From Candidatus Cloacimonadales bacterium (GTDB lineage Bacteria; Cloacimonadota; Cloacimonadia; Cloacimonadales; JAFGVF01), in the NCBI GenBank assembly GCA_963667035.1, contig OY762964.1, positions 832,001 to 896,000 of the forward strand: 64,000 nt of DNA, given 5' to 3'. How positions within the stretch are numbered: the first letter of the stretch is position 1; each line of letters opens with the position of its first letter. The position numbers and the translations under genes are program-made. The notes under the pieces were generated by a model. The model saw only the letters and a list, made by a program, of their open reading frames with translations, had not been told where the DNA came from and ran no database searches. Of this stretch, positions 1 through 64,000 are shown one piece after another.

Positions 1-33
1 ACACGATAAAAAAGACTGTATTTCAGAGGAATA

Positions 34-558
34 ATGTTATCATTCAGTTTAGAAACTAAGAGGGATTATGATGATAAAGGAAAGCTCTTCCGAATGGAAA
101 CTCCTTATATATCTCAAGTGAAAGCTTACTATTTTGATTATTGTAAGCATAATACATTCGGAATAGATAATCCAAGATTAATCTCTAAAGGTAGTGAAAA
201 ACAAACGTCGTTGCAGAGTGAGAATCATTTTACCGGTGGGGAATTGACAAAAGGCCAAAATTCGGAGAGATTTAGAATTGCTATAGTAAAGTATGCCGTA
301 ACATTACTTCAAGCAAGAAACAAGATTTCCTGGAGATTCCCAATAGTTTTCGAAAACGCTTTGAACGGCGTTGTTTTTCACATAAACCGATTTGATAGCT
401 TTATGATAAAAGTATTTTGCGGGAAGCTATCCAATAAGATAGTTACAAAATATTACAGAATTGAAGGATTCACCTCCCAAGCATATATCGATAAGATAGT
501 TTGTTTGCATAATCTTCTTCATAATTCCTTCATATTCTCGGTAGATTGGGCATTCTAA
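34..558 (+). CDS. hypothetical protein
   Basis: 174-aa ORF with AGAGGA RBS-like sequence before the ATG; no motif recognised. Confidence 0.45.
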   Translation: MLSFSLETKRDYDDKGKLFRMETPYISQVKAYYFDYCKHNTFGIDNPRLISKGSEKQTSLQSENHFTGGELTKGQNSERFRIAIVKYAVTLLQARNKISWRFPIVFENALNGVVFHINRFDSFMIKVFCGKLSNKIVTKYYRIEGFTSQAYIDKIVCLHNLLHNSFIFSVDWAF

Positions 559-594
559 AGGTAATGCTTCCCGCTATTTTTGTTAGGAATATCT

Positions 595-1326
595 ATGTTA
601 GAGAAAAATGAAACCAAGATAAATGCTTTCTTTGAAGATTTTAAGGAAGTCGAAATCGGTAAAGGTCTTGATATAGCTACCGGTAGAGGAGAGTTTATTG
701 CTTTTCTCCGGAATATATTCAGCAATATAAGCGAGTTTACGGGAATAGATACTCATTCTCGTATACTTGAAATTGCAAAGAAAACCTTTTCCGATTGCGA
801 TTTCAGGCAAATGAATGCCTATCAATTGGATTATCCTGATTCCACTTTTGAACTTGTCAGTATCTCAAATTCTCTACATCATCTTGATGAACCGACTAGA
901 GTGCTTAAAGAGATGTATAGAGTATTGGATAAAAACGGTTTGCTAATAATCCGGGAAATGCTTTCTGACAATGGACAGACAAATGCCCAAAAGAGTCATA
1001 TTATGGTGCATCATCTCTCTGCAGAAGTTGATAAACTATTAGGAAGAGTACATAATCAGACATTTAGTGAAGAGGAAGTTATCAAGCTAGAAAGTAGTAT
1101 GAAATTCTCTTCATACAAGAGAATTACTTTTGATTATACAATGCCTGCTGAGCAAGTAGAGAAGAGTAAAGAACAGTATATCAATTTAATTGATGCAATA
1201 ATCAAACCGGCAAGAGAAACAGAAGTGTTTAAAGCATTACATGGTAGGGGAGAAGATATAAAGAATCACATATCCATTCATGGCTTTGCCCCTGCAAGAA
1301 CTCATTTCTTTGTCGGAACTAAATAA
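595..1326 (+). CDS. class I SAM-dependent methyltransferase
   Basis: LDIATGRG motif I, GID motif II, SLHHL; ATG at 595 after AGGA preferred over TTG at 580. Confidence 0.85.
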   Translation: MLEKNETKINAFFEDFKEVEIGKGLDIATGRGEFIAFLRNIFSNISEFTGIDTHSRILEIAKKTFSDCDFRQMNAYQLDYPDSTFELVSISNSLHHLDEPTRVLKEMYRVLDKNGLLIIREMLSDNGQTNAQKSHIMVHHLSAEVDKLLGRVHNQTFSEEEVIKLESSMKFSSYKRITFDYTMPAEQVEKSKEQYINLIDAIIKPARETEVFKALHGRGEDIKNHISIHGFAPARTHFFVGTK

Positions 1327-1413
1327 TCTCGTCCCGGGTAGCTCCGTGTTTTCACTCCATGTTTGCGGAGCTACCTTCTTATATAAACTGGTTGTGTCCA
1401 ATGGACACTTATA

Positions 1414-1450
1414 TAAAAGTAGTTCAAGCTTTTGGCTTGAACTACTTTTA
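1414..1450. terminator. bidirectional intrinsic terminator
   Basis: Perfect 16-bp inverted repeat taaaagtagttcaagc/gcttgaactactttta between convergent genes. Confidence 0.65.
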
Positions 1451-1479
1451 AAAACATTTATCTAATTGAACCGAATTAT

Positions 1480-2676
1480 TTACTTAACTGTCAATTCTCC
1501 TGCTTTACCAAGTCCGAATTTACACAAGACAGGACCAATAAGCATAATCAGGAAAGTTGTAGCTGTCATAACGCTTACAACCTGAGTAGCATAATCGTGG
1601 AATCCGTTTAACTCCAGATATTTTCCTGCAGCAAGAGACAATCCAATAGCAACACCGGCTTGAGAAAGAAGTGTGAATCCCAGATATTTCCTTACGTTTT
1701 TATCGCTTGAAGATACTGATGCTCCTAACCAGGCACCACCCCATTTACCACCGGTTCTGGCTACTATATATAGTAGTATTAATACAAGATATTGCCAGAT
1801 CATAGCAAAATTAAGTCTAGCACCTATAAGAGCAAAAAATACCATATAAACAGGAGGTGACCATTCTCCTAAAGCTGCATTAATTTTTCTGGATACAAGT
1901 TTGCTTTTATTAACTAAAACGATCCCGCTTACCATGTTTAAAAGAATTGGGGATAAGTGCAGATATGTTGCTATTCCGCAGTTAAGGAATAGAATTCCTA
2001 TAGAGAAAGCAAGTATAAAGGTCTTTGAGTAAGTTATCTTACCGACTAAATAGATTATCCAACCGATAATCGAGCCAATAACAATAGCTAAAGCAACTTC
2101 TTTTCCAGCTTCGAAGAAAGCTTCACCGATAGTGAGTCCATGTCCACCGATCAAGATAATAGCCACAGGAATAGATATAGTATAAAGCAGTAATGAGTAT
2201 ATATCATCCAATCCCATAACCGCATAAAGTGTTTTAGTCACAACACCTTTGGCTTTGTATTGTTTAATAACATCTGTTGTACCTGCAGGAGCGGTTGCTG
2301 AAGCCAAAGCTCCGTATATTAATCCTAAAGAGATACTCTTTGTAATAAGTGCTGTAATAATAGCGACTACAATGAACGTTACAGTTGCTTCAAAAATCAC
2401 AATCCAGATTATTGAAGTTCCCAGTTTCTTTAACTCTTTCAGCTGGAGTTCACCTCCAATACCAAAACCAAGCAGGGAAAGTGCTATTGTGTTGATGATA
2501 TCAAAATCACCAATGTTTTCTGTTTTTATTATTCCGACAATCGCCGGGCCTAAAATTGCTCCGCAAATGATGTAGCCTAGGACAAGAGGAGACTTGATTA
2601 TTGAGACACCTTTTGCCATTACTAATGAGAACAGTAGAACTGAACCTAAGAATAAAAATATAAGAGAATCCTGCAT
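1480..2676 (-). CDS. cation:proton antiporter (Na+/H+ exchanger family)
   Basis: About 12 hydrophobic segments; GGEL, ASATAPA, GLDD and LSQAGVAIGL motifs. Confidence 0.85.
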   Translation of the reverse strand: MQDSLIFLFLGSVLLFSLVMAKGVSIIKSPLVLGYIICGAILGPAIVGIIKTENIGDFDIINTIALSLLGFGIGGELQLKELKKLGTSIIWIVIFEATVTFIVVAIITALITKSISLGLIYGALASATAPAGTTDVIKQYKAKGVVTKTLYAVMGLDDIYSLLLYTISIPVAIILIGGHGLTIGEAFFEAGKEVALAIVIGSIIGWIIYLVGKITYSKTFILAFSIGILFLNCGIATYLHLSPILLNMVSGIVLVNKSKLVSRKINAALGEWSPPVYMVFFALIGARLNFAMIWQYLVLILLYIVARTGGKWGGAWLGASVSSSDKNVRKYLGFTLLSQAGVAIGLSLAAGKYLELNGFHDYATQVVSVMTATTFLIMLIGPVLCKFGLGKAGELTVK

Positions 2677-2861
2677 CAGTACCTCTTTGTTAATCTTTCA
2701 ATAACAAAACCAAGAATCCCTGATAAACAATTTGTCAAACTATTATAGATAATTTATTTGCTCTCTGTTTTCATTCTATTCAATCCATTATTGGATATGC
2801 TCTTTTTTTAAACAATCAAAAGACCTAGCAGTAAAACTGTTAGGACTCAAAAAAGGTTTGA

Positions 2862-3152
2862 TTATTTTAATTTTGCCAACGAATATGAGAAGCCAAAGAA
2901 TAATCCCGGTTTCCACACTTCTTTTAAGATATTATCTTTAGAAATATCATTGGAGATTATATCTCCTTGGATATATTGGGATTTTAACTTGTTGACCTTC
3001 GATAGAGTTCCGCCTACAGTAAAAGCAACTTGCCTAATGTCTCCATATAGTATTGATAAGCCCAATAAATACATTGGAGACTCTAAATTTAAACTTTCTG
3101 TACCTATCCCTAGAGACAAACCCGTGGTTGGAGGACGAGTAAAAGGATTGAT
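2862..3152 (-). pseudogene. 3' remnant of an outer-membrane/secreted protein gene
   Basis: Open frame with no RBS or clear start, ending GLFFGFSYSL (beta-strand-like C-terminus); in-frame stop just upstream at 3153-3155. Confidence 0.4.
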
Positions 3153-3270
3153 TTAAGGGATGAAAATGGGAGAGATTTAGGAGGAAGTAGAAACCAATTT
3201 TAATCAAATTACAACGTCCTAAATAAAGTAGACACATATATAACTGAGAGAAATTAAAGGTTTACAGAAA

Positions 3271-3738
3271 ATGAAACAGAAAACAGCATTATGTTATAGT
3301 GAAGTATTTAAACGTAAAGTAGTTAAAGAGATTGAGGATGGAGTTCTAACTATCTCCCAAGCAAGAACTATTTACAACATAGGTGGCTCCTCTACTTTGA
3401 AACGTTGGATTAATGAATACGGAATAAATGATCGGATAGGAAGGACGGTACATGTTATGTCAAAAACAGAAGAGACAGAAAATATATTACTTAAAAGAGA
3501 AGTAAAAATGTTAAAGCAAGCCTTAGATGATGCCCAAGTAAAGGCAGTAGTTTATGAAGCTTTGATAGATATAGCCAAGGACAAATATGGTATTGACTTA
3601 AAAAAAAAGAGCGCATTAGGGCAGTCGATACTTCAAAGAATCAGAGAACAAGAGAGCGAACTCGAATCGGAGTCCAAGCGTCCTGCAAAGCACTCGGATG
3701 TAGCCGAAAAAGCTATTACAAAGAGAAGAAAGTCTTAG
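3271..3738 (+). CDS. IS3 transposase OrfA (HTH)
   Basis: YSEVFKRKVV...YNIGGSSTLKRW HTH pattern; A-AAA-AAG slippery site within the A9G run at 3600-3609. Confidence 0.9.
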   Translation: MKQKTALCYSEVFKRKVVKEIEDGVLTISQARTIYNIGGSSTLKRWINEYGINDRIGRTVHVMSKTEETENILLKREVKMLKQALDDAQVKAVVYEALIDIAKDKYGIDLKKKSALGQSILQRIREQESELESESKRPAKHSDVAEKAITKRRKS

Positions 3739-4496
3739 AGCAAAAGATAGATTTTGAAGAAAAGGTAATCTCTAAAGTAATGGTTATACGTTCAGAAATA
3801 CCGGAGACCGGAGGTCGTAAATTACAGGAGCATCTTCTTGACCCTGAATATGGAGTTCCAATCACAGTTGGACGCGATAAGCTTTTTGATATACTCAGAG
3901 CTCATGGTTTGATGTTTAAACATAAGCCTCGTAAGGTATATACATCTGTCTCTGACCCGGATCATCAAGTATATCCAAATTTATTAGAGAATCTGACAGT
4001 AACTCGACCTAATCAGGTTTGGGTAACAGATATAACCTATTTGCAGTTAGTAAATAGCAAGCATTGCTATCTATCAATAATGACAGACTATTACAGTCGT
4101 AAGATTGTTGGTTTTACAGTACAGAAAGACATGACGGCAGAAAGTACACTTGCAACCTTCAATAAAGCTTATAAGAGTATCAAGCCTGCACCCGGCTTGA
4201 TACACCACTCTGATAAAGGTTCTCAATACACTTCAGGAATCTATACTAATCGATTGCAAGAGTGTGGAGTAGATATAAGCATGACCGGTCCTAACAAATG
4301 CTACGACAATGCGATAGCCGAGAGAATCAATAGGACTCTAAAGTATGAGTTTTATTTGAGAGATAAATTCAGAGATATAGAACAAGCTAGGAAAGTAGTC
4401 GCCGATGCAGTTTATCTTTACAACAATAAACGCTTGCATTGTGCACTAAAGCTTAAAACACCTAATGAATTTTATAATAAGGCACTTGCATCTTAG
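3609..4496 (+). CDS. IS3 transposase OrfB (DDE/rve), reached by -1 frameshift
   Basis: -1 frame is open from the slippery site (GVQASCKALGCSRKSYYK); WVTDITY, HHSDKGSQY and DNAIAERINRTLK motifs. Confidence 0.9.
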   Translation, partial: ERIRAVDTSKNQRTRERTRIGVQASCKALGCSRKSYYKEKKVLEQKIDFEEKVISKVMVIRSEIPETGGRKLQEHLLDPEYGVPITVGRDKLFDILRAHGLMFKHKPRKVYTSVSDPDHQVYPNLLENLTVTRPNQVWVTDITYLQLVNSKHCYLSIMTDYYSRKIVGFTVQKDMTAESTLATFNKAYKSIKPAPGLIHHSDKGSQYTSGIYTNRLQECGVDISMTGPNKCYDNAIAERINRTLKYEFYLRDKFRDIEQARKVVADAVYLYNNKRLHCALKLKTPNEFYNKALAS

Positions 4497-4602
4497 TCAT
4501 GCAAGTAAAACCATATTGTGGACAACTTTCGTTCTTTAGAGAACTTATCCATGATAAAAAGTGTCTACCTGCATCAGGACTTTACAAATTACAGTCTTAG
4601 AT

Positions 4603-4636
4603 AAAAAGAAAGACTGCCTCATGGGAAGCAGTCTTT
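4603..4636 (-). terminator. intrinsic terminator
   Basis: aaagactgc/gcagtcttt stem with a T-rich tail on the minus strand, downstream of 4659..7124. Confidence 0.6.
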
Positions 4637-4658
4637 ATGGAGTAAGAGACTGTAATCG

Positions 4659-7124
4659 TTATTTCATTAATACAAGCTTTTTAATGTCGCTATCTGATTG
4701 AGTGCTCCAGCGGACAAAATATATACCACTGGATAAATCCTTAGCATCTAATGAAACAGACATATTAGTTTCTTTACTAACCACCCCTTCATATATGGTT
4801 TTAACAACTTCGCCTTTGATATTATAGAGTTTTACTTCTACAGGTGATTTTTCTGCTATGTAGAAAGAAATATTTGTTGAAGGGTTGAACGGATTCGGGT
4901 AGATACCGGTTAGCTGTGACCTTCTCGGATTAGGAGTATCATGAGATTGTTCGTCGAACTTAGTGTATACCGGACCGAATAGCTCTATGTCTCCGTTAAT
5001 AGAAACACTTTCGAGCCAATAATAGTATTCGTAAACTTCAATCTCACTGTCTTTAAAGGTATAATTAGAGCCACTGTTACTATTAGTTGCCATAATTGTG
5101 GCATTATTAATTCTAATTGAAGTATCTGCGTTATCGGATTCAGAACGGAAGACATTGAAACCAACAAGAGCTGTTTCAGATTCTGTTCTCCAATTCAATG
5201 TTACATCCGTACTAGTAAAACTAACTGCATTGAAGTATGAAAGCACTACAGGTAAAGATTCATTTACATAATCAATTCCTTCGCTATCAGTTACGGTAGG
5301 TGTACTACTCTCGTCAACATAAAGAGCATTGTTACCGTCAGTTGCAAAATTATCTTCAGCTGTAACAGAGACAATCTCCGGTGATGAGTTTTCCAAATAG
5401 ATTCCTCCACCGGTATCGTTGGGGGTGCTACCGTCGGCATTACCTTTTGTTACTATAATGCCGTCAATTCTCGTTAATGGAGTCACATCCTGCATGTAAA
5501 CAACATGATAGCTGTTATCGTCGAAGCTACCGGGTTGACCTATATCACCACTAAGATAGATGAAATAGACATCGGAGTCTCTTGTCTCAAGAGTTGCATT
5601 ATCAATATCGTTTGCATCAGCCGGGAAACCGCCATAGATAACAATATCATCATCAATAATGAATGATTTAGCTCTGGAATCAGATTCCATACCGGGAATG
5701 TATTGAGTAGGATAATAAGTACCTTCTGCTATCCAGACTTCCGATGCTCCGGAATCCAAAGCTCCTTGTAACCATGAGGTTGCGTTATCCCATGAACTAC
5801 CGTCTGCCAAACCGGAAGAAGCACTCTTAACATAGATTATACCGTTTTCATCGGGATTTAGTACTATGTAGCCTTGTTCGTAAACACCCATATCAACTAC
5901 TGAGGCTAAAACTCTCGGATTACCGTCAATATCGGTTGTAATAACAGGAATCAAGCTGTCACTACCGTCTACGTAGCTATTGTTTCCTGCATTAAGACAT
6001 GGAGAAGTAGACTCCAATCTCCAATCACCATCAATAGGATTGAAGAAGTTTGGTCCTAACTCATTTGAGGCATTTAGATTAATATTGCCTGTTCCAGCAT
6101 AACCGCCTTCAATACCGCAATAGTTAAAAGTCATGCTGGTTCCACCGAACTGATTCTTATAGTTGTCCTGATAGTTCCCCCAAATGATAGTGTTAAATGC
6201 TTTCGTTTTAGTCGTATTTGTTCCGTAATTACCAATACCGCCACCGGTACCATTAGTTCTATTGTTTGCAATAACACTGTTCACAATGCGATGTCCGGTA
6301 GTCCAACTACAACAAACTCCACCGCCACGAGCTGTACTCTTGGATGAGTAGTTATCTGTAATAATACAGTTGATAAGATTTCCACCATTGTGAAGTTTAA
6401 CAGCTCCTCCATCACCTGAGTCACCACATTCACCAGTTGCCAGATTGTGACTGAACACACAGTCCAAAAGAGTACCTCCACTAAAAGTGATAGCACCACC
6501 GGCATTGTTACCGCGATTATAAATTAAACGACAATTTCTTAGATAAGCCTTATTGTTAGTTAGATGAGCTCCACCACCATCATGATAAGGTCTACTTACT
6601 TTCTTGTTTGCATTGCCACCACTAATAGTGAAACCGTCTAATACAGTCTGAACGTAAACACTATAGTAATAAACAACGTTATAGCTATTATTAGTGTTGT
6701 TAACTAAAGAAAGACTGTTGGTGTCCCATTGTGAATAATTATCATTTTGATCAAGATCTCCGCTAAGGATAGTCTCGTTTGCCTGACCTATCCAGTAGTT
6801 AGTCCTATCATCAATAGAAGATTCATCACCACTGAATCCACCATATACATTGATGCCATTTCTGATAATAAATGTTTTAGTCCTTTCTAAGACAGCTCCA
6901 TTAGGTCCTAACGGATTTGGACTTGTCGGATAATAAGTTCCTTTGGCAACCCATACCTCATCACCAGATGAAGCCGTATCAATAGCATCCTGAATTTGAT
7001 TAAATGCACTGCTCCATGTCAAACCATCACTATTTGTACCATCTTGTGATACATAATATGTGACTGAATTCAAGTTTGCGAACAAAACACATATTGAAAC
7101 AATAAATAGTAGTTTTCGTAGCAT
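4659..7124 (-). CDS. secreted beta-helix repeat protein with C-terminal Ig/T9SS-type sorting domain
   Basis: Signal peptide; two DG.SW..A...VWVAKGTYYP..YGGF..LSGD modules; GGG/N repeats; DIDGNPR..VDMGVYE; LPVVLSYF and YPNPFNPST C-terminal domain. Confidence 0.8.
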   Translation of the reverse strand: MLRKLLFIVSICVLFANLNSVTYYVSQDGTNSDGLTWSSAFNQIQDAIDTASSGDEVWVAKGTYYPTSPNPLGPNGAVLERTKTFIIRNGINVYGGFSGDESSIDDRTNYWIGQANETILSGDLDQNDNYSQWDTNSLSLVNNTNNSYNVVYYYSVYVQTVLDGFTISGGNANKKVSRPYHDGGGAHLTNNKAYLRNCRLIYNRGNNAGGAITFSGGTLLDCVFSHNLATGECGDSGDGGAVKLHNGGNLINCIITDNYSSKSTARGGGVCCSWTTGHRIVNSVIANNRTNGTGGGIGNYGTNTTKTKAFNTIIWGNYQDNYKNQFGGTSMTFNYCGIEGGYAGTGNINLNASNELGPNFFNPIDGDWRLESTSPCLNAGNNSYVDGSDSLIPVITTDIDGNPRVLASVVDMGVYEQGYIVLNPDENGIIYVKSASSGLADGSSWDNATSWLQGALDSGASEVWIAEGTYYPTQYIPGMESDSRAKSFIIDDDIVIYGGFPADANDIDNATLETRDSDVYFIYLSGDIGQPGSFDDNSYHVVYMQDVTPLTRIDGIIVTKGNADGSTPNDTGGGIYLENSSPEIVSVTAEDNFATDGNNALYVDESSTPTVTDSEGIDYVNESLPVVLSYFNAVSFTSTDVTLNWRTESETALVGFNVFRSESDNADTSIRINNATIMATNSNSGSNYTFKDSEIEVYEYYYWLESVSINGDIELFGPVYTKFDEQSHDTPNPRRSQLTGIYPNPFNPSTNISFYIAEKSPVEVKLYNIKGEVVKTIYEGVVSKETNMSVSLDAKDLSSGIYFVRWSTQSDSDIKKLVLMK

Positions 7125-7126
7125 TT

Positions 7127-7324
7127 TTACTCCTCGTTGTTATTCTTGTTTGCAATTAACCTACTGACCTGTTCGTACAGAAACAGAGGGAAAACCAGGT
7201 TCTTTATAGTACCATCCATAAGAGTTACAGTAAGATAACCTGAACTACCGCTTGTATAAATCTTACCAATAATTTCGGATGACTCAATAATAGACCTGAT
7301 TTCATTGAAACTTAGCTTTTTCAT
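7127..7324 (-). CDS. small hypothetical protein, first gene of sigma-54 operon
   Basis: 65-aa ORF whose 3' end supplies GAGGAG as RBS for the next gene; starts just after a -24/-12 promoter. Confidence 0.6.
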   Translation of the reverse strand: MKKLSFNEIRSIIESSEIIGKIYTSGSSGYLTVTLMDGTIKNLVFPLFLYEQVSRLIANKNNNEE

Positions 7325-7336
7325 ACTACATCATAT

Positions 7337-7352
7337 TGCATTCACGGTTCCA
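7337..7352 (-). promoter_or_regulatory. sigma-54 (-24/-12) promoter
   Basis: Minus strand reads TGGAAC-CGTGA-ATGCA, with exact GG-N10-GC spacing. Confidence 0.7.
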
Positions 7353-7436
7353 TTATTGATGATAGTTCATAAATGATTATTATATAATGAAATAGAACTA
7401 CTATAGTTAAGTTTTAATGCTTTTAAAGGTATCTCG

Positions 7437-7478
7437 TTTCCCGAAAACGTGAAACAGATGTATCACGTTTTCGGGAAA
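7437..7478. promoter_or_regulatory. putative enhancer (UAS) for the adjacent sigma-54 activator
   Basis: Perfect 16-bp inverted repeat tttcccgaaaacgtga-N10-tcacgttttcgggaaa about 100 bp upstream of the -24/-12 site. Confidence 0.6.
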
Positions 7479-7596
7479 TATAGCATTGAATGATTACTCA
7501 TAGAGTATTTATAGCTTATTTAAAAGTAGTTATCAAGCATGAAGCAAAAGCTTGACAGTATAATTATAAATGACTCTATGAAGTCAGGAGATTAAT

Positions 7597-9831
7597 ATGG
7601 GTTTGAAAACAGAATTATCTGAGAAGATTATTGATTGCTATCAAGAATTACTAAACACAGGAGATGAAGCTGACTGTAGTCTGCTTTCTCAATCGGTAAA
7701 GAAATCCTTTAAGGAGTTATTGGATGAAGGATATACTCCTTCATCAAACACAACAAATGCGTTTCTAAAAGTTATGGAGATATGCACTGAAAGGATGTTT
7801 TTAGAAGAGAGTGAGGGAACTATTCAGTTGATTCTAAAAGCAGGAGCTATTAACAATAGAAATGACCTTGTTACAACCATATTAACAAATCTTCTATATT
7901 GGTCTATTACTCTTAATCCTGAAATATGTGACAGTATTGTTAAGGCGATAGCAGATTCAATAACAGATGCTTGTCCTTATCTTATTGTTGCAAGAGCATA
8001 TTATCAGATACTTCAATACTACATAGGGTTGAAAAAGTTTGAGAAATGTCCTAAATACTTTGATAAATTGGAAGCAATAGTCAGAGTAGTAAACGAACCG
8101 AGAATATTTTATTACTACTACTTGAGTTACGGTTGCTACTATTATGCACGGGGAGACCTGTACAAAGCTATTCATAACCTATCCAGAGTTGTGCGGTATA
8201 AAGATAATCCTCCTGATTCTAATCAGTATTACAGAGCTCATTATCTGTTAGCTCTATCGTACGCATCCAATATGATTATGGATAAAGCAATTCGGCATAT
8301 TGATGTGTTGTTAAATGAGGATAGTGGTTTTAATAGGGAAAAGATGCTTTCCTATAAAACAAGGATGCTAAGTCAGAATAAAGAGTATGATAAAGCTGAA
8401 GAGATTCTGAATGAATTGATTGAATCCAATAAAGGAAACAAAGAGATTGAGAAGAAAGTGTATGCTGATTTATTCATGATTGCACTCATGCAAGATGATG
8501 ACAAAAAAATCTCCATGTATTATACTTTGCTTGATGATGAGAGCATGGTAAATGTGGCACCGTTGTTTAAAGACTACTACTATTTACATATCTCAGCTTT
8601 AGATAAGATTGATATTGAAGCGATTATGGAGAAATTCGATAAATCAGATAAAGCTAAGAGTCCATATTCCAGACAATTTCTCAATTTCTTAGTAGAATAC
8701 TATATCAAAAAGCATGATTATGAAAATGCTTACAGCTATCTCCAAAAGCTCTTGGCAAAGATTAGTGAGAGAGAAAGACAGTATAAAGAAGCCGAATTGG
8801 AATCGTATCTTGATTTGCTCGAGAAGTATGAAGAATTTAAAACAGAACAGATGTCCAAAAGAGAATTGGTTTCGTCTTTAGAAAAAGATAAACTCGAAAA
8901 GAGCATTATTGGTAAATCACTAGAGTTTAGGAAAGTTCTTGGTGATTGTAAGATTATTGCTAATGCCCATTTCTCTAATGTATTGATAACAGGAGAAACC
9001 GGAACAGGTAAAGAGTTAATTGCAAAATTGATACATTACTACAGTAATCGTCGAAGTAATAACTTCTGCGAGATTAACTTGTCCGCTATGTCTCCATCGT
9101 TAATCGAAAGTGAGCTATTCGGTTATAAGAAGGGGGCGTTTACAGGAGCTTTGGAAGATAAAAAAGGGTTATTGGAGATTGTGAATAACGGTACCCTATT
9201 CCTTGATGAAATTTCTGAAATTCCTCCCGAAATACAGACTAAGCTTCTAAAGGTTCTGGAGGAGAAAAACTTCTATCCTTTAGGTTCAACAAAACCTGTC
9301 TCATCAAATTTCAGGCTCATCTGTGCAACAAATCAAAACTTGATACATTTGACCAAAGAGGATAAGTACAGACTTGATCTATATTATAGAATCTCAAATT
9401 ATGAGATAAACCTCCCACCTCTAAGAGAAAGAAAATCAGATATCCCTCTGTTGGTTGATTACTTTATTACTATGTATTCTTCAAAAATGGGAGCTCCGGT
9501 TTTTTGTCTTACAAAAGAGCAGATGAATAGATTAATTGGTTTTGACTACAGCGGAAATGTTAGGGAATTGAAGAATCTTATGCAAAGAGTAGTCATTAGC
9601 TATCATAATAGCCTGTCAATTGACAGAATTATCGATGAATATATAAATCCTAAAGAGGTAAGGAGCAACTTTGAGACATATAATCTTGAGCAAATTGAGA
9701 AAGAGGCGATAATAAGAGCTTTGAACAGAACTATGGGTGTTCAATCAAAAGCAGCCAAACTACTGGGAATTAGCAATAATGCCATAGCTCGGAAGATTGC
9801 GAAATACAGTTTAAAAGGATTATGTAACTAG
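7597..9831 (+). CDS. sigma-54-dependent enhancer-binding activator with helical/TPR-like N-terminal sensor
   Basis: GETGTGKE, ESELFG..KGAFTGA, LFLDEI, LRERKSDI, GNVREL, C-terminal Fis-type HTH. Confidence 0.92.
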   Translation: MGLKTELSEKIIDCYQELLNTGDEADCSLLSQSVKKSFKELLDEGYTPSSNTTNAFLKVMEICTERMFLEESEGTIQLILKAGAINNRNDLVTTILTNLLYWSITLNPEICDSIVKAIADSITDACPYLIVARAYYQILQYYIGLKKFEKCPKYFDKLEAIVRVVNEPRIFYYYYLSYGCYYYARGDLYKAIHNLSRVVRYKDNPPDSNQYYRAHYLLALSYASNMIMDKAIRHIDVLLNEDSGFNREKMLSYKTRMLSQNKEYDKAEEILNELIESNKGNKEIEKKVYADLFMIALMQDDDKKISMYYTLLDDESMVNVAPLFKDYYYLHISALDKIDIEAIMEKFDKSDKAKSPYSRQFLNFLVEYYIKKHDYENAYSYLQKLLAKISERERQYKEAELESYLDLLEKYEEFKTEQMSKRELVSSLEKDKLEKSIIGKSLEFRKVLGDCKIIANAHFSNVLITGETGTGKELIAKLIHYYSNRRSNNFCEINLSAMSPSLIESELFGYKKGAFTGALEDKKGLLEIVNNGTLFLDEISEIPPEIQTKLLKVLEEKNFYPLGSTKPVSSNFRLICATNQNLIHLTKEDKYRLDLYYRISNYEINLPPLRERKSDIPLLVDYFITMYSSKMGAPVFCLTKEQMNRLIGFDYSGNVRELKNLMQRVVISYHNSLSIDRIIDEYINPKEVRSNFETYNLEQIEKEAIIRALNRTMGVQSKAAKLLGISNNAIARKIAKYSLKGLCN

Positions 9832-10203
9832 TCCGAGTACTAAGAGATATCGTTAATTGTATAATTATTTCACCTTATATATAGAATATCAAATAAAGAT
9901 ATTAATCACAATATTGCAGTTTTATGTATAATACTTACTGTGTATTGTTTTTCTTAAAAAAGCTCAATATATAGTATTTTTACACAGTATAGTATCAAAA
10001 TTAACAGAAAAGATAAAATAAGTTAGCGAACCGAATAATGATAATCGTTACAAAAATCACAATTTTATTTATATAGGTTAACATACTTGATGTTAAGTGA
10101 TTATGGAAAAATGTTAAAGATTAATTTGCTTAAGTTCCGATTTAGGTTGACAATCATAAGTGCAATAGTAAAAGGTGCTCAAAATAAAATCTTGGAGGAT
10201 TTA

Positions 10204-11544
10204 ATGACTATTAATGATTTTATGGCACAAGTCGAAGTAAAGAATCCGGCTCAGCCCGAATTCATTCAGGCAGTAAGAGAAGTTGTGGAGTCAGTATGGG
10301 ATTACTATCATGCAAACCCACGCTACGTTAAAGCTAAAATATTAGACAGAATCGTAGAGCCTGAAAGAGTCATTATGTTCCGCGTACCATGGATGGATGA
10401 CAAAGGTGAAATCCAGGTAAACCGTGGATACCGCGTTGAATTCAATAGTGCAATTGGACCTTACAAAGGTGGACTTCGTTTCCATCCTTCAGTAACATTA
10501 TCAATCCTTAAGTTCCTCGGTTTCGAGCAGATCTTCAAAAACAGTCTTACAACTCTCCCAATGGGTGGTGGTAAGGGTGGTTCTGATTTTGATGCAAAAG
10601 GTAAATCTGATGCTGAAATCATGCGTTTCTGCCAATCATTCATGATGGAACTTTTCCGTCATATCGGACCTAACACAGACGTTCCTGCTGGTGACATCGG
10701 TGTTGGCGGTCGTGAGATCGGTTACATGTTCGGTATGTATAAGAAACTTCGCAATGAGTTCACAGGTGTTCTTACAGGTAAAGGCCTCAAATGGGGTGGT
10801 TCACTTGTACGTCCTGAAGCTACTGGTTTTGGTGCAACATATTTCGCTAAAGAAATGCTTGCTACTAAAGACATGACATTCGAAGGCAAAGTTGTTGCTC
10901 TTTCAGGTTTCGGTAACGTTGCTTGGGGTGCAGCTCAGAAAGTTACACAACTTGGTGGTAAAGTTGTTACTCTTTCAGGTCCTGATGGATATATCTATGA
11001 CGAAGAAGGTATTGGAACTCAAGAAAAATGGGATTTCATGCTTGAACTTCGTGCTTCAAACAACGACCGCGTAAGCGATTATGTTGAGGCATTCCCTAAT
11101 GCTAAGTTCTTCCCTGGCAAACGTCCTTGGGAAGTTAAAGTTGACGTTGCTATGCCATGTGCAACTCAGAACGAACTTAGTGAAGAAGATGCAAAAACTC
11201 TCGTTGCTAACGGTGTTGTTGCAGTTTCTGAAGGTGCAAACATGCCTTGTACTCCTGGTGCAGTTCATGTATTCCTTCAAAACAAAATTCTCTTTGCTCC
11301 TGGTAAAGCTGCTAATGCCGGTGGTGTTGCAACTTCAGGACTTGAAATGTCTCAAAACAGCATGCGTTACAACTGGACTGCTGAAGAAGTTGATGAAAAA
11401 CTTCACAGAATCATGTGTGACATCCACAATGCTTGTGTTGAGTTTGGCAAAGACGAAGAAGGTTTCGTTGATTACGTTAAAGGTGCAAACATTGCCGGTT
11501 TCGTAAAAGTTGCTGATGCTATGCTTGATCAGGGTCTTGTATAA
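10204..11544 (+). CDS. gdhA: NADP-specific glutamate dehydrogenase
   Basis: GPYKGGLRFHP, GGGKGG, DVPAGDIGVG, RPEATG and KAANAGGV motifs; ATG at 10204 after GGAGG. Confidence 0.95.
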   Translation: MTINDFMAQVEVKNPAQPEFIQAVREVVESVWDYYHANPRYVKAKILDRIVEPERVIMFRVPWMDDKGEIQVNRGYRVEFNSAIGPYKGGLRFHPSVTLSILKFLGFEQIFKNSLTTLPMGGGKGGSDFDAKGKSDAEIMRFCQSFMMELFRHIGPNTDVPAGDIGVGGREIGYMFGMYKKLRNEFTGVLTGKGLKWGGSLVRPEATGFGATYFAKEMLATKDMTFEGKVVALSGFGNVAWGAAQKVTQLGGKVVTLSGPDGYIYDEEGIGTQEKWDFMLELRASNNDRVSDYVEAFPNAKFFPGKRPWEVKVDVAMPCATQNELSEEDAKTLVANGVVAVSEGANMPCTPGAVHVFLQNKILFAPGKAANAGGVATSGLEMSQNSMRYNWTAEEVDEKLHRIMCDIHNACVEFGKDEEGFVDYVKGANIAGFVKVADAMLDQGLV

Positions 11545-11569
11545 ACCCTAACCTTAACTAATATATATT

Positions 11570-11598
11570 AAAGGCTCCCGAATCGGGAGCCTTTTTTT
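11570..11598 (+). terminator. intrinsic terminator after gdhA
   Basis: aaggctcccg/cgggagcctt stem followed by a T run. Confidence 0.85.
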
Positions 11599-11678
11599 AA
11601 TACAAATTAATCAACATTAAATTGACAATCAATTCCTTTTCCTGTATGGTATAAAATATCAAGAAATAAGGAGATGCT

Positions 11679-12545
11679 GTGCAGGATTATTGGTTCAACA
11701 GAACGATAGGTTATATTGAGCAACGATTAACAAGTAAATTGGAGATGGAAGATATTGCATACCATGCCGGGTACAGTTTAACTCATTTCCATAGATTATT
11801 CTTTCAAGCGACCGGTCATACTTTGAAAGGATATATCAGAAAGAGACGTTTAGCTTTAGCTCAGCATGAAATATCGCTTACAAATAGTAGTCTTGCTACG
11901 ATAGCCGGAAAATACGGTTACAGATCTCACGAAGCTCTGACGAGAGCCTTTAAGAATGAGTTTGGAATTACTCCGGGAGAATACCGAAAGCATCCTTGTA
12001 AACTTGATACAATCTCCAATCTTTCGAAAGAGAAGTTAGAAGCATCTGGCAGTATCGTAAATTCTCTTAATCCTCAGATTGTTTATTTAGACGATATTGT
12101 TTTGATAGGACTGAAGCGTCGAATTATTCCTAATGACCCTGCTATCAAAGAGCTGGTTAGTGAATTAAACAATAGATTCTCGGAGATAACTACTAGAGTC
12201 AAAACCGATAAATGTTATTGGCTCTGTAAGAATGCTGAACCGGATAGAGATGGTAATCTTCTTAAATTCGATGCGTATCCCTCTTTTGAACTTTTACCTA
12301 AATATAGAGTACCTAAGGGTTGGTATGCGAACAGAATAGAGGCAGGAGAATATCTTTGTTTTACTCATAAAGGAGAAACCGATACTCTTAAAGATAGCTA
12401 TGAGTATATCTATCGTAAATGGTTTCCCGGGAGTGGGTATGAACCTTCTATTGATGAAGACTTCGAAGTTTACGATAGCAGATTTAAACCGGGTAGTAGT
12501 GATTCCGAATTATACATAATGATACCTGTTAGAAAAACTATATAG
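11679..12545 (+). CDS. AraC-family regulator with GyrI-like effector domain
   Basis: YS..HFHRLF and AFKNEFGITPGEYR HTH motifs; C-terminal YIYRKWFP..DFEVY. Confidence 0.9.
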   Translation: MQDYWFNRTIGYIEQRLTSKLEMEDIAYHAGYSLTHFHRLFFQATGHTLKGYIRKRRLALAQHEISLTNSSLATIAGKYGYRSHEALTRAFKNEFGITPGEYRKHPCKLDTISNLSKEKLEASGSIVNSLNPQIVYLDDIVLIGLKRRIIPNDPAIKELVSELNNRFSEITTRVKTDKCYWLCKNAEPDRDGNLLKFDAYPSFELLPKYRVPKGWYANRIEAGEYLCFTHKGETDTLKDSYEYIYRKWFPGSGYEPSIDEDFEVYDSRFKPGSSDSELYIMIPVRKTI

Positions 12546-12553
12546 GAGAAGGT

Positions 12554-13021
12554 ATGAAAATAGAAGCAATTGGTTATGTGAAGAAAGATAATCAAGGAAT
12601 GTATATTGAACTTAAGAAAGAGTATGTAAGTGCATTAACGGCAATAGAGGGTTTCAGTTATCTGACCCTTGTATGGTGGGCACATCTCTATGCTACTGAT
12701 GACGCAAGAAAACTTAGAGTATTAGATAAACCATATAAAAAGGGACCGGACAAGATTGGGATTTTTGCAACACGATCTCCTGTACGTCCTAATCCTATAT
12801 GTATATCTCCAATGCCGGTTCAAAGCATTGATATGGAAAATGGTATAATAAGGACTTGGTGGATAGATTGTGAAGACAATACACCAATTCTCGATATAAA
12901 ACCATATCATCCATGTTCTGATACGGTTAAGAATGCTGAAGTGCCGGAATGGTGCTCTCATTGGCCTCAGAGTTATGAAGATTCTGCTGAGTTCGCATGG
13001 GATGAAGAGTTCAATTTCTAA
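12554..13021 (+). CDS. TsaA/TrmO-family SAM-binding protein
   Basis: GIFATRSPVRPNPI and TPILDIKPY motifs. Confidence 0.85.
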   Translation: MKIEAIGYVKKDNQGMYIELKKEYVSALTAIEGFSYLTLVWWAHLYATDDARKLRVLDKPYKKGPDKIGIFATRSPVRPNPICISPMPVQSIDMENGIIRTWWIDCEDNTPILDIKPYHPCSDTVKNAEVPEWCSHWPQSYEDSAEFAWDEEFNF

Positions 13022-13135
13022 ATAATATATCCTATACTACTCAAACAACTTAATAGCTATTTGAAATTAAGAATTAGAAACTGGGTGCTTCACTTTCTCT
13101 AAAGTTATGGAGGATAGGTTGCCTGCCCTTTTATT

Positions 13136-13157
13136 GGTACGCAGGCTTCTTGCCTGC
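13136..13157 (+). repeat. single REP-like palindrome, family B
   Basis: ggtac-gcaggc-ttctt-gcctgc, same GGTACGC-plus-hairpin form as the copies at 43.3-44.0 kb. Confidence 0.5.
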
Positions 13158-13253
13158 AATGATTGTGGAAATAGACGTTAACTTATTGAATTTGTCTAGA
13201 ATTAAAAAGGGAGTTCTTAATTGAACTCCCTTTAACATTTTATTGAATCAAAG

Positions 13254-15944
13254 CTATTCTAAATCAGCTTTGTAATCTTCCAATTGTTGTCTATCTTTTG
13301 CTAATTGCAATAAGAAAGGATTAATGTTAACACTAGGAGCTTCGGCTTTCAGAGCATTCAATAATGCTTCGCCTTCATCAAAATATCCGTTCTGTCTGGT
13401 AAGGTTAAAGATGAATTTTGCCATTGCATCATTAGGTTGTATCATCTTCATCATAGATAAGACATATCTCTGACCTATCTCCGGTTGACCGCTATTCATG
13501 AAAATGATTGCAGCGTTTTGATATGTATCTACATCTCTTGGACGTAACTTGAGTTCTTTTTCAACATAGTTGACTGATTTTTGTAGCATATTTGCATCAG
13601 CATACATCTGAGCAAGACTCATGTTGAATTGATCTTTCTCACTAATAAAATCCATTGCCTTTTCAAGATAGTGAATTGCTTTATCCGCTTGATTACGGTT
13701 ATGATAGTATTGTGAAATACGCATGAAAGCAGCACCGTAGTTATTAATCAAACGGGTAGCATTAGCATCTTTGTAAACCGAGTCGTCAAATATAGAACGA
13801 TATGAATATACTTTATCAACATTCTCAACAATAGTGTCGAGGTCTATTCTATCTTTTCCCTGAGTAGGAACGACTCTGTCCACCATTCCAACATTAACCA
13901 GGTTATTTTCAAATCCTGATGCATCCGAACATGTTACGGCAAAGTAAATAGGTCTCTTACCGAAGTTATCCTTAACAATCTGTAAGACTGCTAAATCCTT
14001 AATCTGTAGACCACCTTTCTCCTTTGGTATCTTTATTTCAAAACTGAACTCAGGAGAAGGACCGTTTATACTAACATAGGCATCTTTATCCAGACGCATA
14101 GGGTAGAGTCTATCCAATTTCTCATCAGGAATATTGAAGTGAACTCCTTCTTTATCTCTGAGTTGTCTAATGTACCAAGGAGTATTTAACAAACTTAAAT
14201 TGGCAACAGTGACATCCTTTCTAATTCCAAAACAATGTTCCTCTTTATATGCTCTTGCCTTATTAATAGCATCCCAAGTTGCCTTATCAGGTTTTACCAT
14301 AGTCATAGGACGCATAAACTCTTTTGCATAAGGTTCTTCAACAGCTTGAGCATACCAAAGTGGGAAAGTATCGTTATCTCCATTAGTGAAGATAATAGCA
14401 TTCTCTTCTAATGAGTTCAGGAAGTTTTGACCATAATCAAGAGCTACGAACTCTTTTGATCTATCGTGAATCTTGTATTGTGAAGCCATATTAAGTATCG
14501 GCAGAGCAATAACAACAGCAATAAGAATTGCTTTTACTATCCTATTCTTAGCATAATTTGCTATAAGTGCTACCGAGCCCCATGCCATCCAGAAAGTCCA
14601 GAAGTTATAAGCCGTTACAAAGAAATAGTCTCTATCTCTAACTTCTGCATCTGAGAGATTCATGATGAATACCATTGCTACAGAACTCATAAAGAAAAGC
14701 ATAAAGTAGTTAATGAATGAATGCTTATTCTTCTTAAATTGGTCATACATACCGTAAACTGCTAAACCAAAGACAACAAAGACATTAAAGAATGCATTTA
14801 TCAGATTAGCAGGTATTCTAGTCCAAGATGATAAGGTCTCAGCATTAAAGAACTGCCAACCGAAGTATCTGGTAAAATGATGAGTTAACTGATACAAGAA
14901 AGAAGCTCTTCTAACCATGAAAGATGTATTTCCGTATTGTCTACGAAGAACGTAATTTGTAAACAATTCAAGGTTATGGGGGTAGCCTTCATTAATAAAT
15001 GGTCTTTCTCCGGCTCTAACCATGATATAGATATGAGGTGTTAGTGCAATAAGGATTAAACCGATAGTAAGAGCGACAAATCTCCAGTCAAACTTCTTGT
15101 ATAAAGAGAGATAAAGGGCTGCGGTAAACAATATGAAGAACACATATTTACCCAAATCAGGGATTTGCACTTGTTGACCTACACCGTTAAATATATAATA
15201 TCCTAGCAATATAACTGCTGTGCTAATACCGGCTATTGTCCAGAAACGGGATGACTTAATATTGTTCCTGATATCTTTATATACACACATTAACAGAACT
15301 GCAGGTGCTATTTGCAATGAGGTTTGATGTATACAGAATCCTAAGAAAAACATATAGATGATTAATAAGATAATGTTTTGATTGTCATAATCTTTTGAAC
15401 GCTCAATCCATATAAGTGTCAGCCAGACAATGATATTGATAAAGAAAGCAAGACCTGCATATACCTCTGCTTCGATTGAGTTCATCCAGAAAGTGAATGA
15501 GAAAGCTGTATAAAGGGCTGCAAGAACACCTCCAAGAATATTATGGAGTTTATCTTTATCAAACATACTGATGAACTTAACGCTGAACAGATAGGTAAAC
15601 ATTACTGCTAAAGCGGAGAATAAACCTGAGAACATACTGGCAATTCTGGCTTGCGATGAAGCAACACCAAAGATTGTAGACATGAAACGTCCCAGTATTA
15701 TGTAGAATGGGTTTCCCGGAGGATGTGGAACACCAAGTATTCTAATACATGTTGCATATTCACCGGAATCCCAGAATGACATTGTCTTTGCTCCCGTGAG
15801 CAAATAGACTATAAAAGTGACGAGGAACACACCGAGAGCTATGATGGTGTTAGTTTTTACATCTACAACTCTTTGAGGTATGTTTCTTGTAAATTGCTCA
15901 ACATTCTGAGTTGAGGCAATAAACGAATTTTCTTTTTTCTTCAT
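13254..15944 (-). CDS. DUF2723/TMEM260-like GT-C fold glycosyltransferase with TPR-like C-terminus
   Basis: SFWDSGEY, GVPHPPGNPFY, EAEVY, RDRDYF and FTNGDNDTFPLWY motifs; multiple TM segments. Confidence 0.85.
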   Translation of the reverse strand: MKKKENSFIASTQNVEQFTRNIPQRVVDVKTNTIIALGVFLVTFIVYLLTGAKTMSFWDSGEYATCIRILGVPHPPGNPFYIILGRFMSTIFGVASSQARIASMFSGLFSALAVMFTYLFSVKFISMFDKDKLHNILGGVLAALYTAFSFTFWMNSIEAEVYAGLAFFINIIVWLTLIWIERSKDYDNQNIILLIIYMFFLGFCIHQTSLQIAPAVLLMCVYKDIRNNIKSSRFWTIAGISTAVILLGYYIFNGVGQQVQIPDLGKYVFFILFTAALYLSLYKKFDWRFVALTIGLILIALTPHIYIMVRAGERPFINEGYPHNLELFTNYVLRRQYGNTSFMVRRASFLYQLTHHFTRYFGWQFFNAETLSSWTRIPANLINAFFNVFVVFGLAVYGMYDQFKKNKHSFINYFMLFFMSSVAMVFIMNLSDAEVRDRDYFFVTAYNFWTFWMAWGSVALIANYAKNRIVKAILIAVVIALPILNMASQYKIHDRSKEFVALDYGQNFLNSLEENAIIFTNGDNDTFPLWYAQAVEEPYAKEFMRPMTMVKPDKATWDAINKARAYKEEHCFGIRKDVTVANLSLLNTPWYIRQLRDKEGVHFNIPDEKLDRLYPMRLDKDAYVSINGPSPEFSFEIKIPKEKGGLQIKDLAVLQIVKDNFGKRPIYFAVTCSDASGFENNLVNVGMVDRVVPTQGKDRIDLDTIVENVDKVYSYRSIFDDSVYKDANATRLINNYGAAFMRISQYYHNRNQADKAIHYLEKAMDFISEKDQFNMSLAQMYADANMLQKSVNYVEKELKLRPRDVDTYQNAAIIFMNSGQPEIGQRYVLSMMKMIQPNDAMAKFIFNLTRQNGYFDEGEALLNALKAEAPSVNINPFLLQLAKDRQQLEDYKADLE

Positions 15945-15962
15945 TATATCTCCCGAAAACTA

Positions 15963-17021
15963 TTACCCTTTAAGACCACTTGAGGCATAACTGGCAATAA
16001 TGTTCTTTTGTGCAATCAAGAATAGTATCAACAGTGGTACAACACTGAAGGTGGAAGCAGCCATTAATAGTGATGTCTGGGAAGATGCTTCCTGCGAGAA
16101 GTAACTAAGTCCTACCTGCAAGACACGAAGTTGAGGACTGTTTGTCATCACGAGAGGCCACATAAAGCTGTTCCAACTTCCTATAACGGAGAAAATGGCA
16201 GCAGTGGCAATAACAGGTTTACTAAGAGGTAAAACGATTCTCCATAGAATCCCGAATCTTCCGCAACCATCAATTGAAGCGGCATCGAAAAGATCTTTTG
16301 GAAGGGTTTTAAAGTGCTGTCTAAACAGGAAAATCGTAAATATATTTGCCATCCAAGGCACAATCAAAGCATAGTAAGTATCTATCCATCCTAAATAGTT
16401 AAGTATCAGGTAAGAGGGGATAAGATATATTGGTTGCGGTACCATCATCATACTAATGAACAGATAGAATATGAAGTCTTTTCCGTAAAACTCCATTCTG
16501 GCAAAAGCATAAGCTGCTAAAGCCGAGGTAAAGATAACGCCGATTAAAGTAATAAAAGCAATTACAATAGTGTTAAAGAAGTATCTTCCGAAAGGTACTT
16601 TCTTATATGCTGTAACATAATTCTCCCAGTGAAGTCTGAACTTCTTCACTGTTTTTATTTGGCTTGAATCAACTTTTAAATACTCTCTACTCATGAATGA
16701 AAAGGGAACATCTTTGCCATTCTCTTTCACTTTAACTGTTATCTCATGTTCATCATTGAGTATAATGTGTCCTGTTTTATCGAAAAGGGTGATTACGGTA
16801 CCGTCTTCATCCTCTTTAACTATATTAGCGGCATATTTTTTGCCGTCAGGAGCTGAGTACTCGGTGTAATGATCCAGAGAAAAGAATCCGACATTTCCTT
16901 TATTCACTTCCTGCTGTGATTTAACAGAAGTTGTAATCATCCAAATGAAAGGTACTACCATAAGGAATCCGCAAATGGAAAGGATTGTATATGTTAGTAT
17001 AGATCTTATTTTTCTATCCAT
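15963..17021 (-). CDS. carbohydrate ABC transporter permease (MalG-like) with periplasmic insertion
   Basis: AAYAFAR, DAASIDG (EAA motif), WNSFMWP. Confidence 0.9.
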   Translation of the reverse strand: MDRKIRSILTYTILSICGFLMVVPFIWMITTSVKSQQEVNKGNVGFFSLDHYTEYSAPDGKKYAANIVKEDEDGTVITLFDKTGHIILNDEHEITVKVKENGKDVPFSFMSREYLKVDSSQIKTVKKFRLHWENYVTAYKKVPFGRYFFNTIVIAFITLIGVIFTSALAAYAFARMEFYGKDFIFYLFISMMMVPQPIYLIPSYLILNYLGWIDTYYALIVPWMANIFTIFLFRQHFKTLPKDLFDAASIDGCGRFGILWRIVLPLSKPVIATAAIFSVIGSWNSFMWPLVMTNSPQLRVLQVGLSYFSQEASSQTSLLMAASTFSVVPLLILFLIAQKNIIASYASSGLKG

Positions 17022-17030
17022 TTCCGCCTC

Positions 17031-17966
17031 CTAGTAATGAACCTTTTTCTCTGTTCGCTTCTGGAACAAAGTTAGTCCGAGTATGATTAGGAATAGTACA
17101 AGAGCAACTGCACTGGCATAACTGAAATCGTTTTTATCAATACCCTGTTCAAATATATAATAAACAATAAGTTTGGTTGTTCCTTGAGGTCCACCGATTG
17201 GAGGACCGGTCATGAGGTAGACTTGTGAGAATGTTTGGAATGTTGTGATTGTAGTCATCATCAGAACATAGAATGTAGTGGGAGAGACAAGAGGAAGTGT
17301 AATGTTAAAAAACTGTCTTTTCTTACTGGCTCCGTCAATTTCAGCCGCTTCATAATAAACTTGTGAGATGTTCTGTAAACCTGCTAAGTAGATAATGGTG
17401 TTGTAACCAAGACTCTTCCAGATTGATACAATGATAATACAGAACAGAGCTAATGAAGGTCCACCTGCCCATTGAGGAATATCTATTCCGAAGTTCTGCA
17501 TGAAAAGTGTTATGATTCCGGTAGGTTCTGCCAGCCACTTTAAAGGTTCTAATCCAACCATTCTAAAGAAGTAGTTAGCAAGTCCGCTTTGCTGATTGAA
17601 TATTATCTTCCAGATAATTGATACTGCTACTAAGGATGTAACAAAGGGAATAAAGTATAAGGTACGGAAGAATGAGACAAACTTCTTTAAACCATTGAGT
17701 AGAGTAGCAAATCCTAAAGATAGAATTATGCTTAAAGGAACAACATATATTACCACATAGAATGTATTTAAGAGTGATTGCCAAAAGTACTTGTCCGTTG
17801 CAAGTCTGGAATAGTTCTGGAAACCGATAAATTCTCCCGGACCGGTTATTGACCAGTTAAAGAAACTCAAAATAAAAGATAGAATTATCGGGACAAACCG
17901 GAATGCCAAAATTATAATAAATGCCGGCAATACATAGAGATAAGGCTTAAAGCTTTTTTTAGTCAT
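17031..17966 (-). CDS. carbohydrate ABC transporter permease (MalF/UgpA-like)
   Basis: YLAGLQNI..YEAAEIDGA..QFFNITLP. Confidence 0.9.
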   Translation of the reverse strand: MTKKSFKPYLYVLPAFIIILAFRFVPIILSFILSFFNWSITGPGEFIGFQNYSRLATDKYFWQSLLNTFYVVIYVVPLSIILSLGFATLLNGLKKFVSFFRTLYFIPFVTSLVAVSIIWKIIFNQQSGLANYFFRMVGLEPLKWLAEPTGIITLFMQNFGIDIPQWAGGPSLALFCIIIVSIWKSLGYNTIIYLAGLQNISQVYYEAAEIDGASKKRQFFNITLPLVSPTTFYVLMMTTITTFQTFSQVYLMTGPPIGGPQGTTKLIVYYIFEQGIDKNDFSYASAVALVLFLIILGLTLFQKRTEKKVHY

Positions 17967-18192
17967 CTGATTTTTCCTGCATACTTTATTTATTCTAACA
18001 AAAAATATGCCTGTTTCAAGGTGTCAAATTATATTTGTGTAAAGTTGCTTTCAGTACAAAACTCAGATTTTTACTTGGTTTGCTTTGAATATATTACATT
18101 ACTCTAAGAAGGTACTGTTATAGAGTTAATATAAAGGGCACAAAATGTTGTGCCCTAAAGTTAAATTTTAGCTTGTATAGCAATCCTAAGGT

Positions 18193-19314
18193 TTATCCTT
18201 TTGATAATGGACCGATTTCTCTGACTAGATTATTGAAACCTTCATTTAATTCTGAGATTAAGCTTTTAACCGATTGTATCTTATCTATGAGATATGTCTT
18301 AGCACCGCAGAAGGCAAAACCCTGATTCATCAGTCCGAATTTAGCATTAGAAAGAGCTACGGCGATACAGTAAGGAGCGTTCTCTAATTGGCATGTTTTC
18401 AAGCACTTCCATGGGCATTTGAAAGGTACTTTCTTACCTAGAGCTACATCGGTCAGAAACTCATTACCTATTGCTCTTCCCGGTAAGCCTAAAGGACTCT
18501 TTATAATGGAAATATCAGTTTCCTCACATTCAATAAATTTATTTTTAAATTCATCGGTAGCGTCACACTCGTATGTTGCAACAAAGCGAGAGCCCATCTG
18601 CACTCCGTCTGCTCCCATTTCCATCACTTTATAGATATCCTCTCCAGAGTAGATTCCACCACCGGCAACAACAGGGATAGTCTTTCCTGTTTTTTCACTG
18701 AACTCTTTCACTGTTTTAACAACGTCCGGAACAATTGATTTTAAGGAGTATTCCGGATCATCAATTTGCTCGGGTTTAAATCCAAGATGACCTCCGGCTT
18801 GCGGTCCTTCTACAACAATTATGTCAGGTAATCTTTTAAATCTGCTTAACCAGGTTCTCATAATTAGCTTAGCTGCTCTTCCTGAAGATACAATTACTCC
18901 TAATTTTGTGTCATCAGAACCGAAATATTTATCAACAAGATCTTGCGGAAAAGCTACAGGTAAACCGGCCCCCATGAAAATGATGTCTACTTTCTCTTCA
19001 AAACTGACTCTAATCAGATCATCAAAATCCGTAAGAGCATACATTATGTTAACACCAATGATACCGTTGGATTTTTCTCTAGCTGTTCTTATTTCATCTC
19101 TTAATCCGATTAGATTCAGTTCACGTAAACTAAGAAGTGATTTACATTTATCGATTCCAATCCCTACTGCTGAGATAACACCTATTCCGCCTTCATTAGC
19201 AACAGCAGAAGCTAAACCTGAAAGAGATATTCCCACGCCCATACCACCTTGTATAATGGGGATTCTGGCAACTAAGTTTCCAACTCTCAATTCCGGCATA
19301 TTTATTTTATTCAT
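18193..19314 (-). CDS. nitronate monooxygenase/FabK-family flavin oxidoreductase
   Basis: PIIQGGMGVGIS, VEGP.AGGHLG and GVQMGSRF motifs; C-terminal Cys cluster. Confidence 0.85.
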   Translation of the reverse strand: MNKINMPELRVGNLVARIPIIQGGMGVGISLSGLASAVANEGGIGVISAVGIGIDKCKSLLSLRELNLIGLRDEIRTAREKSNGIIGVNIMYALTDFDDLIRVSFEEKVDIIFMGAGLPVAFPQDLVDKYFGSDDTKLGVIVSSGRAAKLIMRTWLSRFKRLPDIIVVEGPQAGGHLGFKPEQIDDPEYSLKSIVPDVVKTVKEFSEKTGKTIPVVAGGGIYSGEDIYKVMEMGADGVQMGSRFVATYECDATDEFKNKFIECEETDISIIKSPLGLPGRAIGNEFLTDVALGKKVPFKCPWKCLKTCQLENAPYCIAVALSNAKFGLMNQGFAFCGAKTYLIDKIQSVKSLISELNEGFNNLVREIGPLSKG

Positions 19315-19684
19315 TATCTTGTCCTTTTGGCATTATTGACTCAAGCGATTTTCGCATGTGTATTATATAATTTCTTGTGAATACCGAAACCAATTGTAAA
19401 CCTGATTTGGTAATAGAATAATACTTTCGCTTGGGGCCTTTCTCGGCTTGTCCCCATTCTGAATCAATAAAACCTTTTGCTTTAAGTTTTTTGAGGATTT
19501 GGTATATGGAACTCTCGTTAAAATTGAGCTTATCTTCAGTTGAGTGGCATAACTCCTGTTTAATTTCGTAGCCGTATTTTTTACCATTTCTTAAAAGAAG
19601 TAGTATCATGTAAGAAGTAAGACCTTTCTTAAATTCTTTCTCCCAAACATCTAAAGTTTTCTCAACATTTTTACAAAATTCCAT
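19307..19684 (-). CDS. PadR-family transcriptional regulator
   Basis: YGYEI, SIYQILKKL and GPKRKYYSIT motifs. Confidence 0.9.
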   Translation of the reverse strand: MEFCKNVEKTLDVWEKEFKKGLTSYMILLLLRNGKKYGYEIKQELCHSTEDKLNFNESSIYQILKKLKAKGFIDSEWGQAEKGPKRKYYSITKSGLQLVSVFTRNYIIHMRKSLESIMPKGQDNE

Positions 19685-19694
19685 CTAATCTCCC

Positions 19695-19717
19695 ACTATA
19701 GTGTGTTACACTATAGT
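19695..19717. promoter_or_regulatory. putative PadR operator
   Basis: Perfect palindrome actatagtgt-gtt-acactatagt immediately upstream of the padR RBS. Confidence 0.65.
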
Positions 19718-19838
19718 TTAATAATGTGATAATACATAATGACGTCAAGTAATATCTGCATTTTAACGAAGATTTAATTAGCATAGTATCTATTCTAAAT
19801 GTAGTTTCTGCTATTTGCCTTTAAACAATCAATCAAAA

Positions 19839-19945
19839 TGCACTGATCCCACTGTTTTTTCACTGTGCAGGCACTGTGAACCCGGTGTTTCAGTGCGTGG
19901 ATAGTGCGTCTGCAGTGCCTGCACAGTGCAAATTCAATGCGTTGG
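19839..19945 (+). repeat. 11-bp phased palindromic CACTG/CAGTG array, copy 1
   Basis: CACTG-like motifs at 19841, 19850, 19861, 19872, 19883, then CAGTG-like at 19891, 19902, 19913, 19924, 19935; perfect 16-bp IR at 19861 and 19913. Confidence 0.8.
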
Positions 19946-20177
19946 TAGATCGAGCAATGGGTGCAAAATAGAGTAAATCAAACTTGTAGATAAGTCATAA
20001 ATACTAATTAAAGCATATCAAATACTCAGATGTGAACATATAAATAACTAAAATCCACATTTCGTAAGGAATTAGTAGTGAAGACGATCCATAATTCGAG
20101 CATGGGAGAATAAATGCAAAACCGTAAGCTACGAATATTAGAGGAATAATTTTCAACAAAAGAAAAGGAGAATTATC

Positions 20178-20630
20178 ATGAAAGCTAAAATGTATAGTTG
20201 GCTTAGGAATTTGGTCGGAAAATTAGACGGACTTGTTTATTATAACGACCAAGTTATGGGTGAAGTATTGGTTCGTGATTATGTAGAACCAACCAGAAGC
20301 GTTAGTAACGACAGACTTGGAAGAAACTCATTGAATATCAAACTGTTTTATAGCAATTGCAGTGAAGCATATCTGAGAGATCTCGGTATCTATGCTGTGA
20401 TGATGAATTTAAACCATATTCGGACAGGTCACAAACTGAATCGATATACAATGTTGACTAAACTGCTCTATAAACTCCAAAAGCTTTACCCTGAAGTTGA
20501 TTTAGGGACTCTAACACCTCAGGATGTTGTTAATCAAGGTTATCCAGTAGATTCAGTTCTACATGCTATTATGAGAGGTTTACTTGAACCTGTTACAGGA
20601 TTTCAGAATCTTGATAATGAGATTGTGTAG
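20178..20630 (+). CDS. uncharacterised 150-aa protein with DUF6266-like N-terminus
   Basis: Strong AAGGAG RBS; N-terminal GKLDGLVYY...VR.YV.P pattern recalls DUF6266-like families (from memory, unverified). Confidence 0.65.
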   Translation: MKAKMYSWLRNLVGKLDGLVYYNDQVMGEVLVRDYVEPTRSVSNDRLGRNSLNIKLFYSNCSEAYLRDLGIYAVMMNLNHIRTGHKLNRYTMLTKLLYKLQKLYPEVDLGTLTPQDVVNQGYPVDSVLHAIMRGLLEPVTGFQNLDNEIV

Positions 20631-20643
20631 AACTTGTTTAACT

Positions 20644-21125
20644 TGCCGACTTCGTCGTCACAGCAACTCGGGGGAGTTGCAGTACAATCGTAGTGCAAGT
20701 GCCCTCACTTGCACATAGCTCAAAGAGCTATATTTGGTTAGCTTGTCATGAGCATAAATAAGTATTGGCGTAACAACTATACTAATAATTATTGATTGCA
20801 TGATTGGATTTGTGGTCCATAAGTTTCAGTCAGTGGAAACTGCCGACTTTGTCGTCACAGCAACTCGGGGGAGTTGCAGTACAATCGTAGTGCAAGTGCC
20901 ATCACTTGCACATAGCTCAAAGAGCTATATTTGGTTAGCTTGTCATGAGCATAAATAAGTATTGGCGTAACAACTATACTAATAATTATTGATTGCATGA
21001 TTGGATTTGTGGTCCATAAGTTTCAGTCAGTGGAAACTGCCGACTTTGTTGTCACAGCAACTCAGGGGAGTTGCAGTACAACCGTAGTGCAAGTGCCCTC
21101 ACTTGCACATAGCTCGGAGAGCTAT
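20644..21125. repeat. about 2.4 tandem copies of a 197-bp REP/REPIN unit, family A
   Basis: Units start at 20644, 20841 and 21038; hairpins gcaactc/gagttgc, GTAG+tgcaagtg/cacttgca and atagctc/gagctat. Confidence 0.9.
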
Positions 21126-21221
21126 TATCGGTAATTTAATCGTTTATAAAGAACAGAACCAGTAAAAAGATAGAATAAAATGTAGTTGACTTATATATCT
21201 TATTATCAGTATGTTACTACT

Positions 21222-21800
21222 ATGTATAAGTTCAAAGTATATTATAAAAGATCTCTACCACATGTACAAGAAGATGGAGGAATCTACTCGATAGTCTTTA
21301 GACTTGCATGGTCTATTCCAGTAGCTAAACAAAAAGAATTGCGTGAACAAAAGGGATATCAAAGTTATATAGATAGTTATGTTAGATTCGACAATTATCT
21401 GGACACTTGTTCCAGTCTAAACTGGTTGATGAACTCAAGAATAGCTAGAACTACTATAGAAACGCTTCATGTACACAACACACAAAAATACAATCTTATT
21501 GCCTATTGCATTATGCCAAATCATGTACATTTGATTCTTGAACCTTTATTTAAATATAAAGAGACTCCATATACATTAACAGAAATTATGCATTCCATAA
21601 AAACTTACACTGCGAAGAAAGGAAATGAGATTCTTAGTAGAAAAGGTCAATTTTGGGCACATGAAAGCTATGACCATCTGATTCGAAATGAGAAAGAGCT
21701 CTATAATCAGATTGAATACTTGAAGAATAATCCTGTCAAAGCAGGACTTGTGTCTGATCAAGATGATTGGCAGTACACCTGGGTTGCAGTACAAATGTAG
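21222..21800 (+). CDS. REP-associated tyrosine transposase (RAYT, Y1 HUH)
   Basis: RSLPH, CIMPNHVHLI (HUH) and FWAHESYDHLIR..YLKNNPVKAGLV motifs; flanked by REPs. Confidence 0.9.
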   Translation: MYKFKVYYKRSLPHVQEDGGIYSIVFRLAWSIPVAKQKELREQKGYQSYIDSYVRFDNYLDTCSSLNWLMNSRIARTTIETLHVHNTQKYNLIAYCIMPNHVHLILEPLFKYKETPYTLTEIMHSIKTYTAKKGNEILSRKGQFWAHESYDHLIRNEKELYNQIEYLKNNPVKAGLVSDQDDWQYTWVAVQM

Positions 21801-21989
21801 TGCAAGTGCCCTCACTTGCACATAGCTCAAAGAGCTATATTTAGTTAGCATATCTTGAGCATAAACTAGTATTGGCATAATAACTATACTAATCTTTGTT
21901 GATTACATGATTGGAAATATTATCCATAAGTTTTGGTCAGTGGAAACTGCCGACTTCGTCGTCACAGCAACTTGGGAGAGTTGCAGTAC
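21783..21989. repeat. permuted copy of the 197-bp family A REP unit
   Basis: Same hairpins with a diverged spacer; overlaps the RAYT stop codon. Confidence 0.9.
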
Positions 21990-22084
21990 TTCTCTGAAAA
22001 AAAGCTTTTCAAAATAAATAGTTTTAAAAGTTTGTATAATAAGCAGATTATAGAAGTTATATCCTGCTAATTGTTGGAGGAAAA

Positions 22085-22390
22085 ATGTTTAAATTAAGTG
22101 ATGAACAGCTTGCTAAAGCTAAGGAGATTGCTCTGTCGAATCGTCGCAAAAAAAGTTGCGGTGAGTGTTACGACAGAGGCTATATTGGAACCTCGGAGGA
22201 GAACTTACTCATATTGTGTCAGAAATGCGTAGATATAGATAAAGCCATGGAAGACTGGAAAGAGTATGTCGCAACAGTTCCTGAGTTAAAAGACGAATTC
22301 AGTGATTTGTTTGAAGACGAGCCGGAAGAGGAAGAAGATATAGATGTATCTAAGCTTAACAGAGCTATGCGTCGTAAAACCAATAAATAA
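22085..22390 (+). CDS. small CxxC/CxxC zinc-binding hypothetical protein
   Basis: CGECYDRGY...CQKC, acidic tail, GGAGG RBS. Confidence 0.75.
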   Translation: MFKLSDEQLAKAKEIALSNRRKKSCGECYDRGYIGTSEENLLILCQKCVDIDKAMEDWKEYVATVPELKDEFSDLFEDEPEEEEDIDVSKLNRAMRRKTNK

Positions 22391-22507
22391 ACTTGAATAC
22401 GAGGCGGTTTAATAAAGGCTCAATTACGTGAGTTTGTAAACCGACTTCGATTTATATATAATTATAGAACACTGTTAATTAGAGTGTAAGAATAAATGGA
22501 GCTTTAA

Positions 22508-25500
22508 ATGTACAAACCAATAGATATAAAAGAATCTGCAACACTCCTTGAAGAGAGAGTGAGAGTATATTGGAAAGAGAAAGAACTCGCTAAGAGAAGT
22601 GAGGAAACCAGAGAAGGAGCTAAACGCTTTGTATTCTTTGAAGGACCTCCAACAGCTAACGGTAAACCCGGAATTCATCATGTTATGGGTAGAACCCTTA
22701 AGGACTCGGTTTGTCGCTATAAAACAATGAAAGGTTTTCAGGTAAAGAGAAAAGCCGGATGGGACACTCACGGTCTTCCCGTAGAAATAGAAGTTGAGAA
22801 ACAACTTGGGTTAAGTGATAAGAAAGAGATTGAAGAATACGGAATAGCCGACTTTAACAAGAAATGTCGCGAATCCGTGTTTACTTATGAAAATCTCTGG
22901 AGGAAGATGACAGAGAAGATGGGGTATTGGATTGATTTGGATAATCCATACATCACACTTGATAACAATTATATAGAATCCGTTTGGTGGATTCTTAATG
23001 ATTTCTTCAAGAAAGATCTCATATATAAAGGTCATAAAATTGTGCCTTATTGCCCTAGTTGCGGAACTCCTCTTTCTTCTCATGAAGTAGCCCAGGGTTA
23101 TAAGGATGTTGATGACCCTTCCGTGTTTGCCAAATTCAAGAGCAAGGATGAGGAAAATCTTTATTACTTGGCATGGACAACAACACCTTGGACCCTTATC
23201 TCCAATGTTGCATTGGTTGTGAATCCTGTGGAAGACTATGTTAAAGTAATTCATAATGATGAAAAATTGGTACTTGCCAAAGCCAGATTAGGTGTGCTTG
23301 ACGGTGATTACGAAATAATAGAAGAGTTTAAAGGTGCAGAACTCGAATATAAAGAATATGAGCCTTTATTCCAATATGTTGAAGTTGATAAAAAAGCTTG
23401 GTTCATAGGTTGTGCAGATTATGTGACAATGGATGACGGTACAGGTGTTGTGCATACAGCTCCGGCATTTGGTCAGGATGACTATAATCTTGGAATGAAG
23501 TATGGTTTGCCTTTTGTTCAGCCTGTTGATGCTGCCGGAAAGTTTACCGAAGAGGTTACTGATTGGGCGGGATTATTTGTAAAAGAAGCTGATAAAGGTA
23601 TTATCAAAAACCTTAAAGAACGTGGAATACTCTATAAAAGAGAACAGATAAAGCACAGTTATCCACATTGCTGGAGATGTTCAAGTCCGCTTGTGTATTA
23701 TGCAAGAGAGAGTTGGTACATTAGAACTCAGAAGTACAGAGATCAGTTGATAGAGAACAATAATAGTGTAAATTGGGTACCGGGTTTCGTTGGAGAAAAG
23801 CGTTTCGGTGCTTGGTTGGAAAACAATATAGATTGGGCTTTATCAAGAGATAGATTTTGGGGAACTCCGTTAAACGTGTGGGTCTGCGATGAGTGCGGGA
23901 AACTTGACTCTGCAGGATCAATAGCAGAGTTACGTGATAAAGGTACTATGATTGACGGTACTGAAGTACCGGAGAACATAGAACTTCACCGTCCTTATGT
24001 TGATGAAGTTGAGTTTACCTGTAGTTGCGGTGGAAAGATGCATAGAACCAAAGAAGTTATCGACTGCTGGTTTGATAGTGGAGCTATGCCTTTTGCTCAA
24101 TGGCATTATCCATTTGAGAATAAAGAAAAATTCGATGAAGAGCTTTTTCCGGCTGATTTTATCTCAGAGGGTATAGACCAGACTCGTGGTTGGTTTTACA
24201 CATTGTTGACTATTTCAACAATATTAAAAGGTAAAGCTCCTTATAAAAATGTACTTGTAAACGACCTGATTCTTGATAAAAACGGTATCAAGATGAGTAA
24301 GTCCAAAGGCAATAGTGTTGATCCAATGGAGCTAATGGAGAAGTATGGTGCGGATGCAATACGTTGGTACTTAATCAGTAATTCTGTTCCTTGGGTTCCA
24401 ACAAAGTTCGACCCAAAAGGTGTTGAGGAAGTTGTTGGTAAATTCATTGGAACACTTAAGAATGTTTATTCATTCTTTGTAACATATACTAATATAGATA
24501 AATTCAATGCTAATGAGTTTAATTTTAACGAGAAGCAATCATTAGAGATTGACCGTTGGATAATCTCAAGATTAAACTCGGTAATAAAAGATGTAACCGA
24601 ATCTAATGACGGTTATGATTTCACAAAGAGTTTAAGAATCTTACAGGACTTTGTTCTTGATGAAGTATCAAACTGGTATGTTAGAAGAAGCAGAAGAAGA
24701 TTCTGGGCTATGAATCTTACTGAAGATAAGAAAACAGCTTATCTGACACTTAATCATGTGTTAGTAACAGTAAGTAAACTTATTGCTCCTTTCGTACCAT
24801 ATTTTGCTGAAGATATGTTTACTAATCTTACAGGTAAAGAAAGTGTACATCTTGAAGACTATCCCGTAGCTAAAGAAGAATTGATTGATGCTACTCTTGA
24901 AGCTGAGATGAAGACTATTATTGACCTTGTCTCTCTTGGTAGAGCAGCAAGAAATACAAGTCAGATTAAAGTAAGACAAACACTACAGAAGTTGTTTGTT
25001 CCTGAAAATACTAAACCTGTAGTTGAAAGAATGCTTGAACTTATAAAGGAAGAAATCAACGTTAAAGAGATTGAATATATTTCTGAGAATGATGACTTTG
25101 TTCACTTTGAAATGAAACCTAATTTTAAAGTTATGGGTCCAAAATTCGGGAAGGACATGAAAAAACTTGCGGGACATCTCAAAACTCTCAATGGAGGTGA
25201 AATCCTTGCATGCTTCAAAGAAGGTAATGCTTTTACTTTTGATATTGAAGGACAGGAGTTCTCAATAGTTGAAGAAGATGTAGCTGTTTCTATTCAACAA
25301 AGAGAAGGTTTTGTGTTCGAGAGTTCAAAAGAGAATTATGTTGCTCTTGATACTACTTTGAATGAAGATCTGATACTTGAAGGATATGCCAGAGAACTGG
25401 TAAACAAGATTCAGTTCACAAGAAAAGAGAATAATTACGATATTATGGATAGAATAGCAATATTCTTATCCGGTGATGATGAAATAAAGAAAGCTGTTGA

Positions 25501-25624
25501 TTTACATGCCGATTATATCAAGTCGGAAACTCTTGCTGACAGTATTGAATTTACTGATAAAGACGATATGACGGAATGGGATATTAACGGTAAACAGGTA
25601 CTTATAGTACTTGCAAAGATATAA
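22508..25624 (+). CDS. ileS: isoleucine--tRNA ligase (type 2)
   Basis: EGPPTANG, GWDTHGLP, WTTTPWTL, EGIDQTRGWF and KMSKS motifs; long C-terminal extension. Confidence 0.97.
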   Translation: MYKPIDIKESATLLEERVRVYWKEKELAKRSEETREGAKRFVFFEGPPTANGKPGIHHVMGRTLKDSVCRYKTMKGFQVKRKAGWDTHGLPVEIEVEKQLGLSDKKEIEEYGIADFNKKCRESVFTYENLWRKMTEKMGYWIDLDNPYITLDNNYIESVWWILNDFFKKDLIYKGHKIVPYCPSCGTPLSSHEVAQGYKDVDDPSVFAKFKSKDEENLYYLAWTTTPWTLISNVALVVNPVEDYVKVIHNDEKLVLAKARLGVLDGDYEIIEEFKGAELEYKEYEPLFQYVEVDKKAWFIGCADYVTMDDGTGVVHTAPAFGQDDYNLGMKYGLPFVQPVDAAGKFTEEVTDWAGLFVKEADKGIIKNLKERGILYKREQIKHSYPHCWRCSSPLVYYARESWYIRTQKYRDQLIENNNSVNWVPGFVGEKRFGAWLENNIDWALSRDRFWGTPLNVWVCDECGKLDSAGSIAELRDKGTMIDGTEVPENIELHRPYVDEVEFTCSCGGKMHRTKEVIDCWFDSGAMPFAQWHYPFENKEKFDEELFPADFISEGIDQTRGWFYTLLTISTILKGKAPYKNVLVNDLILDKNGIKMSKSKGNSVDPMELMEKYGADAIRWYLISNSVPWVPTKFDPKGVEEVVGKFIGTLKNVYSFFVTYTNIDKFNANEFNFNEKQSLEIDRWIISRLNSVIKDVTESNDGYDFTKSLRILQDFVLDEVSNWYVRRSRRRFWAMNLTEDKKTAYLTLNHVLVTVSKLIAPFVPYFAEDMFTNLTGKESVHLEDYPVAKEELIDATLEAEMKTIIDLVSLGRAARNTSQIKVRQTLQKLFVPENTKPVVERMLELIKEEINVKEIEYISENDDFVHFEMKPNFKVMGPKFGKDMKKLAGHLKTLNGGEILACFKEGNAFTFDIEGQEFSIVEEDVAVSIQQREGFVFESSKENYVALDTTLNEDLILEGYARELVNKIQFTRKENNYDIMDRIAIFLSGDDEIKKAVDLHADYIKSETLADSIEFTDKDDMTEWDINGKQVLIVLAKI

Positions 25625-25674
25625 AATATATTGGAGCCGGAGTAATCCGGCTCTAATTTTATTTAGAGAACTAT

Positions 25675-26265
25675 ATGAAAGTTAAATACCGGGAAAAGAA
25701 TATAACGAATTCAGTTTCGGATCCTTTAGTGAAAGCACTACTTGAAATAGGAAGATTAAAATCATGCTTTAGGCAGGGATGGTTAAAACGAGGTGTGACA
25801 AAAGAAGTTGGGGAATCAATTGCAGACCATTGCTTCTTTGTTGTATTAAGTGCTATGATGATTGCCGACAGAGATTTTCCTGAACTTGATAAGTTAAAAT
25901 TGATTAGAATGGCTATAGTGCATGAACTTGCAGAGGCTACGGTAGGGGATATTACCCCTGTTGACGGGATTACCGAAGAAGAAAAGTATTTGATGGAGCA
26001 GAAGGCTTTTAGAGAGATACTGAAAGATGTTGATGTCGACGGTGCATACTTAAGATTATGGGAAGAATTTGAGAAAGCCGAGACACCTGAAGCGAAATTT
26101 ATAAAACAGATTGATAAGTTTGAAATGGGATTGCAAGCTTATAAATATGCGGAACATGGATTTTCCGGTATGGATGAGTTTCTTAATTCTACTAATAGAG
26201 TTGTTTCTGACGATAGAATAAAAGAATTATTGAAAGATGTTAAAATTGTGGGGAATGAAGGATGA
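25675..26265 (+). CDS. HD-domain hydrolase (HD_3/YfbR-like)
   Basis: RQGW, ESIADH, HELAEA..GDITP and DKFEM motifs. Confidence 0.85.
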   Translation: MKVKYREKNITNSVSDPLVKALLEIGRLKSCFRQGWLKRGVTKEVGESIADHCFFVVLSAMMIADRDFPELDKLKLIRMAIVHELAEATVGDITPVDGITEEEKYLMEQKAFREILKDVDVDGAYLRLWEEFEKAETPEAKFIKQIDKFEMGLQAYKYAEHGFSGMDEFLNSTNRVVSDDRIKELLKDVKIVGNEG

Positions 26266-26531
26266 GAATTGATCAATTACTAAACAAACTTTGCTTGGTT
26301 AAAACCAGAACTATTGCAAAAAATGCATGTGATAAGAATCTTATACAAGTAAATGGTAAGAAATCTAAAGCTAGCCAGATCATTACAGAAGGTGACGAGA
26401 TATCAATTGCGTTGGGACAATATAAAACCGATGTGAAAATTACTAAGATACCTAACGGTAATGTTGCTAAAAAAGATGCGGGAGATTACTACGAAGTATT
26501 GAAGAGGACTAAAATAGAGATTGATGAGTAA
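26262..26531 (+). CDS. S4 RNA-binding domain protein (Hsp15/RqcP-like)
   Basis: MRID..L..L.LVKTR..A..AC..I.VNG..K.S. Confidence 0.85.
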   Translation: MRIDQLLNKLCLVKTRTIAKNACDKNLIQVNGKKSKASQIITEGDEISIALGQYKTDVKITKIPNGNVAKKDAGDYYEVLKRTKIEIDE

Positions 26532-28644
26532 GAGTCTATTCAGTAGAACTCAAAGCCTGATTTACTATATTAGGGCAAACCATGCAGTAGAGAATACTAT
26601 TGCTGCAGTTATTCTCACTGCAGTATTTTTTCTTAGCTCATTTATTGAATTAAGGATACCTCAGAGCACGATTGTTGAGGGGCAAGTTAGCGATAAGGAT
26701 ATTATCGCTCCATTCTCTTTTGAAGTGAAGAAGGATGAAGCTCAACTACAAGCGGAAAGAGATAGTAAATTCCATAATCTCAGCCCTGTATATGTCCTGT
26801 CTGAAAGTGTTAACTACCAAATTATACAGAATCTAAATCACCTTTTTACTAATCTGTACTCCTTTAAAGAGACTGGAAACAAGGAGCAGATGAAGAGTTA
26901 TATCACTAACTTGGGCTATGAAGTAAGTTATACCGAGATTAACTTTTTGTTTGATGGTAACAATCTCCAGAGAGTATGGGATTATGTGATGATAAAAAGT
27001 GATTCACTTCTTGCTTCAGGTTTACTTGAAGCACCTGTGGATGATACTATTATCTTTGAAAACGATGGAAGAACCAGAGCTGTTGAGACCAGTGAATTTC
27101 TAAAAATATCCAAAGCTGCAAGAGATTTATCTACTGCTTTCAATAATGACGATATTCAAGGTTTTATTGAATACATTCTATTTCTTCACTTGGAACCTAA
27201 CATAGTTATTGATAGGAATAAGACTGATGAATTAGTTAAAACCCAAAAACAAAAACTTAAACCAGTACTGGACGTAATCCAAAAGAATGAGATAATAATA
27301 AGGAAGAATACTAAGATTTCACATCTTGAATACCTTAAATATCAATCAATGATAAATTCCAAGGAATATATGAATTGGAATAATCGTAAGAAAGTTCTTA
27401 TTGTTCGCATATTGGGTTATGGTCTAATAGTCTTTTTACTACTTTCAGCTTTAAGATATATGCTATCAAAGTTGACTCTGGAAGTAAGCAATAAGAGCTA
27501 TATGTTACTTTTGATACTTCTTGTTTCTGAAGTACTTCTATATCTACTTATTGTTGATATATCGGGTCTCTCGTCCTATATATTTCCGTTAATATTCTTT
27601 ATACTGCTACCTGCCGTTGTAATATCTACAACAACAGGCTTAGTTTTCGGAGCTTTTCTACTAATTATAAATCTATTGACTTTTAGCTTGGATAACAATC
27701 TACAACTATATCATGCCTTGATAGCAACAGCAGCACTGATATATCTGGATAGACTCACAGTTAAGCAAACATATTCTACACTATCTTGGATGCTACTGAT
27801 TACATGTGCGATAATTGTTATGGCGATAGGATTAGTAGTAAGTATTCCGTTGTTCAGAACAGTAAATAATCTAATATTCAGTGAAATAGCAATTGTTGTT
27901 TCTATGGCAGGACTTATCTCATTAGCGAATTGGACAGAATCGAAGCTGGATACAGTTTCCAACAATCAATTGATTAGTATGATTGATTTTAATCATCCTC
28001 TACTGAAGAAATTGGCGACAGAAGCTCCCGGAACATATCATCATTCTTTAGTAGTAAGTAATTTAGCAGAAAGAGCAGCAGAAGAGATCGGCTCTGACTA
28101 TCTCTTAGCCAGAGTTGGAAGCTACTATCATGATATAGGTAAACTTAAAAATCCAAGTATGTTTACCGAAAACAATGAGCACTCGGACAGATTACATAGC
28201 CAAATGGGGTATGATGAGAGTGCCGAGTTCATAAAAGAGCATGTAAGTTACGGAATTCAACTTGCTAAACAATACAAATTACCTAATGCTGTAATGGATA
28301 TAATTTTGACTCATCATGGTACGCAGGCGATAAAATATTTCCTTAAGATGGCTCAAGAGAATAACCTTGAAACTCCGCACTCAACATTCTATTACAACGG
28401 ACCTAAACCTCAATCGAAGATTGCTGCTATCATAATGATTTCGGATATTGTAGAATCAAAAACAAAAGTCTTCAATGAGTTTAAACCTCAAATAGTAGAT
28501 GAAACTCTTGACTCGTTGATTAAGAACAAGCAGTTAAGTGATTGTGATTTGTCCTTTAAAGAACTTGGTCAGATTAAAGAGGTTATGAATGTTGTTCTGA
28601 GTAGTATCTATCGTAAACGTAAAGATTACAAACTGGATGAATAG
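26524..28644 (+). CDS. 7TM-HD (HDIG) phosphohydrolase, PgpH-like
   Basis: Extracellular domain, 7 TM segments, APGTYHHS, YYHDIGK, HHGT, YNGPKP. Confidence 0.88.
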   Translation: MSKSLFSRTQSLIYYIRANHAVENTIAAVILTAVFFLSSFIELRIPQSTIVEGQVSDKDIIAPFSFEVKKDEAQLQAERDSKFHNLSPVYVLSESVNYQIIQNLNHLFTNLYSFKETGNKEQMKSYITNLGYEVSYTEINFLFDGNNLQRVWDYVMIKSDSLLASGLLEAPVDDTIIFENDGRTRAVETSEFLKISKAARDLSTAFNNDDIQGFIEYILFLHLEPNIVIDRNKTDELVKTQKQKLKPVLDVIQKNEIIIRKNTKISHLEYLKYQSMINSKEYMNWNNRKKVLIVRILGYGLIVFLLLSALRYMLSKLTLEVSNKSYMLLLILLVSEVLLYLLIVDISGLSSYIFPLIFFILLPAVVISTTTGLVFGAFLLIINLLTFSLDNNLQLYHALIATAALIYLDRLTVKQTYSTLSWMLLITCAIIVMAIGLVVSIPLFRTVNNLIFSEIAIVVSMAGLISLANWTESKLDTVSNNQLISMIDFNHPLLKKLATEAPGTYHHSLVVSNLAERAAEEIGSDYLLARVGSYYHDIGKLKNPSMFTENNEHSDRLHSQMGYDESAEFIKEHVSYGIQLAKQYKLPNAVMDIILTHHGTQAIKYFLKMAQENNLETPHSTFYYNGPKPQSKIAAIIMISDIVESKTKVFNEFKPQIVDETLDSLIKNKQLSDCDLSFKELGQIKEVMNVVLSSIYRKRKDYKLDE

Positions 28645-29068
28645 AATGATTGAGCTTCAATACGAAAACAAATCTGGTAAAGAACAGAATCAGAAATTGT
28701 TTGAAGAGATCTTTTGTCTTGTATCAGAAAAAGAAGGTCTGTCTGAAGATTCGAGCCTATCTTTAACTATAGTAGATTCGGATGAGATGAGGGGATTGAA
28801 TGGTCGATATAGAGGTTTATTCAAATCAACCGATGTTCTGAGTTTCCCTTGTGAATTGGATTTCGTACCGTTTCTGGGAGATATTATCATTGACATTTAT
28901 ACTGCTGACAGGCAAAAGGGAATCAATTCTCTGTCTGAGGAGCTACAAATACTGTTTTTACATGGGCTCTTACATTTACTTGGGTATGACCATTTATCGG
29001 TTAAACAAAAGAAGGAAATGGAAGACAAAGAAAAATACTATATTAATTTATTAAGGAGTAAACCGTAA
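28637..29068 (+). CDS. ybeY: rRNA maturation factor YbeY
   Basis: TDVLSFP, LGDI and HGLLHLLGYDH motifs. Confidence 0.95.
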   Translation: MNRMIELQYENKSGKEQNQKLFEEIFCLVSEKEGLSEDSSLSLTIVDSDEMRGLNGRYRGLFKSTDVLSFPCELDFVPFLGDIIIDIYTADRQKGINSLSEELQILFLHGLLHLLGYDHLSVKQKKEMEDKEKYYINLLRSKP

Positions 29069-29070
29069 CA

Positions 29071-30348
29071 GTGGACACCTTTTCGTGGATTTCACTAATA
29101 ATTCTTCTCTGTTTATCTGCATTTTTTTCCGGATCGGAAACCTCATTCTTTTCTCTAAATAAGATTCAATTGAAAAAGATGGAAGGTTCTGAAAAACAAG
29201 GAGAACGCCGTATATTGAGACTTCTAAAAAACTCAAATTTTTTATTGATTACAATTCTTTTAGGCAATACATTAGTTAACATTGCCTTTTCATCTCAAAC
29301 AACGGTTTTAGCTATTAGCTTACAAGAAAAGTTCGGATGGAATATCTCAGAATCATTTCTTCTCTTCTTACAAGTTATTGTTACAACAATGATTATTCTT
29401 ATTTTTGGAGAAATCATTCCAAAGTTAATAGCCTATTCAATATCTGATCGGTTTGCCAGAAGAGTTGCTACTCCAATTGCAATTATGCAGATAGTTTTAT
29501 GGCCTATATTGAAACTGTTTGATTTACTGAATAACCTTATTTCCAAATCAAACGGCATAAGCGAACAACAACGGCAAATCCTTACTTCTGAGGACTTTAG
29601 AAATATAATAAATTCAGAGACTTCCGATCATCCGTTAGAGGATAATGAGAAGAAGATTATTGCAAGCATTTTAGAGTTCTCAACTACTGAAGTTAGAGAA
29701 ATCATTATTCCTCGTGTCGATATTGTTGCTGTTGAGGAAAATGATTCAATTGAAGTGCTAAAGCAGAAAATCGTGGAGTCTGGTTTTTCTCGTATACCTG
29801 TTTACAAAGATACGATAGACGATATAACAGGTGTTATCTATGCGAAAGATATTTTGTTATATCCTGAGAAGACTGAGCTACAACAGTTAGTTAGACAACC
29901 TTATTTTGTTACTGAAAACATGAAGATACAAACACTTCTGAACCAATTTAAGAGTCAGAAATTGCAAATAGCTCTTGTAGTTGATGAATATGGTGGAACA
30001 TCAGGATTGATAACCTTAGAGGATATTCTTGAGGAACTAGTTGGTGATATTCAAGATGAGTATGATGATGATGTGACACCTGAACTCAGAAAAATAAGTG
30101 AAATAGAATATATAATCAGCGGTATGTTCTCAATCAACGATTTCAACAGCATTTTCAATCAAGATATAAACACAGAAGAATTTGATAATCTGGCAGATTA
30201 TCTGTTAGTTCAATTTAACCATCTACCTGTATTGCATGAGTCAATTACTATTAATGAGCTAACTTTCAAGATTTCTGATATTAAAAATCAACGAATAAAC
30301 TTCGTTCATATACTAATAAATGAACAAACGGAGCAAAGTGAAGATTAA
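29071..30348 (+). CDS. CNNM/CBS/CorC-HlyC domain protein
   Basis: SAFFSGSET, FGEIIPK, FSRIPVY and VDEYGGTSGLITLEDILEELVG motifs. Confidence 0.9.
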   Translation: MDTFSWISLIILLCLSAFFSGSETSFFSLNKIQLKKMEGSEKQGERRILRLLKNSNFLLITILLGNTLVNIAFSSQTTVLAISLQEKFGWNISESFLLFLQVIVTTMIILIFGEIIPKLIAYSISDRFARRVATPIAIMQIVLWPILKLFDLLNNLISKSNGISEQQRQILTSEDFRNIINSETSDHPLEDNEKKIIASILEFSTTEVREIIIPRVDIVAVEENDSIEVLKQKIVESGFSRIPVYKDTIDDITGVIYAKDILLYPEKTELQQLVRQPYFVTENMKIQTLLNQFKSQKLQIALVVDEYGGTSGLITLEDILEELVGDIQDEYDDDVTPELRKISEIEYIISGMFSINDFNSIFNQDINTEEFDNLADYLLVQFNHLPVLHESITINELTFKISDIKNQRINFVHILINEQTEQSED

Positions 30349-31060
30349 ACAGTTTTTCTTAGTTGTACTCCTACTTTCTACATTTACACTTAAAGCCAGC
30401 TATCTTGAATACAAAGTGAAGGTTTTCGGAATCACTAACTCAGTTATTCAAGTTAACCATGCTGTTACAGATACTTTAGGAATATTTGATGTTCATGTAA
30501 AGACTTTCAAAGCAATAAGTGTATTCTCAAATGTAGACAACTATTATCACTCTACTTATGTAAATGGTTTTAGAACTAATTATCTCAGAAAAAGAATAGC
30601 TCAATCTAAATACTCAGAGGATAGAGAGATTGTGATAGATAATAACATAGCTTATATGAAAGACTTAGCCAAAGGAACAGAGGAACAGTACAATGTCTTT
30701 AGTGACACTTCCGACTTGTTTGGCGGTTTATTCAAGATTAGCAAGGATGATGATTTTACTGGATCGTTTCACATATTCTCTAATAGACATATCTGGAGAG
30801 CCGTTTATGAGGATAAAGAAGTTGAGACTATAAATACTGAGCTTGGAAAGTTCGAAGCTCATCGTATAGAAGTTCATTTCCTTAAGATATCTGAGGGTGA
30901 TTTCAAGTGTACAGATATATTTACTAACAATGTCCTGAGAGAAAATCAATTACTCGAGTTATGGATTTCAGAAGATAAACAGATCCCTTTGAAAGCAATT
31001 CTACACCACCCTAAGCATAAAGTCTATTGGAATATATCGGATTATAGAAATGAGAATTAA
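30320..31060 (+). CDS. exported protein, DUF3108-like
   Basis: Signal peptide; ETINTELGKFEA and LWISEDKQIP pattern. Confidence 0.6.
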   Translation: MNKRSKVKIKQFFLVVLLLSTFTLKASYLEYKVKVFGITNSVIQVNHAVTDTLGIFDVHVKTFKAISVFSNVDNYYHSTYVNGFRTNYLRKRIAQSKYSEDREIVIDNNIAYMKDLAKGTEEQYNVFSDTSDLFGGLFKISKDDDFTGSFHIFSNRHIWRAVYEDKEVETINTELGKFEAHRIEVHFLKISEGDFKCTDIFTNNVLRENQLLELWISEDKQIPLKAILHHPKHKVYWNISDYRNEN

Positions 31061-31427
31061 TCGTAGAGTCAGGTTCGTAATATTTGTCCTGTGGATGTTG
31101 CTAATTTTTGCTGTCTCATCATGGCCGTCTTTACAAAGTCCTGAAATAGGTATCATTGGAGTAGATAAGATAGCACATTTTACTCAGTATTTCATAGCCG
31201 GTATTCTTTTGGCTCTATATCTCAAATCGAAACAAACAGTAATGAAGATAATCATAGTAAGATTTACTCTACTAGCTCTATTCTGTATCGTCGACGAGAT
31301 ACATCAATTATGGATTCCGGGTCGGTCTGTCTCCATTTATGATGCTATAGCTAATCTTTCAGGAATCTTTTTTTCTTTACTTATTTCTCTTTATGGCTTA
31401 AAACGATTATGTTATAAGAAGAATTAA
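31050..31427 (+). CDS. VanZ-family membrane protein
   Basis: DKIAHF, DEIHQ..IPGR and D..AN motifs. Confidence 0.85.
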   Translation: MRINRRVRFVIFVLWMLLIFAVSSWPSLQSPEIGIIGVDKIAHFTQYFIAGILLALYLKSKQTVMKIIIVRFTLLALFCIVDEIHQLWIPGRSVSIYDAIANLSGIFFSLLISLYGLKRLCYKKN

Positions 31428-31444
31428 TAGTAAAGGAGTTAATT

Positions 31445-31816
31445 ATGAAAGCAATTCACACATACAATGCTCCACAAGCAGTGGGACCATATTCTCAAGC
31501 AACTTTAAAAAACAATACTTTATATGTATCGGGACAACTTGGCATAGATCCTAAGACCGGAGAATTCCAGATAGGTTTTATAGCACAAACTGAACAAATC
31601 TTTGCTAATCTAAGAGCTATTTTAAGTGAAGCTGACTTCTCATTTACAGATGTAGTTAAAGTTACTGTTTACTTATCAGATATGCTATATTTCCATGATA
31701 TGAACCAAGTATACGCAAAGTATTTCTCTGAACCATTTCCGGCAAGAGAGGCTGTTGAGGTTGCCCAACTTCCCAAGAACGGAATGATAGAAATATCTTT
31801 AATAGCAATGAGGTGA
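31445..31816 (+). CDS. RidA-family enamine/imine deaminase
   Basis: GPYSQA, SGQL, PAR..V..LPK and IEI motifs. Confidence 0.9.
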   Translation: MKAIHTYNAPQAVGPYSQATLKNNTLYVSGQLGIDPKTGEFQIGFIAQTEQIFANLRAILSEADFSFTDVVKVTVYLSDMLYFHDMNQVYAKYFSEPFPAREAVEVAQLPKNGMIEISLIAMR

Positions 31817-31823
31817 TTGAAAT

Positions 31824-32351
31824 ATGTCAATAAGTACTAAGACCGGAGATAAAGGTACAACAGGGCTTTGGAGCGGACAGAGAGTAAAAAAGAATTCTGT
31901 AAGAGTAGAAGCTTACGGAACAATTGATGAGCTTGATACTCATCTTTCGGAAGCACTTTTATTTGTTAAGGATGAATACTCAAGAGAAATAATACTGGAA
32001 GTTCAGCAGTTGCTCTATAGAACCATGGGAGAGTTGGCTACAAAGGATAAGGAGTTTAAGGCTCTAATCAAAGCTGAAGAGGTTGAGAGAATCACTGAAT
32101 ATGTCCATAAACTGGAATCTGAAGTTCAGCTTACAGGATTTGTTAAAACTGGTCGTACCATTCAATCTGCTAAGCTTGATATTTGTAGAGCTATAGTAAG
32201 AAGAGGGGAGAGAAGAATTCTTGAACTTAACGATATAGAGGAAGTGAGTGAGCAGTTAAAGAAACTTGTTAACAGATTGTCGGATTTATTTTTTATTTTA
32301 GCAAGATTCGAAGAGAAAAGATTGAATAAATTAGAATATAAGACACTGTGA
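31824..32351 (+). CDS. PduO-type cob(I)alamin adenosyltransferase
   Basis: [22 protein letters not shown] and NRLSD motifs. Confidence 0.9.
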
Positions 32352-32362
32352 TAGGAGATCGA

Positions 32363-33109
32363 ATGTATAAATTAGTGTTGTTAAGACATGGTCAGTCGAT
32401 GTGGAATTTAGAGAATAAGTTTACGGGATGGACAGATGTAGACCTTTCTGAACAAGGAGTTAGAGAAGCAAAACAAGCTGGTGAGTTAATGAAGGAAGCC
32501 GGTTTGACTTTTGATATTGCTTTTACTTCTGTTCTCAAAAGAGCAATCAAGACATTATGGTTTGCTCTTGATGGGATGGATTTACAATGGATACCCGTTA
32601 ATAAGGCTTGGGAGTTAAATGAACGCCATTATGGAGCGTTACAAGGTTTAAACAAATCCGAAACAGCTGAGAAATTTGGTGACGACCAGGTTCTTGTTTG
32701 GAGAAGAAGTTATGATACTCCACCTCCTGAATTAACAAAAGATGACGAACGATATGCCGGTCATGAAGCTAAGTATTCAAAATTACTTGAAGAGGATTTA
32801 CCACTTACTGAATGTCTTAAGGATACTGTTGCAAGAGTGATCCCATATTTTGAAAGTAAGATAGCTCCATATATTAAAGATGGTAGAAATATTATTGTTA
32901 CAGCTCATGGTAACAGTCTTCGAGCCTTAGTGAAATATCTTGATAATATAAGTGACGAAGATATTATAAATCTTAACATCCCAACAGGAATTCCATTAGT
33001 ATATGAATTGAATGAAGATCTTAAGCCTATAAAGAATTACTATTTAGGAGACCAAGAAGCCATAAAGAAAGCTCAAGAGCAAGTTGCTAACCAAGGTAAA
33101 TCAAAATAA
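32363..33109 (+). CDS. gpmA: 2,3-bisphosphoglycerate-dependent phosphoglycerate mutase
   Basis: RHGQS, LNERHYG, WRRSY and AHGNSLR motifs; ATG at 32363 after GGAG. Confidence 0.95.
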
Positions 33110-33222
33110 TTGTGAACATACATATTAAGCCTGCTGTTTAGCAGGCTTTTTTAGGTTATATACTTTAACACATTTTTAATTTGACAGAAAGATAACATTC
33201 AATCGAATAGCATATAATTGAT

Positions 33223-33276
33223 TAGCGGCGATTTTCGCAGTTTGCTCCGCTATATAAATTTGCTAAAGTGTGCGAA
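33223..33276 (+). ncRNA. SAM-II riboswitch aptamer
   Basis: P1 tagcgg/ccgcta; conserved GATTT, TTGC, AAAT, GCTAAA; pseudoknot tcgca/tgcga; upstream of metK. Confidence 0.8.
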
Positions 33277-33284
33277 TATTTTTT

Positions 33285-33316
33285 GCCGACTTTAGCAACT
33301 TAAAGTCGGCTTTTTT
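33285..33316 (+). terminator. riboswitch expression-platform terminator
   Basis: gccgacttta/taaagtcggc stem followed by T6, before the metK RBS. Confidence 0.8.
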
Positions 33317-33343
33317 ATTTATAAAATATAAGGAGGTCCTATA

Positions 33344-34513
33344 ATGAGTAAGGACGTGATGAATAAACCCGGAAGCTTTATTTTTACTTCCGAGTCTGTA
33401 TCTGAAGGACATCCGGACAAGGTCTGTGATCAAATTTCAGATGCGATTTTAGATGCCTATCTGACTGTTGATCCTCAAGCTCATGTTGCCTGTGAGACTT
33501 TGGCAACTGAAAATCAGATTGTTCTAGCTGGAGAAATTAGTGCTAATAGTGAACTTGATATTGAATCTATTGTAAGAAAAGAAATAGAGAAGATTGGATA
33601 TACTAAAACCGGAAAAGGTTTTGACCATAATTCAAAAATCCTTAATTTGTTACATTCTCAAGAGGGAGCATTAAAGGATAACGCAGATATCCAAGGAGCT
33701 GGTGATCAGGGTTTGATGTTTGGATATGCTTGTCATCAAACAAAACAACTTATGCCAATACCAATTCTTATGGCTCATAAACTTGTTTTGAAATTAGCTC
33801 AGCTCAGGAAAGATAATACTTTAGAATACCTGATGCCGGATGCTAAATCTCAAGTGTCTATGCGTTATGAACATAGAAATGCCGTTAATTTGGAATCTCT
33901 CATTATATCAACTCATCATCAACCTAAATCTGCTACCGAGTTTGAAGAGATGAAAGCTGAGATTTTAAGACTAGTTGTAGAACCTGTAATAATAGATGTT
34001 TTGCAAGAAAGCAGAAGAGAATTCAGTTATAATCTAAGTAAGTATGAGATAAATCCTTTAGGTATGTGGGAAGATGGTGGTCCGGCTTTTGATACCGGAT
34101 TAACAGGCCGTAAAATTATTGTTGATACATATGGTGGATGGGGAAGACACGGTGGTGGTGCTTTCTCAGGTAAAGATGCTACAAAAGTTGACAGAAGTGC
34201 TTGCTACATGGCTAGACACATAGCAAAGAGTATTGTCGCTTCTGAGATAGCTGAAGAGTGTGAAGTACAGTTTGGTTTCATTATTGGTGAACCACAGCCG
34301 GTATCAGTAATGATTGATACTTTTGGAACCGGTGATGTCCCTGAAGAAGTACTAGTAGAGCATGTTAGAAAGAACTTCGACCTTTCGGTTAAAGGAATTA
34401 TTGATTACCTTGAACTGAGGAAACCAATCTATAATCAAACTGCCTCTTACGGGCATTTCGGTAGAGATGACATTGAGTTACCTTGGGAGAAGGTTGTTCA
34501 GTTGAAGGTTTAA
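33344..34513 (+). CDS. metK: S-adenosylmethionine synthetase
   Basis: FTSESVSEGHPDK, GAGDQG and GGGAFSGKD motifs. Confidence 0.97.
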   Translation: MSKDVMNKPGSFIFTSESVSEGHPDKVCDQISDAILDAYLTVDPQAHVACETLATENQIVLAGEISANSELDIESIVRKEIEKIGYTKTGKGFDHNSKILNLLHSQEGALKDNADIQGAGDQGLMFGYACHQTKQLMPIPILMAHKLVLKLAQLRKDNTLEYLMPDAKSQVSMRYEHRNAVNLESLIISTHHQPKSATEFEEMKAEILRLVVEPVIIDVLQESRREFSYNLSKYEINPLGMWEDGGPAFDTGLTGRKIIVDTYGGWGRHGGGAFSGKDATKVDRSACYMARHIAKSIVASEIAEECEVQFGFIIGEPQPVSVMIDTFGTGDVPEEVLVEHVRKNFDLSVKGIIDYLELRKPIYNQTASYGHFGRDDIELPWEKVVQLKV

Positions 34514-34586
34514 TACAAATTGATGAATAGATAAAGGTTGCTGAGTTTCAGCAACCTTTTTCATATATTCAAACACTAAATTAGTC

Positions 34587-35453
34587 TCAATCTTTGTTGT
34601 TAATAGAGGTTTGTTTACTACCAATTTGAGCAATAAAACCAATGCAGATAATCGCAACTCCTACCAGAAATCTTGGAGCACTTAGAGTTTCCTTAAATAT
34701 TATCGTTGAAGCTAGAATCGCTAACGGAATCTTCATATTGTTCATAATCGCAAGTGTGCCAATACCGGTTTTTCTTGCTCCAAGGTTCCATAAAAAGAAA
34801 CTCAATCCGCTTGCTACTGCACCTAAATATATAATAGATAAGATCTGAGCACTATTAAGAGTAAAGCTTATCTCGTGTACATGAAAAAGCATACTAAGAC
34901 CTGCAATTAATGTACCTCCCAAATAAAGCAAAGCAAATGAGTTTACATCCTTCTCAACATTCCTTTTCTTGCAGAAGTATTTATAGCCAACCTGTCCAAG
35001 TGCAAATGAGAGGTTGGAAGCTTGCACTAATAAGAATCCTGTTAAAAAGAAGCTGAACTCCTTATCCGGAAGCTTAAGAATCAGACCGCCCAGTACTGCT
35101 AGGATAGCTGTTACAAGGTTACGCCATCTAAACTTATGTTTTAACAAATCTGCAATCAAAGAAACAAAGATAGGAGTCGTAATGGTAAATACAGATACTT
35201 GCCAGGCAGGAAGAAATTGAAATGCCTTCAAATAAAAGATATACATTAACCCAAATTGTATTGCTCCTAACGCAATTAAGAAACATGCATCTTTAAAGCT
35301 GGTTCTCCTCAATTTTAACAAAGGTAAAAAGAATATGAAAGAAATACCTATTCTTAGAGTTGATAAGTAGTAAGGATTGACATCACCTAGATATGTCTTG
35401 ATAAGTCCGAATGAAAATGCCCATATAAATGACACTATCCATAGATAAATCAC
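34587..35453 (-). CDS. EamA/DMT-family transporter
   Basis: About 10 TM segments in two repeats; WAFSFGLIK, FFLWNLGA. Confidence 0.85.
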   Translation of the reverse strand: MIYLWIVSFIWAFSFGLIKTYLGDVNPYYLSTLRIGISFIFFLPLLKLRRTSFKDACFLIALGAIQFGLMYIFYLKAFQFLPAWQVSVFTITTPIFVSLIADLLKHKFRWRNLVTAILAVLGGLILKLPDKEFSFFLTGFLLVQASNLSFALGQVGYKYFCKKRNVEKDVNSFALLYLGGTLIAGLSMLFHVHEISFTLNSAQILSIIYLGAVASGLSFFLWNLGARKTGIGTLAIMNNMKIPLAILASTIIFKETLSAPRFLVGVAIICIGFIAQIGSKQTSINNKD

Positions 35454-35596
35454 TTGTTTCTCCTAACACCAATAGTTAGGAGTCAAAATCATGAAAACAG
35501 GTTTAATTGCAAGTTATTTAGAATACAAGATATTGCATATATAAAAAAGACTGTATAGATATAAAACTATACAGTCCGATATAAATATATAATCAA

Positions 35597-37141
35597 TTAA
35601 TGACGGAAATGTCTCATTCCGGTCATAATCATAGTTATGCCATATTCATTGCATGCTTCGATACATTCGGGATCACCTTTAGAACCGCCCGGTTGAATAA
35701 TGGCAGTAATGCCTAATTCATGCATAGCATCGATGCTATCTCTAAACGGGAAAAATCCGTCTGAAGCACAAACAGAACCTTTAATCTCAAGTCCAAACTT
35801 TTTAGCTTTACTAATTGCTATCTCAGTTGAATCGATTCTGGAGGTCTGTCCTATACCAAGACCTATTGTTCTGTCGTTCTTAGTGAAGCAAACAGCATTT
35901 GATTTTAAGGTTGCCACTGTATTCCAACCAAACTCAAGAGCTTCCATTTCCTCTTCTGTAGGCTTTCTATCAGTAGCTATTATCCAGTTTTCTTTACTAT
36001 CTTTAGCATAGTCAAGATCCTGACTCAAATACCCATCTAGACATGATACTGTATACTTGCTATTTAACAAGCGTTTAAGGTTTTCTTGAGAGTAAGTGAG
36101 AAGTCTACGATTTTTCTTTCTCCTAAGTTTATCCAAAGCCTCTTCACTGTAAGACGGGGCAATAATAATTTCTGTGAATACCTTGTTTATTGCTTCAGCA
36201 CCGGCAAGAGTCATTTCTCTGTTAGTTATAACGATACCTCCAAATGGTGAGAGTGTATCAGTAGCTAATGCCTTAGCATGTGCTTCTTCAATTGTCTCTC
36301 CCGTCGCAATTCCGCAAGGATTAGTATGCTTTAGAATAGCAACACAGCATTTATCGTTAAATCTGGAGATTAGTTTCAGAGCTGCATCAATATCAATGAA
36401 GTTGTTATATGAAAGTGCTTTACCATGGAACACTTCTACTATCTGTTCTTTGTTTCTTGAATAGTAACCTGCAGATTGATGAGGATTTTCTCCGTATCTT
36501 AACTCCTTATTCAATGGAGTGGATATCTGCAAATATCCTTTAATTGAATCTTCATTCCTGCTGCTGAAGTAATTACTGATAAGGCTATCATAATCAGCTG
36601 TATGTCTAAATGTTTTAAAGGCAAGGTATTCTCTTGTTTTGAGAGTAGTACATCCTTCCTCTTTTAATTCTTCTAAGACTTTGTCATAATCTATCGGATC
36701 GGTAATTACAGTTACATCATTATAATTTTTTGCTGCAGAGCGTAGCATTGTGGGTCCGCCAATATCGATATTCTCAATAATGAGTTCATGACTTGAATCA
36801 GGATTTGTTACTGTTTGCTCAAATGGATATAGATTAACTACAACCATATCTATCATTGTAATTTCGAGTTCTTCAGCTTCTTTTACATGACTCTCGACAG
36901 ACCTATTCGCCAGTATACCACCATGAATAAACGGATTAAGAGTTTTTACTCTCCCATCCATAATCTCAGGAAATCCGGTAACGTCAGTGACTTTGATGAC
37001 ATCAATTCCGGATTCTTTTAGTAGTTTATGGGTTCCACCTGTTGAAATGATTTCATAATCAAGTTCGGTTAACGCTTTTGCAAATTCTACAATTCCACTT
37101 TTATCAGATACACTAATCAGAGCTCTTCTTTTCTTCTTCAT
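35597..37141 (-). CDS. purH: AICAR formyltransferase/IMP cyclohydrolase
   Basis: ALISVSDK, GRVKTL, IDIGGP, LRYGENPHQ, SDGFFPF and RHFRH motifs. Confidence 0.97.
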   Translation of the reverse strand: MKKKRRALISVSDKSGIVEFAKALTELDYEIISTGGTHKLLKESGIDVIKVTDVTGFPEIMDGRVKTLNPFIHGGILANRSVESHVKEAEELEITMIDMVVVNLYPFEQTVTNPDSSHELIIENIDIGGPTMLRSAAKNYNDVTVITDPIDYDKVLEELKEEGCTTLKTREYLAFKTFRHTADYDSLISNYFSSRNEDSIKGYLQISTPLNKELRYGENPHQSAGYYSRNKEQIVEVFHGKALSYNNFIDIDAALKLISRFNDKCCVAILKHTNPCGIATGETIEEAHAKALATDTLSPFGGIVITNREMTLAGAEAINKVFTEIIIAPSYSEEALDKLRRKKNRRLLTYSQENLKRLLNSKYTVSCLDGYLSQDLDYAKDSKENWIIATDRKPTEEEMEALEFGWNTVATLKSNAVCFTKNDRTIGLGIGQTSRIDSTEIAISKAKKFGLEIKGSVCASDGFFPFRDSIDAMHELGITAIIQPGGSKGDPECIEACNEYGITMIMTGMRHFRH

Positions 37142-38147
37142 TCTCTTTAATCAATTCCTTTATTATTTCTTTTAATTCAATTTTATTGATATCTTTACTT
37201 ATCTTTGTGTAAGTTTGTTTGTTTATAGGTATTTTTACTTCAATAGAAGCAGTTTCAGTTTCTTGTACACAATCAATGGAAGGTAGATGCTCCATAATAG
37301 ATACAAGAACAATTCCACTCAAAATGATAAACCAATTAATGTAGACCCATAAAAGAAATATTGGAATAGAAGCCAGAACTCCGTAAGATATCTGAATGCT
37401 GGTTAGATTATTAATATACCAGTCGAAACCAAGTTTTACAATGAACCAGACAAATGCCGTTACCGTAGCTGATTTAGCTATGGACTTGATTCTCATGTTT
37501 CCGGTAGGAACAAAGAAATATAGAAATGCTACTAATAGGAATTCAATCATTATTGGATACAGATAAGTAGCAAACTTTTGGATTAGGGTGTTCTTAGTAA
37601 AACTATTTAGCACAGGAGCTGAAATGGCTGTAAAAAGTATTAGTATGATTAAGAAACCAAAGAAGATAGTTCCAAAGAATTTCAACAGATTGAAAATGAA
37701 GTCGTTACTTTTTTCTTCTTTAACTCTAAGTATCCTATCAAAAACAGTATTAATGCCGTTGAAAAGGGAATAGGACGTTATAATAAAGAGTATGAAGTTA
37801 AAGAAGCTGAAAGAGGTCGTCTTTGAAAGTAACTGAGTAATGAAATCGCCTAAAGTCTCAGCAGACTGTGGCAAGAAGAAGTTTTTAAGGAAAGAATCGA
37901 GTACTTCATTAAAGTTAAAAAACGGCAAATCAGGAAGCATCATCACAATAAATATAATGAACGGAACAAATCCTAAAAACGTTATGTAGCTTAATGAAGC
38001 CGCTTCCGAGAAGATTTTATCTTCGTTAATACGTTTCCAGAATAGCTTCACAGAAGCCACTATTGAACTAAATGCTTGTTTTCTATACGCAGTACTATTG
38101 AAGAAGTTTTTTAGTTGTATGAAGAAGTTCTTATTACTTCTACTCAT
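37113..38147 (-). CDS. YihY/BrkB-family membrane protein
   Basis: AASLSY.T..GFVP and YG.LASIPIFLLWVY motifs. Confidence 0.85.
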   Translation of the reverse strand: MSRSNKNFFIQLKNFFNSTAYRKQAFSSIVASVKLFWKRINEDKIFSEAASLSYITFLGFVPFIIFIVMMLPDLPFFNFNEVLDSFLKNFFLPQSAETLGDFITQLLSKTTSFSFFNFILFIITSYSLFNGINTVFDRILRVKEEKSNDFIFNLLKFFGTIFFGFLIILILFTAISAPVLNSFTKNTLIQKFATYLYPIMIEFLLVAFLYFFVPTGNMRIKSIAKSATVTAFVWFIVKLGFDWYINNLTSIQISYGVLASIPIFLLWVYINWFIILSGIVLVSIMEHLPSIDCVQETETASIEVKIPINKQTYTKISKDINKIELKEIIKELIKENEEEKKSSD

Positions 38148-39375
38148 ACCTTAAAGCCTTTACCGGATCGAGATTACTTGCTCGTACAGCCGGGAAAATT
38201 CCAAATATAAAGCCTATCCCAACTGATACTAATAAAGCCGAAAGTACCATTGATTCAGAGGCAATAGCTTTCATCTGAAGGAAATTACTAACCAAGTCGA
38301 GTATGGATAATCCTCCGATAACTCCCAGAACACCACCAATAGTTGTAATAATAATTGTTTGGATTAGGAATTGAAGGAAAATATCAAATCTTCTTGCTCC
38401 AACCGAAAGTCGAACACCTATTTCTCTAGTTCTTTCTTGGATAGTGGCTAACATTATATTCATAATAACAATTCCACCTACTAGCAATGAAATTGCTGCC
38501 ACAAGAAAGAAAATCATCTTCATAAGTTTAAAGCCGTCATCCGATTGATTTGAACTCTCAAAATTGGAGTCAACATTCATTAACTGCTTACCACGATTAA
38601 GATTAAGAATCATGTTGTTAAGTTTTTCTTTCAAAGCAACAGATTCCTCCGGTGAATTGGCTGTAACACCAATGTTCCAAACTCTGTCATCGGCTTTTTC
38701 TTTTATCAGCATAGTTGAAATCGGGATAAAGCTATTCCAGTTTTTCCATTCCATAGCATTATCACTTTGACCTTCACCTGCCCACCTGTTCTTCATATAT
38801 CTATGCTTCATTATTCCAACAACAAGATATTTTCTGCCATTTAGAGTAACTAACTTGTTTATGGCATCTTCATTACCAAACAGGGATTGTTTAACACTTG
38901 TTCCAAGCACAACCACATCGGTTTTCCTCTTTATATCCGTATCGGAGATAAATCTACCTTCTTGGACTGTCCATTGTTCGGCAATCTCATAGTCGGGATA
39001 TACACCAACCACATTTTTTCTCTCTGTCTTTGCTCCATTGCTAATCTTAGTCCACAAATCACTTGTAGGATTAAAAGCTTTTGCTTCCGGGCATTGTTCT
39101 CTCAGAAAATTAACTTGTGAAAGAGTTAAACTTTTATCATCCCAAGTATCATTTCTATCATATTCCCAATTAGGATAGATATTTATTTTGCTCAATCCAC
39201 CTGACTCCATCATCCATTCCATAGACATTTCTTTTACTCCGTTAACCAGAGCTAAAACAACGATGATGGACATTATCCCTAAAATAATACCAAATATTGT
39301 TATAAGACTTCTTACTTTTCTGGACCAGAAGTCAGCAAATCCGACTACAATTGATTGACTAAGTGAGAGAGCCAT
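38140..39375 (-). CDS. MacB/FtsX-type ABC permease
   Basis: RSLITIFGIILG, GGIVIMNIML..ERTREIG and ASNLDPVKALRYE motifs. Confidence 0.9.
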   Translation of the reverse strand: MALSLSQSIVVGFADFWSRKVRSLITIFGIILGIMSIIVVLALVNGVKEMSMEWMMESGGLSKINIYPNWEYDRNDTWDDKSLTLSQVNFLREQCPEAKAFNPTSDLWTKISNGAKTERKNVVGVYPDYEIAEQWTVQEGRFISDTDIKRKTDVVVLGTSVKQSLFGNEDAINKLVTLNGRKYLVVGIMKHRYMKNRWAGEGQSDNAMEWKNWNSFIPISTMLIKEKADDRVWNIGVTANSPEESVALKEKLNNMILNLNRGKQLMNVDSNFESSNQSDDGFKLMKMIFFLVAAISLLVGGIVIMNIMLATIQERTREIGVRLSVGARRFDIFLQFLIQTIIITTIGGVLGVIGGLSILDLVSNFLQMKAIASESMVLSALLVSVGIGFIFGIFPAVRASNLDPVKALRYE

Positions 39376-40039
39376 CGACTATATACCCGTCTTTGATTGT
39401 AATAACTCTATCAGCTTGTTGAGCAACGAGGTTATCGTGGGTAACCATAACGATAGTGTTTCCCTGATCATGTAGGTTCTTAAATATGCCTAGTATGTCA
39501 CTACCTGATTGACTATCAAGATTACCTGTTGGTTCATCTGCAAGTATTAAAGCAGGTTGATTCACAATTGCTCTGGCAATGGCAACCCTTTGTCTCTGTC
39601 CACCGGATAACTCGGATGGCTTATGCTTTAATCTATCTTCTAAGCCGACATCTGTCAGAACTTTCTTAGCTAATTTTTTTCGCTTTCCTTTACTCAAGCC
39701 TGCATACATTAAAGGTAACTCAACATTCTTAAGAACAGATAGATGGGGAAGAAGATTAAAAGTCTGAAAGATAAACCCGATTTTATCGTTTCTGATTGTA
39801 GCCAGATGTTTCTTCTTCATCTTTGATATCGGGGTTTCGTCTAAGAAGTACTCTCCGCCGGAAGGAGTATCTAAACAGCCTAAAATGTGCATAAGAGTGC
39901 TTTTACCGGAACCTGACGGTCCCATAATTGCTACAAATTCACCTTTCTTAACGGTGAAATCTAAACCTTTAAGGGCGTTTACCGTAACTTTGCCCATTTT
40001 ATAGTCTTTAATGAGGGAGCTTGTTTTTATTATATCCAT
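39359..40039 (-). CDS. ABC transporter ATP-binding protein (MacB/LolD-like)
   Basis: GPSGSGKS, LSGGQRQR and DEPTGNLD motifs; ATG at 40039 preferred to the longer track ORF. Confidence 0.9.
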   Translation of the reverse strand: MDIIKTSSLIKDYKMGKVTVNALKGLDFTVKKGEFVAIMGPSGSGKSTLMHILGCLDTPSGGEYFLDETPISKMKKKHLATIRNDKIGFIFQTFNLLPHLSVLKNVELPLMYAGLSKGKRKKLAKKVLTDVGLEDRLKHKPSELSGGQRQRVAIARAIVNQPALILADEPTGNLDSQSGSDILGIFKNLHDQGNTIVMVTHDNLVAQQADRVITIKDGYIVDGSLT

Positions 40040-40267
40040 AACAATTCTCTTAATTTTATCTATTGTTAGTAATCTTCTGTAGGAATATTTGTCAATGTAA
40101 TTCAAGGTATACGCTACATTGATTATATTTATCTCCAACAGACTGCTTATAATGTTTCAGATAGAACTAATTATAATAACGAATATACTTATGGAAGTAA
40201 CATTATTAATGAATAAAAAAAGCCCGGTTTTAAAACCGGGCTCATAAAGTGATAGCTCTAAAAGAAT

Positions 40268-40558
40268 CTAATATCTTCTACCGCCACCGTTACCGCCTCT
40301 GTAGCTGTTGTTACGTTCAGGACGTGGTCTTGCTTCGTTAACGGTTAGTGCACGGCCACTAAGTTCTTTGCCGTTCATCTCTTCGATTGCCTTTTTAGCA
40401 GCGTCAGCATCAGGCATTTCGATAAAACCGAAACCCTTTGATCTGCCGTCATGGTCTGTAATGATGCGAGCTGAGTCTACTGCACCATATGCTTCAAAAG
40501 CTTCTTGTAAGTCAGCTTCTGAAAGTCTGTAAGAAATATTTCCTACATAAATATTCAT
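40268..40558 (-). CDS. RRM RNA-binding protein with Gly/Arg-rich tail
   Basis: RNP2 IYVGNI and RNP1 KGFGFIEM. Confidence 0.93.
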   Translation of the reverse strand: MNIYVGNISYRLSEADLQEAFEAYGAVDSARIITDHDGRSKGFGFIEMPDADAAKKAIEEMNGKELSGRALTVNEARPRPERNNSYRGGNGGGRRY

Positions 40559-40797
40559 CTGGAAATCCTTGAATCTACCCGGTAATTATAATCATTAGGC
40601 AAATCCCGGGAGAAAGTTGCGTATGATGCCAACATATTCTGGTGAAGGCTCCGGCTCAACGTTGAAGGAATCAAAGGTGAGACACTACTATTACTCGAAT
40701 CAAATTTTCAATTCAATTTCATTCTTTTTAAGCCACAATCTTTTGTCAATATGATTATCTAAAAAATCTAATTTTTTTTTTCGGGGAATCAAAATCT

Positions 40798-41166
40798 CTA
40801 ACTTCCCATTATGTTGTTATTTAAGTTCTGCCTCACGGATTCCAGATTATCATTTGCTTTGGAAGGTAAGTTTTGTAGGAACTTTTCAAGCTCTTCACAT
40901 TTGTAGGAACTGCATAAAGCACAGTTGTCAACACCCCTTTTTATGGCACAATGTCGGATAGTACACTCTCCACAGAATCCAATTTGTACTCCGTCACTTT
41001 TACAACCTGAACAGCCTATGTCAGCCGGATCAATCTCCATACCGCTATTCTTTGACCAAATCTCTGCGAGCTTCTCTCGTAACTCATCATCATTGTTCAT
41101 TGTTGCTTTGTAAGCATCGCATTCGTAGCAATCCAATCCACAGTAAGCAAGTTTGCGATTCATCAT
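40798..41166 (-). CDS. DUF3795-like Cys-rich protein
   Basis: AYCGLDCYEC..C.GC..C..C.IRHCA..NCALC..YKC. Confidence 0.8.
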   Translation of the reverse strand: MMNRKLAYCGLDCYECDAYKATMNNDDELREKLAEIWSKNSGMEIDPADIGCSGCKSDGVQIGFCGECTIRHCAIKRGVDNCALCSSYKCEELEKFLQNLPSKANDNLESVRQNLNNNIMGS

Positions 41167-41403
41167 ATCCCCTAGTATTCAGTTTCACTAAAACTGTAAG
41201 TTTGGATTTAATTGTCAAACATTAATCACTTGGAAGATAACAAGCATTAGGTTCTGATTGCAGTAACTTGTTATTACTTTATGGCTTAACATAGAATTTA
41301 AAACTTAAAATAAATGATCGAATCATGTGTTTATAGGCAAGTACTGGCAAATAAAAAAAAACCGTTCAACTGAACGGTTCAAAAAACTATATTATGGAAA
41401 AGC

Positions 41404-41583
41404 TTACTCAGCTAATTTCGCTCCATCTATGTTACGACAGTTTTTACAAACCTTTACAGTTTTTTCGCCTGCTTTAACTTCGTGGAGAAGCTTGATTCCT
41501 GTTCTTCCACAAGATGGACATTCACCTCTTGCTGAACCAGGAATTGTTTGTTTTAATAATTTACCACGGTGGTTCTTAGCCAT
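41404..41583 (-). CDS. 59-aa basic zinc-ribbon protein, absent from the ORF track
   Basis: MAKNHRGKLLKQTIPGSARGECPSCGRTGIKLLHEVKAGEKTVKVCKNCRNIDGAKLAE; AAGGAG RBS; own terminator at about 41353-41379. Confidence 0.85.
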   Translation of the reverse strand: MAKNHRGKLLKQTIPGSARGECPSCGRTGIKLLHEVKAGEKTVKVCKNCRNIDGAKLAE

Positions 41584-41892
41584 TAATATACTCCTTAAGT
41601 TTCTAACTATTTGCCCAACATTTTGATTAAGAGCTTTTTAGTCAAGAAGTTTGTGATAAAACGGTATTGTGCTATGCTTTAACTGTCTCTTATGGGGGTA
41701 TCTTATCTTAAACAAAGTCAATAGCGGTTTTAGTGTTACCATATTCATTATTTGATAAAAAAGACGATAAAGTATTGTAAGGATGAATCTCTTCACTTGG
41801 TAATGAAACACTTAACGTGATTTTGCTTTACAAATTCAACCGTTCTAATTTCTTGCAATCATAAGAAATACTATACTTTAAGGAGTCGTCTT

Positions 41893-43269
41893 ATGAAACA
41901 AGTCGGTTTTAAATTTCCTTCAGAGATACGCCAAACTGCTCTAACTCGTGTTGAAGAGGAGTGGTACTTACCTACTCTTGCAAAAAAGCTCGGTAGAGAG
42001 ATAACCCCGGTTAAGAGAAGTAATTTTGGCGAATATGACATGGCAGTACATTACTTAACAACTGTTCTTGAAGAAGCTAAGGCAGTGGAAAAAGTAGCTG
42101 TTTATAATATTGATCATATGGCTCAAATAAGATTTACAGGTAAAGATGCTCTTGCTCTTCTGGACAGAGTACTTCCGGCTAATGTTGAATCCATGAAAAT
42201 AGGTCAGTGTAAATATACACTTCTTCTCAATGAGAAGGGTGGAGTTCAGGATGACTTGATTATCATGAGAGTTGCCGAGGATGATTTCATTCTCGTTATT
42301 AATGCAGGTCACGATTTAACTGATACCGTTGACGGTGTTGAATACATCGCTGATGTCGATAGAATACTTGCTCACAAGAAAGAGGATGAAGATGTTGTTG
42401 CAGAAGACATCTCAGATAAACTCGTTAAGATAGATGTACAAGGACCTTACTCATATAAACTTCTTAAGACTCTTTACGGTCAAGATGTACTTAGAAATCG
42501 TAATAAACCTGATAAGAACATGGGATTCTTCTCATTTAATGAGTTCGATTATGAAGGTAACCATTACTTTATAAGTCGTACTGGATACACTAACAGATGG
42601 GGTTGGGAACTCTATGTTCCGGTTGAAGTTGCTGAAGAACAATTTAAGAGAATCGTATCTGAAGCTTTGGATTTAGGTGGTTTACTAGTAGGTTTAGGCG
42701 GAAGAGATGAGAATCGCTTATCTGCAGGTAATGTAGGTCTTCCTTTAATGGGACAGGAATATACACCGGGTATGACTCCAACAAATGCACCGTTGTTTAA
42801 CGCTGCCTTTGATCTTGATTCAGAGTTTGTCGGTAAAGAAGCTATCATTAATGATATTAAATCAGGTACAGATAAGAGAATGGTACTTGTTATCAGCGAA
42901 GGTATAGCAACTCACAGAGCAGTATATAAAGATGGGGTAAGACTTGGAGAAGTTACGTCAAGTATCAATTCACCTAATGTTTCTCAAGAGAAGAGAGAGT
43001 TTATCGGCTCTACTCGTAAGAGTGTTAATGGGGAAGAAGGCGTTGCGGCAATCGGTTTGGCTTGGCTTGCTAATAATCCTTATAACGTTGATGAAGAAGG
43101 AAACGATATCATAACCGATGGTGATAAACCAATCAGAATATATGTCGATTTCTATAAAGAGGACGAAGACGGTAATCCTAAAGGAAAACCTATGAAGGGT
43201 TACATCTCCGCTGACGGTGTTACACCTGCGACAGCTCCTAAAGCCCTTAAGAATATCGAGAAACTATAG
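41893..43269 (+). CDS. GcvT-family aminomethyltransferase/folate-binding protein
   Basis: IDHMAQI, GGVQDD, VQGP, SRTGYT..GWEL and GLGGRD motifs. Confidence 0.8.
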   Translation: MKQVGFKFPSEIRQTALTRVEEEWYLPTLAKKLGREITPVKRSNFGEYDMAVHYLTTVLEEAKAVEKVAVYNIDHMAQIRFTGKDALALLDRVLPANVESMKIGQCKYTLLLNEKGGVQDDLIIMRVAEDDFILVINAGHDLTDTVDGVEYIADVDRILAHKKEDEDVVAEDISDKLVKIDVQGPYSYKLLKTLYGQDVLRNRNKPDKNMGFFSFNEFDYEGNHYFISRTGYTNRWGWELYVPVEVAEEQFKRIVSEALDLGGLLVGLGGRDENRLSAGNVGLPLMGQEYTPGMTPTNAPLFNAAFDLDSEFVGKEAIINDIKSGTDKRMVLVISEGIATHRAVYKDGVRLGEVTSSINSPNVSQEKREFIGSTRKSVNGEEGVAAIGLAWLANNPYNVDEEGNDIITDGDKPIRIYVDFYKEDEDGNPKGKPMKGYISADGVTPATAPKALKNIEKL

Positions 43270-43322
43270 AAATAGTATTGTTATTATATATGAGCCTGTT
43301 GATTATTCGACAGGCTTTTTTA

Positions 43323-43472
43323 ATTAGTCGGTACGCGGACATCCTTGTCCGCATATCTTTAGGTGCACGGACATCTTGTCCGCATGTTTTTGGAACGCGG
43401 ACATCCTTGTCCGCACATGCATTTGATTTAAATCAAAGCCTGCAGGATGCAGGCGTACCCGGTGTACCCGGT
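43323..43472. repeat. family B REP cluster, block 1
   Basis: Three gg(t/a)acgcggacatc(c)ttgtccgca-like hairpins plus one inverted gcctgca/tgcaggc-gtacc. Confidence 0.85.
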
Positions 43473-43514
43473 GTAGTGCAAGAGCCCTCTCTTGCACATA
43501 GCTCAAGGAGCTAT
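43473..43514 (+). repeat. solo family A REP
   Basis: GTAG-tgcaagag-ccct-ctcttgca plus atagctc/gagctat; compensatory change relative to the RAYT-flanking copies. Confidence 0.85.
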
Positions 43515-43653
43515 GATTACAATCTAGAATCTCAGCTTAATTATAAGTGTAGTACAGCATCATTTAATTCTATCAAAAGATGTAGACAGTGGTACTACCA
43601 GTTAGTTACGCTATATTTGTGTCCCTTTTTCTTTCTCTCACTGCTAAAGTTAT

Positions 43654-43760
43654 CAACGCACTGCGTTTGCACTGTGCAGACACTATGATCACGGTGTCAA
43701 CCCACTGTTTCAGTGCGTGCACACTGCATTCACAGTGGATAAGCAGTGCGTTAAATGCGT
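43654..43760 (-). repeat. 11-bp phased CACTG/CAGTG array, copy 2 (inverted)
   Basis: Motifs at 43659, 43670, 43681, 43692, 43703, 43711, 43722, 43733, 43744, 43753; mirror image of copy 1 spacing. Confidence 0.8.
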
Positions 43761-43866
43761 ATTATTTAATAGTTCGCAGCAACCGAATTGAATCTGTGAA
43801 ATATCAAGAATTTCTATGTATTCATCTTTATTGACGATGAATATTGGATTTATTTATAGAGGTATC

Positions 43867-44015
43867 ATTAGTCGGTACGCGGACATCTTGTCCGCATATA
43901 TTAGGAACGCAAGCATCCTTGCTCGCATATCTTTAGGAACGCGGACATCCTGTCCGCACATGCATTTGATTTAATTCAAAGCCTGCAAGATGCAGGCGTA
44001 CCCGGTGTACCCGGT
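43867..44015. repeat. family B REP cluster, block 2
   Basis: About 150-bp direct repeat of 43323..43472. Confidence 0.85.
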
Positions 44016-44234
44016 ATGGTTGCAATCCTAAATGGATTACCTAATAATAGCCATAGGTCTCAACCTATGGAAAAGATACACCCTTATTATTGGGAGGGGT
44101 CATCGAGTATTCGTTTTAACAACCATGCATTTCATACAGGACTACTCATAGTTTATCCCGTCGGGATATAGACCTATTTGACTTGATTTCCTCTCCAATC
44201 TCATGATTCTCGCATGACAAATAAACACATCAAT

Positions 44235-44320
44235 CATGCAAGACTCTTGCATAACCCTTGCATAAATCCTGCATAATTATGTAAGAGAGTTGTAAGATTC
44301 TTGTAAGTTGGTTGTAAGCC
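44235..44320 (+). repeat. 11-bp phased CTTGC/GTAAG array
   Basis: C(A/T/C)TGC at 44235, 44246, 44257, 44268, then GTAAG at 44281, 44292, 44303, 44314. Confidence 0.75.
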
Positions 44321-44555
44321 TTCTGTGCTTGTTGGTCGAGTGGGATTCGGGGGAGAAAAGGGATAAAATAGTGTTGGCAAGTTACCCTTAAAAGTATCCA
44401 CCCTAGGGAGGTCAAAGTTTTACCAAAAAAATACTACGTAAACTACATGATGCAATATCATCAGAGAAAGATGAACAAAGTAAAGGAGAAGAGCTTACAA
44501 AAGATTCATCAAGGAATAAAAGAAAGATAATTAGAATATTTCCATTTTATATTAG

Positions 44556-45345
44556 TTCAACCCCTTCAGGGTTGCGGTTTTTTGGGGGGCATTTCCCATG
44601 CACGCAAGCGTACATGGCTATTTATATTCAGCACCTCCAGTGCTGATAACAATAATTCCGTCAGGGATAACTCCTAATAATTGTTAATCCTAAAGGGATT
44701 ACCTAATAATAGCCATAGGTTTTAACCTATGGAAAAGGAAACCACAACAATTATCGACCCTACATGGGTTGCACAGGAATAACCATGAAAGGTTTCAATA
44801 TGAATAGCCTTGAATGCAATTCGGGTAGTATGACAAGAATATGTTTCAAACCCGAACGATGGTTGAATTTATCTATGAAATCCGATCACGCCTGATCGGA
44901 TTATTGGCAGTTTAGGATTGCATCGACTATGTCGATGTACATTGACACAGTCAATGTACTGCTAAAGTGTTTAAACAGAATTTGTTGCTAATCATTATGG
45001 GTCGGGATAATAGGTTCTTAAATCAACAATTGGGCAACCCCGCTAAGTTTGAGTTTTTCGTGAACTCTTGCCCATGCACGCAAGCGTACATGGCTATTCA
45101 TATTCAGCACCTACAGTGCTGAGAACAATAATCCTGTCGGGATAATTCCTGCCAATTGTTAATCCTAAAGGGATTACCTAATAATAGCCATAGGTTTCAA
45201 CCTATGGAAAAGGAAACCCCAACAAGAATCGACCCTACATGGGTCGCACAGGAATAACCATGTAAGGTTTCAATATGAATAGCCCTGAATGTAAATTGGG
45301 GATTACGACAAGAATATGCTTCAACCCCAAACGATGGTTGAATTT
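44556..45345. repeat. family C multi-hairpin repeats, two ~276-bp cores
   Basis: Cores at 44595..44870 and 45071..45345; modules of hairpin-aatatgaa-TAGC-hairpin in both orientations; partial copy at 44024..44170. Confidence 0.85.
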
Positions 45346-45531
45346 GTTTATATAAATTGATTACACTAGACCTATGTATAACCATATTCAACCTACATTA
45401 AGGTCGGTCATCGAGGGAGGAACGTTGTAAAATGTTAGCTAATATTGCTATGAGACTTTTGTTGTTGACATTAAAAATCTAATACCTTTTTAATGTTTGA
45501 TAGAAATTGTTATTGATTAATGAGGTGCAAT

Positions 45532-48447
45532 ATGGGGAAAAAAGAGATTAAAACAATTGATGATTTAAGAGAACTTAGTAAACAGATTGATGTATTATAT
45601 AATCTAGGGAAAGAATCTGAAGGTTTAGATTTACTAAATTATGCTTTAGAACAATCCAAAGATATCGATGAAGCATATCACCTCTTCTTTCAAGGAGAAC
45701 TAGAAGGTTATGTAAACAGTGACCATGAAAAACGATTACAACTGTTTAGTGATGCATGTAAAATCGCTAAAGATGATTTTTTCTTGTTAAGAAATAAGGG
45801 TGCCAGTCTTTCGGTACTTGGAAAGATGGAAGAAGCCATTGAGTGTTTTGACAAAGCTTTAGAACTCAATCCTAAGGATTATAATGCATTTAGACAGAAG
45901 GGTGTCAGTCTTTCGGTACTTGGAAAGATGGAAGAAGCCATTGAGTGTTTTGACAAAGCTTTAGAACTCAATCCTAAGGATTATAATGCATTTAGAAGTA
46001 AGGGTGTCAGTCTTTCTAATCTTAACCGTGAAGAAGAAGCAATTGAGTATTATGACAAAGCCATAGAACTCAACCTTAAGGATTATAATGCATTTAGACA
46101 GAAGGGTGTCAGTCTTTCGGTACTTGGAAAGATGGAAGAAGCCATTGAGTGTTTTGACAAAGCTTTAGAACTCAATCCTAAGGATTATAATGCATTTAGA
46201 AGTAAGGGTGTCAGTCTTTCTAATCTTAACCGTGAAGAAGAAGCAATTGAGTATTATGACAAAGCCATAGAACTCAACCTTAAGGATTATAATGCATTTA
46301 GACAGAAGGGTGTCAGTCTTTCTTATCTTAACCGTGAAGAAGAAGCAATTGAGTATTATGACAAAGCCATAGAACTCAATCCTAAGGATTATGATGCTTT
46401 TAGACAGAAGGGTGTCAGTCTTTCAATACTTGGAAAGATGGAAGAAGCAATTGAGTATTATGACAAAGCCATAGAACTCAATCCTAAGGATTATGATGCT
46501 TTTAGAGGTAAGGGTGTCAGTCTTTCTAAGCTTAACCGTGAAGAAGAAGCAATTGAGTATTATGACAAAGCCATAGAACTCAATCCTAAAGATGCATTTG
46601 CTTTTAGAAGTAAGGGTATCAGTCTTTCTAATCTTAACCGTGAAGAAGAAGCAATTGAGTATTATGACAAAGCCATAGAACTCAATCCTAAGGATTATGA
46701 TGCTTTTAGAAGTAAGGGTGTCAGTCTTTCTAAGCTTAACCGTGAAGAAGAAGCAATTGAGTATTATGACAAAGCCATAGAACTCAATCCTAAGGATTAT
46801 GATGCTTTTAGAGGTAAGGGTGTCAGTCTTGGAAAACTTGGAAGGCTTGAAGCATCTATAGTAGAGTTCGACAAAGCCATAGAACTCAATCCTAAAGATG
46901 CATTTGCTTTTAGAAGTAAGGGTATCAGTCTTTCTAAGCTTAACCGTGAAGAAGAAGCAATTGAGTATTTTTACAGAGCTTTAGAGCTCAATCCTAAGGA
47001 TTATGATTCTCTTTTGTTTTTAGGTAATATCCAATACAGACAAGGTAAATATGAGCATGCTAAGCAGCTATTCAACAGGGCTAAACAAACTGCTAAGTAT
47101 AATGATAGTAGAAGTGAATTGAAGCAGTGGGTTCAATTCATGCTAAAAGGGATTGATGCAAAACTACATGATTCATCACAAAAAAATGAAATCGATATAA
47201 AAGATGTAATACATTCAGCTCAGAAAGCAATGAAATATGAATTCAGTGGTTTTAAGAAAAATATGAAGGAGACAGAAGAACTACTAGATTGTTTCATCAC
47301 AGATCAGCCACAATCTAAGTATGAACAGAGTCTGCTATTTACTTTAAGGAAATGGAATTCTTACACTCCAATTTTACCTATGGATAATGGTGAAAGATCA
47401 ATCGGTGGCGGATACTTTATCACGCATCACGGAGAAGGTATAGTAATAGACCCGGGGTTTAACTTCATTGAAAACTTTTGTAATGCAGGATTTGTTCTTA
47501 AAGATATCAATAAAATTATCATTACACATGGACATAATGACCATACAGGTGATTTGGAGTCTCTACTGACATTGTTTTATAAATTGAATGATTTTGATAA
47601 TAATGAGGTTAAGAAACAGAGAGTAGAACTTTACATGAATTTGGGCTCATTTCAAAAATTTGCTGGATTTTTAAACTTAAAAAGTACAAGTTTCATCAAT
47701 AAAATAGTTGTCATAAGCGAGAAGATGTCTATAGAAATCGCTGAAGGGCTAATCATGAATGTACTTCCTGCTTACCACGATGAAATAGTATGTAGAGATT
47801 ATGCTGTTGGCTTGGAGTTTGAGTTTCACTTTAATAATGCCAAATCTAAATCTATTGTTCTTACATCTGATACAGGATATTATCCATCAGATAAAAATGG
47901 TATCTCAAGTACAAAAGATAAAGATGCACTTAGTAGTAGGTACGGTTTTGATGAGGGAAAAGAAATAGATTTGCTAATTCTGCATCTTGGCTCAATAAAA
48001 GAAAGTGAGATTGAGTTAGAAAAAGAATTGAAGGAAGTATTCTATCCTAATCATCTGGGGTTCTTAGGCACATCATGTATGATGTCAAAACTCAAACCTA
48101 AAGTTTCTGTGATTTCTGAATTTGGGGAAGAGTTGAAAAAATTCAGAAAACCCTTAATGGACTTATTTAAAGAAGTTATGAAAGAGCTTGATATTGATGT
48201 AAGACTTTTACCTGCAGATCTCACATTTGTTTATGATATTGAGAACGCAAAATTATATAGTGTTTTGGATGAGAAAAAAGAACCAATAAGTAATATGGAC
48301 TATGATTATATTGAAGACACTAATACTTTTTATTACTATAGCAAAGAATCTAAAAAGAGTATAGCTAATTTACAAAGTAAGGGAGAGAAGTTTATGTCAG
48401 ATCGAAAAACAAAAGGTTTTTACCTAAAACAAGAAAAGGTTAAATAG
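45532..48447 (+). CDS. TPR-array protein fused to a metallo-beta-lactamase-fold hydrolase
   Basis: 12 near-identical 34-aa TPRs; VIDPG, THGHNDH (HxHxDH), AYHD, TSDTG and NHLG motifs; ATG at 45532 after GAGGTG. Confidence 0.88.
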   Translation: MGKKEIKTIDDLRELSKQIDVLYNLGKESEGLDLLNYALEQSKDIDEAYHLFFQGELEGYVNSDHEKRLQLFSDACKIAKDDFFLLRNKGASLSVLGKMEEAIECFDKALELNPKDYNAFRQKGVSLSVLGKMEEAIECFDKALELNPKDYNAFRSKGVSLSNLNREEEAIEYYDKAIELNLKDYNAFRQKGVSLSVLGKMEEAIECFDKALELNPKDYNAFRSKGVSLSNLNREEEAIEYYDKAIELNLKDYNAFRQKGVSLSYLNREEEAIEYYDKAIELNPKDYDAFRQKGVSLSILGKMEEAIEYYDKAIELNPKDYDAFRGKGVSLSKLNREEEAIEYYDKAIELNPKDAFAFRSKGISLSNLNREEEAIEYYDKAIELNPKDYDAFRSKGVSLSKLNREEEAIEYYDKAIELNPKDYDAFRGKGVSLGKLGRLEASIVEFDKAIELNPKDAFAFRSKGISLSKLNREEEAIEYFYRALELNPKDYDSLLFLGNIQYRQGKYEHAKQLFNRAKQTAKYNDSRSELKQWVQFMLKGIDAKLHDSSQKNEIDIKDVIHSAQKAMKYEFSGFKKNMKETEELLDCFITDQPQSKYEQSLLFTLRKWNSYTPILPMDNGERSIGGGYFITHHGEGIVIDPGFNFIENFCNAGFVLKDINKIIITHGHNDHTGDLESLLTLFYKLNDFDNNEVKKQRVELYMNLGSFQKFAGFLNLKSTSFINKIVVISEKMSIEIAEGLIMNVLPAYHDEIVCRDYAVGLEFEFHFNNAKSKSIVLTSDTGYYPSDKNGISSTKDKDALSSRYGFDEGKEIDLLILHLGSIKESEIELEKELKEVFYPNHLGFLGTSCMMSKLKPKVSVISEFGEELKKFRKPLMDLFKEVMKELDIDVRLLPADLTFVYDIENAKLYSVLDEKKEPISNMDYDYIEDTNTFYYYSKESKKSIANLQSKGEKFMSDRKTKGFYLKQEKVK
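45796..47019 (+). repeat. 12 x 102-bp intragenic tandem repeat
   Basis: aagggt recurs every 102 bp from 45796 to 46918; units 2-3 are duplicated as units 4-5. Confidence 0.95.
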
Positions 48448-48457
48448 TTGATGCAAT

Positions 48458-48905
48458 CCAATCCCTTTAGGGTTGCAGTTTATTTTGGGGGTAACTTCCC
48501 ATGCACGCAAGCGTACATGGCTATTCATATTCAGCACCTACAGTGCTGAGAGCAATAATTCCGTCGGGATAATTCCTTACAATTGTTAATCCTGAAGGGA
48601 TTACCTAATAATAGCCATAGGTTTCAACCTATGGAAAAGGAATCCACAACAAGAATCGACCCTACATGGGTCGCACAAGAATTTACCCTGAAAAGGGTTA
48701 CATTTGAGTAGCCCCGAATGCAATTCGGGGTCATGATACCCGAATCCATATCAACCCCAACGGTGGTTGAATTTATTAATGTAACTCGATCACCCTTGAT
48801 TGAAGTGTAAAAATATTCGACCCACTTTGGGGTCGGTTGCCGTTGGTGTATTAGTAACCATGCATTTCATACATGGCTACTCATATTTAATCCCTTTGGG
48901 ATAAG
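48458..48905. repeat. family C multi-hairpin repeat, third core
   Basis: Core 48498..48774 is a direct repeat of the cores at 44595 and 45071. Confidence 0.85.
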
Positions 48906-48967
48906 GATATTATTCCCACCTCCTCTTTTCTCTTGACACTATCAAACCCTCTAAAACTGTTTAAGCT

Positions 48968-50137
48968 ATGGAAATAACAGTCAAAAAATTCGGTGGGACT
49001 TCGGTTGCCGGCATAGAGAAGATAAAACGAATAGCACAAAACCTTGCTGATGCAAAGCGTCGAGGGGAGAACATTGTGACCGTAGTATCGGCTATGGGTA
49101 AGACGACTGATAACCTTACCAGACTAGCTTATAAAGTAACCGGTAATCCCGGAAAAAGAGAAATGGACATGCTACTCACTGCCGGTGAGAGAATAAGTAT
49201 GTCACTACTTTCCATTGCACTACAAGACCTTGGAGTTGAGTCTATCTCATTTACCGGTTCACAGAGCGGGATTATTACCAATTGTAATCACGGTAATGCC
49301 AGAATACTGGATGTGAAAGCTTTTCGTATAAGAGAGGAGCTTGAAAAGGGAAAACTTGTGATTGTTGCCGGATTTCAAGGAGTAAGCGGACAAAAAGAGG
49401 TTACAACTCTGGGCAGAGGAGGCTCGGATACAACCGCTGTTGCACTTGCTGCTTATCTGGGAGCAAAACATTGTGAGATTTATACCGATGTTGACGGGAT
49501 TTATACCACTGATCCGCGTTATAATGATAATGCCGAATGTTTGAAACAAATTGACTATGGTAGCTGCATTGCATTAGCTGCCAGAGGAGCTCAGGTTATA
49601 CATCCGAGAGCTGTAGAATTTGCAAGCATTTACGGTATTGACGTTGAAGTGAAATCTTCATTCACATTCAGTGTGGGAACAATGATAGGAGATAGCGAAG
49701 AAATGGAAGAACGTAAAATAACAGCTTTAACCTCCAGAGAGGATTTGTTAGCAGTAACGATAGATTGTGAAGAGCTTTACGGACGTATCATAGAAAAGAT
49801 TGGCTTTGAGCTCTTTGCCTATCAGATTGATAAAGGCAATCTGATTCTGTTTCTTGAAGATAAATATGAGAGTGAACTGGTTGATATTCTTAGTAAGCTT
49901 GAATGTCAGCCCTGTTTGATGCAAAGAAATATAAGTTGTATCACAGTAGTTGGGGCAGGTATTCAATCTAATCTGATATTGGTTAGAGAGCTACTCGAAC
50001 TATTCAAAGAAGAACAAGAAACCCTGCTATACATGAACACACCGATTAACGGAATCTCCTTTTACATTGAGAGTGAGAAAATTACTGATTTAGTATCTGA
50101 TATTCATAATAGATTTATAGAAACCAAGGATAAATAG
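48968..50137 (+). CDS. aspartate kinase
   Basis: KFGGTSV, VVSAMG, TTLGRGGSD and YTDVDG motifs; degenerate ACT region. Confidence 0.92.
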   Translation: MEITVKKFGGTSVAGIEKIKRIAQNLADAKRRGENIVTVVSAMGKTTDNLTRLAYKVTGNPGKREMDMLLTAGERISMSLLSIALQDLGVESISFTGSQSGIITNCNHGNARILDVKAFRIREELEKGKLVIVAGFQGVSGQKEVTTLGRGGSDTTAVALAAYLGAKHCEIYTDVDGIYTTDPRYNDNAECLKQIDYGSCIALAARGAQVIHPRAVEFASIYGIDVEVKSSFTFSVGTMIGDSEEMEERKITALTSREDLLAVTIDCEELYGRIIEKIGFELFAYQIDKGNLILFLEDKYESELVDILSKLECQPCLMQRNISCITVVGAGIQSNLILVRELLELFKEEQETLLYMNTPINGISFYIESEKITDLVSDIHNRFIETKDK

Positions 50138-52156
50138 ATGGGAAAATATTTAGTAACAAGCGCTTTACCGTATGCAAACGGTAAACTTCATATAGGACAC
50201 GTTGCCGGAGCTTATTTACCGGCTGATATATTCGTGAGATACAGAAGATTGCATGAAGAAGATGTAATCTATATTTGCGGAACCGACGAGCATGGTGCAC
50301 CAATCTCGATTGCTGCCGAGAAAGAGGGACTAAAGCCACAGGATATAGTGGATAGATACCATAAGAGTATTAAAGATAGTTTTGACGGACTTAACATCGA
50401 CTTCGATAACTTCTCGGGTACTGCAAGAAAACCACATCACGGTTTAGCTCAACAGTTCTTTACCGAGTTGCTTGCTAACGGTTACATAACTACCAAACAT
50501 AGCAGTCAATTCTTTGATGAGAAAGAGAATAGGTTCTTACCTGACAGATACATAGAAGGAATATGCCCTCATTGTAATGCTGAAGGAGCCAGGGGTGATC
50601 AATGCGATGCTTGCGGTAAACTAATTGATGCAGAGACTTTGATTAATCCCGTGAGTAAGATATCTGGTTCAACACCTGTCTTGAAAGAGACTTATCATTG
50701 GTATCTGGACCTGCCTAAATTTAATGAGAAACTTCAAACCTGGCTCGGAAGTAAGGACTACTGGAAAGAGAATGTTGTTAATTTCATCATGAGCTGGTTG
50801 AAAGAAGGTTTGATTGAAAGAGCTATTACAAGAGATATAAACTGGGGCGTGCCTGTTCCTGTGGACAATGCCGAGGGAAAAGTACTTTATGTATGGTTTG
50901 ATGCACCTATCGGTTATATATCATCAACCAAAGAATGGGCGGAGCGTATCGGTGAGCCCGATAGATGGAAAGATTATTGGCTTGATAAAGAAACAAAGAT
51001 GATTCACTTCATCGGAAAAGACAATATTCCGTTCCATACAATAATCTGGCCGGCTCTATTAATGGGACAGAATGAAGGTTATGTATTACCTTATGATGTT
51101 CCTGCTAACGAATATTTGACTCTTGAGGGTGACAAGATTTCCACTAGCCGTAATTGGGCTATATGGGTGGAAGATTTTCTTAAACATTTTGATGGTGAGT
51201 ATCTGAGATATGTCTTAGCCGCTAATGCACCCGAGAGCAAAGATGCCGATTTCAATTGGAAAGAGTTTCAGGGTAAGATAAACAGTGAGCTTAATAACGT
51301 ATTCGGTAATCTTGTTAATCGTGTGTTTACTTTCACTAAGAAACGCTTTGAAGGTGTTATTGCAAAACCTGAAAACTTAAGCGATTATGCAGTAAATACT
51401 CTCAACGAAGTTGATACGCTGATAGCTGAAGTTGATAAAGCTTATGCAGGTTATCAAGTAAGAAGAGCTGTGAAGACTATTATGGATATTGCCCGAATAG
51501 GTAACAAATACTTTGATGAGACTCAACCTTGGAAGACTGTGAAAGAAACTCCGGAACAAACACAGGAAACTCTCTATGTTTGCGGAGAGATTATCAGAAA
51601 GATTTCAGTGGTATTTTATCCCGTAATGCCAAAGCATACAGAAACATTGCGTAAGATGATGAATCTCGAGCCAAAGCCGGTTTGGTCAAGTCTTGAGGGA
51701 GTTGAAACAATAGAACTTGGAGAGATTACTGCTCTCTTTAATAAGGTTGAAGATAAACAGGTTGAAGAGCAATTAGCCCTTCTTGAAGCTAATACAAAAG
51801 CAAACCGGAAGAAAGAAGTTGTACCTTTTAAAGAAGAAGTAGAGTTTGATGACTTCATGAAGCTGGATTTTAGAGTTGTGAAGATTATCTCAGCCGAGAA
51901 AGTGAAGAAAGCGGATAAGCTTCTGAAGGTTGAAGTTGAGGACGGAACAGGAATCAGAACAGTTGTTGCAGGTGTAGCTAAATACTACAAGCCGGAAGAC
52001 ATTATAGGCAAGAAAGTTATCATGTTAGTTAACCTGAAACCAAGAAAGCTTAGAGGTATTGAATCTCAAGGTATGATACTTGCTTGCTCTGATGATGAGA
52101 ACTTATCATTCCTTTCCCCTGAAAAAGATTTTGATCCCGGGACGGTAGTATCTTAG
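50138..52156 (+). CDS. metG: methionine--tRNA ligase
   Basis: LPYANG.LHIGH, GTDEHG, YVWFDA and KISTS motifs; C-terminal tRNA-binding OB domain. Confidence 0.97.
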   Translation: MGKYLVTSALPYANGKLHIGHVAGAYLPADIFVRYRRLHEEDVIYICGTDEHGAPISIAAEKEGLKPQDIVDRYHKSIKDSFDGLNIDFDNFSGTARKPHHGLAQQFFTELLANGYITTKHSSQFFDEKENRFLPDRYIEGICPHCNAEGARGDQCDACGKLIDAETLINPVSKISGSTPVLKETYHWYLDLPKFNEKLQTWLGSKDYWKENVVNFIMSWLKEGLIERAITRDINWGVPVPVDNAEGKVLYVWFDAPIGYISSTKEWAERIGEPDRWKDYWLDKETKMIHFIGKDNIPFHTIIWPALLMGQNEGYVLPYDVPANEYLTLEGDKISTSRNWAIWVEDFLKHFDGEYLRYVLAANAPESKDADFNWKEFQGKINSELNNVFGNLVNRVFTFTKKRFEGVIAKPENLSDYAVNTLNEVDTLIAEVDKAYAGYQVRRAVKTIMDIARIGNKYFDETQPWKTVKETPEQTQETLYVCGEIIRKISVVFYPVMPKHTETLRKMMNLEPKPVWSSLEGVETIELGEITALFNKVEDKQVEEQLALLEANTKANRKKEVVPFKEEVEFDDFMKLDFRVVKIISAEKVKKADKLLKVEVEDGTGIRTVVAGVAKYYKPEDIIGKKVIMLVNLKPRKLRGIESQGMILACSDDENLSFLSPEKDFDPGTVVS

Positions 52157-52194
52157 CAAAAATCTCAACTATATTCCTGTTACTATTCGTAACT

Positions 52195-53559
52195 TTGTCA
52201 CTCTTCTCTTTCAAAATTGAGGGAGAGGAACTGTTCGTTGATGTATTAATAGCATCCGGTGATTCATTGATGCTTGATTCTGTGACCTTTGATCTTGTTG
52301 ACAAAGAGGTAGAATCGTTATCTACACCTATAGCAGTCACGATTGATACAACTTATGCTGACATTAAGTACCTGACAAAGGAACGGCATCAGTATGCTGA
52401 GCGTTGTATTGAACATAGATTATTCTTAAAAAATATGCACCTATCTGAGGTAGATGAGTGGTATTATAGCCTGAATAATCTGGAAGTTATGATGCATGAG
52501 AAGTCCGGTGGTGGAGATCTTATTGAGCGTGAAATACACTTTGGCAGGTTCATGATAAATAGTAATGGTGAAGAGAGATTCACTAAGTCCCGAATAACAA
52601 AATTCGATGCAGTAGCATTGACTATTGATGGTTTTGAAGGTACCTATTCCGGTACCTTCAGTTTACTTGCTCATGAAGGAAAAATTGGGATTGTACAACA
52701 GGTTCCTTTTGAGGAGTATGTGATTGGTGTTGTCGCTTCTGAGATAGGTGACTTTGCACCTGATGAAGCTCTAAAAGCCCAAGCGATAGCAGCAAGAAGT
52801 AAGACTGTCAGAACCCTATTGCACCCTCGAAATGAATATCCCTATATTGATTTCTGTAATACTACCACAACACAAGTCTATAGAGGAACCGATAAAGTTA
52901 GACCAAATATCAGGGAGGCTGTTGAAGCCACAAAGGGGCAGGTTCTTACCTATAACGAAGATATTATTGATGCACTCTTTAGTAGTAATTGCGGAGGAGT
53001 AACCGAATCAAATAATAATGTCTGGAAAGGTGATGCTATTCCATACTTACAAAGTGTAAGTGATATCCCGATTGCAGTTGATTACAATTTAAAATCGGAC
53101 GCAGGAGCGAAAAGCTGGATTGATTCAAAATATGTTCCCGAGTCAAAGCAGGAACTTGCCAGTTGGCAGAAGAAGTATTTTCATTGGGTAAGAAATGTTA
53201 AGATAGAAGATGTAGAAGCCAAGACAGGAATAAATAGGATTCTGGATGTTAAAGTACTTAAAAGGGGAGATTCGGGAAGAGTCCTTCAACTACAAGTTAA
53301 TGGTGATGAATCAAAGATACTTAAGAATCAAAGCGAGATTAGAGCAGTCTTTGGAGGACTACCAAGCTCTTTATGCTATTTTGTTAGGACAAAAAGCGGA
53401 TTTAAGGTTATAGGCAGAGGATACGGACACGGAGTAGGCATGTGTCAATCCGGTGCAATAGTCAAAGCTTTTGACGGATGGAATTATAAAAGGATTCTTT
53501 CTCATTATTATCACGGAACAGAGATAGATACCCTTAAGATACTTGATATTTACAAATAA
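52195..53559 (+). CDS. SpoIID/LytB-domain lytic transglycosylase
   Basis: EEYV.GVV.SE, EALKAQAIAARS, QVY.G and GYGHGVGMCQ motifs; true start probably slightly upstream. Confidence 0.88.
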   Translation: MSLFSFKIEGEELFVDVLIASGDSLMLDSVTFDLVDKEVESLSTPIAVTIDTTYADIKYLTKERHQYAERCIEHRLFLKNMHLSEVDEWYYSLNNLEVMMHEKSGGGDLIEREIHFGRFMINSNGEERFTKSRITKFDAVALTIDGFEGTYSGTFSLLAHEGKIGIVQQVPFEEYVIGVVASEIGDFAPDEALKAQAIAARSKTVRTLLHPRNEYPYIDFCNTTTTQVYRGTDKVRPNIREAVEATKGQVLTYNEDIIDALFSSNCGGVTESNNNVWKGDAIPYLQSVSDIPIAVDYNLKSDAGAKSWIDSKYVPESKQELASWQKKYFHWVRNVKIEDVEAKTGINRILDVKVLKRGDSGRVLQLQVNGDESKILKNQSEIRAVFGGLPSSLCYFVRTKSGFKVIGRGYGHGVGMCQSGAIVKAFDGWNYKRILSHYYHGTEIDTLKILDIYK

Positions 53560-53629
53560 TGATTGACTTTGATTTAGAATTAAAGAAAAATAACATAAAT
53601 AATGAAAAGCGTGAAGGAGATAAGGCAGT

Positions 53630-54610
53630 ATGATTAATATGACAACCAAATATCTCGGGTTAACCCTAAAGAATCCAATAGTAATAGCTTCGAGTGGTCT
53701 AACCAATAATCTGGAATCTTTGATTGAATTGGAAAAGAACAACGCAGGTGCGGTAGTTTTAAAATCATTGTTTGAAGAACAGATTAGAATGCAGGTTGAA
53801 TCAGCCTTAAAAGACAGTATTAATCAATATCCCGGAGGAGAAGATTATCTCCGTTATTATGAAGAAAGAAATGTTTTAGATAACTACCTGAAGCTAATAA
53901 AAGATGCAAAAGCTAATCTTTCTATCCCTGTAATTGCCAGTTTAAACTGTACAACCGGTGGTGAATGGACTAAATTTGCTAAAGAAATAGAAAAAGCTGG
54001 TGCGGATGCAATCGAAGTTAATATATTCAGATTACCCTTTGATCTTCAGGATAGTAAAGCTGTTCACGAAGAGACTTATGGTCATATAATCAGAGATATC
54101 AAAGCTAATGTCAGCATTCCTGTTGCAGCTAAGATTGGTAAGTTCTTTACTAATCCTGCTATTTTCATTCAGAAGCTTGCTTTTAGCGGTGCTGACGGTA
54201 TAGTCTTGTTTAATAGATTCTATGGGGTTGATATTGATTTGGATAAAGAAGAAGTTGTGAACGGTAATCATTACAGTACAGCAAATGAGTTTTCGGATGC
54301 TATGAGATGGACTGCTTTCCTTTCAGATAGAATCAAAGCTGATATCTGTGGAAGTACTGGTATTCATACTTGGGAAGAGGGTATGAAAATATTGCTTGCC
54401 GGTGCTACAGCCTTTGAGATTGCCTCAACATTGTACATCAATGGAATTGAGAAGATTAATGACATCCTATCAGGAATGATTAAGTGGATGGAAGCACACA
54501 ATTATACCAGTATTGAGAGTTTAATCGGTAAACTCAAACATTCCGGTGATAAGAACAGCGAGATGTATGAACGAGTTCAATTCATGCTTTATCAAACAAA
54601 GCATGTCTAA
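53630..54610 (+). CDS. dihydroorotate dehydrogenase-like flavoprotein
   Basis: YLGLTLKNP, AVVLKSLFEEQI and GADGIVLFNRFY motifs. Confidence 0.85.
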   Translation: MINMTTKYLGLTLKNPIVIASSGLTNNLESLIELEKNNAGAVVLKSLFEEQIRMQVESALKDSINQYPGGEDYLRYYEERNVLDNYLKLIKDAKANLSIPVIASLNCTTGGEWTKFAKEIEKAGADAIEVNIFRLPFDLQDSKAVHEETYGHIIRDIKANVSIPVAAKIGKFFTNPAIFIQKLAFSGADGIVLFNRFYGVDIDLDKEEVVNGNHYSTANEFSDAMRWTAFLSDRIKADICGSTGIHTWEEGMKILLAGATAFEIASTLYINGIEKINDILSGMIKWMEAHNYTSIESLIGKLKHSGDKNSEMYERVQFMLYQTKHV

Positions 54611-54672
54611 ATAGAATGATTTTTACAAAGGGCTACAACAGCCCTTTTTTATTTTACGCCTAAGGATACTTT

Positions 54673-57114
54673 ATGAAAAGAATACTGATTATCACATTTC
54701 TGTTTGTATGTAGTTATCTGCTTTCCGTAAACATGATTATTAACATACCTGATACTAACAAAGAAAACCTTATGGCTCAAGGTAGGGATATTGCCTGCTT
54801 TAAACCCGATAATACACTTGATTTGGTAATAGATGAATCAGAGTTATCAACTTACAGAGTAGTATATCCTAACTTGTCGGTAGTAACTACAGATAATGAG
54901 TTAAGAAGCAATCTTAGAATGAAGACAAGAGATATACCGGGCTATCATGATTATGCTATGCTTTCTCAGGAATTGTATAATCTGCAAATTCAATATCCTA
55001 CTCTCTCAATGTTAACCACTATTGGTGACAGTTGGGGAAAGATTCAATACGATAATGGTAATATGGCTTATTCTGATTACAATCATCAGTTGTTTGCAAT
55101 GAAAGTAAGTGATAATCCGGAAGTCGAGGAAGATGAACCGGTAATCTATTTCGTAGCAGAGCATCATGCCAGAGAACCTATTTCGTTGGAAGTGGTTCTT
55201 AATCTACTTAACTATCTTCTGGAAAACTATTCAATTGATCCCATGATACAAGAATATGTTGATAACTACCAAATTTGGTTCATTCCTTTGCTTAATCCGG
55301 ATGGTCATAAAGTAGTTACTGATGAAGGGGATATTTGGTGGAGAAAGAATATAAGGGACAATGATGAGGATAACATTCTGGATTTACCGAGTAGCTATGG
55401 AAACTCTACCGATGGAGTAGATTTAAATCGCAACTACGGATGGCATTGGGGTAACTTAAATGCTCCCGATGATTTTAACTACGCTACTTATCACGGAACA
55501 GGACCTTTCTCTGAACCGGAGACTCAAGCTTTCAGAGATTTTCTGGAATCAAAACGTCCTTTAGCGGGAATCAGTTATCATTCTTATGGAAACTATGTTC
55601 TCTATCCTTACGGGTATCATTGGAACGTAGAAACAGCAGATAGAGATCTATTTATAGAACTTGCCGGGGATATGGCTCAACTTATTCATCGAACTAACGG
55701 ACAGCCCTATTCTTCCTTTGTTGAATGGCAGCTTTATCCATGTATGGGTGGTACGGATGATTATGCTTACGGTACTTACAGGACCATTGCCCTTACTATT
55801 GAATTGGCTGATACTTTCATTCCGGATGCGTCTCTTGTTCCTGATATCTGCAGCGAGAATCTTAACGGTCAGCTACACTTCCTTGAAAGGTTTAGCAAAT
55901 CAATCTTAAGGGGTCATGTTACAGATTCAGTTACAGGAGAACCTCTTGATGCAAGAATTTTCATAGATGATTTAGATAACATGGGAACCGGGCAATCGGA
56001 TTACAGAACTAATCCGCAATGGGGAAGTTACTACAGAACCCTATTCCCGGGAGATTATACTTTTAGTGTTTCTGCTGACGGTTATGTAACTCAACGTGGT
56101 ATAGAATGCACAATAACAGATAGTACGGAGACTGTAATAGATATTCAAATGATTCCTTCCGGTGAATGTAATCTATTGATACAAATATTGGATGAGAATA
56201 ACTTACCTGTAAGTGACGCCAGTGTATTGATTGGTCATGAGGAGATAGAAACATATCAAGTTGATACATTAGGAAACTTGTCTTTAAACTCAATTCCTGC
56301 GGGAATATACAAAGTAAGAATAGATTATCCGGATTACGGATTGATTGATCGTACTTTGGAAGTTGCACCTGGAAGTACATATTGGACTTTTAATCTTAAT
56401 CCGGCTTCAACTGTTTATGATTTTGAAACAGAGACTAATGATTGGCTAACAAACGGAGCATGGGGGAGAACCGATAGCGAAAGCATGGAAGGAGTTTATT
56501 CCCTTTCAAGTAGAGCTCCTGACCACTTCTTTCAAAGTAACTGCTTTGCACGCCTAGCTCAGCCGATTGATAACTCAAACGGTGATTTGAGTATTGATTT
56601 TTACATGATGCGAGATTTGAATTATCCGGATAATATATGCTATCTTCAAATATCCGAGAACGGTCAGTTCTGGTTTTCTATCGATAGCTATAGAGAAGAC
56701 GAAGAGTGGACACGATATTCTTATGATTTAAGTCAATACAACTTCACAACACTGTACCTCAGATTCAGTCAACGCATTGATTCCGGTAACACTGATGGAG
56801 TATACATAGATAATTTCTCGATTTATCAAAATCAGGTAACGGTACCGGTAGAAGAGAATGCTCAGCTACCGGTGACAAGCAAACTCTCGGTATATCCTAA
56901 TCCCTTTGGAAATAGTATCAACATTAAGAGGGAAGGGATTTCGGATGAAGAAGTCAACATTTATAACGTGAGAGGACAATTAGTTAAAAGTATCAGAACC
57001 ACAAAGGACAATGTGAAGTGGGATGCAACTACGGTTAACGGACAAAAAGCTTGTAACGGTATCTATTTCTTCCAAAGTGGAGCTGTTAGACAAAAGGCAT
57101 TATTACTAAGATAG
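54673..57114 (+). CDS. secreted M14 zinc carboxypeptidase with C-terminal sorting domain
   Basis: HHAREP, NPDG, WRKN, GVDLNRN, FSEPET and YHSY motifs; YPNPF C-terminal domain. Confidence 0.9.
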   Translation: MKRILIITFLFVCSYLLSVNMIINIPDTNKENLMAQGRDIACFKPDNTLDLVIDESELSTYRVVYPNLSVVTTDNELRSNLRMKTRDIPGYHDYAMLSQELYNLQIQYPTLSMLTTIGDSWGKIQYDNGNMAYSDYNHQLFAMKVSDNPEVEEDEPVIYFVAEHHAREPISLEVVLNLLNYLLENYSIDPMIQEYVDNYQIWFIPLLNPDGHKVVTDEGDIWWRKNIRDNDEDNILDLPSSYGNSTDGVDLNRNYGWHWGNLNAPDDFNYATYHGTGPFSEPETQAFRDFLESKRPLAGISYHSYGNYVLYPYGYHWNVETADRDLFIELAGDMAQLIHRTNGQPYSSFVEWQLYPCMGGTDDYAYGTYRTIALTIELADTFIPDASLVPDICSENLNGQLHFLERFSKSILRGHVTDSVTGEPLDARIFIDDLDNMGTGQSDYRTNPQWGSYYRTLFPGDYTFSVSADGYVTQRGIECTITDSTETVIDIQMIPSGECNLLIQILDENNLPVSDASVLIGHEEIETYQVDTLGNLSLNSIPAGIYKVRIDYPDYGLIDRTLEVAPGSTYWTFNLNPASTVYDFETETNDWLTNGAWGRTDSESMEGVYSLSSRAPDHFFQSNCFARLAQPIDNSNGDLSIDFYMMRDLNYPDNICYLQISENGQFWFSIDSYREDEEWTRYSYDLSQYNFTTLYLRFSQRIDSGNTDGVYIDNFSIYQNQVTVPVEENAQLPVTSKLSVYPNPFGNSINIKREGISDEEVNIYNVRGQLVKSIRTTKDNVKWDATTVNGQKACNGIYFFQSGAVRQKALLLR

Positions 57115-57123
57115 GAGTTAGAC

Positions 57124-57891
57124 ATGGATAATATTGATTTTCAATTGTTTTATTTTTCCGGAACCGGAAATACTATTCTTTTGGTCGATCGTCTTATTGA
57201 AATTCTGGAACAAAGTGGGGAAAAGGTTTTAAAGAGAAGAATAGAGGATAATCCGTCAGTTGATACTAATACACCGATTATCTTAACCTTTCCGATTGCT
57301 TGTTTCTCTACTTATCCGCTTGTATGGAACTTTATCAAGAATATTCCCGAATCAAAGACTGCAACAAAAGTTAGTGTGTTCTACGACATGGCTGGAAGAT
57401 CATTTAATTTTTACAGCTTACTGCATAAGACTTTTAGAAAGAAAGGCTATGCTCCTCAAACTCTTGGAATTATCTTAATGCCAAGTAACATAGTTAAAAC
57501 CCTTCCTCCAGAAGAGAAGCAACAAAACATAATTCAGAATGGGGAAGAGGAAGTAGCTAAATTCGCTAACAATGTAATCAGCGGAGTCAAGAATTGGAAA
57601 TCTAAAGGGATTGCTACCGGTCTTTATAACCGGATGATTCAGAATATGAATTGGTATAAGACTATGAAAGCATGGCAACCTACGCTAGATGAGAGTAAAT
57701 GTACAAAGTGCGGTTTGTGTGCAGATTTGTGTCCAACCAAGAGTATAGAAATGAATGATTACCCCGAGCATCACGATACATGTATGATTTGTCTAAGATG
57801 TATTGGTGTTTGCCCTACTAAAGCATTAAGCTTGGGTAAAACAAAAAGTATACCTTATCTTGCTGTTAAACCTTCAAGATTTAAAGATTAA
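57124..57891 (+). CDS. EFR1-family flavodoxin-ferredoxin
   Basis: YFSGTGNT plus two CxxCxxCxxxCP motifs. Confidence 0.88.
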   Translation: MDNIDFQLFYFSGTGNTILLVDRLIEILEQSGEKVLKRRIEDNPSVDTNTPIILTFPIACFSTYPLVWNFIKNIPESKTATKVSVFYDMAGRSFNFYSLLHKTFRKKGYAPQTLGIILMPSNIVKTLPPEEKQQNIIQNGEEEVAKFANNVISGVKNWKSKGIATGLYNRMIQNMNWYKTMKAWQPTLDESKCTKCGLCADLCPTKSIEMNDYPEHHDTCMICLRCIGVCPTKALSLGKTKSIPYLAVKPSRFKD

Positions 57892-57955
57892 TATAGAAAA
57901 GGTGAGGAGTTTCTACAACTTCTCACCTTTAATAATTATGTATATCTAAGCGTTA

Positions 57956-58717
57956 CTACTTAATTTCAATCCCAACCGGACAATGGTCTGAACCCATTAC
58001 ATCCTGTAAGATAAAAGCATTCTTAATTTCCGAAATGAACTCTTTGTTTACAAAGAAGTAATCAATTCTCCAGCCTGTGTTCCTTTCTCTAGCTTTGAAT
58101 CTATAAGACCACCATGAGTATTGTTGGTCACGTTCATCAAAATATCTGAATGTATCAATGAAACCGTTATCAATAAGCTTATCTAACCAAGCTCTTTCAA
58201 TAGGGAGGAATCCGGAGGTTTGCTCGTTTGCTTTTGGACGGGCAAGGTCTATCGGTTTATGAGCTGTATTATAATCACCGCATACTACAATGTTCTTTCC
58301 GCTCTTTTTGTATTCAAGCATCACTTCCAAAACTCTATCGTAGAATCTAAGTTTGTAATCCAGTCTATCTTCATTCATTTGTCCGTTAGGAAAGTAGATA
58401 TTAAAGAGAGTGAACTTCTCAAACTCGGTCATTACAATTCTTCCTTCAGTTTCAAACTCAGGAGCACCAATCTTGGTGGATTGATTTGTTACGGGAAGGC
58501 TAGTGAAGGTCACAACTCCCGAATATCCCTTCTTTTCGGCAAAATCCCAATATGAGCTACTATATGGTAATTCTTTAATTTCATCAGGGATTTGGTTTTC
58601 TTGAAGTTTTGTTTCCTGCAAACAAAGTACATCAGGCTTGTATTTATTTATTGTATCGGTAAAATCTTTCTTTACTACAGCACGTAATCCGTTTACATTC
58701 CAAGACCATATAATCAT
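57956..58717 (-). CDS. xth: exodeoxyribonuclease III (AP endonuclease)
   Basis: SWNVNGLR, LQETK, GDYN, GWRIDY and SDHCP motifs. Confidence 0.95.
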   Translation of the reverse strand: MIIWSWNVNGLRAVVKKDFTDTINKYKPDVLCLQETKLQENQIPDEIKELPYSSSYWDFAEKKGYSGVVTFTSLPVTNQSTKIGAPEFETEGRIVMTEFEKFTLFNIYFPNGQMNEDRLDYKLRFYDRVLEVMLEYKKSGKNIVVCGDYNTAHKPIDLARPKANEQTSGFLPIERAWLDKLIDNGFIDTFRYFDERDQQYSWWSYRFKARERNTGWRIDYFFVNKEFISEIKNAFILQDVMGSDHCPVGIEIK

Positions 58718-58721
58718 ATTA

Positions 58722-59402
58722 TTACTCCTTCGTATGTTTAGTTGTCACACCTATCCGATTACAATATTCATAGATAGGGCAAGTTGAGCATTTCGGGTTA
58801 ATCGGTCGACAGTGATTTTGACCGAATGCAACTAAATAGGAGTTAATATTCAACCAGTATTGCTCCGGAAGCTTTTCTCTAAGTGCCATCTCTGTTTCAA
58901 AGGGTGTCTTTGTATCAACATATCCGAATCTGTTGCTAATCCTGTGTACATGTATATCGACACATATCGCAGGCTTTTTAAAAGCTATCGCTCTAACTAA
59001 GTTTGCAGTTTTACGTCCTACACCCGGAAGTTGAGTTAAATCATCAATTTCATCTGGTATATTACCATCAAACTTACTTTTCAGAGCTTCCGGTAGTTTA
59101 TGAAGATATTTAGCTTTCTGCCTAAAGAACCCAACAGGGAATATCAGTTCTTCCAGTTCTTCAACGGAATGCTTCCTTAAATCATCAGGTTTATCTATTA
59201 CTTTAAATATTCTTTTCACAACTTCGGTTGTTGTCCCGTCTTTTGTTCTCGCACTTAAGATAGTTGCAACCAAAATCTTGAAAGGATCATGAGTCTGAGC
59301 CTCAACCAAATCTACTATCGGAGTCTGATAGGTCGCAAAATACTCACCTAATATTTCATAGATTTTATCAATATTTACTGTTTTGTTCATAAATCTCCTC
59401 AT
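58722..59402 (-). CDS. nth: endonuclease III
   Basis: LPGVGRKTA HhH motif, VDIHVHR, C-terminal Fe-S Cys motif. Confidence 0.93.
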   Translation of the reverse strand: MRRFMNKTVNIDKIYEILGEYFATYQTPIVDLVEAQTHDPFKILVATILSARTKDGTTTEVVKRIFKVIDKPDDLRKHSVEELEELIFPVGFFRQKAKYLHKLPEALKSKFDGNIPDEIDDLTQLPGVGRKTANLVRAIAFKKPAICVDIHVHRISNRFGYVDTKTPFETEMALREKLPEQYWLNINSYLVAFGQNHCRPINPKCSTCPIYEYCNRIGVTTKHTKE

Positions 59403-59494
59403 TTCATCATCGTTTATGAAAGAATAAGTTAATAATGACAGATTGTCGAGAAAAAGATTGCTTTTTATAATAAACAGGAATTTTTTTACTTTTC

Positions 59495-59720
59495 AGAGTG
59501 CTTCTTGTTTAAGATTTCTGTATGGGAATACGGCATTTTGTCTCCATTTTTCCCCACGGCAATCTGCCGGCAATGGGAAAGCCTCCCGTGGGTCTCCCGT
59601 GGCTTTGCACGAGAGGGTCTGCTCTTGGTCAGGAGAAACCGAAGGGTGCTTATCACATTGCCATCCCGCTCCCGGTGAGGCTCTATGCTCCTTTATTAGA
59701 GCTCATTCATTAAAGCACAG
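59495..59720. ncRNA. unidentified GC-rich structured element, candidate ncRNA
   Basis: About 61% GC over 59551-59690 in AT-rich surroundings; several nested stems; TTGTCG-N17-TATAAT at 59443-59471. Confidence 0.45.
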
Positions 59721-59811
59721 ATACTGTACAATTATTCAATTGAGCTATTAACTTGGTTATATGGACGTTTAGAAACAAATTCCACTTGACATATTCTTCA
59801 ATATCTCACAG

Positions 59812-59853
59812 TTGACTTATTGGTTTGACCATTTAGTCAGACTCATTAGTCAA
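59812..59853. promoter_or_regulatory. putative TetR operator repeats
   Basis: Three tandem imperfect TGAC..TAGTCA palindromes between TTGACA (59786) and the tetR RBS. Confidence 0.6.
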
Positions 59854-59864
59854 GAGGATGAGTT

Positions 59865-60479
59865 ATGGATAATTCCCAGAATACGGAAGAAAGGATTTTT
59901 GACGCAGCGATTGATGCCTTCTGCGACCATGGTTATGATGGCACTAAGATGCAGTTGATAGCGGATAAAGCAGAGATTTCAAAGGCTTCACTTCACTATT
60001 ATTTCAGGAGTAAAGACAGATTATTCGAGCAGGTTGTTAGAAGGCTTTTTTCTGAGTTAATTACCAGAGTAACCGGTGGTCTGCAACCTGAGGATGATAT
60101 TGAGACAATCATCAGGAAGCTTATCTCGGGATACATTAGCACATTTATTAAATACAAGCGACAGACTTATTTCATCTTCTCGGAGATGATGAAACATGAG
60201 AAGTTAGTGGATAAAATAATAGGTGGAGTTATGAATATTGGTAACATCCATCTTATTGCAAAGAGACTGGAAGCAGAGAAGGAATCCGGCACTATCATAG
60301 ATATCTCAGCTGAACACTTGTTAGTAAATATGATCTCAATGAGTGTTTACCCGATTATTGCAGAGCCACTGGTTAGAAGAGTGTTTACTATGGATAAAAA
60401 AGAATATGATAAATTCCTGGAACAACGAGCCGAGATTGTAGCATCCTTTGTTCTAACAGCCGTGATGAAGAGGAGTTAA
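59865..60479 (+). CDS. TetR/AcrR-family regulator
   Basis: AAIDAF..GY..T....IA..A.ISKASLHYYF.SK. Confidence 0.92.
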   Translation: MDNSQNTEERIFDAAIDAFCDHGYDGTKMQLIADKAEISKASLHYYFRSKDRLFEQVVRRLFSELITRVTGGLQPEDDIETIIRKLISGYISTFIKYKRQTYFIFSEMMKHEKLVDKIIGGVMNIGNIHLIAKRLEAEKESGTIIDISAEHLLVNMISMSVYPIIAEPLVRRVFTMDKKEYDKFLEQRAEIVASFVLTAVMKRS

Positions 60480-60480
60480 G

Positions 60481-61740
60481 ATGAAAAGAATAATCACAAT
60501 CCTCTCTCTCATGTATCTATCTGCATTCCTAAATAGTGTTACTCTCAGTGAATGTCTCTCAAGTCTTAGGGATACAACACCCATCTCTGACCAACTTGTG
60601 CTTTATGAAAACCAGATGCATCTAACCAATGAGAAACTTAATGCCAATTATCTCCCATCTCTATATCTTACAGGCAATGCCTCCTGGAACAGTGAGATCA
60701 CGAAGATTGAGTTTGGCTCAGCTATTCCCGTCAATCCCCCTACTCCCGATAAAGACAGAGAAGGATTGGGTATTGAGCTCAGGCAAATGATTTGGGATGG
60801 TGGCATTACCTCTCTCTCTAAGAAAGCAAATAAATTGAACTCAGAGGCTAATGTATTAGAGAGCATTTCAAGAGTGCGAGCCCGTGAACAAGAAGCTGCA
60901 AGTATCTTTTTCAACATTGTCAATTTTACAGATACAATAGAGATTCTGGAGTTACAACGATCTAATCTAAACGCACGCTTATCGCAGACAGAGCAGTTAC
61001 ACCAAAACGGATTAAAAGAGATTTCAGATGTTAGATTAGTTCAATTGGATCTGCTTAAGTTAGACGGGGAAATAGTCAGTTTAAAAGTTAAAAAGCGGAC
61101 AGCCATCAGGAAGTTATCCCAGCTTACAAACCTGAATCTGATGTCGGAAACTGAATTCATCTTTCCTTTTTACTTTGAAAACAGTTCGCAGAAAGTTAAA
61201 TTATTTGAAATAGAACGCCTTGATGCCCTCATATCTCTCCAGAAGCTCAGTGCCAAGATGATAAACCGTAAACTATATCCCCAAATAACTGCTAAAGCAG
61301 ATTATAGTTATGGTAAACCGGGTTACAATATGTTTTCTACTGATTATCATGACTATTATAGTGCCGGTGTTGGACTTAGTTGGAAGCTCTGGGACTTCAA
61401 TCAGGTAGCAAAAGAGAAGCGAATTGCCCTGAATCAAGCAGAGATAATTTCAGCCACAAAAGATGACCTTCTTTTAACTATCGATCACCAACTGAAAACA
61501 ATTGATTCTGAGATCAGAAGTATTAATTATTTATTGGAATTATCTAATGAAAGAGTTGCTCTTTTAACTGAAATCGTCTCATCTTTCGAGCATAAATTCG
61601 AATCAGGTGTGATAACAACCTCAGATCTCTTAGTTCAATCAAACAATCTTATGAGTGCTCAGATAGAGCAACGACAATACAGAACCAATTTATCCGCTTT
61701 AGAGGTAAAGAAAATACTCACTTTAGGAGGCAAATTATGA
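60481..61740 (+). CDS. TolC-family outer membrane efflux protein
   Basis: Signal peptide, QMIWDGG, helical repeats, operon context. Confidence 0.8.
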   Translation: MKRIITILSLMYLSAFLNSVTLSECLSSLRDTTPISDQLVLYENQMHLTNEKLNANYLPSLYLTGNASWNSEITKIEFGSAIPVNPPTPDKDREGLGIELRQMIWDGGITSLSKKANKLNSEANVLESISRVRAREQEAASIFFNIVNFTDTIEILELQRSNLNARLSQTEQLHQNGLKEISDVRLVQLDLLKLDGEIVSLKVKKRTAIRKLSQLTNLNLMSETEFIFPFYFENSSQKVKLFEIERLDALISLQKLSAKMINRKLYPQITAKADYSYGKPGYNMFSTDYHDYYSAGVGLSWKLWDFNQVAKEKRIALNQAEIISATKDDLLLTIDHQLKTIDSEIRSINYLLELSNERVALLTEIVSSFEHKFESGVITTSDLLVQSNNLMSAQIEQRQYRTNLSALEVKKILTLGGKL

Positions 61741-62606
61741 AGAGACTTTTAATAATTATTATAGCTGTAGTACTGATGGGATGTACAATAAAGGATAACA
61801 GCGCTGCCTGGGGTAGCTTTGAAGCTGATGAGACTATTATCTCAGCCAGAGTGACCGGCACTATTACCCAATTGCTTTCCAGAGAAGGAATGAGCGTTAC
61901 CAAGGATGAACTAATCGCTGAGATTGATGCCACAGACCTGCTTCTTAGCAAGGCTGAATTAGAAAGCAATATCAAGATGTTAGACCTTAAGATTATCGCC
62001 TCAGGGCAGAAAAGCCAGCTTACAGAGACTGAGATTCAGAACCTCTCAGTTGAACAGAATAGATTCAAGGAGTTAGTTAAGCAACACGCTGCAACTCAGA
62101 AGCAGTTAGATGATATCGATGCACATTTTAGACTACTACAGCAGAAACTGGAACTCAACAAAACAGAAGCTAAGTTGGCTAAGGCCGAGAAACAGGTGGC
62201 AAACAAGAAACTCAATACGTTGGAAAGCAATATTGAGAAATGCCAGATTAAAGCTCCTACCACCGGCACTATCCTCACAACCTATGCCAATGAAGGTGAG
62301 TTTGTTGCAATGGGGAAGCCAATTGTTAAGCTTGCTGACATATCCACTCTGAAAGCTGTTTTTTTTATCTCAGAGACTCAGCTCACATCCTTGAAACTTG
62401 GACAGAAGATAAAGGTCAGGTTAGATAGTGGCGAGACAATGAAAAGCTATCCTGCAACTGTATCCTACATCAGCAGTAAATCAGAATTCACTCCAAAGGT
62501 TATCCAAACCCGTGAAGAGAGAGTGAAGTTGGTCTATAAAGTCGAAGCTCTCTGCAACAATGACGGTTCATTGAAGATTGGTATGCCAATCGAAATCATC
62601 TTTTAG
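61737..62606 (+). CDS. HlyD-family membrane fusion protein
   Basis: Lipobox-like LMGC, coiled coil, SEFTPKVIQT and LKIGMP motifs. Confidence 0.88.
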   Translation: MKRLLIIIIAVVLMGCTIKDNSAAWGSFEADETIISARVTGTITQLLSREGMSVTKDELIAEIDATDLLLSKAELESNIKMLDLKIIASGQKSQLTETEIQNLSVEQNRFKELVKQHAATQKQLDDIDAHFRLLQQKLELNKTEAKLAKAEKQVANKKLNTLESNIEKCQIKAPTTGTILTTYANEGEFVAMGKPIVKLADISTLKAVFFISETQLTSLKLGQKIKVRLDSGETMKSYPATVSYISSKSEFTPKVIQTREERVKLVYKVEALCNNDGSLKIGMPIEIIF

Positions 62607-62614
62607 GGGTATAG

Positions 62615-63538
62615 ATGCAACCCTTTATAATAGCAGAGAACATCACAAAGTCATACGGAAGTACCCGTGCTCTGAATGATATCTCTTTTGAAGTTAACAA
62701 GAATGAGATATTCGGGTTCATCGGTCCTGACGGAGCTGGCAAAAGTACGCTTTTTCAGATTATGACAACACTGCTTATACCCGATAATGGCACTGGTTCG
62801 ATTGACGGTCTCGACATTGCGAGAGATTACAAGAAGATCCGCTCTATGATTGGCTATATGCCCGGCAGATTCTCTCTGTATCAGGATCTTACAGTTGCAG
62901 AGAACCTCAATTTCTATGCCAATATCTTTGGAACTACTATTAAGGCTAATTATGACCTGATTAAGAATATCTATGATCTGCTTGAACCCTTCTCAAAACG
63001 CAGAGCAGGAGATCTATCCGGTGGCATGAAACAGAAGCTTGCCCTCTGTTGTGCCCTCATTCATCAACCAAAAGCACTCTTTCTCGATGAGCCGACAACG
63101 GGCGTCGATCCTGTTTCTCGTACTGAGTTCTGGGATAATCTTTCTCAAATAAAGCAACGGGATATTCCGATTGTGGTTTCAACACCGTATATGGATGAAG
63201 CTATCCGTTGTGACCGGGTCGCCTTGATACACAGGGGCAGGATACTTCAACTCGACACTCCTCAGAATATTATCAATTCATTCCCGGGGAAGGTATTCTC
63301 TTTGAGTGGAATAGATAAATATATCGCTAAAACTACTTTAAATAATCTCAGTGAAGTGTCTAGCATCTTTGCTTTTGGCGATGCCTTGCATATCACTATA
63401 CCACTTAAACATATCCAGGCAATTTCAAGAATTAAAACTGCATTGGATACGGTTTCAAGTGAATATACTTTGAAAGAAATAGAACCTGACTTCGAGGATT
63501 GTTTCTTGCAGTTAATGAAGGATAGTAACGATGTCTGA
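62615..63538 (+). CDS. ABC transporter ATP-binding protein (YbhF-like, first ATPase)
   Basis: GPDGAGKS, LSGGMKQKL and LDEPTTGVDP motifs. Confidence 0.92.
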   Translation: MQPFIIAENITKSYGSTRALNDISFEVNKNEIFGFIGPDGAGKSTLFQIMTTLLIPDNGTGSIDGLDIARDYKKIRSMIGYMPGRFSLYQDLTVAENLNFYANIFGTTIKANYDLIKNIYDLLEPFSKRRAGDLSGGMKQKLALCCALIHQPKALFLDEPTTGVDPVSRTEFWDNLSQIKQRDIPIVVSTPYMDEAIRCDRVALIHRGRILQLDTPQNIINSFPGKVFSLSGIDKYIAKTTLNNLSEVSSIFAFGDALHITIPLKHIQAISRIKTALDTVSSEYTLKEIEPDFEDCFLQLMKDSNDV

Positions 63539-64000
63539 TCCTATAATTAAAGTTGAAAACCTGACCCGTAAGTTTGGTGATTTCACAGCAGTGGACAGTA
63601 TCTCCTTCGAAGTCAGCAAAGGAGAAATCTTTGGTTTTCTTGGTGCCAACGGTGCAGGTAAAACCACAGCAATGCGTATCCTCTGCGGACTCCTCTCGCC
63701 TACTTCCGGCAAAGCAGATGTTTGTGGCTTTGATGTCTATCATCAGAGTGAGCAGATAAAGCTTAACATCGGCTATATGAGCCAGAAGTTCTCTCTGTTT
63801 GATGACCTGACAGTCTGGGAGAATATCAGTTTCTATGCCGGGATTTACAAGATGTCTAAACAGGAGATAAAGCTTGCAGGTGAAGAACTTTTAAACAAAC
63901 TGGAGCTAACCAAATACAAGAACAGGCTGATTAAGTCTCTCCCCCTCGGTTGGAAGCAGAAGCTCTCCTTTTCAATTGCCATTATCCACAAGCCCAAAGT
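63531..64000 (+). CDS. ABC transporter ATP-binding protein (second ATPase), cut off by the window end
   Basis: MSDPIIKVENLTRKFGDFTAVD..GFLGANGAGKTT..GYMSQKFSL; overlaps the previous stop. Confidence 0.9.
   Translation, partial: MSDPIIKVENLTRKFGDFTAVDSISFEVSKGEIFGFLGANGAGKTTAMRILCGLLSPTSGKADVCGFDVYHQSEQIKLNIGYMSQKFSLFDDLTVWENISFYAGIYKMSKQEIKLAGEELLNKLELTKYKNRLIKSLPLGWKQKLSFSIAIIHKPK

Follow-up and report, generated by a model that had tools for sequence, protein, structure and literature searches.

A tandem array of near-identical TPR units fused to an RNase Z-like metallo-beta-lactamase module in a Candidatus Cloacimonadales bacterium: anatomy, family and possible roles

What does a protein do that carries twelve near-identical tetratricopeptide repeats (TPRs) in front of a metallo-beta-lactamase (MBL) fold hydrolase? 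The question is raised by one gene in the window, i.e., the whole 64,000-nucleotide stretch of contig OY762964.1 (Candidatus Cloacimonadales bacterium) that was analysed. A preliminary description, made from the letters of the DNA, had proposed a single-gene, possibly anti-phage system in which shuffled repeats act as a sensor that gates the enzyme. The gene is a single intact open reading frame (ORF) on the forward strand (Table 1). The start first assigned to it, 45532, lies in the same ORF and gives the form deposited in the protein collection, but it is the second ATG, the first being at 45520. The GC content is 0.336 for the gene, 0.313 for its C-terminal part and 0.39 for its neighbours. 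A scan for sigma-70 promoters was dominated by matches recurring inside the TPR units and was hence not used, and a search of positions 40000-50000 of the window against Rfam (E<=0.1) returned no match.

Table 1. Features of the gene and its surroundings, in window positions
Feature	Position	Strand	Remarks
Dispersed ~300-nt intergenic element, copy upstream of the gene	45071..45364		further copy at 44596-44889
Whole ORF	45520..48447	+	975 aa; 971 aa from the second ATG (45532); stop codon 48445-48447
N-terminal helical cap, aa 1-86	45520..45777	+	family-conserved (consensus); degenerate TPR-like hairpins; helices 13-82 in the full-length model
Twelve 102-bp TPR units, aa 87-494, canonical register	45778..47001	+	Tandem Repeats Finder (TRF), Pfam, unit alignment
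Exact 246-nt duplication, lag 204	45873..46322	+	45873-46118 = 46077-46322; units 2-3 = units 4-5
Degenerate 13th TPR and capping helices, aa 495-550	47002..47169	+	alignment, full-length model
Low-confidence tether from TPR solenoid to catalytic module, aa 552-567	47173..47220	+	pLDDT<50 in the full-length model
Family-specific long helix, aa 568-594	47221..47301	+	much of the predicted homodimer interface (models)
MBL-fold core, aa 600-905	47317..48234	+	RNase Z / class II phosphodiesterase clade; profiles, model
WNSYTP motif, aa 612-617	47353..47370	+	family signature; used as search pattern
HxHxDH metal-binding motif (H670, H672, D674, H675)	47527..47544	+	sequence alignments
C-terminal beta-strands and long helix, aa 906-975	48235..48444	+	models
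Terminator-like hairpin, then T run	48459..48475	+	12 nt past the stop codon; weak, folding z-score -1.4
Same dispersed element, direct copy downstream of the gene	48498..48800		95% over 185 nt

Tandem Repeats Finder assigned the array a period of 102 with 11.9 copies, 83% matches and a score of 1364, together with higher-order periods of 204 and 306 nt (89-90%). These values and the exact 246-nt run bear out the twelve near-identical units, and the copying of units 2-3 as units 4-5, that had been noticed at the outset. DNA identity between unit pairs ranged from 67 to 100%, with unit 2 equal to unit 4 and unit 3 to unit 5 at 100%, and the 13th unit is degenerate (~40% identical). In the 3.10-Mb genome the array is the only one of period 102 and ranks third by score among 24 TRF rows, and it therefore lies far beyond chance. 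Pfam TPR_1 scored 341.3 bits against a cut-off of 27.8 over 13 stretches, which places the repeats in the TPR family, and the model showed paired helices of 13-14 residues each throughout residues 87-525. By residue count, the net charge per unit is acidic. A GKM loop is found in units 1, 2, 4, and 7 and an NRE loop in seven units; the idea that variable sites recombine independently with these two loop types was overstated, the sole hybrid being unit 7, which combines the GKM loop with the other helix-B type.

Canonical TPR numbering was set by aligning the family profile to engineered consensus TPRs in a PDB profile search, which was swamped by TPR columns and useful for register only. Three or more different residues occur across the 12 units at positions 2, 6, 9, 13, 17, and 23. 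Four of these six fall within the set {2, 5, 6, 9, 12, 13} (hypergeometric p=0.0043), which we take, on the general pattern of TPRs rather than from coordinates, to line the ligand groove. The four, positions 2, 6, 9, and 13, are located on one helix-A face; 17 and 23 lie outside the set. Entropy over five arrays was highest at positions 2, 13, 17, and 6, and the groove set differed from the rest in five-array mean entropy (Mann-Whitney p=0.01), although the contrast was non-significant in two of the five arrays (p=0.056 and p=0.18) and some top variable positions (10, 17, 24) lay outside the set in four of them. The concentration of variation on one helix-A face recurs across the five independently expanded arrays. 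Beside this variable stripe, residues R5, K7, G8, L11, and S12 are kept in units across the family, with R5 and K7 present in 12/12 window units, S12 in 11/12, and all three predominant in the other four arrays. The ratio pN/pS was 0.72-1.09 at groove codons and 0.35-0.98 elsewhere, reaching 0.82-1.75 for four positions picked post hoc. These values indicate relaxed constraint and not clearly positive selection; a groove ratio of ~1 is as compatible with a surface that simply tolerates change as with diversification under selection.

Array length is plastic across the family. DNA-level tandem repeats were detected in 35 of 77 family genes, 21 of them with the period of 102 (2.4-13.7 copies by TRF), and the number of window-type units per homologue ranges from 0 to 14, so that repeat number is not fixed among homologues, in line with the variable arrays initially proposed. 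Four other homologues carry arrays of 10-14 units, and some homologues have 43-aa units. Nucleotide identity was 0.78-0.90 within an array versus 0.51-0.64 between proteins; the arrays have expanded independently in homologues.

The C-terminal part scored 38.6-40.2 bits on Lactamase_B (cut-off 22.7) and 36.1 on Lactamase_B_2 (cut-off 27), and it has the motifs of the metallo-beta-lactamase superfamily (D, HxHxDH, H, D, H) and its alpha-beta/beta-alpha sandwich fold. In an alignment of 54 full-length relatives, residues D644, H670, H672, D674, H675, H753, D784, H822, and H845 never vary, and the metal ligands are also invariant in a second alignment of 65 sequences; beyond HxHxDH, the alignments make H753, D784, H822, and H845 candidate ligands. 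Also invariant in the 54 relatives are N613, S614, T616, and P617, G629, G631, and Y632 of the GGGY motif, and the DPG motif, while W612 and G630 are nearly so (>=90%). The AlphaFold model of this domain (pLDDT 89.9, pTM 0.90) was compared with known structures by VIA-align, giving YhfI (6kns, Z 24.6, rmsd 2.4 over 243 residues), an ElaC homologue (1zkp, Z 24.6), an arylsulfatase (8gyg, Z 24.5), RNase Z (1y44, Z 24.1), PDE1 (Z 22.1), and Apyc1 (Z 20.9), and Foldseek agreed with these fold matches. Since YhfI, the ElaC homologue, and RNase Z match equally (Z ~24), the domain is placed among the class II phosphodiesterases and RNase Z-type enzymes. The retained metal motifs and RNase Z-like affinity noted earlier are thus upheld by the invariant ligands and the fold matches. 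On the RNase Z equivalog model TIGR02651 the protein scored 28.7 bits, far below the cut-off of 292.95. Sequence matches of the C-terminal part in the PDB were weak (best 2p4z at 1.3e-6), and a BFVD fold search returned nothing beyond generic MBL proteins. In the available part of one study, YhfI, PDE1, Apyc1, and RNase Z are described as HxHxDH two-zinc homodimers, with cAMP/cGMP preferred by YhfI (PMC9117128).

The full-length model (pLDDT 90.7, pTM 0.59) consists of TPR helices to residue 550, a tether at residues 552-567 with pLDDT<50, and an MBL module at residues 568-970. Fusion of the array to an MBL domain, a central claim of the preliminary description, is confirmed by the intact ORF and its complete metal ligands. 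The lack of a STAND/NACHT module is also confirmed, as the model leaves no room for one, and no NTPase (NACHT/NB-ARC) was present in the best 25 of 40 Pfam matches. Gating of the enzyme by the sensor, on the other hand, finds no structural support, because, given the tether and the low pTM, the model predicts no coupling of the modules. For the C-terminal module, homodimer prediction gave a score of 0.63, with 0.00 for the best of three controls, contact agreement of at least 77% between runs, and partner pLDDT of at least 80. Among proteins whose solved structures are one-chain pairs, 20 of 30 attained the pass mark, compared with 1 of 23 among those solved as single chains. The model supports, but does not demonstrate, binding, and the pass may mirror likeness to known structures, as solved dimers of the same fold exist.

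With 403 of 1.84 billion representatives matched at E<=1e-30, the family is rare; it is also patchy across phyla, its tree (quick IQ-TREE) departs from taxonomy, and the closest non-self match in the collections searched is 41-48% identical. The MBL query found the gene in none of three same-genus genomes, none of 11 same-family genomes, and none of the 40 relatives overall; it is an accessory gene. A single locus, a 1097-aa fused form, was present among viral contigs in the collection, so that the family is not typically phage-borne. No description of a TPR and MBL family, including in anti-phage or conflict contexts, was found in the open-access and bioRxiv library searched. The family is uncharacterised and horizontally scattered.

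The gene lies at a synteny break: in genome G001 the genes that flank it are 180 kb apart, with a PEGA-domain gene in the slot. Since copies of a dispersed element occur directly upstream and downstream (Table 1), it is bracketed by direct repeats. The window ORFs around it (41893-43266 and 48968-54607) have housekeeping or transport functions according to Pfam, and none of the 52 window ORFs scanned with Pfam belongs to a defence family, 7 of the 52 having no Pfam family at all. Against PADLOC-DB v2.0.0, the whole protein matched a generic TPR model only, plus a weak TPR-borne match to ZorE, and the C-terminal module matched no family; the window thus does not provide the anti-phage context that had been envisaged. 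Nor was there defence-island enrichment elsewhere, as PADLOC matches within three genes on either side of 24 TPR-fused homologues (24 of 34 eligible loci scanned) numbered 12/144, compared with 7/144 for control genes at least four positions away in the same loci (Fisher p=0.34). Most of the near matches were generic (cysteine desulfurase, RtcR-type activator, group II intron RT, Csa3 HTH).

Related loci show other arrangements. TPR-less paralogues form a sister clade (10 tree rows, SH-aLRT 94) whose operons also encode a DGQHR/DpdB-like protein, a radical SAM enzyme, an SNF2 helicase (ZorD/DpdE-like), and in some cases a GHKL ATPase. No description of a DGQHR / MBL / radical SAM / SNF2 operon was found in the open-access and bioRxiv library searched, and the tightly coupled trio with its SNF2 helicase may be the better lead to a new DNA-modification or defence system. 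At locus L040, genes for an HmaB-like methylase and an SNF2/PLD helicase are followed, in the same orientation, by a TPR-fused form. In two magnetotactic Nitrospirota (L081 and L084), the gene immediately preceding a TPR-less family member encodes a protein with receiver, HD_5, and TPR domains.

As an explanation of the whole, to which we give an even chance, the gene would encode a ligand-binding TPR arm on a flexible tether joined to a dimerising phosphodiesterase, in an uncharacterised and scattered family. The product would be a cytoplasmic two-module enzyme. Its first module would form a TPR solenoid of ~16 hairpins, the central units probably being near-identical because of recent tandem duplication and unequal exchange, with the changeable residues (canonical 2, 6, 9, and 13) forming a single helix-A stripe. 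The second, on the tether, would be a phosphodiesterase with a binuclear metal site, from the RNase Z / class II cyclic-nucleotide phosphodiesterase clade, which the models suggest is probably homodimeric via the family-specific helix that follows the tether. The ligand of the arm could be an extended one, a protein or peptide being the likeliest, and binding could either recruit the phosphodiesterase to a target or alter its oligomeric state, after which the enzyme might cleave a phosphodiester substrate, either a cyclic nucleotide or RNA/DNA. In this picture the anatomy, fold, conserved metal ligands, array plasticity, and accessory nature of the gene are observed, while ligand binding, module coupling, the substrate, and the biological role are inferred.

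A conflict or defence role for such a protein is possible, though it is not the default. In its specific form, which we consider doubtful, the array would recognise a phage protein, repeat shuffling would renew specificity, and binding would activate the MBL nuclease or phosphodiesterase without a STAND NTPase, leading to abortive infection or nucleic-acid degradation. The patchiness across phyla with a tree off taxonomy, the absence from the congeners examined, and the synteny break with dispersed repeats on both sides all suit this proposal, as do the arrays themselves, which are high in internal identity, differ in length, and vary along a helix-A stripe, like those of fungal NLRs (PMC4986451). 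The DGQHR/SNF2/radical SAM operons of the sister clade and the neighbours at L040 point the same way, but those operons belong to another clade with other partners, and the window itself has no defence island. MBL nucleases do act as defence effectors elsewhere (PMC12799240), but known defence MBLs are ComEC-like whereas the window domain is ElaC/YhfI-like and without a PADLOC family. A STAND-free sensor-effector has a precedent in Dsr1. The sensor of Dsr1 is shared with Avs7 (PMC13581612). Against renewal of specificity, pN/pS on the pre-defined groove set is not clearly greater than 1, and the near-versus-far comparison (p=0.34) argues against a defence setting of the homologues.

Turnover of a nucleotide second messenger, by a cyclic-nucleotide phosphodiesterase that the TPR arm positions on a signalling partner, appears improbable. 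The best fold matches include the cAMP/cGMP phosphodiesterases YhfI, PDE1, and Brucella 3md7 with bound GMP (PMC9117128), but RNase Z matches are tied with these enzymes. Many homologues have a precomputed Apyc1-family match of unstated strength and the nearest Atlas clusters carry Apyc1/Lactamase_B_2, but the window protein scored 12.2 bits on Apyc1 PF23023 (E 0.12) against a gathering cut-off of 50. The receiver and HD_5 protein of the Nitrospirota is seen at two related loci only, and occurrence in 0/40 relatives is unlike a core signalling enzyme. Still less probable is a reader of linear polymers (nucleic acid or extended peptide), in which, as in PPR, PUF, or TALE proteins, each repeat would read one polymer unit, R5, K7, and S12 holding the backbone and positions 2, 6, and 13 choosing that unit, to aim a dimeric RNase Z-type nuclease. 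The near-identical 34-aa modules, the basic or polar helix-A residues constant in units across distant phyla beside variable positions 2, 6, and 13, and the catalytic fold, which is that of RNA-processing nucleases, are consistent with it, but the units are net acidic, and many prokaryotic TPRs have the K-G pattern at positions 7-8. The suggestion we find hardest to credit is that the array arose in assembly, or that the gene is decaying. Three sequencing runs carry the stretch, all from one sample and none listed as RNA, and one run with the same species label lacks it. Short-read contigs of one sample break inside the array, none (and no read) crossing it, so that unit number and order are those of the assembly; one contig also connects 45345 to 48498 (30-nt side). 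However, this joint falls within the direct repeats bracketing the gene, can thus be a repeat-graph path, and is indistinguishable from one. The unique flanks and several internal unit junctions are matched by contigs at 0 differences, all 975 codons are open with every catalytic residue kept, and arrays of 10-14 units recur in four other homologues.

If the TPR arm does sense a ligand and control the phosphodiesterase, the protein would represent a prokaryotic NLR-like principle without an NTPase switch, in which high-identity repeats diversify via duplication and exchange, and an ElaC/YhfI-type enzyme would join the known effector repertoire. Were the array to read a polymer, it would be a natural programmable nuclease whose aim changes as repeats are duplicated and exchanged. 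Irrespective of its role, the family offers a natural series of 3 to 14 near-consensus repeats on a constant catalytic module, useful for learning how binding depends on array length and on the groove residues.

The whole-core fold is common to the window domain and YhfI (6kns/6knt), 1zkp, RNase Z (1y44, 2fk6), PDE1 (4ojv), and Apyc1 (7u2r/7u2s), with Z 20.9-24.6 over 233-255 residues. The HxHxDH motif and His/Asp ligands of YhfI/RNase Z-type enzymes are kept in the window family, and the homodimer predicted for the window module is reported for YhfI, PDE1, Apyc1, and RNase Z (PMC9117128). The window MBL is 12-18% identical to the YhfI/RNase Z-type enzymes and differs from them in an extra N-terminal long helix, the WNSYTP strand, the C-terminal beta/helix tail, and the TPR fusion. 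The fungal repeat-shuffling precedent invoked from the start is as stated: in the portion of the source available, NLR, HET-E, and NWD proteins have highly conserved WD40, ANK, or TPR repeats that vary in number and on their binding face (PMC4986451). The window family likewise combines high internal repeat identity, variable number, and variation on what we assume to be the binding face. Unlike the fungal NLRs, the window protein is prokaryotic, lacks NOD/NACHT/NB-ARC, and has pN/pS ~1 in place of demonstrated positive selection; fungal TPRs are mostly 42 aa (PMC4986451), compared with 34 aa here.

Among prokaryotic immune proteins, most Avs sensors are TPR-like, and Dsr1 and Avs7 have a common sensor, as far as the available text of the source goes (PMC13581612). 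As in these Avs/STAND and Dsr1 proteins, an alpha-solenoid sensor and an enzymatic effector are joined in one polypeptide in the window protein, which, unlike Avs/STAND, has no NTPase, an ElaC/YhfI-type MBL effector, and neither a PADLOC model nor a defence-island context. Dsr1, too, is not known to carry an NTPase. The MBL nucleases of Hachiman, AVAST, Lamassu, and DRT (HamM) are described as ComEC-like, encoded by genes of their own, and activated when a trypsin-like protease unmasks them in the accessible part of another study (PMC12799240); they share with the window protein the MBL superfamily, but the window MBL is of a different clade and has no protease partner. Finally, the engineered consensus TPRs 9qhb and 8bu0 align end to end with the family units (E 1.6e-125 and 9.8e-64), the window units belonging to a natural protein and carrying R, K, and S at positions 5, 7, and 12 in place of the consensus residues.

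The TPR-MBL gene is one uninterrupted ORF, and the start assigned to it in the preliminary description (45532) is its second ATG, yielding a 971-aa form that appears in a public protein collection as a one-member cluster (3,102,113-base contig). Tandem Repeats Finder (TRF) detected an array of period 102 with 11.9 copies and 83% matches, and the same array also shows periodicity of higher order, at 204 and 306 nt (89-90%). The twelve in-register TPR units share 67-100% identity at the DNA level, unit 2 being identical to unit 4 and unit 3 to unit 5, exact runs at a 204-nt lag reach 246 nt, and unit 13 is only ~40% identical. The 3.10-Mb genome has no other array of period 102, and by score this one ranks third among its 24 TRF rows. 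Pfam TPR_1 matched 13 stretches of the protein (341 bits), and Lactamase_B and Lactamase_B_2 exceeded their cut-offs in the C-terminal third. The ORF, the array, the unit identities, and the Pfam matches confirm the reported combination of a repeat array with an MBL domain.

The catalytic module was analyzed by aligning the last 431 residues of the protein with 64 homologues (piece numbering + 544 gives protein numbering). Residues W68, N69, S70, T72, and P73 of the family signature motif WNSYTP, the GGGY motif, D100-P-G, H126, H128, D130, H131, H209, D240, H278, H301, E323, G325, and E327 (piece numbering) were invariant. Most of these were confirmed in a second alignment of 54 full-length proteins, in which W612 and G630 were nearly invariant and E867 and E871 invariant. 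Given this invariance in both alignments, every metal ligand of MBL enzymes is retained, as had been proposed. The AlphaFold2 model of the C-terminal piece was confident (pLDDT 89.9, pTM 0.90), and its top PDB matches in Foldseek were an MBL arylsulfatase, the ElaC homologue 1zkp, B. subtilis YhfI, Apyc1, PNGM-1, and tRNase Z. In VIA-align, the matches of the model to YhfI (Z 24.6, rmsd 2.4, 243 aligned), 1zkp (24.6), 8gyg (24.5), RNase Z (24.1), ZipD (23.8), PDE1 (22.1), a PhnP-family enzyme (21.7), and Apyc1 (20.9) are essentially tied. The part of the source drawn on here describes the class of YhfI, PDE1, Apyc1, and RNase Z as HxHxDH two-zinc homodimers, and cAMP and cGMP as the preferred substrates of YhfI (PMC9117128). 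Membership of the curated families RNase_Z (28.7 bits, cut-off 292.95) and Apyc1 (12.2 bits, cut-off 50) failed. The MBL domain is predicted to work in the manner of ElaC and class II phosphodiesterases, yet it is a separate family, distinguished from those enzymes by a long helix at the N-terminus, the WNSYTP strand, and a beta/helix tail at the C-terminus.

Homodimer prediction of the C-terminal module gave a score of 0.63, the best of three controls reaching 0.00, with contact agreement of at least 77% and partner pLDDT of at least 80 in the runs. Among proteins of solved structure, 20 of 30 one-chain pairs and 1 of 23 single chains reached the mark. Residues adjoining the metal motifs contribute to the predicted interface, as does the family-specific helix (piece residues 14-45). 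The prediction favours binding, short of demonstrating it, and the pass may reflect likeness because dimers of this fold have already been solved. In the full-length model (pLDDT 90.7, pTM 0.59), a continuous TPR solenoid with helices from 13 to 550 is followed by a flexible tether and the catalytic module (568-970), residues 552-567 having pLDDT below 50. Each unit presents helix A at canonical positions 1-13 and helix B at 17-30, in a numbering fixed by alignment of engineered consensus TPR proteins with the family profile. The model does not pack the array against the active site, and the suggested gating of the enzyme by the array is therefore structurally unsupported here.

A word-indexed search with the C-terminal region retrieved 292 proteins at E<=1e-3 (540-1307 aa), nearly all with TPRs ahead of the MBL domain, the best being only 41-46% identical. 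An exhaustive phmmer search of 1.84 billion representatives found 1699 proteins at E<=1e-3, of which 1259 passed E<=1e-10 and 403 passed E<=1e-30. At least 200 residues precede WNSYTP in 182 of the 212 retrieved homologues with both signature motifs. Among one-genome-per-species contigs, relatives are encoded on 120 stretches; the 80 loci kept span Thermodesulfobacteriota, Nitrospirota, Planctomycetota, Bacillota, candidate phyla, and several archaeal lineages. The MBL query was not found in the 3 same-genus and 11 same-family genomes searched, and its matches in 4 of 40 relatives' genomes reached no better than E~1e-4. A viral contig collection yielded a single family locus. A quick maximum-likelihood tree of 71 rows, from which four ORFs lacking the motif and any ORF whose domain is below 300 aa were excluded, was discordant with taxonomy and placed the window protein in a 19-row clade (support 95), beside a Maridesulfovibrio protein.

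DNA-level tandem repeats are present in 35 of 77 family genes, window gene included, with period 102 in 21 (2.4-13.7 copies), period 129-132 in nine (a 43-aa TPR variant), and period 90 in two. These copy numbers and the 0 to 14 window-type TPR matches per homologue (212 homologues with both signature motifs) bear out the expected variation in repeat number between homologues. Mean nucleotide identity in the five longest 34-aa arrays is 0.78-0.90 inside an array compared with 0.51-0.64 across proteins, and the array of each lineage has therefore expanded or homogenised independently. Mean entropy over these arrays was highest at positions 2, 13, 17, 6, 24, and 10. Positions 2, 5, 6, 9, 12, and 13, which we take to line the groove, were more variable than the others (Mann-Whitney p=0.01 on the mean; 0.009-0.18 in single arrays), and this set holds 4 of the 6 window-array positions at which at least three residues occur (p=0.0043). 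The placement of variable sites at the presumed ligand groove holds as an enrichment, positions 17, 24, and 10 outside it also ranking high. Positions 2, 6, 9, and 13 are spaced 4-3-4 and so form one stripe of helix A; R5, K7, G8, L11, and S12 are conserved throughout the five arrays and recur in the family consensus. The two loop types described earlier are present, and their independent recombination with the variable sites has its slender footing in a single hybrid unit (unit 7). The pN/pS ratio was 0.72-1.09 at groove codons, 0.35-0.98 elsewhere, and 0.82-1.75 at four positions chosen after seeing the data; these values do not show selection to be positive. Array plasticity and the conserved and variable pattern of helix A suggest that an extended ligand could lie along the TPR groove.

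Pfam assigned only housekeeping and transport functions around the gene, with a GCV_T-like enzyme upstream and aspartokinase, MetRS, SpoIID, and a DHO_dh-type enzyme downstream, and no defence families were found among the 52 window ORFs scanned, 7 of which lack a Pfam family. ORF-poor stretches made up of dispersed repeats (3-31 genome copies) flank the gene, and a ~300-nt element brackets it as direct copies that share 95% identity over 185 nt. The genes on its two sides lie 180 kb apart in G001, a genome of the same genus, where a PEGA-domain gene together with a type IX secretion cargo gene is found instead upstream of aspartokinase; copies of the dispersed repeats of the flanking mosaics also occur there. 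The GC content is 0.336 for the gene, 0.313 for its C-terminal part, 0.39 for its neighbours, and 0.356 for the genome. The gene is accessory, in a variable slot, and outside any defence island. In each of three runs, a single short-read contig joins window positions 45345 and 48498 (30-nt side), which reflects either a variant lacking the gene or a repeat-graph path that runs through the direct repeats on its two sides; the sequencing runs containing this stretch are all from one sample, none of them RNA.

Homologue loci (L numbers) were compared using simple script ORF calls and all-against-all clustering, which found no conserved neighbour common to the TPR-fused forms. PADLOC (PADLOC-DB, 2023 version; E<=1e-10) was applied to three genes on each side in the first 24 of 34 eligible TPR-fused loci. 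Matches were found for 12 of 144 near proteins, spread over 11 loci, and for 7 of 144 control genes at least four positions away in the same loci (Fisher p=0.34), so the anticipated defence-island enrichment was not observed. The near matches were mostly generic, the credible ones being an AriA/HEC-01-like ATPase (L065), MzaA (L041), PDC-S03 (L008), and, directly upstream in L040, the methylase and helicase listed in the table. A TPR-less MBL form of 413-424 aa occurs at twelve loci, three of which instead carry an unassigned C-terminal extension. The fullest operons (L048, L052, L060) encode two unknown proteins, a ZorD/DpdE-like SNF2 helicase, another unknown protein, a DGQHR/DpdB-like protein, the TPR-less WNSYTP-type MBL protein, and a radical SAM protein; at the remaining loci the DGQHR/DpdB-like gene is beside the MBL gene in all and the radical SAM gene is present in most. 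A GHKL ATPase is added in L047, L051, and L075, and the last three operon genes of L060 overlap by 4 nt. The ten of these TPR-less forms included in the tree make up one clade (SH-aLRT 94). The operon seems to be a DNA-modification or defence cluster not described before; the open-access library searched yielded no account of it. In two magnetotactic Nitrospirota, the gene immediately upstream of a TPR-less family member codes for a protein with receiver, HD_5 (HD-GYP-type), and TPR domains. This catalytic module thus has several kinds of partner: DNA-modification and helicase genes, a signalling protein, and, most commonly, a TPR arm fused to it.

Coordinates of the gene, its surroundings, and selected homologue loci (L098 is a locus in G001)
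Sequence	Coordinates	Strand	Feature
Window	45520..48447	+	TPR-MBL gene, 975 codons
Window	45873-46118 = 46077-46322		Longest exact run at lag 204 nt
Window	43270-45520; 48447-48968		ORF-poor flanking stretches
Window	45071-45364; 48498-48800		Direct copies of ~300-nt element
Window	44596-44889		Further copy of ~300-nt element
Window	43325-43477 / 43874-44020		Paired modules made of short palindromes, in ORF-poor mosaic
Window	44193-44366		Non-coding patch, 82% identical to L098:6421-6594; no Rfam match
L098	6421-6594		Counterpart of patch (82% identical), ~2.1 kb upstream of aspartokinase
L098	3345-4142		Two tandem "23S rRNA-intervening sequence" protein genes, variable region upstream of aspartokinase
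Window	20644-21125 (genome 852644-853125)		Tandem repeat, period 197, 2.4 copies, 97% matches
Window	21186-21797		IS200-like Y1 transposase ORF, adjoining period-197 repeat
Window	3780-4493		rve-type integrase ORF
L040	993-11146	one strand	HmaB-like DNA methylase (979 aa), SNF2/PLD helicase (1185 aa), TPR-MBL protein (1157 aa)
L060	5089-12537		TPR-less MBL operon; also L045, L047-L052, L056, L061, L075, L080
L084	8083-9744		Receiver + HD_5 + TPR / TPR-less MBL
L081	8258-9898		Receiver + HD_5 + TPR / TPR-less MBL
L068	8732-11314		43-aa TPR variant in place of 34-aa units, also in 8 other homologue ORFs (44-aa in L072); period 129-132 nt, up to 7.1 copies at 91%
L067	8786-11137		Altiarchaeal; non-TPR 30-aa unit, 2-3 repeats ahead of the TPRs, 100% identical (93% in L065, also altiarchaeal)

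The anatomy of the protein and the family data favour a TPR arm that would bind a ligand and be carried on a predicted dimerising phosphodiesterase. That the protein is a scaffolded or regulated phosphodiesterase, with no biological role committed to, has in our estimate about an even chance of being right. A dedicated anti-phage sensor-effector, as originally proposed, could lie within or beside that reading and is a tentative option: the accessory, mobile character of the gene and the operonic TPR-less paralogues lend it some support, together with published precedents, whereas the window context with no defence family, the near and far PADLOC control, and the pN/pS values are negative or neutral. 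The receiver + HD_5 neighbour may indicate a connection with nucleotide second messengers, and a second-messenger role for the protein is rather unlikely. A polymer-reading TPR array seems very improbable, and an artefact still more so.

The precedents for the anti-phage option concern MBL effectors, TPR-like sensors, and fungal NLR repeats. Immune effectors include MBL nucleases, as stated in the portion of the source cited here (PMC12799240), and Avs sensors are mostly TPR-like, one sensor being common to Dsr1 and Avs7, according to the section of the work considered (PMC13581612). The 43-aa TPR variant of the homologues resembles the 42-aa TPRs of fungal NLRs, and the repeats of fungal NLRs, as far as they are treated in the part of the study used here (PMC4986451), behave similarly to the TPR arrays of this family.
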